Shown: in pieces, positions 1 through 64,000 of the stretch
Position numbering within the stretch: position 1 is the first letter of the stretch
How the letters are laid out: each line of letters starts with the position of its first letter
Origin: Trichoplax adhaerens
Taxonomy: Eukaryota > Animalia > Placozoa
DNA length: 64,000 nt
Reading direction: 5' to 3'
NCBI RefSeq assembly: GCF_000150275.1
Contig: NW_002060977.1
Coordinates: forward strand, 348,288 to 412,287
Translations under genes and position numbers: made by a program
Notes under the pieces: generated by a model
Told to the model about the DNA's origin: nothing
What the model saw: only the letters and a program-made list of their open reading frames with translations
Databases searched by the model: none

Positions 1-1616
1 TAGGTAAATACATTATGATATATTAAAATAATGTATAAAATCATGATATTACGCTCAGCTAGCTAAGAGTATTTCTATTTCTTTCCTAAATTTAATCAAA
101 TAGGAAATAATGGACAATTACTTTTCATGAACCATATTTACTTATCCTTGACTTTAATCACTAAATGATAAATAACTAAATAGATTTCATTGAAAATATT
201 TAAAGTTTACGACTAGAGTTTAAAATAAATAAAGAAAGCATGCAATTGATGCAACCTCCACGATAATCATTAGTCCAGATTTTATTTGCGATACCAAATA
301 GAAATAAAATTACGTGCCAGGCTTCAGTTAGTATCACCTACAATTAAATTCAATCTAGTTTATTACAAAGACAAGAAAGAAGGTATAATTGATGCCTATT
401 CATTAAGAAATACAAATCGTTCAGTGAACAATAAATAGCTCCATAACGTCTTATTTTTTTTTAGAAAAAGCACCGGTAATGAAATATATATATATCGTTT
501 TAGAAATATTTAACCTTTATTCTTTTTATGACCAATATATTACTATTCACAAAGCTAAAAGATGATCTCTCAACTCTAAACCATAGAAAATTTCAAACAA
601 TATCTTATACAAGCTTATTTCTTAATTAATAACATCCCAAAAAAAGAAAACTATAAAAATATGGATTTCAATTCTATTCCCTCAAACATGATTTCTTTAG
701 CTGGACTCAGAGTATTATAACATCAATTAACTGCATTAATTTTATCATTACTCCTACTTTGTCGCATTAATCCAAACATAACTAGTATTACTTAAAAGAT
801 GATGAATTGAGATGATAATAACAGGTAAAATTTAAAACTTCAATAACATGTATAAAATTAATATATTTTCAAGGTAGTACAATACCGTAAATGCTAATCA
901 AGGTTTAATTTTTAGAACATTAATTCATATTCGATTTCATAGGAAATTTTTAATAGAGACTATAGTCAATTGAGCGTTGATTATGTTTGAACTTGTTAAG
1001 AATTAAAATAGTCTGTCGACAGTATTTGAATTGTTCGCAGGCGATGGCATAATTTATTTCGCAATATTGCTAATTATAAGTTAAATATCAAATATGGATA
1101 TTTAATACAAAATTAATTTAAATTGCAATAGTAATTCATGTGATATAAGTGTTCTAATCAACAGGACTAGCCCAGATTTTTAACAGATCCTGAATGATAC
1201 ATTTTGGATGCGTTGGCATCCATTATTAGAAAAGTTACTAAAATGATAACTCTGCATGTGGTCGCAGTTCTCATAATATTTAAAATCTATTTAAGATCGC
1301 ACACTGATGAGTAAAGCATTTTTAGTGATTCCTCCGAGTTTTTTGTTTGTTACACTAACTACTGCAGTTGGCTAGGGATCGCCAAAAGAAGCGTAGTTCC
1401 TTTACAGTAGATTGCCTAGGTGACTTATCCTAGACTGGTTCTAGTCTTTATTGTCGGCGTAGCGGTGTAGCAGTAGCAGTGATAGAAGAGAAAGTATTTT
1501 TTCTCATTGTGCCACTGTACTTACAGAAATTTTAGTCCGTAACATATATAAAAGTAATAATATAGCAATTAAAATAGTCTCGTTATATTGCAATGTCTGT
1601 TTTGTATATTTATTGC

Positions 1617-2732
1617 TGTAACAGTGTTACACGCTATAATATCTAAATCTTTTCTCAATTCAAATCACTGTGATTGTAACTTACTTATGGTAAATTGTAG
1701 ATTATCGTAAAAATGTTTCGTGATAGGACTGTTGCAAAACAGCTTTGCAACATGATAACATGATGTACGATCAATAAATCAATTCCTTGAACCGTGTATC
1801 AAGGAGCGATATCTACTCTATCTGAATAACTTTTACTCTACTAACAGACTACACAAAGACTTAGACGCCTCGTATTTTACGTTAAACACTAATTTTAAGA
1901 ATTAACTTTATTAAAAGATATATTGCGTTTATACAGTATATTTTCCTCAATAGTTGATGAGTCATAGATAGTACGATTAACTTTGGAATCAATCACTGAA
2001 TTAGACATTAATTTTAGCTACTACTCCCTAATGTAGACAGCAGTATTTACGATCATAGACATCTGATAACTAATTGAGAATAGTCAGATTACGATATATC
2101 CTATCATAGTACATTTCCACGATAATTTACAATCTACTATAAGTAAGTTATAATCACAGTGATTCGAACTGGAAGTAGATAATTCACATTCCCTAATATA
2201 ACTATTAATTTCAGTATATGCATAAATGTCACTGTCATAGAAAGCTAGTGCTATATTAAAACACAGTATATCCAAAATAGAAGTTAACTAAATAAAGATA
2301 GTCTAACAAATTTATCCTAACATAGATATTTCTACTTTAATACAGTATATAACACTTTCACAAGGACATATTGTGGTCTAAAAAAATTTGTATTAGTCAT
2401 TCGATTTCTAAGTTCATAAATACTGATGTCTTCATTAGGTAGCTGAAGATAAAAGAAACTTTTGATTCATTAGCAGATTTCAACGATAATATTACTAACT
2501 AGGATGCCTTTGCTATTGTAAAAGAGTATAAAATGCGATACATCATATAAATAACGAGAGTTCTTAAGATTAGTGTTTAACGTAAGATACGAAGCGTCTA
2601 AATCCGCTTATAGTCTACTAGTATAGGAAAAGTATTCCTAAAAGAGTAAATATTGCTCCCTAATACGTGGTTCAGGGAATCGTCGTATTGATCGTATATT
2701 ACGTTATCTTGTTGCAAAGTTGTTTTGTAACA
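1617..2732 (+). mobile_element. Older, diverged and internally deleted family-A-like solo LTR interrupted by the 1730-2362 insertion
   Basis: Starts TGTAACAGTGTTA and ends GTTATCTTGTTGCAAAGTTGTTTTGTAACA. The sequence on either side of the insert is continuous with the family-A consensus (…gtgataggac|atattgtggtct…). Flanks ATTGC/ATTGA are a degenerate TSD. Confidence 0.7.
1730..2362 (-). mobile_element. Solo LTR family A (~633 bp), nested in an older related LTR
   Basis: TG...CA ends; perfect 5-bp TSD AGGAC (1725-1729 / 2363-2367); homologous along its length to the copies at 21641, 26248, 33126 and 49250. Strand assigned by analogy with the PBS-adjacent LTR end at 34677. Confidence 0.85.
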
Positions 2733-4317
2733 ATTGACCATTAATTTAACACATAATTGTATTTAACAATAATTTAATACTAACGATATTGGAGCTAAAA
2801 TCAAGAGCGATAGGATTTTAATTATAGTCACAGTTTTATGAAATATACCATAATCTGTATCCAACTGTGACATTACTTTTCATTTAATAATGCAGTAATA
2901 TTAAACTAAAAACATAGTAAGCAAAGTGATTAAAATACATTTATGTACTAATGTAAGAAAAATTGGTGATTATTTATAAGCAAATTCAAATTAATCATTA
3001 AGCTCGCTATATGTCGCTACCGTATTTTGATGATATTTTAATTGGAATAATATGCCTAAAGTCATTATCTAAAAATGCTACCTTTGAAAAGAGAGTCACC
3101 TAGCTAAATGAAATTCTATAAGTGTTGATGTCAACAAGTTTACTGGTTGTACCAAGTTTGCGTTAATAATTCGCAGCTGATAACATCTACGTAGTTATGT
3201 AAATTTTTAAGTATAGATTGACCCGACGATTTTTAATCTACTTATGTAATCTATAAATAATAATCTTGTTCCTACTTAAGCACTACTAAGTAGACAATTT
3301 TTAATTTAAATTGGATGATCGACTAACAGCATTTAATGTAGTGCAAACCTTTACCGGTAGGTACGATATTTTAGTAGACAAAAGATTACCCCTATTTGTG
3401 TAATCAATTTTTATTAGAAATCTAAAGCAAATGTTTCAAACTTGATGTAACTAAATATGATCACATTAGATTCATGGCAATGAAAACTTCGTTATAAGCT
3501 ATAGCATTGGTAATAAGTTAAAGTTAACCATATTCTACTATACTATAATTTGCCAGACTTGAAGATATTAGAAAACAATAAAAATTGATAAAATTAGGAT
3601 TGAACTTTTATTATTGTGACTTTACCGAAGCCGTAATTAACATTTACGGTCCAGTTATTCCATTATTAGTCTAGCTTAAGTAATTAAAGCTTTTATCTAC
3701 CATTCTACATAAAAGGCAAGTTTTTCTTCGAAAATGAACTTAATTAGCTTTATGATTATCAGTTCAAAGTCACCTAAAGCTTCAATAGCACATTTACATT
3801 TTATATATATATTATCTAGACTGGTTCTTTCAGCTCTAGTACCGGATATTGTGGCTATTTTAATATTAATAAATCTTTAACGAGTAATGGATTTTATAGA
3901 TAATACAATATTTATTATCGTAGTGTTCTTTTACGCGTATCTCTGAATTATAAATCGATATCAGGGAGCCAAATTAATCGCATGTGATAATACTCGGATA
4001 AAATTGCAATCAAAAATTACTCGTTAAGAAGAAAATCAATTTTATTACAAAAAACCAATCGACTCAGGACAAATATAGTTATACAAGTAAGAGCAATTTT
4101 GTTACTATTCCTTTTGTATTTTAGAAAGTGATTTGGATAGTTAATTTACCGCAATTCATAAATTTATATTCACTAAAACAATACGATCATTCTATTTAAG
4201 TTGCCTTAACTACTTATTATGATGTAATACTGGTCTAATATCCTATGTTGATTTTTGGACCTTATTGATGGCCTTTACTTAAGTACGAAGAATTGATTAC
4301 CAATAAAATTATGAATA

Positions 4318-4562
4318 TCTATGTAATGTAACTTAGTATTGTGATTGTAGAGTGTTCGCCATGTTCAGTATAATGTACGGTAGCGTAACTTCTATATTTA
4401 TCCTAAAAGATATTTGGTAGCTATAACTATAGACTGTAGTGATATAGACTCTATACTCGACTACAGATGACTATATACAGTAAGGTGTTGAGTTACTAAT
4501 AAGGTTATAGGTAAAAATAGAACCGTAAATCATATATTAGGATATTGTTAATTCATTGTACT
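4318..4562. repeat. Old dispersed repeat family D, copy 1
   Basis: Diverged reverse-complement match to ~22436-22680 (shared blocks tatagactgta, atagactctat, tactaataaggtta, taattcattgta). Confidence 0.6.
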
Positions 4563-6411
4563 TTGGCTGGTGTGAATAATGTCTACGTAAATGCTGTAGT
4601 CGTATTCATATCAGATTAATGATGGTCTGCAGTAGAATAGTGTTAGTAAGAATAATTTAACTATGTGTAAAATAAGGTAAAAGGTTGTCGTGCGGATTAT
4701 AGCTGCAAATGCTACGAAAAGTATGAAAGCATGCAACTTTAGATTATTCTGTTAGTTCGTTGTAGAAGTCTTTAGTGGTAGTATTCGGCTAGAGTAGAGC
4801 TGTGTGTAGTTAATCTTTGTTTAAGATTCAATAAAGCCCTTATTTTTCTAAAATTTGGAATTTCGTGATCGGTATATATCACAATCTAAAATTATTGAAT
4901 TGAATGAAATCAATAAAGTAAAAACAATAAACTGTTATTGATAGTGCTATTGTTCGAGCCGAATTTTCTTGTTTTTTACAGTCTAAGTTCTGAATAGAAT
5001 TAGATCTGAATGCAAAATTATTTATTCCTCGTCACAGGAAGCTAAAATTAAAAATACGAAGTAATTAGTTGATATTAAATTAAAACAGTCGCTTCATGGT
5101 TAAACTCTAGGAGAAGCAGAATGCTGTAATTATCAATAGTCTTCCAAAATTTTGAAAAGGTCTGAGATCTATTCATATTTTAATTTAGACTCTTTCTGTC
5201 AGCTTGTCATTGTATCTTGATATTTGAGCTATTTCTTTTCATTTAAATCCACAATACTGTTAAATTAACTCTTATCGTTAGAATCTTTACCAGCAACCGC
5301 ATGCAAAATCCTCGCAAGTGTGTTAAAGATGACTTCGCAACAAAATCCAGTCCAAACTTTCTTGCTGTGCTATCTTTTCTTTTACGGTTAGTTTGATGCA
5401 CTAAATTAATCTGTTGCTATTACTAGTAGCTCATTATAGAAGCAGCTGTTTTGGTCAGATTCGACTTTTGCAATTAATATCGACTTATTAAAAATTTATT
5501 TATTTTACAATAGACTTTATCAATTTCTAGTAATATTCGTAACAACATTTCTTGAAAACTGACACACTTTAGAAATTTTTCCCCGCTTTTACTATCTAAA
5601 GTTAATTTGAGAAGACCTGCCAGTGAATTTTGGTATATTGATAAATCATGGGCAGACTACATTATGTTTAATGAGCGTTAGCCTTAAGATCGACATTAGA
5701 CTATAAATTCCAACAATTTAGATACAATCAGGAATTTTGAAGATAATTCGAGCTGCTTTTTCTGCATTTAATTATTTTTCATTAACATCCTTAAATATTA
5801 GCTTTCAAAACTATTGATAATTAATCACTGTGCTCATTTATTACTCTTAATAACATCTGAAAGATATTTTTAATTCGAAGGTATCTTAACCAATCCTCAC
5901 TTTAATTCATGTACCCAGCAATTAATGAGCTTGTTAACATAGAATATTTTGCACCAGTAGTATTCGGCTTTATATTTATTAATAAATAAGAAAATTGAAT
6001 TAGCATCTGTTCTATTCCGTAAGATTCTGCAAGGAAAAAATATACTGAAAAATATTTAGGGCTTCAAAAATTTAAAAAATTTATTAATTCATTAAACCTG
6101 GGTATGAGCTCATTATTTCGATTACAGCTTAAGCGCCGATAGTAGAAGCTACGTAGGTAACGTGATCAAAATAATGTTTGCCTAAAAAAATTAAATTACC
6201 CAATTTACGTGCACTTGCGTTAAGCTCATAACATACCTTGAAGTAGTCAAAAAAGGAGAAAAAGTTACCTTAATCCATAGCTAAAATTATTCACTATAAT
6301 AAAGGGACTATCGGGCATGGACCTATAACTATCTAATTCGCTCGATTATACGCGATACATACCACTGGCTTTAAGTAACTAAAACAAATTTTTTTAACAA
6401 TCATTAATACC

Positions 6412-6978
6412 TGTCACAGTGCAAACTACCGTGAAGAGTAAATGACTAAATTTAGTGTTTAACATTTATATATGGAGATAACTAATAATGACTAACAGTA
6501 AGAAGTACGGTAGTTAGTATTTTATTACAGTAAATTATGCTACACTGTAGAAAGAGTTCTCATAAGGTAACTAATGTTAATTGATTATAGTGTTACGTCT
6601 TGTAACGCTTATGATAAATATCCTGAAGATATTCAATTACAGAAGATACTATATATAATTCTGTGTATGGACATACTGTAATCTAATTATCTAGAATCGT
6701 TCAGTACATATCTAAGATTATGAATAATTTCTGTATTAATTTAGCTATCCAATATGAACTAAATTTCATGAACTGTCATGACTCATGCATGATAGCAGCT
6801 GCCGAAGGGTATTTAAGCTCGGCAGATAGTTAAATAAAGCAGATTTCTATAGTTGCCTAACGTAGAAAGAAAGGCGCCTAAATTCTTGTGAGATAGTTAA
6901 GGGATACTGAATCCCGGAGACTACAGTAATTTAGAGATTTGTTTTACGTTATCTTTGTCTCGAAGCTAGTTTGTGACA
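6412..6978 (+). mobile_element. Solo LTR family B (~570 bp)
   Basis: TGTCACA...TTTGTGACA; flanks ATACC/ATACA; colinear with 37964-38540. Confidence 0.8.
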
Positions 6979-9900
6979 ATACATTAGTTAATTAATTTCC
7001 CAATCTATCTTATTTGAGATACTCCTATTCTAAATTAAATTCGATGGAGCTTGTTTACCTATAAAGTAATTGTATCTTGATTAAAAGTTACGTTTAGTAA
7101 TTATTGGAACATTTATCTATTTTCAATTATTTAGTTATAGTAAGAATTGCATACTGCCACTTAAAAAAATAATAATTACATCAATTAAGCTGTAGAGGTA
7201 CTACTAAGTAAAATAATCATATCGTATAATGCTGTTACGCATCTATGAATATTTACTATGAATTATTGATAACTTTAAACTCATTGGGATCATTTTAAAC
7301 ATTTAATTTTTCGTTAACCATTCATCCATTATGTATATATATGGGGTATTCTTTTTCTGTATAATAAATCAATTTGATAATAACAGTTGAGTTAGACAAA
7401 GTTAATACACTTTCACAACCTTACAAAAGTCTTAACAAAGCAAGAAATTAAATTATATCTTAAACTACATGTAGTTGATAGTACATTTAATAAGTAATTA
7501 CCAATATCACCAATAGCAGTCTATTAAGTTTGGCTTTACTTAAGTATATACTATATCTTACTATTCTACAACAAACGAATGATGAAAATTATCGATGAAT
7601 ACTAAGGTAAATAACCAGAACCAATAGCAACGTACAAATCGTATTGTCGTAAAATTCTGACGTTTCGGAAGATTAGGAGCCCGTTATAACGGCAAGAACA
7701 TACAAATGATTAATTATTAATAAGGAAATAGTAATATTTATTATAGTTAGCGTTAGAAAAACCATTTTAGGATACGGCTAAACAAACGATTTGTTCTAGT
7801 CAAATAACTATGTTAAAATAAAAGTAAAACGTGCGTGTAACCGTATCACGTAGGTATTAGAAGTATATGACAAGATAAATACTCTAGAATTGCTTTCATA
7901 GTGTGGAAAACACAATAGTTGTAAGCTGGATGTTCCGGTAATATACTTCAAAATATGGTGCTACAATTGAAGATTTACGATAGAATACCGAATATTTTAC
8001 TAAAGATTGAGTTAATTATTAAAGATACATAACATGCTTTTCAGTCTTCTTTATATTTCTAAAATATTGTAGATATCTTTACGATAAATGCTTTTGAGAC
8101 GCTAATAGAGAAACTATCTGACGCAAAATTCTGATATTAAGAATGGAAATAAAAAACTATTTCCGTTATGCAGATACCGTAATGAAGTTATTCCAGATCT
8201 ATTAGTTAAAGCTCTCGAAAGAATAATTTTAAATTTGTTTATGCTCCACAGCAGCTTACTTGTGCTTATTGTAAATGATCATATCTATTACATAACATTT
8301 AAAATCGCAACATAGATAAGTTTATTTCCAATAGGCAAGGTAGTTGTTATAAGTGCTCAAACTGAAATGTTCTGCCATATTTTGTGAGCATTATTAAGAC
8401 CCACTAAAACCTTAGGGGAATTCCAACGCTTACAGTTAAAGGTATAGGTAGCAATGGTTCCCGATAACACTTAATTATGATATAAGTATCAATCAAAATC
8501 AGCATATGTATTTCTACTAAAGATTCCCTGATTAATTTTCAAGTTAAGTAAAATTATATTTCTCGAATTTACAATACAGTCAACAAAATATAGGTCTAAC
8601 GTATAGCTTTTCCTTTCGAATGCAGAAAATATTCAATTCGAAGTTAATATTTACTGTGATAGGTTTCGAGTTATAATAAGATGAAATTAATACGAAGAAA
8701 AAAATAATTATGTTTTTATTTATTAAACTTTGCTCTATTGTAATATAATAAATTTAATTTTCAGTATTGTCTAAGCATTTGATATCTAGCTCTCTCTCTG
8801 ACTACTCTGAGAATCTATCACCAAAGTTTTTCTTAGGCTTGAGCCAATCGGCTGTAAATTGTAATTGATAAGCCAATATCGCTTACTAAATCATTAACTG
8901 AATAAGGTAATAACTCACAGGCAGGAGTATTCACATTAATTTTGAATTCCACTAGATAAATTACTAGTTTGTATATTTTATTAATGGCTTAAAATATCTA
9001 AATCAGTACTATTGTTAGTCTTGGTATACAGACAACATTTTAAATAATTTTTTCTTTCCTTCTCGAATTATAATATCCTCATTTAATTTAAAATTATTTT
9101 AAAAGTGTTTTCTTGCTAATAACATCGGAACAACTTAATGTTCTAATAGCTTTAACTACGTTTTGTGCACTTAACATACATTTCTATCAACCGTATGGTT
9201 CTTTCAAATCGCCGTTCAAATTAAAGTATAGGAAGAGCGACTAAATTAAGCTTTACAGTAGCTTGGTGAAAGACTACCATCAACCAGTAAATATTGAGAA
9301 AAAAAGATCCATATGCTTTATGTCTTCTTCTTAGACAAGTCTCTCATAATTCAATGACCTTTTAAAATTTAACATACTTCAAGGCTTTTAAAAATAACAA
9401 CTGAGAAAAATATGTCTAAAATGAAATTTATTTCCTGGTAAAATGTTTTGTAAGTCATTATCTTGTAAGGAAGCAATCGGGCCCCAGACTCGGACACCAA
9501 AACATAACAGGATCATTGTAGTGAATGTTATTAATAGGAGGAACATGAAATATTCATTTCACATAGGTAATAGCCTAGTCTTGCATAAAGAATACGGCAC
9601 GAAATGATTTTTGCCTATGAACAAAATTGCAGACAGCGAAATAATAGTATAAGTTTCAAATACTTTCCGTTTTAGACCTTGCGTGAACAAAAACTTTTAG
9701 TGCCTTTATCTTGAAGAAATTAATACACCATGCTTCAGGGACTCTAAACCTTACTGCCTCTCTAACAATTGTTCTATCATTCGAAATTGGTTATTTATTA
9801 ATGAATGGAGTATTATAATAATCATCTCGCAAAATAATAAAATGTTATGCTGATGTCAATGCCTTCGGCTTCAACTATTTAGGAGATTCGATCAGCCATG

Positions 9901-12214
9901 ATAATGATTACCTCTAATGCTGACTTTAATTGATTTAATTTTGTTACAATTTTATTATAATATCTTTAATACGTATAATTTAGAAAATTTATCCATTTTG
10001 ATTTTATGAAATAAATTCTGCGCCATTTTAAGTTTCGATTCTATTGTACTAACTACTTCCATTTTAATCTCGCTGATTTTTATTCGCATTTATGAAGCAT
10101 ACTCGAGCTTAAAGGCGTTTACCGTAAATCGCTGAATCAAATTATGTATTAACATCTATCATAAGATACATTTTCCAAGAAATAGAGTCATCATGAAGAA
10201 ATTTTCATTTTGCATCCTAAACTCTTAAAACTCTTATCGCCTAGTATAATTAGACACCATATATAGCATCATCATACTTAATGTTCTATCTATCTCGTTA
10301 TAAAATATCATATCGATATCACTGTCATAATTCAAGAAAAATTCGTCTAAGTTGATTCCACATGAATTTTTAATAATTTGTTCTACAAGTATAGTCTTTA
10401 AACGGTTCTCATTCATGGCGATAAAATATAGAGTGACAAAGACGTCCATACGGTAATGTTGTAAATTACTAAAGTTAGGAAGTGTAGCAGTTACTAGAAC
10501 GTCGATTCTAGACAAACACAATCGCTAATTCAGGTTATTTAAACTAAATCTATTTGGACCATTTAATCCGCAAACAAATTACTAGTTTTTATATTCAGGT
10601 CTTTAATTACCGTAAAACAAAAATTTTTTCCTCCATATTTAAATAGTAACTGATGAATAACATTTTTATCGATTCTACGGATTGTAAATTTTTAGAAATA
10701 CTGGTAGCTATCTCCGTCACCTTCACTGCGGGTTTATCTGCTATATCGTAGTCAATATCGCCAATAATGAATTCTTATATATTAATGATACTGCGCAGTG
10801 AATACCTGGAAATAACAAAGTCCTCCCGAACATATTGATACGTTAATAATACTTTTAATTTTAGAAACATTTTTGGTGAATAACCCCGGTCAATTGATTT
10901 TGTCTGTATTAAACTGCAATTATAAGAGGTACAATTACCAGAACTTCGGTTAAATTATCATCTTGAAGCATTATTCTCCGATGAAATGTCTCGTTTGTTT
11001 TATTTTTGACTATTTCAATTCTTTGCTGAAATTTCATTATCAACAGCCGAAAATAGAATCAGTCTAACATTAGAAGCTAAAGTGACAACTTTCAACATTC
11101 TCTCATCTGATATAAATAGGCATTAATGCCTTAGCGACAGTCCTTAATCTGATATTGATTCTTCACAATGATTTTCTGAACTTAAAAGAAAATTATTTTT
11201 AAGACGTGTTGAATAAAGTAAGATTAAAATACGCGTACAGTGACAAGTGAGTAATAAGACACTGTACCTGTAAATTCGCTCCTAAAGGTAATTATGGAAT
11301 AGGTAATAAGGTTATTTTGGTTAGCGAGCAAGCTGAAATAGTCTCAATTGTAGACTAAAACTCCATATTTACAGCTAAATTATTAAAATACCCTTCAAAA
11401 AACCAAACAATGGCGATACATTCGTAGTCACGTTCGTAAACCTAATCTAAGTATCTAGGGTAAAATTTTTCAATATCTTATAGCAAACAATGTCGAGATA
11501 GTCGCAATTATTTGACTTAACTTTGGCTTTCATGATGAAATCATGGAATACCTTGAAGCAAAACAATACCGACATAGTCACAATCTTAAAATTAATCTCA
11601 GGGTTTATAGTAAAATTAATTAATACCTTAGTGCATCAGATCTAAGAGTTGCTCAAGAAAGATATTTCATCCAGCTGTACGTTACCTAATCTGAGATACC
11701 TTCCCTAGATTTAATTTTAGCGTTAAAACTGTTAGGCAATCTCTGCAGAGAAATCAAACTTTTACCATTTAATTAACCAATTTCTTAATACTAGTAAAAT
11801 ATGTTGACTTATGCATACGGATACAGCGTTGAATCTCTCAAAAGGCTGTAAAATCAACTTACTAATTCTAGTGAAACTTATACAACGGATGCTTTCGCAT
11901 CTGTTGCTGCAAACTTTTTATTACTGTTGATCAATTCCCACTTTAACAAGTAGATTGTTACGCCGATACTATCTCACCGCAATGCGCGATGCTTAGCGAA
12001 ATAGTTTACTTATTACATTACAAAACATTTTATACTTTAAACGCCTTGTACTGTAATACGTAATCGTAACTAATTCCAACTAATTTGGAATTATAGTTAA
12101 TTATTAAAAGACACTTATTGTGCTAATTGTACTAATAAAAGTGCTTAATTATAATTTCTTAGCTAATACGTCTAGTGATGTAATATTGTACGTGACTAAT
12201 TCATATTCGATTAT

Positions 12215-12489
12215 TGTTAAAAATCTCCTTTGTAACAAGAAACCGGGTCTTAAAGACTGTCTTCACTAGTACTCGTGTTCCCAACTAACTTAGGGACCTA
12301 TCGTAGTTAAACTAACTCTCAGCTACACAAATAAGCTACTAATGAGTAATAGATTTAAATACTTCACTTTGTTTTCGTTAAACTTAGTCGTAAAATGTAC
12401 TAAAGAAAAACGTACGAATATTCTTAGCAATAATAGTCAAAAGATCCTGCAAGTGACCAACTGGAACTAAACAGCTAAGCTAGTGTTCG
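12215..12489. repeat. Dispersed repeat family C (probable LTR), copy 1; may extend further right
   Basis: Begins TGTTAAAAATCTCCTTTGTAAC and aligns closely by eye over ~275 bp with 40201-40475. Confidence 0.75.
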
Positions 12490-13524
12490 GCTTTTTATAG
12501 TCTCGTCCAACGCCGATGGTGCACTTGTGAATATTCTTGACATAGCGACTTACACTGTACAGTATACATATCCTAGCATAGCAACTAGAGCCTCAAGGCT
12601 CTACAAAGTAATTGACTTTACACTTAAGGTGTTATTAATTAACGTTTACTGACTAAGCGTGGTAGCTCCGACACGTCAACAATATTGAACTTTCTGATAT
12701 CTTGGCAATAAGAAGTACTTATTAATAAACATTAATATCTGACAAGCTACTGGAGCAAACAATAATTTAAATGAGATATTTTAATTAATATAACAATTAA
12801 TATTTCGGAGCATAGCTCTTTAACAATTGTATATTATGGCTTGGCGATCTTGAGAGTAAGCATATTGTAATCAAATTGCCTCGTATGATATTAATTAGGT
12901 CTTAGGGTATAAATTCACTTCCTAATTACATAAATGCTATCGATACTAATTGTAAGTTCTAACTACCGCAAAAATAAGGTACCATACATAAGCTCAACTG
13001 TTTTTACAATAAAGTTTACCTTCATTGTAGTATTTAATTAACGTAAAATTAAAGGCGTACCAATCACTGAGAATGTACTGAATTAGGGATAAGTGCTCCC
13101 AACTGACTTTTAGATATACTTTAATGCCCTGACAAGTACAATAATTTAAGGAGAAAATTTATTTATAGATTTCACTTTTTCGCTATGTAATCGTAGAGTT
13201 GGTTTGTGGTAATTATTCATTCGCAGATCTTTGTAGATTTGCTATGAGTCCACCGTACGAGTATACAAGTATATACCCTGGAAATTGTAACTAATTGGTA
13301 ACCTTATTACATGCTGAATATTTAAGTATTGCTGAATAAACAAAATTGATATTGCAAACTTTAAAAATTATGATACAAATTACAAACGGCAAGGCTATCC
13401 TCGTTATCTAGCATTAAAGTATTCGTGCCATGGCTACCGATTAAACTGGACCATAACTTCGAATTGCTTATTTCAGATTTCGAATTAAGTTGGGATCAAT
13501 CTATCTAATTCCTCTTTTTTATAG

Positions 13525-16500
13525 TCACTTATGGTCACGACCAGTGCAAGTCAGTTTCCACGAATAAAAATAAATGCTGCAGAGATGGAAATAATTTAAT
13601 ATGTCAGAATATTCTACCTTTGAACAATTCTGATGCAGGAAGAAATATCTCTAACGCGGATACCTTACTTCATTTGTAAGTTTTTAGATACACAAGTTTA
13701 TCAGCGAACATTTAAATACGCTTAGCAAGAATGTTCAGGCATAGTTTAAGTAATTTTTTACCTTGTTTTTAATATAATAATCTTTCAGTATTATATAGCT
13801 AGAGTATATTATGCAATACCAGATGGAAATACCATTAATTCTAGTGTCAAACATTACTACGTTTTTTTATCCTTTTGTTGTGATAGTCTAAAATTACTCG
13901 TTGGCTTTGCTAAATATGAAATTACATTCCGTGAACAATTAAATTACTTAATGATATTAAACCTATAACTTACATCTAGAATGATTCAGAATGTGAAATT
14001 AAACTATTTGGATACGATCAGTTCCTGTCACTGCTATCAATCTATGTAAGTATTAATACTGTTTTCGTATGTTTGATGCCACGGAAAATGCAACGGTAAT
14101 TGCAATACTGCATTTGCTCTAAATTTCAGAACTCCGATTTGTACTGCTGATTACTATATAATGACTGCTTAAAATTTAATAATATTTAATAAATTTTCTT
14201 CATAATCCAATCTTCATGTTGACGTAGCATGTTCCGCAAAATTGATGTCAACATTATTGATGGCAAAGCTTTTGACAAATGCACGAACTTAAAATCTTTG
14301 TAAGTCATTAATTGCCCAATCCACTTTAGTAAATATTAATAGTTATATCGTACTTCAGTATAGGTGGAAAAGTGTTACTTGATGACAAATGCTATTTAAT
14401 TGCATTTCAATTGATATTCAGCTCTCCTTCGTTCTGTCACTAGAAAATTTCGATATTCTAGAATTAATAGCATATTAGCTAACACATTCTCATCCATCTT
14501 AAGCCTACAATCATTGTAAGTAGAAGGTATCCTAGCGAAATCAGGTCTACTTGAAATCTAAATATCATGAATAAAACATTTAGTTTATTAATAATAGACA
14601 TGCAATTTAAATTACATAATCACATCAATTTTCAAAGTTATAGCAGTTTAAAATCAAGTAAAAGGCAAGCGTATACGATGTTGCATAGATAAATTGTACT
14701 AATCTCTTACCTTTAAATTTTAGAGAATTAATTGATGTTCGTATTGGTAACGAAATAACGCTAGCTTTCGATAATTTAGCAAATCTTACCAACATGTAAG
14801 ANNNNNNNNNNNNNNNNNNNNNNNNNNNNNNNNNNNNNNNNNNNNNNNNNNNNNNNNNNNNNNNNNNNNNNNNNNNNNNNNNNNNNNNNNNNNNNNNNNN
14901 NNNNNNNNNNNNNNNNNNNNNNNNNNNNNNNNNNNNNNNNNNNNNNNNNNNNNNNNNNNNNNNNNNNNNNNNNNNNNNNNNNNNNNNNNNNNNNNNNNNN
15001 NNNNNNNNNNNNNNNNNNNNNNNNNNNNNNNNNNNNNNNNNNNNNNNNNNNNNNNNNNNNNNNNNNNNNNNNNNNNNNNNNNNNNNNNNNNNNNNNNNNN
15101 NNNNNNNNNNNNNNNNNNNNNNNNNNNNNNNNNNNNNNNNNNNNNNNNNNNNNNNNNNNNNNNNNNNNNNNNNNNNNNNNNNNNNNNNNNNNNATGAAAA
15201 GACAAGTTATAAACTACAAATGATCAAATACTGTCATAAGTATTCCTCATTCTAATAATGTGCCTCTCAAATCTCTAAAAAACACTCTTCTAAAAACTTT
15301 CTCAGCTATAAAGTTTTAATTCTGATAAATTGTACAATATATTTAAGTTGTAGATGATAAAACTGATTCTAGCCGGCGTAGTATGATCAGTGTAATGACT
15401 TTGTCTATCATAGAACTCCCTAGTATGTTATGATATATCAAGTTATAGCTGAGAATACCGCTACATTATTTAAATTCGGTCAACATCGACTTTAGTCAGG
15501 CTATCTGAAATAAAATTACACCTAGGCCTCAAGGAATAAGTATTATAAGATGTATTCCTTTAACTAATGAAAGCAACCTATATTCAATAACCTCACAAAA
15601 TCTTAAATTTTAACCCGTTCATGGATGTAATACTAAGTGGATTGCTCCTGATCTCGTGTCTAACTGTAATCCAAACTTTAATGACACAATAGGATTTTAA
15701 ACTATAATAAAGTCTTAGATGGTAGAGGTGACATTCAGGATTTCTTTGACAATCACCTTCCAATGCTAAAGGAAATGTGAGTGTCATTATTTCCTGTCCT
15801 AGTTGAAATGATTAAGAAATCTTCAAGTTTGAATTATAAGCCATCAATAAACAAACCGCTGTTAAAGCATGTAATCTTCTGATGTTCTAGCGATCTGGGG
15901 TACTCTAATATTGAGAGTATTTACCCGAACAAGTTCAAGCACCTTTATGAAGTTCAACGTTTGTAAGTTGCCAATATGTTATTTACATCGTTATAATAAT
16001 TAAGTAGCTATAGATAAATAAAGCGACTTGAAAGAATTATTATTAGTACAAACTTTCAGTTCTCCAGTCTATCCTAGTTTTCAAGCTTGCAAATAAAATG
16101 AGTGGATGATCATTCATACTGTATCAATCGAATTTTAATTGCTACTTTGAATTCAGTAATTTAAGCTAATAGCATTTATCATTTATTCCCTTCAATTTAC
16201 TCATTGACAGTTTGCGTGAATGCCATGATTCGATGTTAAGACACTGCATTGTAAAGATTAGAATGTTAATGTTTATGATCATATTACAAACCAGCTCTGC
16301 GATAACATTTATGTAAAAACAAATTTCTAAATTTCTAAAGTTTTCGGGATTCAGTATCTCTTAACTACTCACAAGAACGAAGACGACTTTGCATCTACAT
16401 TACAAAACTAGAGAACCGATTTTATTCAATAGTCTGCTGAGCTTAAATATCTTTCGGCAGCCGCTAAAACATTAATGAATCATCTTACACCAATAATTAT

Positions 16501-19500
16501 CAATATGGATATCTACTGACTGATTTCACCTACAGTAATCGGACTATAGTATATCCTCTCATACAGTCTTTTCAATACACCTAGAATCTAACATTAGGCA
16601 GAATTTCAATAACAAGAGTTTGTACTGTATGCCATTACTATATAAGAATTGCATTGCAGTCTAACATATAATTTACTGTTACAAATTATAACTTCAGCGA
16701 TTCCTACTGTAAGTGATTATAATTACCATACAAAAATGTTAATTCACTAAATTTAGTCATTTATTTCTTCAAAGTAGTTCGAACCTTGACAAAGCCGGTA
16801 GATTTTACGTTAATTAGAGAACGTTCTATGTAAGGACATAATATAACCTAAGTATCTAGTCATTAGATATTAATATATTTAAATACCACTATCTTTATTA
16901 AATATTTGAATGTAAAATCGCCATCTAATTCATTGGAAAGCTTAACGCCTAGCTAACCAACTAGGACGCATGAACTATATAGAAGTGTTCAATCTATGCA
17001 AATCACGATCCATTGTATAATAACTAGACTTCTAAAGAATCAATATTTAACGTAGACGGAGTGGTATTTAAGTCATTCCTGTTTGTAGAGCAATAGTACT
17101 CCTGATAAAGCGAATATTATGCCCTAATACCTTGTATAGTAACATGACCTATAAATCGTAAACTACGTTACTTTATTGCAAAACAGTTTCTTGATTTTCC
17201 ACCATTGCACAAAAACGCTAGCATGAACAGGATGAACCCATTTTAATCTTTTCCAAAGGCATTCTACTAGTATGACTTTATGAATAAAAGTTCTAAGTCA
17301 CATTCATTTTACTTAAAGGTCCATTAGCCATAACATCATTAAGGAGTTGAAAAACAATGCATTCTTTCCATTTGCCAGTTTAGAAATATTGTAAGTTAAA
17401 ACCAAATTATATAGTAAATTAAATTTTCCCTAATAATATTCATTACATATGCTTATTTGATAAAACTGGTATAAATTGTATTAAAGAATGCAATAATATC
17501 AAGTCTTAAGTTTAATCATCATATTCTTCAAGGTTACTGTCAGTTCTTATTTCTTAAGTTAATGTAATTTCCTAACAGAGAACTACAGTGTAATGAAATA
17601 GCAACAATTGAAGCCGGAGCATTTAATGGACTGGATAATTTAAGGCATTTGTAAGCTTATAGATAATACAATGTATGATAACTCTCAGATCAACGCTGCC
17701 AAAGTGCAAATTCCTGGCGATTTAAAAATTTAGCAGCTCAAAATTACAGCTATGAATAGGACTCTAAGATAGTATTAAGTATAGCTAATCAAGGCTTTAA
17801 AATCATCTTATTTAATATCTAGAAATTTAGAATGGAATAAGATCGCGATTATGGAAATTAGCGTCTTGGACGTACTTCCAAATTTGATTACTTTGTAAGA
17901 AATTCAAAGTTCATCAGAATTTTCACTATTTTGCTCTATATTACGAGAGAATGGTCCACTAAAACCATTGCATTAGCTATAATTAAATTCTAATCAAAAT
18001 AATTACCAACTTGTATCTAGGAAAGGCAGCCACAACCAAGTAAAAAATTGGATAGTTCAGAATCAGACCGAATTAATGCATCTGTAAATAACTATTTATC
18101 AGATTGTTTTCTATTCCTCAAATTGAACTGTTTAAATCATCTACAAGTATTTCTAGTTGTATTAAATCTGTTTTTTCTAATTCTCCAATAATTCTAATCC
18201 CAAATGATTCAGAGTAAAACAATTCATTAGAGGGCTCTCATTAATAGAAGTCTTCAACTGCAGAATATAATCTCAAGTACAAAAGACAGATTACGTTACC
18301 TTAACTGCTCATATCCTTAGCCCTTTTACAACCCGAAGATCGTAACAAGAATTACTGAACAAAATCTCTTAACTTCTAGACTCAGTATAAGAACGAAAAT
18401 TCTACGATTACTATAGTTTCCTACGAAACTTAAAATGGAGTATCCTTTTGTATTAACAACATGACCATACTTGTATTTGTATTATTAGCTCCATAATATT
18501 GACCACGTTACTATAGCCTACGCGATAACACACAGTATCATATTACTCTAGTATTACATTTAATGCTGTCACTAGGCAATAGTTTAAACTCCTATCTGAT
18601 TAGTATCTAGAGATCTAAGATCGTATAACTCTACCTTTATTTTTAAAACTGATCCTCATTATATAGACCACAGAATACACATAAACATATTGTTTTAACT
18701 TAGATATCAAGAGGTATCATGACAAACACGAAGACATATACTCTTAGATAAATCTGATTCAGCATCACCTACTGTCTAAATTAACTATTCACGCCTTTGA
18801 AATTGCGCTTATCATTACAAAACTACGGTCAATACTTTATACCAAACTTGGTGTTCAAATCGAATAACATGAGCTATATATGTAACCTTTCTAAATATCT
18901 ACATATCCAATTGAATAACCTAACCTAAGAAAGTACTGTTTACCATATGTAACTTCACAAAATACGACAGATGCTGTGAACTTATTAGTACATTTCTGTT
19001 TACTGTTGCTAATCGAAATTTGTTACCGGAGAATTTAAAACCATTGATTGCCAATATACATTACCAGCCTACCACCAGGTCTGTCTTCCCTTGCATCTAC
19101 TTACAATATGGAAGTAAATATTAACGCTCTCTTCATTGTCAGAACATTACAGTAAACTATACGCCTCTTTAGACAATACTGAATCCAAAGTTCATATTAA
19201 GATCAACGTTATATAATTAATCTAAATAGCTATCCATTATCTTTACACACAAAAAATTATAAAATTAGCAGTTATCTATTATAAAATGTAAGGCATAATA
19301 GATAAAGAATTTTAATAAATTCCTACTTAATTAAACCATATTTTGAAAACTATGCTCTGCTGTAACTTCGCAACAATAACATAGTTACATGACCATTTTT
19401 GTATTTCCCCTACGAAATATAATGAGATTAATTTTATAATTTTTTTCCCTTAGAAACTTAGATCATAATCGTATCAATAATATCTTAAAAGATGATTTAA

Positions 19501-22500
19501 AGTATCTAGCCGGATTAATTAAAATGTAAGGGAGAATTTATTTCAATTTTTGCATAACTTTAATGCTACAGCAAATAAAATTGGGTAGCTTATGATTTTT
19601 TATTAGCAACCTAGCAGAAAATGAAATTAAAGAAATTAGCCAAGAAAGTTTTCAGAATCTTGTCGATGTAGTAGACATGTAAGAACCTACATAGTACTGC
19701 ATATGCCTACATTTCAACAAAAATTTATTTCATCTGCTGTAAACTTCAATATAATATTCAAAACTGATAACCTTTCGTCAATTAAGTAAGTTCTTTATCT
19801 AACGATTTACAGTTGTTTAAATGAAAACTCAATCAGTCGTTTAGATCAAAACATGTTTCATGATTTGCCGGAATTAAAATACCTGTAAGATATACCTGAT
19901 ATCATAATAAATATATAGTATCTATTTTAATACTTTGGCACAGATCTATAAACTAACTTTGATCATAATTTTATTAGCTGCAACCTTGTATATTGGCTTC
20001 ATAACGTAAAATTTATAAATATGTTTATCCATCAAAAGGCGACTAAACAGAAATAACATCAGCCTAATTACTAATCCATTCCGAAATTTGCCTAAATTAC
20101 ATTTATTGTACGGTTGACTTGTGAATAGAAATTTAAATCTTATTATGCAGAGCCTTTACTGCATTTTCCCATTTTTATTAATTTAGCTTCAATGTATCAA
20201 CTAATCAAATAACTTTCCATCATTATTTTTCTAGGGATTTAAGTTTCAATAAAATCGGTACTGATTTCATATCTAGCAGTGTCTTTCAGAATTTAACTTC
20301 CATTGAAATTTTGTAAGAGTTACTTAAATGATCTCTAAAAATATATCGTATTTTCATGCAAAAATGGTAAAATTAACAGTAAGATGTAAGATATTAGCTT
20401 AACCTTGTGAGTTTTTAATAAATTAAAAGTTTAATGCTTACATTAATATTTACATTAATGTACAAATAATCATGTTATGAGCTTAAGCTTGCTAATGATT
20501 TATTCTAGTTAAGTTGAAGCTCTAAAATATTTTAAATACAATTGCAGAAATTTGGAAAACAACCAGATTCGGGATTTAAAAACAATTTCCTTTCGAGACC
20601 TAATAAATCTACAAATTTTGTGAGAGAATGAAACCGGATATTTTGTATACTACTCATATAATTTACATTGATCTTAATTTATGAACGATAAAATGCAGAA
20701 CATACTTTTCTATACTTATACTTGGTAAAATTTTAGGTGTCTTCGTAACAATTTGGTATCGAAAATTCCGCCTTATACTTTTCAAGACCTAAGAAAGTTG
20801 CAAAAGCTGTGAGAAAGTTTCTCCTTTAAGTTATGATTAGCAACAGCCTTAACAAATGACTTTCTTAATACGTAATTCAAAGCAGTAAAGCTATAAATTA
20901 ATATTCTTATTGATATTTTAGGATTGTAAAATCTATTCGGGATTGAACAACTTAAGTGATATTATGACAATGATTGTATAATTATACAGGCAATTACAGC
21001 AAAATAATATCATATCATTGATAGAAAATCAACTTGAAGGTTTAAATAACCTGCAGATATTGTATGAATATTTTTATTGATAATTAAAATTTAACTCAAA
21101 TATAAATCAACAGTTATCATACAGCATATCATCAGGCCATTCTTATTCTAGAACATTAAATTAGCTAATGGATATATTTTTCTCTGAAGAAATTTAGGCA
21201 ACAATCCGCTAAATCACATTTCTGGAAATTCCTTAGCAAACTTAAGAAACTTAACATACCTGTAAGCATCTAAATTTTAGAACTTGTTTATAAAGTTATT
21301 AGTTTAGATATAAAAATCATATTCTAAGTTCTTTACTCTATAAACTTAACCAGTATATTTCATGCACATCGGTGATTTATCGGTAAGAACTTTAATTTAA
21401 TGTGATTGAAGCACCTATACTTAAAAGATAAAAAATAAGAATTTCAGTATCGAATTCTGATTAAAAGAGTAGGCATAAAGGGATAAAAGTCCGAAAACGA
21501 AAATTATAAAGTTGTAGAGAACTAGAACTTTATTAGAACAAAGACAAGCTACAAACGGCTCTACCCTAACACAATACAACTTCTGAGAGACTTCTAGAAA
21601 GAGCAATCAGATAATTTAATGTCTCCTGATATTATACTCTTGTTACAGTGTTAAATACTGTATTACAGTAGAAATAACTATGTTAGGATAATTCTGTTAG
21701 ACTATCCTTATTTAGTTAACTTCTAATTTGGATATACTGTATTTTAATATAGCACTGACTTTTTATGACAGTGACACTTATACACATACTGAAATTATAA
21801 TAGTTATAATAGGGAATGCAAATCATCTGCTTACAGTTCGAATCATTGTGATTGTAATTTACTTATGGTAGACTGTAAATTATCATAAATATGTTCCGTG
21901 ATAGGACATATCGTAATCTGACTATTCTGTATTAGTCATTACATGTCTATGTTCGTAAATACTGTTGTCTGCATTAAGGGAGCAGTAGCTAAAATTAATA
22001 TCTAATTCAGTAAATGATTCTAATGTTAATTGTATTAACTATGACTCATGAACTATTGAGGAATAGTATATAAATGCAGTATATCGTGAAATAAAGAAGA
22101 ATTGTCCAACTTAGTGTTTAACGTAAAATACGAGGCGTTTAAGTCTTTGTGTAGTCTGCTAGTAGAGCAAAAGTGTTTGTGATAGTGCAGATATCGTTCC
22201 TTGATACGTGGTTCAAGGAATTGACTTATTGATCGTATATTGCGTTATCTTGTTGCAAAGCTGTTTTGTGACAACTCTCCATGTCTTGCACAGCTGCAAT
22301 CAGCATGGCAGCATTCTATCATATTTTACACCTATTCAGCTTATTATTAGGCAAAATATTTTATTGCGAACCGTCATTAATCTAATATAAAAATGATTAC
22401 AGTATTTTAGTACACATTATTCCTACCACTCTAAGTACAATGAATTAAGGATATTCTAATAAAGGATTTACGATTCTATTTCTGCCATCTAACCTTATTA

Positions 22501-25500
22501 GTAGCTCATCATCTTACTGCATATAGCCATCTGTACTTTAGCATAGAGTCTATCCTTACAGTCTATAATTATGGGCTACTAAATATATCTTAAGATAAAT
22601 GTAGAAAAAGCACTACCGTACATCACACTAAATATGGCCAATAGTTTACAATCATAATACTTGGTTACTTTATACGTAGAAGATATATGCATAATAATTT
22701 CTGTAAGTAGATAGCCTAAATATTCAGCATGATAGTAAAAATCTCTTACATCATAAGTGGCAGAAGTTTTTCAAGATGTACATAATATTAAACGCTGGTG
22801 ATCTTATAATTTGGATAGAAATCTGATGGGAGCAAACTTGGTAAAGCTATTCCCATTCCCAGGACATGCTCTATCAAAAATGAAAATATTGTGAGTTTTT
22901 TGTCGAAAGCTAGCTTAAGCACTTGATTATATTCTATTTTCTGACAGTAAGAGCTTTTTAGGTCATGATAACACCTTAGAATCTTTAATATCACAAAACT
23001 TAGGCATTATAAAACCTCATATGACTACTTTCACAAATGATTGTAATTAATTAATCTGAACAAATGCGTTCGACTATCTTTTCATTAACACTAATAGAAA
23101 TCTGTCCAGAAATCTCTTTCGAAGCATTAGCTGGCAACCCCAAACCGAATATTTCAATTTTACATCTATGTAAGTCAAAGCATATATAGAAAGCATAAAA
23201 TTGTACTTGGTCTGCATTCTAGCTGTAGTTAAATATCGCTCAACAAAATCTAGTTTAAAAAAGTTTTAAATAAATAGAAACCGTAAGACTGTAAATTTTG
23301 TTTACTTTCAGAGATTTTTCCTACAATTCCATATCCAAGATTCAAAGTATTAATTCCGTCTACTTGGTAGAGTCATTGTAAGTAATCATTATAAAATCTG
23401 CTTTCGTTGAAGATAAAGATATAGCAATGTTATCTTAGTTTCCATACAATCATGCCGTTTGTAATTATTACACAGTAATTTATCATTCAACTACCTGACC
23501 CAATTATCCCACTTACGAATTCGAAATATATCACTAATCACAAATCTGTAAGTTTTCTGGGTATGAAAATAATCATGAGTATGCGTTACAATCATACCTT
23601 GATCTTGATTGAAACCAATTTAAATTGTTATCTTTGCTTAAAATTATTTTTCAACTATCAGATATATAAATTACAATTTTATTGCCAAAATTGGCATCCA
23701 TGATATGAAAGAATCGATGAATATAAATAACATAAAAAAGTTGTAAGTAAAATTTTCACTACGTATCATTTTTAGCCCCTAAAATTAAATATTATGCAAA
23801 AACACATACATTATTTGATAACATTTTATTTGGTTAATTAATACCTATCTTATATAATTACAGAGTCAATCAATATCAATTGACTTTAAAAAATTTTAAC
23901 TTCTATATACGAGACTTTCTAATCAAGCCTCAAATATGTTTTCAATTTCAGAGATATGTCGCATAATCGAATCTCTTCCATACATCTGCAAGCTTTTCAA
24001 TCAGCAAAACAATTGAAGGAAATGTATGTTAAGTGCGCTAGCTTATAAATTTTCAATGTTTCACGTCTTCATTTCCATATCATCATAACTACTAGCAGCA
24101 CTATTAAATTTACAAATTGCAAAAATGTGCTATAGCCATGTCTACAATGACACTAAAAAGGTTTAATGCTCGAATTCTTGCAAATATAGTTACCTTGATA
24201 CTAATTACCTAAGAAATTTGAAATTTACTTCTATGATGCCTAATGTAAAGGTTCTGTAAGTATCAACTCAAAAATAAATACTGAAGAAGCTAAGCATTCA
24301 GTTACAATATTCTTTTGACAGAGATGTATTTTAAATTTGAGTTATTCATGCATTCATAAATATCTGTAATCCATTTAATTATGGAAGAAACATATTTTAA
24401 ATTATTATTCAGCTACCTATAAAAACTGCAAAGTGCTCGAATGAAATAATATTGTAACCGCAGTCTTATAAAAATAATACCTGAAGTAACAATGCAGTCA
24501 AATTATGGAGGCATTTATTTTAAAAGTATTCAGTTTTCACAATGAGTCACGAGGCGATTTACGATTTAAGCCCATTATTAAAGTCTTTTATAAATTCTAG
24601 TTCAGCATCCTATAATCAATTAAGCCACTTTCAAAAATTCGAAAATCTGCATCAATTAGAGATTTTGTAAGTAATAAATCATTAAATAAATACCATTATG
24701 TAAGTAAATCGTACAAAAATTGTCAAAATATTAAAATATGGTTGCTGTTAATGTAAATGATGCATCTAAAAGGTTACTAATTATCAACTATCTTATAACC
24801 ATTCTAAGTCTCTTACACACAATTAAATTTTTACTTCAGAAACCTATCGTGCAATCCATTTCAGAAGTTCGAAGCTAAAGCATTATCGGGTCTTTCTAAT
24901 ATTATAGAATTGTAAGTAATGTAAATTTTCAAAAGTCCTTTAATAAGTTATTATGCAATTATTTGTAATACTGCTATCTTACAAATAGTTCAATCGAATC
25001 TATCTTCAAAGATGGTTTCGGCTATTTTTGTACCTTTTCAAGTGACAAATAGTAATCGAAATAAGTATTTCCTTTAAAATATTGCTTAATTGCTTAAATT
25101 ATTTCGTCTTGCAAACACAAACATCAACTTTAAATGAATTTCTGGAGCTATACTACATTCATTTAATTACAATATATTGGGCGTTTATATTTTCTCTCAC
25201 AGGCATTTGGAAAATATCAATTTGTATTCCTGGGATAATTTGTCCTTCAGTGGTTTATCAAAGTTATCAAAGCTGTAAGCTACTGATTATTTCACCTTTT
25301 TGCTTCAACTTATTGCTTCTTTTAGCTGTTCAAGCTAGTAGCTTTAACTAAATATTCCAAAACATTATACTTCTATTAGCGTCCTCAGTAAAAATCATTT
25401 AACTGTCGTCAAGAGCCAATCACTTGAAAATTTAAATACTTTACAAGAACTGTAAGTTATAGATTATCTATTTAGATATTTATGAATTTATTCTCTAATG

Positions 25501-28500
25501 TTTTATACAGCCATTTTACATTAGCAATCTTACGAATTAAATTTTTCGCAGAATTGTTGTTTCATACGATTATCAAAACTGAACTTTTCGTACATCTCAA
25601 CCATTATTAATATGAGAGTCATTCTATCCTTTTGAAATAATAGGGATCTGTCGAGTAACAATATCTCCTTCATACCTCAGGGTGCTTTCAACTCTTTAAC
25701 GAATTTACGTAAATTGTAAGCTTAATAGTAAGCTTAGGGCTATTTAATGGTTGTATATATAAATGAAATTAATACACTATCACCAAAAAGTGATGTATTA
25801 TCTTATAACATAGATGAACTATGAGCATATTATAGATAAAATTTAAAACGATAGCTTATAGGTAGCCTAGGATTGAGACGAAATTATCCTTGTAGTTTTC
25901 CACGAAATTTTAATAAAGCTCTGAAAAGTAGCTTAATAACGTCAACTATAAGATATATCGAAGCAGTTTAATAATCGACAAATCACCATTAATTCGTGAG
26001 CAATTGTTTTAAGCGAAGTTACCGCAAAAGCAATAATGTGTAATATTTATAATTTACTCTTAATTAATCTGGCAAATTCATCTTGTATTTTTAATTTATC
26101 AGAAGTAACCTTCTAATGCTAGTTTCTACAGTGATATATTAGGTACTATAACCATTTGACGATACGTCATATACTACTTTACTTCTTATTTCTCGTACAT
26201 TTTTAATAAACTTTACTAGCGTAATTAGCATAAATCATGACCACTTCTGTCACAAGACAGCTTTGCAACAAGATAACCTAACGTACGATCAATAAGCCAA
26301 TTCCTTGAACCACGTATCAAGGAACGATATCTGCACTATCAGAAACACTTTTGTTCTACTAGCAGACTACATAAAGACTTAAACGCCTCGTATTTTACGT
26401 TAAACACTAAGTTTAAGAATCCATTTTATTGCACGATATACTGTATTTATATACTATTCCTCAATAGTCCATGAGTCACAGTTAGTATGATTAACTTTAG
26501 AATCATTTACTGAATTAGATATTAATAGTAACTACTGCTCCCTAATGTAGACAACAGTAATTACGAACATAGACATCTGATGACTAATACAGAATAGTCA
26601 GATTACGATATGTCTTATCACGGAACATTTCCACGATAATTTACAATATACCATAAGTAAGTTAAAATCACAATGATTCGAACCGTAAGTAGATAATTTG
26701 CATTCCCTATTATAACTATTAATTCAGTATGTGTATATGCGTCTCTGTCATAAACAGTCAGTGCTATATTAAAACACAGTATATCCAAATTAGAAGTTAA
26801 CTAAATAAGGATAGGCTAACAGAATTATCTTAACATAGATATTTCTACTCTAATACAGTATATAACACTGTCGCAACTGCCTACAAACTGTATAAACCAG
26901 AATAAGTAATGGCTAAGCTATCCTATTACGTTATATTTTAGGCTCTAGGAAGCTAAAGGTTATCAATTTGTTAGAATAATATACTCATTGTAACATGTAG
27001 ATCCATCATTTAAATTCAATATACTTTGCGATTTACGGTGAATTAGTTTGGCAATAATGTACATCCTAAACCATATATTGATTACCGTACCATATCATTA
27101 CAATTGAATTAATATACGCACATCATATACAAGACCAATTTAAGATCAAATTTAACCCCAGATTTTAACAAGGCTATTTGAGAGTATCTTATATTACAAC
27201 AATAAGTAATTTCTTATTTGCAATGCAGTAGCATAACAAGCAATGTAGAGAGTATAACATATTTGTTCAGCTTAAATAATCGTTAACGATCAAAAGTACT
27301 AAAATTTCATCTTAAAATTTCCTTACAGAATAATTGCACAAAATTTGATAACGGAATTTGAATTTTATACCTTTAAGAACAACAACAAAATCGAGACAAT
27401 GTTAGAGAATCAATTACTATGACTATTCAAACAAATATTCTTTAAAATGTTATTTCCATCAAATTGCTACCTGTTTTATCTCGGATTTCTATAGGGATTT
27501 ACAATCCAATATGATTACAAATATAACGGAACAGGATGACGAGTTACCGAATTTAAAATCGCTGTAAATATTTAAATAACTTTGCATTCGACAACATACT
27601 TCTAGCTCACTAGTTTTATTCGTATGCTTCGTACAATTTGTTTAAATCTTTTTCTAATTACTTAATTAAAGTAAATCACCAGCTTTGCTATTTTAATTCT
27701 CAAATTCATAACGTGGTGTTTCGTATATAAATATAACCATTATTTATACCAATTAATATAGGAATCTAAACAAAAACTTGTTAGATAATGACATTGCAGA
27801 GAAATTAAAGAACGGGCATTTGAATAAATTGCATGAACTGTAAGTAGCTAAAATTTTCATAAAGTTCTTGTTCGACCTTTAGAATATAACTATGCTGCCA
27901 TAAAGATTTCATCGCGGATTATGAAATGTATATAAACGAGGCCGCACGCGAAATCGGTCATTTTGCAAAATGACTATAGGTAACAGTTTTTCCTTAAATT
28001 TTATAACATAAAATGTATTTTTTCATTTAGTCAAATAGCAGAGAACAACATTAGTGCATTACCTAAAGAATTCTTCTATTATCTGAAAGAAAGCACTAGA
28101 ATCTAGTAAGTGTTAGCATCATACCATTTCACGTTACCATTTACCTATAAACCATTAAATTTCGGCTTCTATATTTATTAAAATTTAGTATAAGATTCCT
28201 AAAACATGATTATTTTAAACTATTCTTTCTTGAATTCCTTTAGCAATTTGGGATTTAATAAATATCTAGAAACGCAAAATGTCTTAGAAGCGATTAATGA
28301 ATTTCTACCCTTGCTCCCTTATGAATGCGCAGCAGAAAATATATCACGTTGCCAATCATTTTCGATGTGAGTTAACCACTATTCATGACTGGTTGCACTT
28401 GCGGCCATGTATCAGAGATGCATTAGCTTTAAGTATCCATTTCCAAATGCCTGTTTTGGTCTAATAATAGATAACTGTTTATTTTAGTCTAAACTAAAAT

Positions 28501-31500
28501 AATTTTCAAGCTGGTTTTAGTCAAGTACAATTTTAAAGAACTAATCTAGGCCATAGCATCCTGTGAACCAAATTTATATATAATATATTATTTCGATATA
28601 TAGAGATATTAGTGGATACCGCATAGAACGGAAAAGAGAAGAAGGAGACTATGGAGTGCTCTCTTCACTTCAAAACAACGTTAAAACATTGTAATTTAGC
28701 AATAATTAAAACTAGTAGAATTCTATCGTTCTGTGATTCACCTAAATTAAACGTCATCAAATATACATTTCACTGAAATATTTTACGTCATATTATAGGT
28801 TTCTTTTACTATCTACCAATTTACATCAATACTTATTCTATTACAGATATATCAGTAAAATTGGTATCCATAGACTCGATCTTAGAATCTTATTTAATCG
28901 AACAAATCGAATTTTAAAAGAGCTGTAAGTCAACTCTTATGTTAAAAATTATGTAAGAAATGTATTATAAAGCTGTTACAAGGAATCTATTGATCAATGT
29001 AATGTTATGAAACACGTTTTTCATCAACCTCATAAAATATTCTAATTCGACGTTAAATTTGATGAATACTGTATCGTATTTTGGCTTCAGTAAAATAACT
29101 ATAATGCTATCTCTGTAGACTTACCAGCTTATTCTACAAATGGGAACTTTCGTAATATTAAGGCAACAGTAATCGTTAACCATGAATCGTTAGCCAAATT
29201 ATTGATAAAAATTTTCATGATAGACATTATACTAGAAATTTTCTAGAAGAAATCACAAGTAACGGAATTCAATTTCCGAACCTAGAGATCATGTAAGAGT
29301 GCATAAAATCATACTGTATACGTTACGGACATATATAAATTCATTTAAAAATTTTAATTGCAATCAAATTAATATTAGTTTGCAATACATAAGGTTAAAC
29401 TTAAAAAAGTTTTGCTTCAGTGCCGATATGACATAAACAGTTATAGTTTGTAATGTTCGTTTTGTATAACTCAAATTTTCAGAAATTTAGAAAATAACTT
29501 CCTACAAGGCGCATGTTTTACTGAATCCTACTATGACGTCTGGCCCAATATCCATACACTGTAAGATTATTCGGCCTGATTCTTGATCAATTTATTTTAT
29601 GATATAATCAAATTTTCAGTAAACTACATAATCTTATAATTAACTATTACATACATTGAAATCAGGCTTCATAAATTGTAATTAATTATGTGTAAGTGCA
29701 CGAAAAATGTACTACCTTTTTAATTATACCAAGCCACAATTATTTTCTCTTTTAACAGGATCTTAAAGCAAAATCGCATTCGAACCTTGAATAATGACTG
29801 TTTTTATAAATATAAGCGACTTCGTATATTGTAAGCTTTCCTAATTTGTAATAGTAAATTAATTTTACAACTCTCCTGCCTTTGATAAAATTTATTTGAA
29901 TTTTATGATAACACTTTACCGAATTATAAAATTATATTACTTAATTCTAAATTAAAAGTTGAAAGCTACCGATATTCCATAATAACAGCATTTTATACGT
30001 TATTACGGTCATCTATTTATAACTTATAATCTTTACAGAAATCTGGAGCTAAACATTTTGACCCATGTTAGTGATCAGGCTCTTCGTGGACTGACGAATC
30101 TTAGAAATGTGTAAGTATCAATGACATCACCAATAGTTAATATATTATATAATCGTTACATGCCTCTACAACAATATAAGCTTGTACCTATAGTACATTA
30201 TGACTACACGTTGATTTTAGCTTATCCTTTTTTATAAACATAGACTGAATTAATGCGTACTTGCCTATAGACATAGCATGCTAAGTCTAGCATTTGCAGC
30301 ATGTACTATTTCTTTGCAGCCACAAACAGCGTTGTCATCTACTAATACTTAGACCGTTTGTGACGAGTTTACTTCTATAGTCTTAGCTCTCTACATTATC
30401 TCTATTCCAAAGCCTTAAATACCACTAATTTCTAACCCATATCTCTACTCTTGCGTTCATTACAGTATTAGTACTTTCTTGATTGCTTCATAACAGCTTA
30501 TAAGCCACTCTACGTTAATTACCTCAATACTATAATTTTTACAATGTGCAAGACGAATCTTGCTAACTTACTAAACGTATTGCACTGATTTCTAAATTAC
30601 TTATAACCGTTATAACTCTTAGAAATTAGCTCAAAATCACTCTGGTCACTAAATAAAAAAATAATTAAGAAATGCTTAGACTGTTCTTTATCAGTGATAT
30701 ATGAGCCTCATTAAGTTAGCAAGACTAGAAATTAAGAATCTGATATGTTAAATACTGTACGCTGCGAATTTATACAGAAAAGCAAGTTGCAGTGCTAAAC
30801 TAAATTTAACTTAAAATTTCAACAAAGTTTTATTTCTACTAGTATATTGAACTCGCCTCCCACAAATTTCTACTGATGAATATTTCTTGACTCTACTTAA
30901 TCTAATCAGTGTTTACGGGGTAAATTTATATATATAATAATAATTTAATCTCCAACTTCACCGTAATAAGGATAGCTGAAAGTGGGCTACTTGAATTAAT
31001 ATGGTCTATTTTATTTTGTGTCTATACTCAAAGACACATTAATAGAATCGATGCTTTCTAGCTAGAGTAAGGTTTTATCATGTAAATTTACTTATAGTTA
31101 TTGCAAAACTACCGTACTGTTCGATTTTAACGTTTAGTCTCCCTACTATCTATAGTCAATTCAAGCTTAGATAATAACTAGATCTACGAAAAATTTATAG
31201 AAATGAGTGTGCAATTTTTAAAATATTCATTTACTTTTATAGGATGTCATCAAGAATATTTTTTTGTTGTTCCATCCCTACAACCGTTACATTTTGCACA
31301 CCATTTAAGAAGCAAGAAACTGCTTCTACTTGTTTGGACCTTATATCCAATAAATTAATATCTAAGGCACTTTGGGGAATTGCAGGAATTGCACTCCTTG
31401 GCAATCTAGTCATCATTGCTATCAAAGTACTGAAATACAGGAACCAGCCCGAATCTGTCCTAGGATTACTCTCTCAAAATCTTAGTGTCGCTAATCTGTT

Positions 31501-32461
31501 GCTATCATCGTACGTATTCATCATCGGTAGCGCTGATATCGCTTATCACGATCACTATGCAAAATATTCCGAATTATGGCTAAAAGGACCATTTTGTTCA
31601 TTATCCTGCATATTGGCTAGCATGTCCAGCTTAATTTCATCGGCTGTAATTATTTTTATGACCGTAGATCGCTTCATCAGTATAGTTATTCCTCACAAGA
31701 CCAACTTAATTCAACCAAAAAAAGCAAAATACATCATCGATAGAACTTGGATAGTTGTCTTTATATTTGTTACTATTCCAAATTTGTTCAGTATAAATGC
31801 TGAAGGCGATGCAAGAATTTATGGATATGTCGGCATCTGCCTGCCAGTCAATTATGATAATCCATTTTATCGAATGTGGATTGTTACATTTATTACTGGA
31901 ATAGCTCTTTGCTGGATAGCAACATCATACCTTTGGATACATATATCTGTTACAATGAAATTGTTAAGCAAAAAAACAGGCAAGTCAGCAAGAAGGCAAG
32001 AACGAGCTATTGCTTTAAGGATACTGCCAATTATTTTAAGTAACTTGATTGCATGGATACCATTCTTAATATTTACCCTTGAAATCGCTCGTAATCCAAG
32101 TAACATGCCTGAGACTACTTTGCAAATCACATTTCTTATAGTATTACCCATCAATGCAGCTATTTATTTCGGACTAACTGCCTATAGTGGTCTAATAGGT
32201 ATTAACGCAACAAGTAATCAAATGCGACAATATTATGGTCGCATCAGTAGCCGAATAATGACTAGAAAAAGTATTCTTGGCAACAATACTAACCCTGTAC
32301 AACCAGCACGACGATGTACAGAGGTAGTCATCTGCCAAATTAGAACTGAGACTAATGAAGGAGAAAGATTATACGCAGATTCTGGGACATATATAAGGAG
32401 GATATCGCAAACTCCCCAAGATCAAATTGCTGCCGAAGTGCTAAAGAATTTACCCAATTAG
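13525..32461 (+). CDS. Leucine-rich repeat-containing GPCR (LGR; type C/RXFP-GRL101-like hinge) with ~40 LRRs; multi-exon, 5' signal-peptide exon not located
   Basis: AG/GT-bounded in-frame exons read by hand. N-cap 13525-13675 (TYGHDQCKSVSTNKNKCCRDGNNLICQNILP...). LRR exons, all phase 2-2 and mostly 72 nt: 14228-14299, 14444-14515, 14724-14795, [N gap], 15693-15776, 15891-15962, 17319-17390, 17579-17650 (ELQCNEIATIEAGAFNGLDNLRHL), 17823-17894, 18021-18083, 19454-19525, 19607-19678, 19813-19884, 20039-20107, 20235-20312, 20548-20619, 20737-20808, 20990-21061, 21190-21261, 23098-23169, 23312-23377, 23476-23547, 23662-23742, 23952-24023, 24190-24255, 24601-24666, 24840-24911, 25203-25274, 25380-25451, 25644-25715 (DLSSNNISFIPQGAFNSLTNLRKL), 27329-27400, 27495-27563, 27762-27839, 28031-28105, 28244-28366, 28604-28690, 28847-28924, 29224-29292, 29483-29560, 29759-29830, 30039-30110. 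Terminal exon 31243-32461 holds the hinge and 7TM. Confidence 0.9.
14802..15193. other. Assembly gap (N) inside the LGR LRR exon array
   Basis: Run of N; could hide additional 72-nt LRR exons. Confidence 0.99.
21641..22273 (+). mobile_element. Solo LTR family A in an LGR intron
   Basis: TGTTACA...TGTGACA, 633 bp, perfect TSD ACTCT (21636-21640 / 22274-22278). Confidence 0.9.
22436..22680. repeat. Old dispersed repeat family D, copy 2 (inverted), in an LGR intron
   Basis: Reverse complement aligns to ~4318-4562; boundaries approximate. Confidence 0.6.
26248..26875 (-). mobile_element. Solo LTR family A in an LGR intron
   Basis: TGTCACA...TGTCGCA, 628 bp, flanks ACTTC/ACTGC (1 mismatch); homologous to the other family-A copies. 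Confidence 0.85.
31243..32461 (+). CDS. Terminal exon of the LGR: Cys-rich hinge + rhodopsin-class 7TM domain + C-tail
   Basis: 405-aa ORF preceded by acceptor ttttatag. Hinge FFCC-x8-CTP...STCLDLI; TM1 GN; TM2 NLSVANLL; ECL1 W...C (WLKGPFC); TM3 DRF; ECL2 GICLP; TM6 WIP; TM7 VLPIN. These motifs match RXFP/GRL101-type LGRs. Confidence 0.95.
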
Positions 32462-33125
32462 ATCAATGGACGGAATGGTATAAAATTCTAACATTTAATA
32501 ATTATATGTTATAATAATTGAACTGTGTCAGTTATTAACCATCTTCGAGTAACTTGTAAGTCCTGTGTCCTGTGTCAGAAATATATCCGATAAAACACAT
32601 CAGCCTATCAAATAACCCCTACATTCTAAGCTAGGTAACTTATCCTAAGTACCTTTTCTGTAAGAATAACTTCTATTAAGGAATCTATAGATCCTACGTT
32701 TAGCTAACTTCATCTACACCTTATTTTTTACTAATATTCTTTAAAATCTGTCGTTATAGTATAATGGATGTCGTTACAAATGCTTCTTGTATTAATTTTT
32801 ACTGATAATATGGCAGGTAAAATTACTGCCCTCTACAAAATCATAAAGTGACCCTCAATAATTTCTAAGCACCTTTCTTTAATGTGCGTTAAGCTATTTG
32901 CATTACTGTACTTGCAAAAAATTTAAAGTTTACAATCGTATTTATTCCAGATCGATGTCACATATTTTATAGATGAATGCGTTATAGCAGTTTATGGCTT
33001 TATCTATAACATTCACTGATAGAAATTTCTGTTCCGATATAATCGATAACATAGATTACTTAGAAAAGCCTAAATTAGATAAAAGCATTATAACGGCCAC
33101 TCCTAAATGAATTCTTTAAAGGCAC

Positions 33126-33758
33126 TGTCACAAAACAGCTTTGCAACAAGATAACGCAATATACGATCAATAAGTCAATTCCTTGAACCACGTATCAAGG
33201 AACGATATCTGCACTATCACAAACACTTTTGCTCTACTAGCAGACTACACAAAGACTTAAACGCCTCGTATTTTACGTTAAACACTAAGTTGGACAATTC
33301 TTCTTTATTTCACGATATACTGCATTTATATACTATTCCTCAATAGTTCATGAGTCATAGTTAATACAATTAACATTAGAATCATTTACTGAATTAGATA
33401 TTAATTTTAGCTACTGCTCCCTTAATGCAGACAACAGTATTTACGAACATAGACATGTAATGACTAATACAGAATAGTCAGATTACGATATGTCCTATCA
33501 CGGAACATATTTATGATAATTTACAGTCTACCATAAGTAAATTACAATCACAATGATTCGAACTGTAAGCAGATGATTTGCATTCCCTATTATAACTATT
33601 ATAATTTCAGTATGTGTATAAGTGTCACTGTCATAAAAAGTCAGTGCTATATTAAAATACAGTATATCCAAATTAGAAGTTAACTAAATTAGGATAGTCT
33701 AACAGAATTATCCTAACATAGTTATTTCTACTGTAATACAGTATTTAACACTGTAACA
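33126..33758 (-). mobile_element. Solo LTR family A downstream of the LGR
   Basis: TGTCACA...TGTAACA, 633 bp, perfect TSD GGCAC (33121-33125 / 33759-33763); nearly identical reverse complement of 21641-22273. Confidence 0.9.
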
Positions 33759-34227
33759 GGCACTTATAAATAATGTAGTATAGCAAAGCTCACTCGTAAG
33801 TACCGTGTCTACAAATTTTATCAGTTATAAAATGTCTCGCGTTATCATATCTCGTAAAAATTATGGTAAAGTCAGTTTTAGATAGTATTGAAATAATGTC
33901 TTACCGTATAGCAAACATCTGCGTAGCAATAAATAAAAGACTGAAAAATTTGGAGCCTCAAACGAACATTATGCTTGGTTACTATTTGAATTATTTATAG
34001 ACTAAGCTATCTTATAACTTTTTAATTGCATACCTATTATTGTGCTCTCTTTACATGAAATCTTCTAAACATTACCATTCTTTAAGCACAAGCGAAATGA
34101 TAATAAGATAGCAAAGGCATGGAAATCCTGTTGTAATTTATTCTGGGCCCTAATTGATAATCAGACTTATATCGGATTCTGTATCTTTAAAATCTTATAC
34201 TCTATTCCGTAATATGTATTATCTTGC

Positions 34228-35032
34228 TATAACAGCCAATAAATTGAAATAGTACATATCACTCACATGAGTAATACCACTGTCTACTCTCGTTTAATGT
34301 GAGTATGCAACTAACTTACTAGCTACTTAGTCGCCAACTAACTATGGAGAGATACTGTAAGTAAGACTAACAACTTCCTCACAAGTATAATAAGCGGCTT
34401 GTTTTAAGATTAGTTTATGAGTTTTTACTTCTATTCATGCCACGAGAGTATAGTACCTTGTTGTACTAGTACTAGAGAAGTATCAACTGAGCGATATATT
34501 TTCTGCTCGGGCTTATATACAGTCGCCAAACATAGGCGGTGCAAAGTAGAGAAACACATATAATACAATTTACTCACTTAGTATGAGAAACATTACCGAG
34601 GATCTCCGGAGTTAGTCGGAGAACCATAAGAGTGGATAGACTAGTTTAGGTACGATCACGAAAGCTGTTTTGTGACACTGGTGGTAGCGGTGGGATCCGA
34701 AGAAGAAAACACCTTGCCCCAAAAATTGGAACTCCTTGGTAGGCTAGCACCCGACAAACTGACCTCAAGAAAAAGGTAAGAAGACCTATTTCAGTTCTTG
34801 TAAAGAAGTCAGAAGAGTCTACGAAGATAACCTGATCAACTGCTACGCTGATAAGCGAAAATGGCTCACTCAAGCGTAGATTTAAACCTGTTAACCTTAG
34901 ATGCTGAAAGCCAGAGAACGGAACAACTTGCCGCCTTGTCCGATGACTTACTAAGGATCTCCGGAGTTAGTCGGAGAACCATAAGTGTAGATAGACTAGT
35001 TTAGGTACGATCACGAAAGCTGTTTTGTGACA
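34228..35032 (+). mobile_element. Internally deleted LTR retrotransposon remnant: 5' LTR - PBS - leader/putative gag start - last 79 bp of 3' LTR
   Basis: 79-bp direct repeat 34599-34677 / 34954-35032, both copies ending AAAGCTGTTTTGTGACA. The first copy is followed after 1 nt by TGGTGGTAGCGGTGGGAT. A short ORF starts at ATG 34861. The 5' boundary is approximate and no TSD was found. Confidence 0.75.
34679..34696 (+). promoter_or_regulatory. Primer-binding site complementary to the tRNA-Leu 3' end
   Basis: 18-nt TGGTGGTAGCGGTGGGAT directly after the LTR terminal CA; its complement ATCCCACCGCTACCACCA matches the recalled 3' end of eukaryotic tRNA-Leu (…AUCCCACCGCUGCCACCA) with one difference. 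Confidence 0.8.
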
Positions 35033-35209
35033 GCCATTTTCACGAATATCTAATATTTTATTCCTCGATCGTACATAATTAGATTGTATATTGTAACTGA
35101 CTTGGTAATAGTCAGAAATCAAATTATAATATGATATATTAAAAAGTGATTACATTGAAATTTTCTTCTTATATCTATGCCGAGTAACAGATTAAGCAAA
35201 AAAATCTAT

Positions 35210-38200
35210 TTACGTAATAATTATTTGATTAGCAATTTTTCGAACCAAAGATACTAACAAATCCTTATCAAGTTTCTGAAACGATTCGCTTTTGGTAACA
35301 AGTCTAAATTTTGAGCTCAATTGATCAACTAAAGCCTTCTCAAATCTATCTTCTAGTTTCGATGATAGAGAACTTTTAACACTTTCATATTCGACGTAGG
35401 CCTTTAACAAATCTTCCACAGAATTTTCATTACTTAAAGATTGTAAGCAATATTCCATTAATCCAGAAACTGGATATTTTTCGGCAGCTTTTTATAATAG
35501 GTACAGTATAGTACGGCAAAGGAAAAATTAATGTAAGTAATTTTCGATTATTTTCAACCAGGACAATAAGTTCTGTAACCAAAATAGCTACGCCAATAAT
35601 ATTTGGAAATTAATTATTTTGTCTAATTTGCAATTTATACCGATATAGGTATTATCTTACCACAATATAGATATAATGCCGTAATTGGATTTAAATTGAC
35701 GGCTGCTTTATAAATATATTCAATGAGTAAACTGAATATATCGCTCGAGATATCTTCGATTACAAGCTTTTCCTAGCACAATTAAAGTTAGATATATTAA
35801 AGTTAGAAATAAAAATAAAAGACCCTGAAATCGTTAGATTCGTTGTAAAAAAGTGAAAATTATAAGACTGAGTAAAATAACTTTGTAATGTAGCCCCGTA
35901 ATTAGATTAGGATTGTAGTTATAAGATTGCACAAAAATTATTCCAGTCCTGTGTTTGATTATAAGATTGTACTAGTGGCTATTTTTAGCTGGTAATTTTG
36001 GAACCTTCTACAACTTTTTACGTAAATAATTAAATTAGGATTTTATAATATTTATAGATTACGTTAGGCAATTTTTCACTGCAAAAAATTTGCTATGACG
36101 CTCATTAAAATTACAAGAGACAATTATGAGATCAAAAATTCAGCATTGATCTACAACTTAAATGGCTATAAGTGATTTTTGCTAAAAATGATCCTGTATC
36201 AAATTCTATTTTAATTATCGATTGAAGTCGGCAGCCCTCGATTTTTAGTAAATGAGCCAGTTATGTGTAGTATGTACAGTTTTACAAGAAATCATAATTC
36301 TTGCCATAATATTTGAAGGCTCTTGATCATACTGGCAAACATTCCTGATGCATATGAATTGCTGTTTTTGAGTTACAAACCTCATAAATTGTCATTTTTA
36401 ACAGCTTCAGTGATATTAAATCCCGGTATTCATTTTAATTTGCACTATATTTATATAAGCGAAATGCCTCATATGTCTACTATTACATTGTCTCTTCAAG
36501 TTTTCTCTGTGAAAGCTATGTTCACTATCTACCAGCAGTAGATAACATTTCATCATGCAACCAGTGCTAGGTGGTATCAATAAATTTTATGATAGTGTGC
36601 TTCTATAATTCTTACACTATGCTGTAGATATTGCCAGATTCAACATAAAGCAATGTAGATAATCTTAGAATGTTAATGATGTACTGTATTTCTTTAGGAT
36701 ATCTAAATTCATTCATCTAACACTAAGTTATAGTGAAAAGATTTCGACATTAATCTAATTTCGAGATGATTACTAGCAATAATTAAATTACCTTACCGCA
36801 GTGCATTCCTTAAAAATTTCATCAAAGCGGCTACAACGAGCGGCAAGAATACACCGATGCAAGCCAAAGAAATATTCCGAAAAAATTTGTACATTAACGT
36901 CGCCGAATCTCCTACTATCGTAGAGACTACCAACACATTCTGCTAAATAAACAGGAAATACTTAAATAATAATTGCGCCTAATGTTTTAAGCTATAAATG
37001 CAGCAAGTTCATAAGAAATTAATAACATTAATACCAAAATACTGAAATTTAATTCTGGATAAGTTTTCTTAATTTTGTACTCGTGTTGTACATTATTATA
37101 CCCTTTTTATTTAGAGACTATAAACTTAGTTTCTATAAGTGTAAAGGTCCAGTAAGAATCTCCTACTATTACTATTGGTTCGACTACATAATCCAAAATT
37201 TAGCCACTTTGCTGTACTACTTCAATTAAGCGAAATTGTTACGGTAAGCAATTCTATTAAAATTTAACATTTATTATGTACTAAAGTTAAGCTATAGATC
37301 TTATGCAATTCTTTCTAACACTTTTAGTGAAACTAGAAATCAAAATATAATATATATATAAAAATGCTTTAGAGTCTCATCTTAGAATCATACCGAAAAT
37401 ACTTCCTTCTGCTTCGACACTTGCTTCACTAACATTCGTTTCTGCAGGTCGGAGTTTCTCATTTGTTATCCAAGTATCCCAGTTATTACTATAATTTTTA
37501 TAGCGAACTTTTACGTAACAAGTTTTAATTTCTTCAATTATTGCTTCATACCAGCTGCTTCCCCATTCTGCCTCTATTTTATCTCCGACTTTTAAGTCTG
37601 AATTTTCATCAGCAGGTTTATCTTGATTGATTCGAATCTTGGATAGCTCTATAGCTTCGTTAAATGAATCGCTCCAGCCCAAATAAGAGACCTTTCGATT
37701 TAAAAATATTATATTAACCTTAAAAATTCAGTTGCATATATGAAATAGAAATGTATGTTTCTTTAATTATATTTCGCAGCTAGCAGAAAGTATATACAGT
37801 AGTCTACATTATGTTGTAATCTTTCCAGATACTATGATTTAAAAATGCATCAACTAGCCATCCAAATTGAATAACTCAGTTAACTATTTTTCTTGGCTTA
37901 GCCAATTAACGATCAATTATCAGAGGTAAGCAACTAAATTTAAACCTTAATATGTTAAAATACTGTTACGGTATGAACCACCGTGAAGAGTAAATGACTA
38001 AATTTAGAGTTTAACTTTTATATATGGAAATAACTAATAATGATTTATAGTAAGAACTACGGTAGTTATTATTTTGTTACAGTAAATTATGCTGTATTGC
38101 AGTAGAAGTTTTCATAAGCTAAGTGATATTAATTGATTACACTGTTATGTCTGTCTTGCAATGCTAGTGATGAATATCCTGAAGATATTCAATTATAGAT

Positions 38201-39418
38201 GATACTATAAATAATTCTGTGTATGGATATACTGTACTGTAGTCCAATTATCTAGAATCATTCAGTACATGTCCAAAATTATGTATAATGTCTGTATTAT
38301 TTTTGCTATCCAATATGAGCTAAATTTCATCAACTGTTATGACTCATACATGATAGCTTCTGCCGAAGTGTATTTAAGCTCGATGATAGTTAAATAAAAA
38401 AAGAGTTTTACAATTGTTTCAACGTAGAAGCAAAGCCGTCTAAATTCTTGTGAATTAGTTAAGGGATACTGAATCCCGGAGACTATAGTAATTTAGAGAT
38501 TTGTTTTAAATTATCTTTGTCACGAAGCTGGTTTGTGACAAATACCTATAGCTACTCATTAATTTTTGACGAACCAAGTAGCTGAAGAATCATTGCTACA
38601 ATTACTTGAGCCATTTAGTATGGTATAATAGTAGCCTCAGAATAGACTTTTCACATCATTAGTATTTGCAGAACATAAACTTAATAATCTATATTTTAAC
38701 ATTTAACTCTGCATATTTTGTAGCAGTTGTTGTATTCACGTGAACAGCGATTAAAATCTATATGGTAAGTAACTATTATATATTTTGATCCCGATTACTG
38801 AAATCTATTTAAAATGATGCTGAACAATTTTACAAATAACTGCAAGTAGCTATTTCGGCTAATTACAGTAGTAACATGAAGCATGGTAGCATTAAGAGGT
38901 AGAATAGTTGCTATGCTTAATGAAGTTAATATATGATAGCTGGTATGATAATTGTGTCAGAGTAGAGAATTACTCAATTTTAATAACTTAAATTTTGAGT
39001 CAGCGATTGCTAGTCAAAGGGGTTATTGAACTCAATAATCACACTGGACTAGATTTAAACTTGTTCATTCTCATCAACAATGGCCTAAATGCAAGCAATA
39101 AAGCAAATGTTTATATTAGGTTCGATCACTCAAAACTAATAAGTAGATCAATGTCGTATTGCATCTAGCTTTTCCATTTTAGCATTTAATCTACGGTAAA
39201 TCTTCAAACAAAATAAAATCTAAAATCTATCTCTAAAGTTTTTGTTGATCTAAAAATCAAACAGTTTGCCCATAAGAGAAAATCTAATATTAATTGCTAT
39301 TTCAGAGAAAAGGCTAAGTTACCAGATAGGTCTTTTTCTGTCCAATTTCTAAAATAACCCCTGGATACCATGTATTATTCCAAAAAATTTCTATATTTTG
39401 ACCAACAGAGTATGCCAT
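35210..39418 (-). CDS. Tandem Tudor/Agenet (Royal family) + BTB/POZ domain protein, ~309 aa, 5 coding exons
   Basis: Exons on -: 39418-39323 (MAYSVGQNIEIFWNNTWYPGVILEIGQKKTYL), 37691-37394 (VSYLGWSDSFNE...LKVGDKIEAEWGSSWYEAIIEEIKTCYVKVRYKNYSNNWDTWI), 36942-36797 (LYDSRRFGDVNVQI...LHRCILAARCSRF), 35772-35661 (LVIEDISSDIFSLLIEYIYKA), 35487-35210 (AAEKYPVSGLMEYCLQSL...). Phases 0,1,0,1 join into one 930-nt frame with canonical GT/AG. The BTB hallmarks D-V, HR-ILAARC, F-LL-EYIY and AA-KY are present. Confidence 0.88.
37964..38540 (+). mobile_element. Solo LTR family B inside the first coding intron of the Tudor-BTB gene
   Basis: TGTTACG...TTTGTGACA, 577 bp, perfect TSD AATAC (37959-37963 / 38541-38545). 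Confidence 0.85.
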
Positions 39419-40200
39419 CTTATCAATACTCGTTATGTTACTTTAGCAATACTGCACAGATCCATACACTATAGATACGTAAGCTAAAATCAGGTAGTAG
39501 ATGCTACTTGTTCTATTCTATCCCACCTGAAATCTATCAAGGCATAGCATAGTTTAACATTAAATCAATATGGACAAACATCAGATAGCCGATGTATCTA
39601 TTCACGTGATTTCTGGCGTTTCCATAGAGATGAACTATAAACTATTGAGGTTATACTCTTGGGGCTCTTGCCGTCGATTCTTGCATTGCTTATAACATAA
39701 CCCCACCTCGTGCTGCTCAACATGTAATCCTATAGTTTATAGAAATTTTACTGTTCATAGAAGCATTATCCATTCTTGGTTATGGATAAAGCGGAAAAAT
39801 CATATTGAAGTATACTATTACGACCGTTTCAATTCAATCTTATTGTGATTATCATAGCTCTTTAATTTAACCAGCTGTGAACTACTATGCATAAATAAGT
39901 GGTTGTAGTTATATGTTGTGGTACTGCGCTACCAGTTAAATAATTATTGATTAAAGAATAATGAATACCTGAAAATAGTCCAGATACAGTCATGTACTAC
40001 GTTTAATTTTAAATTTTGCTATATTCGTAGTTAATATTTTGATTGTCGAAATGTGATATAAAATACAAAGTATTACGAGTTAATTTACCGTAGATTGAAC
40101 GGCGTGCTAGGCTCCAATAATCGAACCGTATGTTGAAGGAGGATGAGCGCTTCAACAGCCTAAGTTGCAGAATATCTAGATACTCGCATCTATTTAGTAC

Positions 40201-40475
40201 TGTTACAAATCTCCTTTGTAACGAGAAGCCGGGTCTTAAACACTATCTTCACTAGTACTGGTGTTCCTAACTAACTTAGGGACCTATCGTAGTTGAACTA
40301 ACTCTCAGCTACACAATATGGCTACTAATGAGTAATAGGTTTAAATACTTCACTTTATTTTCGTTAAACTTAGTCGTAAAATGTACTAAAGAAAAACGTA
40401 AGAATATTCTTAGCTATAATAGTCAAAAGATCCTGCAAATGACCAACTGGAACTGAGCAGCTAAGCTAGTGCTCG
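40201..40475. repeat. Dispersed repeat family C (probable truncated LTR), copy 2
   Basis: Begins TGTTACAAATCTCCTTTGTAACG; direct homolog of 12215-12489; similarity stops abruptly near 40475. Confidence 0.75.
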
Positions 40476-43400
40476 AAAAAGGTAGCAATTATTTAATTGT
40501 CTGCGGATTACAGATAAAAAATTAAATTCTCATATATCGCTTACATAGAAACTGGAAAAGCTAGGATAGTAGCGCCAGTTATTGTGCCCGCACTAAAGTT
40601 CTTTGTAAAACTCTTTGGCATAAGTGAGGGTTACAACAGTATGCGAATTATCTTAAATTAATTATCAAATTAGTGACTGTTGCTAATACCAGAACTAACT
40701 TAGATCAAACTTATCGCCACGTATTGATACCAGAGGCTAAGTATTAATATCACTACAAAACATCATGGATCTGGGCAGTGTACTGATAAAATTCAGAATT
40801 ATTGCTTTGCTATCAGTAATATTAAAGTGTTTCTTTGATTCATGATCCTTTATTGAAATCTTTAGTTGTATTCTTTCTATAAGCATTTACTAAGGGCCTA
40901 AAATCTGTACAATGCAATTGCTCGTATCACTGACATATTATTTGCACTTGTTCGCATTTGCCAGGCGATAAGTCAAGATTTCACTATTTGATTATGGTTG
41001 CAAATTGTAAATGCGTCTAAAAATCACTGACATGTCCCTTGACTCATGCAAGTAAATTGAAATACTTTGAATAGACAAGTTTCTCTGCAGGAAATGTAAA
41101 AACGTATCAATTAATAATAATTTAAATTTCTAAGACAAAACTAGAACACGGAAGCATTTAATATAATTTACTCGTAATGCCTCAGCAAAGACAGCTATTG
41201 GAGCTGCCATGTAAGTTATTTTTGTGGTTTTGTCATATTAATAATGTAAATTAAATCGATTATTATGTCGCTTACCGTAAACTTTGAGATCACCACTGAG
41301 TACTACAGAGGAGAGGATATCACAATTTAATTCACTTTGTGCTAGGTTCAGGAAACACGTAGAAGCCGAAATCACTAAAATTATTTCACCATTTTGCAAT
41401 AAACCATAAGCATAGTTAGCTAACCTACCAATTAGTAATTTTAGTAAAAGCATCAAGTTAGAAATACCATTATTCTTGTATATTTAGTATGCAACTGATC
41501 GATTCGCACAATTTTATATAAATAATACCGTGTGTAAATCTACTTTATCACTTATTTCCTTCATTCGAGCTTTACTTATGGAGAACTCCCTCCCGTTTAA
41601 ATTGACTTGTTATAAATACGAATACTGTTGAATTAATTTCCAGAAATGAATTGATATCAATCGGTGGGTCTAATGCAATAACAGCAGGAAAACCCATATG
41701 AAGCCACTAAAATACGTAAGTTTTCAAGTTTTAATTCGTAGATTGATAATCTAATACATCAATTAAAATCAAAAATTATCTGCCAAAGGTACGCCTAGCT
41801 AATGACCGTAACTATTTATGATATCGGAAAATTACGATATTTGCCTGAATCATCAACCCTCTTACAAATTCTTATCCCCATATTTTCTGAGATTGAGCAC
41901 AGATGCGGAAATTGTCAAACCTAAGTGCATATTAAGATTCTTCTACAGCCGTATCTAATTACATTGCATTAAATGAAAATCAATAGAGTACGACGATTAA
42001 GAACATAATTTTTATTTCTTTAAAAACGGTAACAATTTAACAATAGAATCATGGTAGATTATTTGTTTACCGTTGATTGTGATAATAAAATTTTCAATTA
42101 TTTCGTGCCTAAATATAATACTCGAATAAATTTGATAGTCTTAATTGATAAAATATATATTTCCATTAATGAAAATAAACCAACTCAAATTTCACAAAAG
42201 AAAGCGGCAAAGTTATAGCGCTACAGCCTAGATTAAAACAACGTAGATAAAGATTTACTTCCTGAAGTCAATACATTAATAGCTACAGCCTAATAAAGAC
42301 TATTGACTCTATTATCAGGATATTAATAAACGATATGTAGTCCGGATATTCATAATGGACTTGAAATTTGTCCAATAGAATAGCACATGCAAGCTTGACT
42401 TGCTTTTAGAATTTATTTATAATTCTAACTTGGATCAATCACCTTAGTTTTCTTGACGTTTCTACATGATAGAGGGTTATAAATGGAAACAGTACTACAC
42501 CATTTGATTACAGGAATATTCCATAAATTTTTAGAAAATTGACATTATATTTTTTATATCTATTCATAAGCCCTAAAGATGAACCAATCATGATGCCAGA
42601 TGTATTAATATTTTTCCATTCCTTGTCCATTTGAATACAAAAACTATTCAAAATACCAAACTAGCTCAAATAGAACAGGACCTTGGTGCTCTTTTATTGA
42701 CAAATAGAAACGAACATTTATACCCTTGCTGTTGAAATATGGGAGTTAATTATAAGTAAATTAGTTTATAATACTACAGTAATAGTCTAAGTTCGATACT
42801 ACTAACGGATGAAAGCTTAGCAATTGCTAGTTGATGGAGCTAGTGATAACATTCCCTAAAACACAAATTAGGAAAGAGACAGTAGCCCTAATATTTAATT
42901 CGCCTTTTTATCAACCCGGAGAAAAGTACTTCTCGCTTAAAACTGGAATTGCCAGCTAATAAACTAACCATTACCTGTCTTACTTTAGCGTACTACGTGG
43001 ACCTGTATTAAATTTTTAATAAGTTAGTAATAAGAATAGTATCTATAATAAATGATAAAAGGCACAAAGATCGATGTATAAGCAATAAATGAAAATCATT
43101 TATTCGAAATGAAAGGTCACGAAGGAGAGCGGAAGAAAGGGGCAAAATCGAATATGAAAGAAAGCTCGATTTGAAGTATTTATGAAGAATCATAATAGTA
43201 GAAGCTTCTATTTGATGAACACTTCATGTAGTATGCCTATTTAAAAACTGATTGGTAATCTACGATAAATAATATCATAAGTGTTTTACTGAAAGACATT
43301 TATCGTGAATACTTTACTGGAATATTGAGAATCTTTAAATTATTGATTGATTATCGCTAATTTACTTTTGTAAATGAATTCGGTAAACGTAATATCCCAC

Positions 43401-43621
43401 TTATATCAAGAGCATGTAATACAGAAACTTGAATAAAAATTTATCAATCGATTAAAATATAATTTTTTTTAAAATTCAACTCTGCAAAAGTTATTTGCAT
43501 ATTACATAAAGTGAAGGACAATGAAACCTATTATTCCGTTATTAGATAAATAGGCACTATGACACGATGTAATCATTCCACAGCAACCCATTTAATCGTT
43601 ATTTTGTTCTACAATTTTATC

Positions 43622-44273
43622 ATGCTGAAAATAAAATTATTTAAAGTTCTCTATTGGCTAACGACCTATTCTCTAATTTCATGCTTGGAGATAGAAGTTA
43701 TAGAATATGATACTTTAAATTGCCAAGAAGTTCGCACATTTGTTTCACAGTCATGGAATCTATGCAAGTTAACTGGCTTTACAAAGTATCAGTTAAAGTA
43801 CAATTATATCTGTAAAGCGGAAAATCCGCTTCATATTAAACCCGAAGATGAAAAGAGAAGTGTCGCAGGTATGGCTTATACCAGTCGGTACTTTCATTTC
43901 AATTTTAAGCTTGGAATAATATATAACTCTAACTTTCGTAACTATCTCATAGTAAATAGGACACCAAACTTCTAACTTAGATAACTATTTTACACTACTC
44001 CAATTTTATATTCAATTATTTGTAGGCATGCCTGAGGAGCTTACGGTGTCTAGAAAAGAATCTAACCAATTCTTACAACACACTGAATCAAAACGCCAAC
44101 TATCCAGTGAGTTTTATCCTGTTTACACATCATGCTGCGACTCTGGTAGAAACGAAACCCATACGGAATGTAACGTTATAGATATTATGGTTGGCTGCAA
44201 TGATGAAGTTAATTTTGAGTTTACCAGTACAGGTGCCTGCGAAATGACTAAAGAAATGAATAGCTTGAAATAA
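43622..44273 (+). CDS. Insulin/relaxin-like prepropeptide 1 (8-Cys variant), 164 aa, 2 coding exons
   Basis: Exon 43622-43868 (GCAG|gtatg) joins 44026-44273 (tgtag|GC) across a phase-1 intron in the C-peptide. Signal-like N-terminus MLKIKLFKVLYWLTTYSLISC; B-chain with C-x13-C-x15-C; KR; C-peptide; KR; A-chain QLSSEFYPVYTS-CC-x10-C-x8-C-x13-C. Confidence 0.8.
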
Positions 44274-47200
44274 AATTTATCCTGTTTGCGACTGATAATC
44301 TATATAAAAGCTAAACTAAAATCGATTTCATTTCTATTATTATTGCATTCACAAACGTAATTTTGAGATCACGTATCCTAAGAATTTTACAATTTATTCA
44401 TATACTCGTTTAAGGCTCTAATGGCAATTATTTTCTCATCTTTGGTATCTATAATGATCCAGTGACGTATACATATATCGATTAGTAACGATTATTAAAT
44501 CGTTTATCTCTTTACGAATCGCGGACTACTTATTTAAAATATTGTGTTTAAACGTTATATGGTAGTCACATTTCTAGATGTTGTGTTTGGGTAAAATTTA
44601 TGACCACCACTAGATGTATAAAATAGTGACTTGTTCATAACATTACTATAGTATATCAATATAATTGCAGTTATATTACAGTATTAAGATCTCAAATTTC
44701 TTTAAAGTGCTACGTACATCAAGCATTTACAAAGAATTTAAAGCTTTGGTAGGCCTATGGATCTAGAATAAATACTATTCTCTTATATAGAATTGTATCT
44801 GGAACCAAAATATCATGTAATTAAGAATAATGTTACCAGAAAGGTTGTGTCCAATTATAATTGCTTATTTCCATATTCATTGGTCGTAATATTCTTACGT
44901 TTGTCTCAAAAGAATTGACTATTATAAATAAAGAAATTCTATCTATTCAATGCTTTGACTTCGCTACTAAGTACTTTCGCAACTCATAGTCTGAAAAATT
45001 CTAGCTTTTAAATACGACAAAAATTTCATACTGAATCTGTTATATTCTGATTTCGGTATTGCGCTTTTAGTGTTCGAAATACAGAATAAGATCAAATTTA
45101 ATGGCCAAAATCATATCACCTTTAAGTCGTTCTTAAGACTATAAAGTTATATACGATAGTAAGATTTAATGATCATTTTTGCCTCTAGTCAACTACAAAC
45201 ATTAAATGAAAAGATTTTTAATGATACCAGCTTTCCTAAGTAAGGTCAGCAATTACTCAGTAAATTCTAGTTGCCACGGCCATGGTTGTCAATGTAATCG
45301 GGTATTGTTTAATATATTTTGCATCTTAAATACGAGTATACAAATGAAGTGATCTGTAGTACTGACATAAATTATGCATTTTGTTTACTAAAATTTTCCG
45401 TGTATTACTCTTAAATTAATTACAGACCACGTCATTCCTTTCTCAGGAAAGAAATTTGCTTGCAAATAAAAGATATAATAGATCTATAATTTACGAATAT
45501 TGCTTCATAGTACTTGTAGTTACAAAATAAGAAGAATGTAATTATAAGCATTTACTACTATGGTATTATTCCTTTACTTTTAGTATTCAAGAAAATAGTA
45601 TAGCAATATTTAGCGTTATCGATTACGGTTATATTGATCATATAAATTATAGCTATTGCGTGCTCTGTTCATCACAAGAGCCCGTAGCTATGGTATGTAA
45701 CTAATGTTTGCGGTAGCTACCAGAACATGACTGTTAAATGGTTTTCGCTCCGTTATCATCCGAGCTTGAAATATGTACAAAAGTATGCCGACAATTAGCT
45801 GATTGATATTGTACGTAATTAGGTATGTAGATTTTTCAAATCACTTAATTTCTATGGCAAGATACCAAAAAATCGATTAATAGCTTGTGTCTAGAGCAGT
45901 TACGGAACTAAAATAAGCTTACTAAACATGATATCATATCATTATTATCGAGTTACTCTATTTCCCGCTGACATTTAATAAAGTAAAGTTGCAGTCATAA
46001 CAGTAAATTTATAACTTTCCCAACCTAAAATTATAAGTGTCGACAATGTCGCTAACGGAATCGATGTTATAAAGAGTATTACTTTTGTTAAAATTTTATG
46101 TATTAACTAGCTTCAATACGCAAGCCTTAAATTCTATCGTCTAATATTTTTGAGATGTATTCTAGTAGAAGTAACATACGAGTAAAATGTAAATTAATTG
46201 TGGCACACCAGTTTTAATCAAGACATGAATTTCAGCTATTGTTTGAGTCTGTACAACAATCTATTAATAGCAATTTTTCATCAGCTTACGAATACAAACC
46301 ATGATAGCATTTTAATACTGTTACATTAACGAAGAAATATCCAAATCTAAACTTATATAGAGGAGAACATCGGCTCTTTTAGGATTATAAGTCTTAAAGA
46401 TAAGAATGAATTAGATTAAATTCTGAATAATTGCAATCGCTCCATAATTAGTTATTAGAGGCTACTGTAGTTTATTTCATTGGTAGAATAAAAAGAAAAC
46501 AAAGTCATAAATTATTGATTGCGCTTAATAAAATCGTTATCATGTATAAAACATAAAGACCGACGTGGTAATTAACGTACAGCACAATAACGCTTTACAC
46601 AGCCATGATCACCGATGGAGTACATTGATGGCAGTATTTATTCCAATAGGAGAAATAATTAATGTATTAGTTCAATTGCGTAAATTTCACTGGAGTAAAA
46701 TGTGAGCTATAAATAGCTTTTCTCTATTTTAAGCTTCCTTATTTAAATTACCAATATAATTGTTGTAGCCATTGTGATTATCTATCTGACTTCAACTGTA
46801 ATCCTCGTTTTTATAGCTATTTGTCATTCACTTAGATTTACGGCCGGAATTTGGTCGATGTAGAGATCAAAAATTTGATTACATATGGTAAAACAATCTG
46901 CTTGATACTGAAACCTTTAAATTTTTGCTAAAAGCTAGACTGAGTAATTTTTGCCTCATGCCTGCACAAATATCAACACTGTATGACTATAATACGTATC
47001 AAATACTATTTTATTGCAATCGCAATCATTCTTTATTTTGTTTCTACATATTCGTACATCAGTAATTCTCATAATCAGAGTTAAGAAGAGAGAACAATTT
47101 GTGAAGATCAATTTTGATTTTGATTTTTACTGTGATATGAGGCTTCCTTCATTGCTTATCTGCATGCAGTAGCTATAACGGTATAATCTCAAGCGAAAGG

Positions 47201-49249
47201 GCAATTAGCTTTTGCTTACGAATTTTATAAAATTTGAGTTGTAAAATTTATTCAAATAAAAGCTGCTAAATTCTATCGTTAATAACTGACAATTTACGCT
47301 ATTTAAAGAGATTAGCATAGTATTTATACATACCATGCTGATACATAAGGTGTATAAAATTCATTTAAAGAATGTAATTTACGTGACTAAACTTTGTTTC
47401 TGTAAAATTGTTGCGACAGATGTTACTGATTATCGTTGATTTGGCAAGTTTTAATACGGTAAATCGCTTTTTCCACTCCGAATGCGAAACTATTTCTTAT
47501 AGAAAGATGTTAAATTGTACTGTATACACTTTTCAGTAATGTTCTTCCTATATTATCGTTACAAATCTAAATTTGTAGCAAGGAAAAGTTAAACTACTCA
47601 AAAAAACTAAGACTATGAGCCTACTGTCAGGTTTATCCTCCCTGGCATTTACTTATGGTACGACTCTGTATACTAACGATTTCCTATCATCAGGAGGAAT
47701 GGTAATCACTATTCACTCTTTAAATAAAACTGAATCCAAACTTTATTGAAAAGCCAGTCAGTTTATAGTCAATTTACGTAATCATTAGTTATCAGTACTA
47801 AGACAATGTTATAAAACTATCCGTTTATCTATAAAAGAATATGTAATGTCATTGATAACGGTATTTTTAACAAATACCAAATTATATTATCTGGCGAAAA
47901 GAAGATAAGCATTAGTTAGTGAAAGTTTCTTCACACAAGTATGGATCCGAATGCAAGCAGTTGCAGTAATTTCACGATGCTTTTGATACAGTATTCTAAT
48001 CTGTTTTATTAGATACATATGCTTCTATATTGCTATTTAGTTTATATTTTTTGCTATGATTTGACTGTTAGCTCTCTTGATTCAAGATAAATACCAGGTT
48101 CTCATTTTTTGTCTGGTCCTGGTGTATATTGTGCTTCATATATCACTATGGAACCCTACACCGTAAGAAATTCGTAAAAACGGCAGATGCTGGTGCCATC
48201 TTTCATGCTAAATGTTCTTATTCAGAAATAAATGGAGACGTAATCGAGATCAAAATAGCCTGCATTCCTGCATTGATTCTACTACTATTTACAATTTTTC
48301 AGTTAAATAAACGCGTATATTTACTAAAGGAAGCAAGTAAACCCAACAACTACAAGATTCGCTTGGTTTACGTGTTGAAACTACTCAATACCAGTACTTT
48401 ATTATTCACTTACAGCTTGTATTCTATTAGCAGCAGAGACGTACGTATATTCCGAATTATTAATTCATCCCCACGACAATCATATCAAAAATATTTATCA
48501 ATCCGAGATATTACAAAAACATTGACGTTAGCGATAACAGCAACTTATTTCCTCGTCAAATAATTGTATAGTGTGATAGAGAGCGATAATAATCTGATCA
48601 ATAAAACTAGTATACCCGGGCTCACATGAATATGCCTCTGAATCTTCTGATATTTTGCACTGCAATGATAATACAACCGTAAAGTACGCGTACTTACTTC
48701 AATTATTACGGTTTGATCGGAAGAAAAGCTTCAGGATAAACGATATTTTGTTACTTTCGGCTACACATAGCTACTTGACATGCACCAGTGAGCTACTACC
48801 AATAAAAAATACGGTAATTCGACTTACAACTTCCGTCAATACCGATGGTACTATAAAGCACAAGATTGCAAGATTAGCATGTTAATAGTAATACACACTA
48901 ATTACTATTAATTAAAATCCAGCAGCAATTGACTAAATTCTATTTAGTGATGGTAAGTACACTTATATCATCAAAATTTTAGCGAAAATTTTGAATTATT
49001 CTTATCATATGACCAGTAATCAGCTGTCACACTTCTAAAATGTAAAAGCTGTTTTCGGACAAAGATGATTCTTCACGTATAGCTATAAGCATTTCTAATA
49101 TTTAACGGGGTACATCATTTATAGGCTCTATTTTGGTTATTTTCACTTTTGAAAAGCGAATTCATTATAACATTAAAGCGATTAGTTATGTACTATTTGT
49201 AAATCCCATATTTGACAGTAAGAAAAAGCGCTATAATCCTGTAAAGGAT

Positions 49250-49880
49250 TGTTACAGTATTATATACTGTATTAGAGTAGAAATATCTATGCTAGGATAA
49301 TTCATGTTAGACTATCCTTATTTAGTTAACTTCTAATTTGGATATACTGTGTTTTAATATAGCATTGACTTTTTATGACAGTGACACTTATACACATGCT
49401 GAAATTAATAGTTATAATTGGGAATGCAAATCATCTACTTACAGTTCGAATCATTGTGATTGTAATTTACTTATGGTAGACTGTAAATTATCATAAAAAT
49501 GTTCCGTGATAGGACATATCGTAATCTGACTATTCTGTATTAGTCATTACATGTCTATGTTCGTTAATACAGTTGTCTGCATTAAGGGAGCAGTAGCTAT
49601 AAGTAATATCTAATTCAGTAAATGATTCCAATGTTAATTGTATTAACTATGACTCATGAACTATTAAGGAATAGTATATAAATGCAGTATATCGTGAAAT
49701 AAAGTGAATTCTCAAACTTAGTGTTTAACGCAAAATACGATGCGTCTAAGTCTTTGCGTAGTCTGCTAGTAGAGCAAAAGTGTTTGTGATAGTGCAGATA
49801 TCGTTCCTTGATACGTGGTTCAAGGAATTGACTTATTGATCGTATATTAAGTTATCTTGTTGCAAAACTTTTTTGTGACA
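49250..49880 (+). mobile_element. Solo LTR family A
   Basis: TGTTACA...TGTGACA, 631 bp, perfect TSD AGGAT (49245-49249 / 49881-49885). Confidence 0.9.
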
Positions 49881-52800
49881 AGGATTAATAATTCACTTAA
49901 ACTATTAGTCGTCACTAGTTTGACAAAAACTAGTTGCTTAATTAACTAAGATTAAAATATAATATTATAAAATTCTACATATAGTGTTCTAATCTAACAA
50001 GCTAAAAAATTTATAATAACGTTGCTAATAATTTATTTTATAGACTTCATTTAGGTACTGTAGACTTATTTTAGGACAAATCCAATACTGAATGGAAATT
50101 CCTATTTTGGCGCTGCCTTAGTTTTACGAGAGTTAAGATATGAGCTATCACAGTGACATCAGATTTCGGAAAATGGATCTAGTCTAGTACCGGATATTAT
50201 TCGACTTTATTATTATTACAGCACACATTGAAAGTGCATGATTAATAAGCTGTATTAGAAAACCTATTGATATTATGCTACAAAAGCTAGAATAATTTAA
50301 TCTAAGTTATTGAATGAAAGAATAAAATGATGCACCGGTAATCCTTCATTTTAACATCACAATGAATCAATTACAAGTATTTAAGTTGATATTGTCATTT
50401 ACCGTAAAAATAATGAGAAAATTGAATAAATTTTCGTACCTATGTATCGTACCTTATTCCGTAATCATTATTTTAATAGATACTTTTATTAGGTGTTCGA
50501 GTGCTAAGTGGAAAGGGCGAATTGTGATCCAAAGATGAGATATACGAGTATACACATCATATGGGTGCGTATATGATTTTTATCTATGTGCTACCCATCT
50601 ACTGGGCTAATATAATAATATTTTTTGTTATATCGAATAGCAGATAATCATCAAAAGTCAATAACTAGTGAGATATTTTAAAAACATCTGTATTTGCGGT
50701 GTTAATTATTTAGGAACAAATTGTTTATTTGTTTAAAAAAATTGCTGAAATCATTATTATTGCATTAAGCCCTGATACATTCAAATTTATGTTGTTGTAC
50801 TAAACATTGAGATGTATCAGTAATTGTAATTTGGCAGGCTTAAAATAAGGTAATATGTGATCGCAAATGTTTCAGTCAAGGTAATCAATCAGAATTGTAT
50901 CAGAATCAAAAATTACATCTAAAAAGTTAGTTATGTTCAAGAGTAGGACTTTCCGTCAATTTGACCATCTCACCAACTACTTTACTCTATGACTAATACA
51001 ATTGTACTTAGACTCTCTTTCTTAGAGAAGGTAATCATTTTTTATCTAGTAATGGAATTACGCATGTTTATGATGGTTCAAATATTGTGATTGGTATATA
51101 ATTAAATAAAATACTAACTCCAGAAAATGCTCTATGATTTCAACATGGCTTGATCAAGGAATACTCTCAAATTTCCTTTCCCTAAAAAAGATAGGGGAAG
51201 AAATGATGTAGAATAGTTTCGTTATAATTTACGCCAAAATGTGCCAGTTGTTCGATTGCTATCAACCGTAGAAGTAAAAGATCTCATTAGATTCAGAAAG
51301 GATGTTCTATAAATATGATTTAACCATCATAATGCACATTATTCTAAATAGGAAGGAGAAGTTCGTAAGGCATCCAAACATTTTGCCAATATCTATCAAT
51401 AATCTGGTCAAAGATTGAACCTTACTTAGTGTAGTTATTTTAGAGACATTTTTCGTTTAGGCAATAAAAGAGCAAATTTAAAGGATAACCATATGGTTGT
51501 ATAGAAATTGAATAAAATATCAAAGACTTACCCTTTGCCGGTTGTAATATTACATTTAAAAGAATTCAAGATATATTATTAAATTCAATTAAAATGAAAT
51601 AACAGATCCAGTATTATTTTTTTATCTGAGGCCTAATATCAACTTCAATTATTCGGCAAATTAATATAGCTTCATAATTATCATTACAGGCGGAGCGCAA
51701 TATTGAAAGCAATACATAATCCATTTTCAAGCACTTGTTATTAGGCTCATTTCAAACATATAACCTAACTTCGAGATATCATCGAGGAGGACAACCTGAT
51801 TGGGCTACAGTAAAATGTTACTGATATTGTCATTGATTTCAAAATAAATACTGCATGATTTCATATTCAATTCTACTAGACCGAAGCGGCCCACTAAGTA
51901 GGATCGCACAAGACCTAAAATATTTCTAATAGCGATACAAGGTACTATTTTGACGAAGATATTTCTTTAGCAGGTGTCTTTGAGCAATTAATATAATTAA
52001 CGAGGAAACTTTATTTGTTATAGCTAAATGATTTTGATTTTTTGTATATCATTACATCTTAGCTTGAGGTATTGCTAAAAGATTATCAAGTAGTATATAG
52101 GAACAAGTTAATTAGAGAAGGTGATTAATAGCTTAAAATTTATTAAAAAGACTAACATACTAAAATAAAACTTTCCCGTAAATTCCGTATAGGAAAATCT
52201 ACAAACGTTGCATCGCAAATTAATATTATTGAAATAATTTAACCTAGACTATAAACATGTTTAATAACTTTCTCATCAGTTTATTACGCAAAAACTACTT
52301 TTTGTTCTATTACCTAAATAATATCACGTCAGTTAAAATCAATATTTTGCTGAACCTACTATCTTAAGTTTGTATTGAAGGTAGTAACAATGATGAAAGC
52401 AACAAATTTGAACCATTAACTTCTTGATTTTCGAAGCATCTACTGAAACCAGGATATATAAACACATTAAACTCTTTTTAATCTATATTAACGTTTAAAA
52501 TGTCATAGCCGCCGTTAAGTTACCATATGTCATATGGTTACCTTCGCAAGTTCGAACTCATATGCATCATTTAATCCATGGTATGGCTTAATTTCCATTT
52601 AAAAACTGCTCCAAATATCACGATTTTAAATACTTATAACAGGAATGATGAAAGGATCTAAAATAAGTCTGAAATATTAGTTAAGTTCGTATTATTAAAA
52701 TTCCGGATCATATTTTCAAGATCTATCACAAAACTGATTAGCTACAAAGTAATATAATTTACGATCTATATGATATTATGCTTCCTGAATTGTATTTCAG

Positions 52801-55800
52801 GGGAAAAAATACGTATGCTTTTATTAGGGATATTACTACTCCAACAGACAGAGCTTAAACACATCGTGTTCCACGTGGTTAACGTAAATTTTCAAGAACT
52901 CTTAAAAATTCTCTTTATTGAACTATATACCACAATTTACATTTCTTCTATCGTAGTTAAAGAGTCTTAGAACAGTTAGCGCTGAAACCTTCCTATAAAT
53001 TAGATGGTGATCTAAGGTACGGATCACCACATAATGAAGACAAAGATATTTACGAATATAGTTATCTAATGACGGATACATGATAGTCGAATTATACTAT
53101 AACGATTACAAATTGCATCAAAATTATATTATAATGACAACTGTTTCTTTCCATCAAACACATGCAATTTAATCCACGTAAGGCATATACTCGGAGATTT
53201 ACGTCTACTGTACATATACGTGTTATCGTTAAATATATTTAACGTCTTGCATGAGAACTAATTTATCTGCCGATGCGGGAAATTCTCGGGGTTCTCCGAC
53301 TAATGTCCTAATTGTACTACTTCTACGCAAATAATCAATACCTGACCGATATCTGTAAGTCCTAGGCTACTCTCTATTTGAGACCAATTAATGATCCAAA
53401 ACAACGTTGAATATTATTTGACCTTATGGTCTAACTGAGACAATATAGATCACGATGGATCTCACTGCTGAACGTAGCTAAATCAAACAGCGCACACGAT
53501 GGTGCTTAGACTTTTCAAGCAATTATAATTACTTATGATTGCTGATAACTTAAAATTTTTAGTATAGACCACTACAAATTAAGACATTTTGAAGTAGGTG
53601 TACGATGTCGCAATGAAGGAACGCTTACATATGATTTCGCTCGAACAAAACAATTTCAGTACTCTACCAAAATGATGCTATCTGAAATAATATCTATCAT
53701 GGTATTATAATATCTTTAGTTTTGTAAAGTATAAATTTTATAATTTTGGACATAACATGTACTTAAATAAGAATAGGACTTAAAATAGGATATTTATGTT
53801 TTTAGAAGATTTTTATGTATTTACTGATATATCGATTACTTGCTCATACCAAAATTAGTAAAACTATTATTAGAGTATTTTGATATTATGATAATGACTA
53901 TATGTTTAACGGCACAGTCACCGAACGTTTATCTAGACCAGAGTTTCAGTAAAAGTGTAATAACGAAGGAAAATCTGTTTAGATATTTACTAGGGTGATG
54001 AATACTAAATTAAGAGATGAGATAGCAGTAATGATATGTTTACGTACAGACATTTACTATATAAACAGAATTTCTCTTAAAATAAAGATAACTATTGTTA
54101 ACGACTTTAGCTCAAAACTTGACTTTGCGTCTTAAGTTAGCTTTTTTTTCTCGTTCCAATTACTAAGTTGTGACATATGGATATCTAAGCATACATAGTT
54201 TATTATTATGACCATCAATAATTGCTAATAAGTTTGGAATAAAATTTGCATTAGTTTACATTTTGATGATTTAAAGTAGGCATGGATTGGTGATGTAACG
54301 GTACCACTTCTTCAAGATCATGATGAGCCGTTTAAAAGCTACATAAGCGCGGTTTTACATTAAATTATCTTAGTAACATGCGATTCCTTTATCGTATTTA
54401 GAAGTTTTATCAGCCATACATTTATGATCGATTATTAGGAAAAATACAAGTTTATATATATATATAATGATCTAGACAGATATTAAACACATGTACATTT
54501 TTTTGCTCTGGCTCTGACTCTAAGGCAAATCAGAATCGAGATATATATTGCAACAGAATGACACCAATTTGTAATAATATCAACTAATACAGTATTGAAG
54601 ATATGTCATCATGTATAGTAATAAGTTGAATGCTTTAGCAGATTTGAAATTATCCAGCATCATTTCTAACAGCTTATTTTAAAGTAACAATCAGACATGG
54701 TCCAATATTTTCTAACTAAGATGATTAATTTATTCTAAGTTTGAATATCTATCATTAATTACAGTAAGTTAATAAGCGCAGCAGTATCGATATAGCATAG
54801 TGGTATTTACTAAGAAATGGAGAGAGTAGTCAAACTTAGCAGCCTAATGGTGTACTTATCGTTGTTTACTCAATCTAGTAAGCTATAAGTTATTGAGATT
54901 ATGATCACTAAATCTAATTTGAACTTCACTATAGGGGCCATGGAAGATTGAGTTACAGTAAACTCATAAATGTTAGCTCTATGGCAACTTCAAGGTTAAA
55001 TCCGATATTACTTGGCCCTACAGTTTTCCTTATAGTATTTACTTAATACAAGTTATCATAAGATCTTTATAGGAATGACAACGCCTTGGTAACTATTTGT
55101 AGAGTTATTTTCCATGATAGTTTATTAAACCCATTTCAGCAGCAGTAACTAGAATGTTTTAAAACTATGTTGTTTTTGGCAATTAACATTAATGGATATT
55201 TTTGTCGATAACTTTCAATAGCTTCATGACAGATTTTAATTTAATTGATGTTATAGACTATCTACATAGTATGATACTGTATCTTTGAAGGTTGAAAATA
55301 AATATGCTGAAAACTTGATGTCGTCAATTTCTAATTTTGAAAATCTCTTCAATTCTTAATAGTGTTGAAATAAATACCGCATTTTCACCCTTTTTTTGCT
55401 CACAAAACGACGCCTATCTATAATTTGCTATTATAAAGTACAAAATCTTTAAATTAATGCACTTGGGTTATGCGTTGAGTAGCTAATAAGCAGACTTCTT
55501 ATAACCGCTAGGTCTCACCTCAATGATACAGTTGTAAACCGTGATGGTATACGCTCAATGATCGTATTAATTTCTATCTATACTCTACTTCGATCTGTCA
55601 TGTTAAGAAAATATAGACAATTTTTAGCGAGCTAGTAGTTGGACTTTCGTCTTAAGACAATAGCGTTGTGTATCTCATCGAATTATCAGCTCTCAATTAA
55701 TAACAGAGCTATCGCTATACAAGTATTTCAACTCATTAACGTCGATAATAACTAATTTTTATTGATAAAGCTGTAATGAAAAAGGAAGTTTATTTTAAGC

Positions 55801-56311
55801 TTGGTTAATTGATGCGATAAAACAAGTACTTATCTACTGTAAACAAATGATTTATTGATCTTATTAATTCTTTCGTAATGCATCTTTTAGCATGACCCAT
55901 CAAGAACGGAATGGAAGAAAAGAATTATTAAGCATATTGAATTAATAAGAAAATAAATTCAAAATGTTCATATCTTTATTTAATAACAGCTTTGATAAAG
56001 ACTTTGCCTGGTTTAATAATAAATTTTATTTTGTTTATTGATTCTAAGATAGTATCATATAATTAATTTCGGTATTAATTATTAACTTCGCTTCTGGCAA
56101 TGACAGAGAGGGGTATAAATAATCCATCAAAAATTCTTTTTAATGATATTACAGCTGTGGCTAGTTGAGCTTAGAAAGCTATTTTATCTGCCATAAGAAA
56201 ATTTCTACCGTCACTTGAATCCTAAACATTCAAACTAGCTAAGAATTCATTATTCGTTTTAGGAGTTTGGTAGGCGTTATTAATCTTTCAACAAAAATTC
56301 TAAAGAGCAAC

Positions 56312-58794
56312 ATGAAAATTAAACTTGAGCTGGTATCAATTTTCTTATTTCTTATTTTGGCTGAACCTGTCGTCTCCGTCGATATTGTTTATGAAGCCCA
56401 CAACTCATTAAGCTGTGCTAGCCAACGTGCCGCAACGTCTTATTTCTGGGATACTTGCCAAGGTGGTTTCTATTCAAAATACTTGCAAAGTTACGAAGCA
56501 ACCTGTAATGGTGCCCGTCGACGCAGATCAAATTCTGATACCGAAAAGAAAACAACTACAAATGAAGGTAAGAAACTTACACTAATGCACGTAGAGCAGT
56601 TAATGTTTATATATCAGCATGAATCGAGATTTCATATAATAATTTACTAATTCAAAACTGTTAAAAATCGCGTCTGAGATGCAATTCCCGAAGATTTAGA
56701 CAAATTATACTACTCACATTGAAATACGTTCATAATATAAGTCAATTATAACGCAAAATATATCAATTTGCGTATAGTGCCTCTTTCTAAGTTCTCAGCA
56801 ATATCTATTCACAATTATTTATAAAATTAGTCATTAATTAAAAAAAGGAAATTTATTAGCCGTCTAATATTCTCGAGTTTATACTGAATATATTCACAAT
56901 TTATCTTGCTCTAAATTCAGTCATTTATTCTTATACCATGTCGGAAAATAAAACTTAAAAGTCAGGATCAATGAAATCGCTTTGCAGTAATTGTTCAAAA
57001 TGGACAATATACCAATGCTCTTAATTAACGAAAAAAGTTAACTTAATGTCATATATATGTTACTAGTTAAGATTTTACAGTCCATAGATGACTATGTTGA
57101 CTATTATTAATAGAATATATATGACATAATAGGTAAATTTTCTAAAATTTAACGCCCATTACTTCGTTTACTGTTACGGTACTTAATGATGTTAATATTT
57201 ATACGCCAGGTGTCGATTTCCGTGTAATTATCAAATTCTACAACATGTTTTCAATTTATTCAATACGTTAATCAGTTGTTAACTTTATATGAAGTTATTT
57301 GCTCTTCCCGAGGCTTTTTTCACCATTAATAACCGTTTGAGATTTTATTCAGGCCTTTACCTTGTTTAGTATCATCGTAACAATAGTAATTTTTTTTTTG
57401 TGCTAATGAAATGAATGAAAATAAGCATTTATAGCACCGTAGCCTTAATTCTATATTTTCCGTCGAATCTTACCCACTTTATATTGCATAGTTTCGCTTC
57501 TAAATAATATTATTAGCATACAAAAAGGCAATATTTATTTGTTTGCTGTAAAGTGATCAGTACATCTTCGTCGTTAATTGTATAGTTGAATTATGCTAAA
57601 CTAATATATTGCACGCGATGTTTTAATTTAAAGTCAAGAAGCATCATAAAATCATAAAGTATTAATTCTTAAGATTACAATAATTCACTGTATTGAATAT
57701 TATTTTCTAATCTGTTAATCTAGTTGTCACAATCTCACTCTTACGAACGGACTCAATAGATACTTTCGTATTGAGTTGAGAGCTACTTTATTCATCTTGA
57801 GGCAGATTACCATTTAGTACAGTCTACAAAAGGAACTCAATAAACAATTTTTTACTCTTTTTATACACTCTTACTGTAATCTGACGTCGCAAATCTGCCT
57901 CTGATAAGTAAATTAAATTAAATGAATTGTCAGAGCCGTACATAATATAGAGTTAGCTCCCCAACACTATTAAATTGGATTCTCTCTAACTGCAGCATTT
58001 TCTTACTTATTTACCGTAAGTTTTGCCTCGCTAAAAGATCAATTAGAGTTATAGTTTAATAGAATTATACAGGGTAACATTCTTTCTTGAAATTGATATC
58101 ATATATTTTGCACACAATGTACCATTTTATATTCTGTTTCTTTGTTTTTATCTTACTCTTATGGAAATCAATAATTTCTTTTAGAATTAATTCTCTTCGC
58201 CTTTAATAAATATAATGCTATGCGTTGATAATAATTTATTATCATTGAATCTCTGATGTTCGAGAAACTGCTGTCTTGTGCCAAAGCAGAAATTTTATTA
58301 TCTACTACTATAAATGATCCTGATAAATTGATCTACTATACGAAGAAGTGTTAAAATTTTGATTATATTATAAACTCATATAAAAATTGTAATAAAATCA
58401 AACGAAAAGAAATAAGTATGTTAAGTCAAGCAAATTTTTAAGTTCATTTTTACTTGGTTTAGGAAATAAATTATATATTAATAACAAAGACTCTTTTATC
58501 TTTTTGCATTATAGACTTGAACTCCAAAGTCTTTATAAGTNNNNNNNNNNNNNNNNNNNNNNNNNNNNNNNNNNNNNNNNNNNNNNNNNNNNNACTAGTT
58601 TTTTAAGAGACAGTCCTATACGTGAACGTGAAGCAGAAGAATCTAGTGGTCCAATGTGGGGTCAATGCTGTGGTGAAGAAAGTAGTTGTAATAACGGTGA
58701 CTTATTAGTCCAATGTGGTGATGAAACCAATTACGAGAAAGGCAAGCCATACGTATGTGAAATCTCACGGGAATATTACGGATATAAAAAATAA
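56312..58794 (+). CDS. Insulin/relaxin-like prepropeptide 2 (8-Cys variant), paralog of the 43622 gene; second exon crosses an N gap
   Basis: Exon 56312-56567 (GAAG|gtaag, phase 1): signal peptide MKIKLELVSIFLFLILAEPVVS, B-chain C-x13-C-x15-C, then RRRR. Exon from 58515 (cattatag|AC TTG AAC; DLNSKVFIS-gap-TSFLRDSPIRER) ends in A-chain GPMWGQ-CC-x5-C-x8-C-x13-C-EISREYYGYKK*. Confidence 0.8.
58541..58593. other. Assembly gap (N) inside the C-peptide exon of insulin-like gene 2
   Basis: Run of 53 N. The reading frames on the two sides do not match with this length, so the gap size must be an estimate. Confidence 0.99.
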
Positions 58795-61167
58795 TTCCAT
58801 CATAAGCAAATGACCACATGGCGAAATATGGCTAATGCACTAAAAGAAGGTATTCACGTAATGGAATTGTAGTAACAATCTTATCTAGAGTATTGAAAGT
58901 AACTGGCAAATGGCAAAATTAGTAGATAGCCAAATGCTTAGATTCAATTCTTGAAATATTTATCGTCTTTTACTGATTGGAGTTGTAGAGAAAATTTAAG
59001 GAGTAAAACGTTCTTAGAGAATAGATTACGTAAGCTACTCAAAAACTACTTAAAATTGATTTTTAGTTGCTGTTTTCAACACCAAATGAAAGTATAATTT
59101 TAAAAAGCATCTAATTAAACTATAATTCGTTCGCCGATAAGTTAGCTAAGTACGGTATCTATGTAGCCCTTACGGCACTAATTAATTAGGTCTCTACAAC
59201 CTCTGATGATATGTATCGCAATCAATAAAAGACTGTTAATATGAAGAATAGCAATGATTACTTATCTAAACGCTTCTAATTCTTTTCAACCGTCATTATG
59301 AAATATAGGAACTAATATTGTAAGCTGTTGCCCTAGGTGTTACTGACGGTTCATACCAGTAATTTATATGAAATTGGTACTAAAATTTGTAGTATTTATT
59401 CATAATATGATGAGCATTATTTTAAAATGTCTCCGTAAGTATTACGACACTACGTTATCTACAATTCTAGAGGACGTAAGAATATTGTTATTAACATTGT
59501 TTAAGCGCTGTAATAGTCTCTACAAATTGAGGCAGGTAACAACTGCAGTACGATATGTTGTAGTTACATATAAATAAATTACACCAGCGGAAACGCGATG
59601 TAGGGTGCGGGATAAGCTAGTGATACAGTGGTGATTTTCAAAGTATTTCTTAAAAGTGCTTATTGCAATTTGTTACAAACTTCGTTTCCCTGAGGTTATT
59701 GGTTGAGCTATAAGAAATTTCGATTCAATTTAAATCAATCATACGAGTGACTACCTTACCATAAACCACTAGATGCACCTAGACAAGGAACTCTTCAGAC
59801 AGGCAGACATTTTTATACCTAGATAACTGGTGTAAATCTTTGCCTCTCTTTTTCTTAATCTTTTATACTAATTTAAGAACATTCAAAACTTTATATAACT
59901 TAGTAAAATAGAATAGATATCGATATGATATTATTTAATTTAGAAAAAATAGCGAATTACAGAATCGAGCAACCCTTTCAAGGAGATTATAACGATTGTT
60001 TGGAATAGTATTATTATTATAACGCATGAATCCGAAATATCCGACCGTCCGAATAGAGTTTCCTGTCCAATATAAATTTAGTGGTCTATGATCTCACCAT
60101 CGCATATGTCGTAATAGGCAGACTACGGCTATGTCGATATAACTAATCTATTAGAATCTATGTAGATTAGCCATGACTAAGCTTGACAATATTGATTGAG
60201 GGAATAAATTCATCTATTACCGAGATGAAGTAGGCAAACAAGGTGATTTTAACTGCCTTAAATTATAATATAAGTGATGTACCTGGTCTTAGATTAAAAT
60301 GTCTGATCAATGTCTTAGCTTTTATGAAGAGAGACCTTCGTACTCAATAGCACAACATTATTATCTATATCATTTTGAAAATAGTTCGTATTTGTATCCC
60401 GTGAAAGGTCTGTAATTGCTTCTGTGCTGCTATGTATACTCAAGCTATCTGATCGTCAGGAACTGCCTATTTAGTACTTTAGTTTTGTCAAATCTACTCG
60501 GTACAAAAATAAAGCTTGTTTACTCCTACTAATATAAGACTACGAGTCGTATAAGACTACTATTACGACGTGACTTGTATGCTGATTGAACCGACCGTAC
60601 ATGTACCAGTGACTGTAGGTTTGTGTAGAATTTCAAAGAAATAAAATATCTTAATGCTTTGGTAAAATGTAATAGAAACACCAAGAGCCAATTGCTGTTT
60701 ATGTGGAGTTTGAACCAAATTTAATGTAAACGCTTTGAAAATTTAAAAGATCCAATTAAATGCTGCACTATGGCTGAACAGCTTTCAACCAGTATACAGT
60801 AGAGAGCGCACCACGTCCCTGAAACACGGGTCTAATATTGCATGTATCATGGTAAGGACTTATCTACTTTATTTTGTATGCAGTTTAACTATTACGTCGA
60901 GGTCGGCGCGATTTTCGTTGTCATTTCTGCAGCATCGAAAATAATTAGATATAAGAAAAGGAAAGTTAACGTGAAATTTACACCTAATATCTGCGCGTAT
61001 TCTTAACGCAAATGTTTGCGTGCGTTTTAAATTAAATGACTAAATAAGATATGTGTTATTAAATTGCAAAAGTATGTTTCATGTTTTGATTACAAGATTT
61101 TAGACATGTATTTAATATCGATCTAATAGTAAATATTCAACATACGTGTAAAACCTGAATTGAAGCT

Positions 61168-61267
61168 TTAATTTACTATCGGAAAGGGGTCTATTCTTAG
61201 AACTAGCATATTTGTCCCTTAATTTACTATCGGAAGGGATCTATTCTTAGCATTCACATATTTGTCT
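61168..61267. repeat. Two-copy ~50-bp tandem duplication
   Basis: ttaatttactatcggaa(a)ggg.tctattcttag...catatttgtc occurs twice in tandem. Confidence 0.7.
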
Positions 61268-64000
61268 AGGTGAGTATTAAATACTAAATTCTTATTTAGA
61301 TACTTCTTGCTACAGTCTTGCGAATTGTACAATTCCTCTTTAAAATTGATTTCTTAATTTTATTAGCGGTAACGATAGCGTCTGTTTTTTTTTGTATGCT
61401 CTCAGTCAACTGAAGCGAGATCGGCAGCTAAGCTTCCACGTGAATATCTACCTTTATTCTGATATCTCACCACCTTATATACTGTACAATACAGTGCCTT
61501 TACTGATCTAGTACGGAACAAAACTAGTGCCGTTAAGTTCTGATAAGGTTGCAATACAACCGATATGAATACAATACAAGAAATCCTATAATTAGATACA
61601 GAGACGCTGGTAAATCCGTAACAATTTTATATAGTTAAGTTTCAGAAGGAATACAATAGGCGTTGTTAGGAATGAGCTATTTTCCTAAATATCAATAGAA
61701 TGTTACGCGCCGTCGATTATCAACAGATATTGTTCATGACGAACTTCACAATATATATTGATTATAAAGAAATGAATATTAATGCCACAAATACTTGTAA
61801 TTGAAGATATCAAACCGTTAATTTTATTGCCTGGAATAGAAAAATCCGATATCTTATATGAGGCTACGGCAAATGAATAAATAGCTAATTTACTGAAGCT
61901 GTTAATTCATAAAATCAATACATACAGACAGTATATTATATAGCCGCCTAACCCTCGATTATCTTACGGTACGTTATTTCGTGTATCTAATTAGTCATTT
62001 TCCGGTAAAATACTGTTCGCTGTTATTTCTTTGAATACACCATATTTTAATGTTTTAATTATAGAATTTTCATCAATAAAACATTAATATTCGACTATCT
62101 CGAGATTACTTTATTTGATGTAAGTCCTTCTCATGCAGGAAATTGAAAGAAAAGCTAGCTACAACATTATTGATTTGTAATAGCTTGCGTTTAAGATACA
62201 TCTTCGTGTAATCTCTGTTTGATTACATGGAATACTTGTTTTTTTACATCCTGTCTCTACTGGCTTATTGTTTTTGCATAGCTATAATTAAAGGGTCTAA
62301 AATTATAGAAAAGGTACTAAGACATCCTAATATACAAATAGTGCAACTGTGCGGTTTCATCATACTTGTTACAAATCTACAATTTCACTGTGTTAGATTT
62401 GTAACCAAGTACTACTTCTAGCCCTTCTCTAAGTTAATTACCCTATAATTAGTTTCATAATATAGAGGCTAAAAATAGTTTATAACTTAAAATTTAATTT
62501 CAAGTATGTATTGCAATAGTAATACTTATATCACGTAACTATGCACAACAAGCTATCTGGTTATCGACTTAACTCCTCTGCAGTCTCACTTAAGGCTACA
62601 GCTATCGTCTCTAAAATCACATACTAATAGGAGGCGACTACCTTAATGCCCAAAAGCAATCCTTGACATCACTAGTCTACTCAGGTCTAATGCTACCATC
62701 TTATGATTTTAGCTGCGTCTGTGGTGTATGGATTCTTAAACCTACATACTATCACTGTATTTCCCTAACACATAACTACTGTAATTAGCTGAAATCATTA
62801 CAGGATCTCACTATAGAACCTGTTTTGTTATAAGATAAAAATTATTATACTGTTCCACACAATTCTTTACTGTAAACTGCTACTATACCTTCAAAACACG
62901 CACTACTGTAATTAGATAAAGTCACTCCAAAGCAATTTCTATCAATATAGGACCATTCGGCATCTGTTGCATTAGTACAAATTGAAGGAGGAAGCAGAAA
63001 AGGAGTTATCTCATACTCGTATACTTGTCATCATTACGCCAATCGATGGAGATAGGTCTGCCATAACGGCTATATGTGCGTAGATTTAAAATTTCATAGT
63101 AAAATAATCAAAGATATTTCTGTTCCAGAAAAAAATATACAGTATATCGTACTGAATGCAAAAATTTCGGCGCATGCAAAATTGTAAATACAGCTTAGCC
63201 ATTTATTAACATTTTAAGTAAGATCGTACTTTCTAAACTAAATATCGAGACACGGAGCAGGGTAATGATTTTTGAACATTATCGACAATGTGTGATATAT
63301 TATATTTGATAATACTGAATTATAATTATGAGGCATTTACGCTCTGTATCGGACACAGCCTGGAGTTCGTGGCATGCGACCGATTTCTAGACCAAAATGA
63401 ATTATATCTTCTGACGAATCTTAGAGAGTTCTGCATCATCAGCGACTACTCAACAAAAATTTCCCTCCCCCTTCATCGTTCCAGCATTACTGAAACTCCA
63501 GTTTTTCTATACTGTTCCTGTTATTGCCGCTACTTCAAAGAAATTGTTGAGTAAAGTTAGGTTAGATTGGGACTTTGGCTTGTGGCATTGGTATGAAGTA
63601 CCGTAGTTTTAGTTGGGGAAATTTTTTGTTAAGGGGTCCCTGGCATCATATACCTCTGAATTTAAGAAATTCTTAACTTATATCAATGAAAGGACTGAAT
63701 TTTAAAGATAAATCGTGGTTAGCAAGCTCCTAATTACTGGTATACCTTTAATATTAAATGGAGACTACAGGTATGAAAATTAATGATCGTCAATACCTCT
63801 ATCGCCATGAATCGTTTTATTGATTTATCTTCAAATTCAATAGGCCTCAAATGCTAATGTGAATTGCTTACATAACACCAAGTAGTGCAGTCACAAAATT
63901 TTATGATATACCCGCATTCAAAATTGGTTAATGATTCATAACGACCTAGAGTGTTAATAAGAAAAGGTAAAGATTAAGGTTGGAATCTTTAGAAAAGAAA

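Follow-up and report, generated by a model that had tools for sequence, protein, structure and literature searches.

Two paralogous genes for putative eight-cysteine prohormones with insulin/relaxin-like architecture in Trichoplax adhaerens

Two paralogous genes in a 64,000-nucleotide window of Trichoplax adhaerens (contig NW_002060977.1, positions 348,288 to 412,287) probably encode members of a small family of secreted prohormones, with three loci in this genome, that show the insulin/relaxin architecture in a strongly divergent variant. We slightly favor descent of this family from the insulin/relaxin superfamily, while membership of the two genes in it is unproven. The divergences, as read from the sequence, are a first cysteine domain (B') with spacing longer by two residues, a longer and variable first loop in the second domain (A'), a connecting peptide that is conserved in part, and a C-terminal extension of both chains that adds one cysteine to each. 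The gene structures, their conservation, the cysteine framework and the exon junction are well established; the features are listed below in window coordinates.

43622-44273, + strand: gene 1
43622-43868, + strand: exon 1 (from sequence, translation and orthologue L014:4619-4867)
about 43622-43684, + strand: putative signal peptide (from sequence)
43685-43852, + strand: B' domain, Cys codons at 43721, 43763 and 43811, C-x13-C-x15-C
43853-43858, + strand: KR site 3' of the B' domain
43869-44025, + strand: intron, 157 nt, GTATGG...TTGTAG, phase 1, split codon G|GC (Gly)
44026-44273, + strand: exon 2, rest of connecting peptide and A' domain, stop at 44271-44273
44064-44075, + strand: conserved N-x-F-L motif of the connecting peptide
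44091-44096, + strand: KR site 5' of the A' domain
44097-44270, + strand: A' domain, Cys codons at 44133, 44136, 44169, 44196 and 44238, CC-x10-C-x8-C-x13-C
44151-44159, + strand: N-E-T sequon inside the A' domain
56312-58794, + strand: gene 2
56312-56567, + strand: exon 1, ending in phase 1, matching residues 1-85 of full-length H2 protein P0006 at 98% identity
about 56312-56377, + strand: putative signal peptide (from sequence)
56378-56515, + strand: B' domain, Cys codons at 56414, 56456 and 56504, C-x13-C-x15-C
56516-56527 and 56546-56551, + strand: basic sites RRRR and KK (from sequence)
56568-58514, + strand: intron, 1947 nt, GTAAGA...TTATAG, phase 1, split codon G|AC (Asp)
58515-58794, + strand: exon 2, acceptor AG at 58513-14, stop at 58792-58794
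58515-58629, + strand: connecting-peptide part in exon 2, broken by an assembly gap at 58541-58593
58630-58791, + strand: A' domain, Cys codons at 58666, 58669, 58687, 58714 and 58756, CC-x5-C-x8-C-x13-C

The positions and cysteine spacings of both genes in the first-pass annotation were exact on re-reading, as was its placement of a phase-1 intron in each connecting region; both introns are GT-AG. Exon 1 of gene 1 stops one base into a codon (phase 1), and the intron position and phase are identical in the orthologue L014, which comes from another placozoan-like assembly. Exon 1 is 56% identical to that orthologue (L014:4619-4867; pN 0.22, pS 0.74) and has the same cysteines. Exon 2 shares 64% identity with its counterpart (P0001 / L014:5008-5258) across the open frame and 72% within the A' domain (pN 0.17, pS 0.73). 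Low pN with saturated pS shows that purifying selection acts on gene 1. No protein entry for gene 1 was found in the databases searched.

An open reading frame that runs through the Ns at exon 2 of gene 2 (58504-58794) is an artefact: the exon begins at 58515, before the gap, and the window reading frames differ on either side of the 53 Ns. Since the Trichoplax sp. H2 proteins are continuous across it, the gap conceals about 4 codons; a gap-free paralogue on contig C1395 has only ∼14 nt at this position. The A' domain lies entirely 3' of the gap and is hence untouched by Ns. The junction NE|D is the same in the H2 models P0002 and P0006, and the acceptor is also kept in metagenomic contig L022. 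A published mass-spectrometry peptide, TTTNEDLNSK(VF), spans this junction and supports the intron (PMC10580291 Table S5).

An LGR-type receptor gene is found ∼11 kb upstream of the two genes, with a rhodopsin-type 7TM exon at 31244-32461 of the window; this linkage was noticed after the fact.

The paralogy proposed for genes 1 and 2 was confirmed by a six-frame search of the 105.6 Mb genome, in which each exon retrieved its counterpart (E 0.011-0.014 for exon 2, E 0.08 for exon 1); the genes have the same exon order and strand, are 12 kb apart, and show roughly 30% identity between gene 1 and the gene 2 family. Exon profiles matched one more copy only in this genome, on another scaffold (contig C1395), which is 90-95% identical to gene 2. 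Comparison of gene 2 with this paralogue gave pN/pS of ∼0.5 from few changes and is uninformative on selection. Exon 2 of gene 2 is 90% identical to that of the paralogue copy (L013:5484-5717(-)). The gene 2 pieces tile the H2 proteins P0002 and P0006 at 88-98% identity, and the C1395 copy is 99% identical to P0006. The H2 proteins TrispH2_008345 (RDD39333.1, partial) and TrispH2_011168 (RDD37131.1 = P0006, 164 aa) are orthologues of gene 2 and of the C1395 paralogue, with 88-99% identity exon by exon, the same junction and the same eight cysteines. A search of 1.84 billion representative proteins with the A' profile gave only three placozoan-type fragments and spurious Sushi repeats; the family has so far been found only in placozoan or placozoan-like sequence, as judged from these matches. 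Gene 1 and the T. adhaerens models are indeed easily missed, as had been suggested, whereas Trichoplax sp. H2 has annotated entries for gene 2 and its paralogue.

The B' domain (46-56 residues, 3 Cys) has the spacing [13,15] in both genes and in the orthologue of gene 1. In the A' domain (52-58 residues, 5 Cys) gene 1 and its orthologue share the spacing [0,10,8,13], genes 2 and 3 have [0,5,8,13], and a metagenomic gene-2-like exon has [0,6,8,13]. The extra cysteines lie at the C-terminal ends of both domains. A variable CC-to-C spacing (5, 6 or 10) with a fixed C-x8-C is what a disulfide-closed loop leading into a helix would give. The motifs L-x-C, W-x-x-C, D-E-x-N-x-E and C-E, pointed out in the first-pass annotation, are invariant columns in both exon alignments; there are 15 invariant columns in A' (58 residues in gene 1) among paralogues ∼30% identical. 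An invariant Arg stands four residues after the first B' Cys, with a hydrophobic/aromatic residue seven positions further along, on the same face of the helix, and G-F followed by aromatic residues comes after the second B' Cys. This is comparable to C-G-E-R-G-F-F-Y in the insulin B chain. Both products have hydrophobic N-termini, all members keep basic sites on either side of the connecting peptide (EKR/SKR, RRRR/RER, DKR), and the connecting peptide carries a conserved [IV]-S-x3-[AS]-N-x-F-L motif.

With 3 Cys in one domain and 5 in the other, at least one disulfide must join the domains if all are oxidised. The inter-chain bond proposed in the first-pass annotation would be C3-C8. The precursor would fold in the ER with formation of four disulfides, and prohormone convertases in peptidergic secretory cells would cleave at the basic sites to release a disulfide-linked two-chain hormone and connecting-peptide fragments; the disulfide pairing, two-chain product, fold and receptor are predictions. 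Published tables document one cleavage and the expression site (PMC10580291). Table S5 of Najle et al. 2023 (Cell) lists TrispH2_008345 and TrispH2_011168 under the name 'hypothetical_relaxin-like' and assigns them to orthogroup OG_4732, which occurs in all four placozoans studied; gene 2 is orthologous to both. A signal peptide is flagged for TrispH2_011168, and the peptides TTTNEDLNSK and TTTNEDLNSKVF, each supported by single spectra, begin directly after the KK site and cross the exon junction. Top expression of the relaxin-like genes was in 'peptidergic_delta' cells (fold change 25-28). The name came from a manual diamond-blastp match; the main text does not mention insulin or relaxin, and the genes appear only as a supplementary-table label (PMC10580291). 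As to novelty, which the first-pass annotation had left for checking, gene 2 is partly prior art through its H2 orthologues. Gene 1 and the cysteine framework appear undescribed, and that publication sets out neither these nor the two-chain reading.

Chance ORFs, pseudogenes or an assembly artefact are already refuted: gaps break the T. adhaerens models and no Pfam domain is present, but orthologues occur in other placozoan-type assemblies with saturated synonymous and low non-synonymous change, intron phase and splice sites are preserved, Trichoplax sp. H2 has annotated entries for the two paralogues, and peptide and single-cell expression evidence has been published (PMC10580291).

We compared the genes with the insulin/relaxin superfamily (PF00049, PF03488, PS00262). 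The precursor order of signal peptide, B, connecting peptide between basic sites and A was found, as read from sequence and from the published signal peptide and post-KK peptide. A phase-1 intron in the connecting-peptide coding region is present in both genes and the L014 orthologue; it is weak evidence for insulin membership because phase-1 introns are common. C-N-x3-[IL]-x3-C of the window genes fits the second half of the PROSITE insulin A-chain signature. The near-universal B-chain C-x11-C was absent, the spacing being 13 in both genes, in the orthologue of gene 1 and in P0006, and CC-x3(4)-C-x8-C was matched only as CC plus C-x8-C, with a first loop of 5, 6 or 10. The Pfam check for an insulin domain, proposed in the first-pass annotation, returned no family at E≤10, whether for the products of the four exons, for P0002 or for natural full-length P0006. 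In a control, 2 of 4 canonical Trichoplax A exons alone did give a weak Ins_beta match (E 0.017-0.03); exon-level searches are insensitive even for canonical placozoan insulins. No insulin chain was matched in PDB sequence searches that included full-length P0006, and hhalign against canonical Trichoplax A chains gave a probability of 0.4%. As to the three-helix insulin fold with disulfides of the A6-A11, A7-B7 and A20-B19 type, the AlphaFold model of the partial H2 protein (pLDDT 43) has, at low confidence, helices that run up to CC and that lie between the two cysteines after it; that of gene 1 exon 1 (pLDDT 56 overall) has a helix at 34-50 exactly across C1..C2, then a turn and strand (pLDDT about 60-71). 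Foldseek with these low-confidence models of pieces gave no match. The designation as insulin-like precursors thus stands as far as the architecture, phase-1 intron and eight conserved cysteines go, but the HMM, PDB and profile-profile comparisons and the two canonical spacings do not bear it out.

These negative homology tests, full-length P0006 included, would also be expected of a placozoan-specific Cys-rich prohormone with its own fold, unrelated to insulin, whose two-domain, convertase-processed, disulfide-linked form is convergent. We consider such convergence possible, and the less probable reading. It would accord with the restriction of the A' profile matches among 1.84 billion proteins, with the B' spacing of 13, with the proline-rich A' core in a tandem cluster on C1395, and with a conserved connecting-peptide motif unlike the typical fast-evolving C-peptide. 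Against it stand the combination of signal peptide, predicted inter-Cys helix, basic site-spacer-basic site, CC-loop-C-x8-C and phase-1 spacer intron, the miss-prone exon-level searches, and the relaxin-like match obtained by an independent group (Najle 2023).

It is very improbable that the functional products are short linear connecting-region peptides (TTTNEDLNSKVF or one ending N-x-F-L), the Cys domains being merely carrier or sorting parts. Mass spectrometry detected connecting-region peptides only, one was picked among 60 curated neuropeptides (PMC10580291), and N-x-F-L is kept in both subfamilies and the C1395 tandem cluster. However, the Cys domains are the best-conserved parts, with their invariant A' columns among such divergent paralogues, disulfide-linked chains of ∼100 residues are not expected in small-peptide mass spectrometry, and gene 1 has no conserved counterpart of the TTTNE... 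stretch that was detected.

The C1395 tandem cluster is the probable sister of the window gene family, as judged from sequence likeness. It comprises three 8-Cys precursors at C1395:850-875 kb and contains the T. adhaerens orthologue of TrispH2_010965 ('hypothetical_prorelaxin', OG_4552). It shares B' C-x13-C with Arg +4 and Trp -3, a third B' Cys followed by KRRR, N-x-F-L, and five A' cysteines with CC at the start and C-E at the end. By eye, the motif C-x3-R-x6-W-x2-C, the third Cys before the basic site, N-x-F-L and CC...C-E line up in register. hhalign of the first exons gave a probability of 55% (E 1.2e-4); that of the second exons was not significant (E 0.11). The cluster differs in having C-x13-C-x8-C, CC-x9-C-x6-C-x18-C and a proline-rich A' core, so the A' C-x8-C is not conserved more widely. 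We offer as a speculative and rather unlikely extension that the window genes and this cluster (at least 6 T. adhaerens genes) may form a previously undefined Placozoa-restricted structural class of the insulin/relaxin superfamily, with a B helix longer by two residues, a connecting peptide conserved in part, and three disulfides between the chains, among them a C-terminal clasp; the hormones would be ligands of the greatly expanded placozoan LGR receptors, and genes 1 and 2 would form a ligand-receptor pair with the giant LGR gene ∼11 kb upstream.

Canonical placozoan and cnidarian ILPs resemble the proposed divergent prohormones in their two-exon gene, signal peptide, B-C-A order, basic sites, phase-1 C-region intron and CC in the second domain. 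The phase-1 intron was seen in both canonical Trichoplax insulin genes examined (at least 2 of 4), and the four canonical genes are at other loci, with three of them in tandem on C1408 and the fourth on C1411. Four Trichoplax insulins were reportedly described by Nikitin in 2015, and TrIns3 is said to have been treated by Varoqueaux in 2018. Canonical Trichoplax insulins have 6 cysteines, B C-x11-C, A CC-x4-C-x8/9-C and short chains (PMC12702675, PMC8698791), whereas the window genes have 8 cysteines, C-x13-C-x15-C and CC-x5/10-C-x8-C-x13-C, and chains ∼2 times the insulin length; profile similarity between the two groups was undetectable. Molluscan MIPs, C. elegans beta-type peptides and anthozoan ILPs share four predicted disulfides and an insulin-type precursor with the window genes. 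MIPs and nematode beta-type peptides carry their additional cysteines N-terminally. The extra Cys pair of anthozoan ILPs is within the B-chain N-terminus (PMC8698791), whereas the window genes have theirs at the C-terminal ends of both domains. Relaxin and INSL have a like two-chain architecture. They are ligands of the LGR-type receptors RXFP1/2. By our own comparison, the Arg and hydrophobic/aromatic residue of the window genes may loosely recall the relaxin R-x3-R-x2-[IV] cassette, but the second Arg is Ser and the Cys spacing is 13.

The window (C1380:348288-412287) comes from Trichoplax adhaerens or a very close relative, as judged by near-identical Trichoplax sp. H2 proteins and by where known Trichoplax peptide genes lie. 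Two paralogous prohormone genes of two exons and eight cysteines each lie on the forward strand of the window:

43622-43868 (+): gene 1 exon 1, from sequence and translation
157 nt between the exons (+): gene 1 intron, GT-AG, phase 1, split codon G/GC
44026-44273 (+): gene 1 exon 2, from sequence and translation
56312-56567 (+): gene 2 exon 1, from sequence and translation
1947 nt between the exons (+): gene 2 intron, GT-AG, phase 1, split codon G/AC
58515-58794 (+): gene 2 exon 2, acceptor AG at 58513-14

Both precursors begin with a hydrophobic, signal-peptide-like N-terminus, followed by a domain (B') of three cysteines, spaced 13 and 15 residues apart, and a basic site, which is KR for gene 1 and RRRR for gene 2. 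A connecting stretch that spans the intron leads to a second basic site, read as KR for gene 1, R-E-R for gene 2 and D-K-R for a metagenomic relative, and to the last domain (A'), whose five cysteines are spaced by 0, 10 (gene 1) or 5 (gene 2), 8 and 13 residues. The cysteine spacings and conserved positions listed in the first-pass annotation were all borne out by the exon sequences and family alignments, and the phase-1 intron it placed in the connecting region is present in both genes. An N-glycosylation sequon (N-E-T, window 44151-44159; N-E-S in the orthologue on contig L014) sits in the 10-residue A' loop of gene 1 and is absent from gene 2. The connecting peptide is conserved to a degree unusual for a C-peptide (44064-44075; 58517-58540 and 58594-58605; 214-262 in the gene-2-like metagenomic contig L022). 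A [IV]-S-x3-[AS]-N-x-F-L motif is common to both subfamilies (N-x-F-L-K-F-G-K in a gene cluster on contig C1395) and may act as a further bioactive peptide or help the precursor to fold.

Gene 2 proved to be a two-exon gene where the first-pass annotation had placed it, with the exon boundary corrected to 58515 from an H2 protein and the C1395 paralogue. The ORF at 58504-58794, which runs through 53 Ns, is an artefact: the acceptor AG lies upstream of the gap, and the H2 protein shows the junction. This protein, P0002 (RDD39333.1, TrispH2_008345, partial, from Trichoplax sp. H2), joins ...T-T-T-N-E to D-L-N-S-K-V-F-I-S-L-A-N-A-N-S-F-L-R..., which corresponds to the acceptor at 58513-14; in the more distant metagenomic contig L022, both this acceptor and the coding sequence are conserved. 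Reading frames differ on either side of the gap (codons from 58517 before it, from 58594 after it), as expected if the gap length is an estimate, and the gap-free C1395 paralogue has about 14 nt at this position. Window pieces tile P0002 and a second H2 protein, P0006 (RDD37131.1, TrispH2_011168), with four residues missing. The continuity and frame of exon 2 are supported by these homologues, not by the window sequence itself; the A' domain of gene 2 lies wholly after the gap. A second assembly gap in the window spans 14802-15193 (392 Ns).

Genes 1 and 2 are real genes. When the entire genome (105.6 Mb, 1414 contigs, ∼30% G+C) was searched in six frames, each gene 1 exon retrieved the matching gene 2 exon, and only three loci were found with profiles of either exon. 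The Logan assembly contig L014 (sample SRR30664517) is similar to the window at gene 1 only, and its orthologue has the same start codon, cysteines, and intron position and phase. Between gene 1 and this orthologue pS is 0.73-0.74, with synonymous sites saturated, and pN is 0.17-0.22. Word searches returned no full-length homologues beyond P0001 (matching exon 2 of the L014 orthologue), P0002 and P0006, and relatives were absent from a JGI metagenome scan with the family profile A1. Among 1.84 billion representative proteins, the A' profile matched only three placozoan-type fragments and spurious Sushi repeats. A relation to Sushi domains was rejected, as the scores of the Sushi-repeat proteins P0004 and P0005 add up from short alignments across 10-11 repeats, and the exons are not matched by Pfam Sushi.

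The third locus is a copy of gene 2:

C1395:1191483-1194205 (-): third family locus, within a segmental duplicate

The duplicate (L013, C1395:1186000-1194300, minus) matches window 56468-64000 at 90-95% nucleotide identity and takes in gene 2 plus 5 kb or more on its downstream side; the 5' half of exon 1 of this copy is lost in an N run. It is not a mere haplotig, since Trichoplax sp. H2 carries both copies as separate genes: gene 2 is orthologous to TrispH2_008345, and the C1395 copy shares 99% identity with TrispH2_011168 (P0006, full length at 164 aa). Downstream of gene 2, an ORF of 69-84 aa (window 59368-59577, +) is kept in the duplicate (L002:649-903, -) and may belong to an adjacent gene as one of its exons.

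The gene 2 family is not new. Both H2 entries are named 'hypothetical_relaxin-like' in a 2023 table, where they belong to an orthogroup (OG_4732) that each of the four placozoans studied has kept, with a signal peptide flagged for TrispH2_011168 and top expression in 'peptidergic_delta' cells (Najle et al., 2023; PMC10580291, Table S5). The name came from manual curation of sensitive diamond-blastp matches to invertebrate neuropeptide collections, and neither 'insulin' nor 'relaxin' occurs in the main text (PMC10580291). Table S5 also lists the mass-spectrometry peptides TTTNEDLNSK and TTTNEDLNSKVF, one spectrum each. Both start straight after a K-K site and cross the exon junction, which supports both the splice and convertase processing. 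For the T. adhaerens propeptide the table records no match to these peptides, consistent with models broken by two assembly gaps. Gene 1 left no trace in the protein databases searched or in Table S5, and a full-text literature search for sequence snippets and the locus tag found no paper. In the literature searched, there appears to be no description of gene 1, of the cysteine framework or of a tie to the C1395 cluster; the claim of novelty is lowered by the 2023 table, not removed.

The same table lists TrispH2_010965 as 'hypothetical_prorelaxin' (PMC10580291, Table S5). Its peptide D-I-V-T-D-F-K-K-E-P-S-Y was located at C1395:859815, within a tandem cluster:

C1395:850050-875100 (L025-L027): three tandem 8-cysteine precursor genes, C-x13-C-x8-C and CC-x9-C-x6-C-x18-C

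Several traits of the window genes recur in the cluster: the 13-residue spacing with Arg at +4 and Trp at -3, a third cysteine followed by a basic site, a connecting peptide with N-x-F-L, and C-E at the end. Comparing the profiles of the two gave a probability of 55% (E 1.2e-4) for exon 1 and no significance for exon 2. The cluster is probably a distant sister family, which suggests a wider placozoan 8-cysteine family. Since the cluster lacks the A-chain C-x8-C, that spacing is not conserved family-wide, and the insulin argument is tempered.

Nikitin reportedly predicted four Trichoplax insulins in 2015. Their signature is given as CC-4X-C-8X-C (PMC12702675), and the TrIns3 epitope is C-P-I-H-amide (Varoqueaux et al.). 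We found this epitope (C-P-I-H-G-K) at C1408:4186425, ending a canonical C-x11-C B chain, and located the canonical genes by sequence:

C1408:4177822-4186910 (L019, L021): three tandem canonical insulin-like genes
C1411:6556976-6557440 (L023): fourth canonical insulin-like gene

We infer that these four account for the four described insulins.

The architecture of the window genes is insulin-like, and the first-pass reading of them as insulin-like precursors holds for the order of parts, the basic sites, the phase-1 intron (present in both of the two canonical genes checked) and the cysteine count. With three and five cysteines, inter-domain bonding is forced, provided all are oxidised. In A', CC is followed by a variable loop (5, 6 or 10 residues) and an invariant C-N-x3-[IL]-x3-C; in B', the second cysteine precedes a G-F-aromatic stretch. 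AlphaFold models were of low confidence: gene 1 exon 1 alone gave a helix that fits exactly between cysteines 1 and 2, then a turn and strand (pLDDT about 60-71), and partial P0002 gave helices that end at CC and lie between the next two cysteines.

Every homology test of the insulin reading was negative. All searches used single exons or natural database proteins. Pfam found no insulin family on single exons, P0001, P0002 or full-length P0006; the sole match (YMR265C_C on P0001, E 0.12) is chance. The low-confidence exon 1 model had no Foldseek match in the PDB, and searching PDB sequences with the A1 and A2 profiles or P0006 returned no insulin chain, only chance matches (an Ig light-chain motif, phage PHIKZ068) or none. 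Against the canonical Trichoplax A chains, hhalign gave A' a probability of 0.4%, and the ESM Atlas held no usable match (0.79 to a spider-toxin cluster, chance level). PF00049 matched nowhere in the six-frame genome, where the controls were equally silent, which makes this search uninformative. Among the four canonical A exons, two gave a sub-threshold Ins_beta match and none a PDB match, so even accepted placozoan insulins are poorly picked up by searches with single exons. The defining spacings C-x11-C and CC-x3/4-C were looked for and are absent from the window genes. On these negative results we do not file them as insulin family members; from sequence, they may be described as working like one, with no membership assigned. 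We lean slightly towards descent from the insulin family.

Placozoans lack neurons, coordinate behaviour through peptide-secreting cells, and are central to the timing of insulin/relaxin signalling divergence. Trichoplax has 46 reported LGRs, all of them orphans to our knowledge. On the strand of gene 1 and ∼11 kb 5' of it, an open exon of 405 aa (window 31244-32461, +) matches the rhodopsin-family 7TM domain PF00001 (E 1.4e-17) and is presumably the transmembrane exon of an LGR-type receptor gene. If the window genes are true insulin/relaxin derivatives, the fold would tolerate an elongated B helix and a fourth bond between the chains, at their C-terminal ends, and their products would be candidate ligands for the 46 LGRs; if not, they would represent a two-chain hormone that evolved independently. 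In both cases the practical benefits are modest and concrete: gene 1 lacks an annotation, assembly gaps break the T. adhaerens models of gene 2 and of its paralogue, and TTTNEDLNSKVF, published as a 'neuropeptide', is probably a piece of the connecting peptide of a larger hormone held together by disulfides.

The window genes are distinct from the canonical insulins of Trichoplax. All four canonical genes have six cysteines, with C-x11-C in the B chain and CC-x4-C-x8 or x9-C in the A chain, whereas the window genes have eight, with C-x13-C-x15-C in B'.
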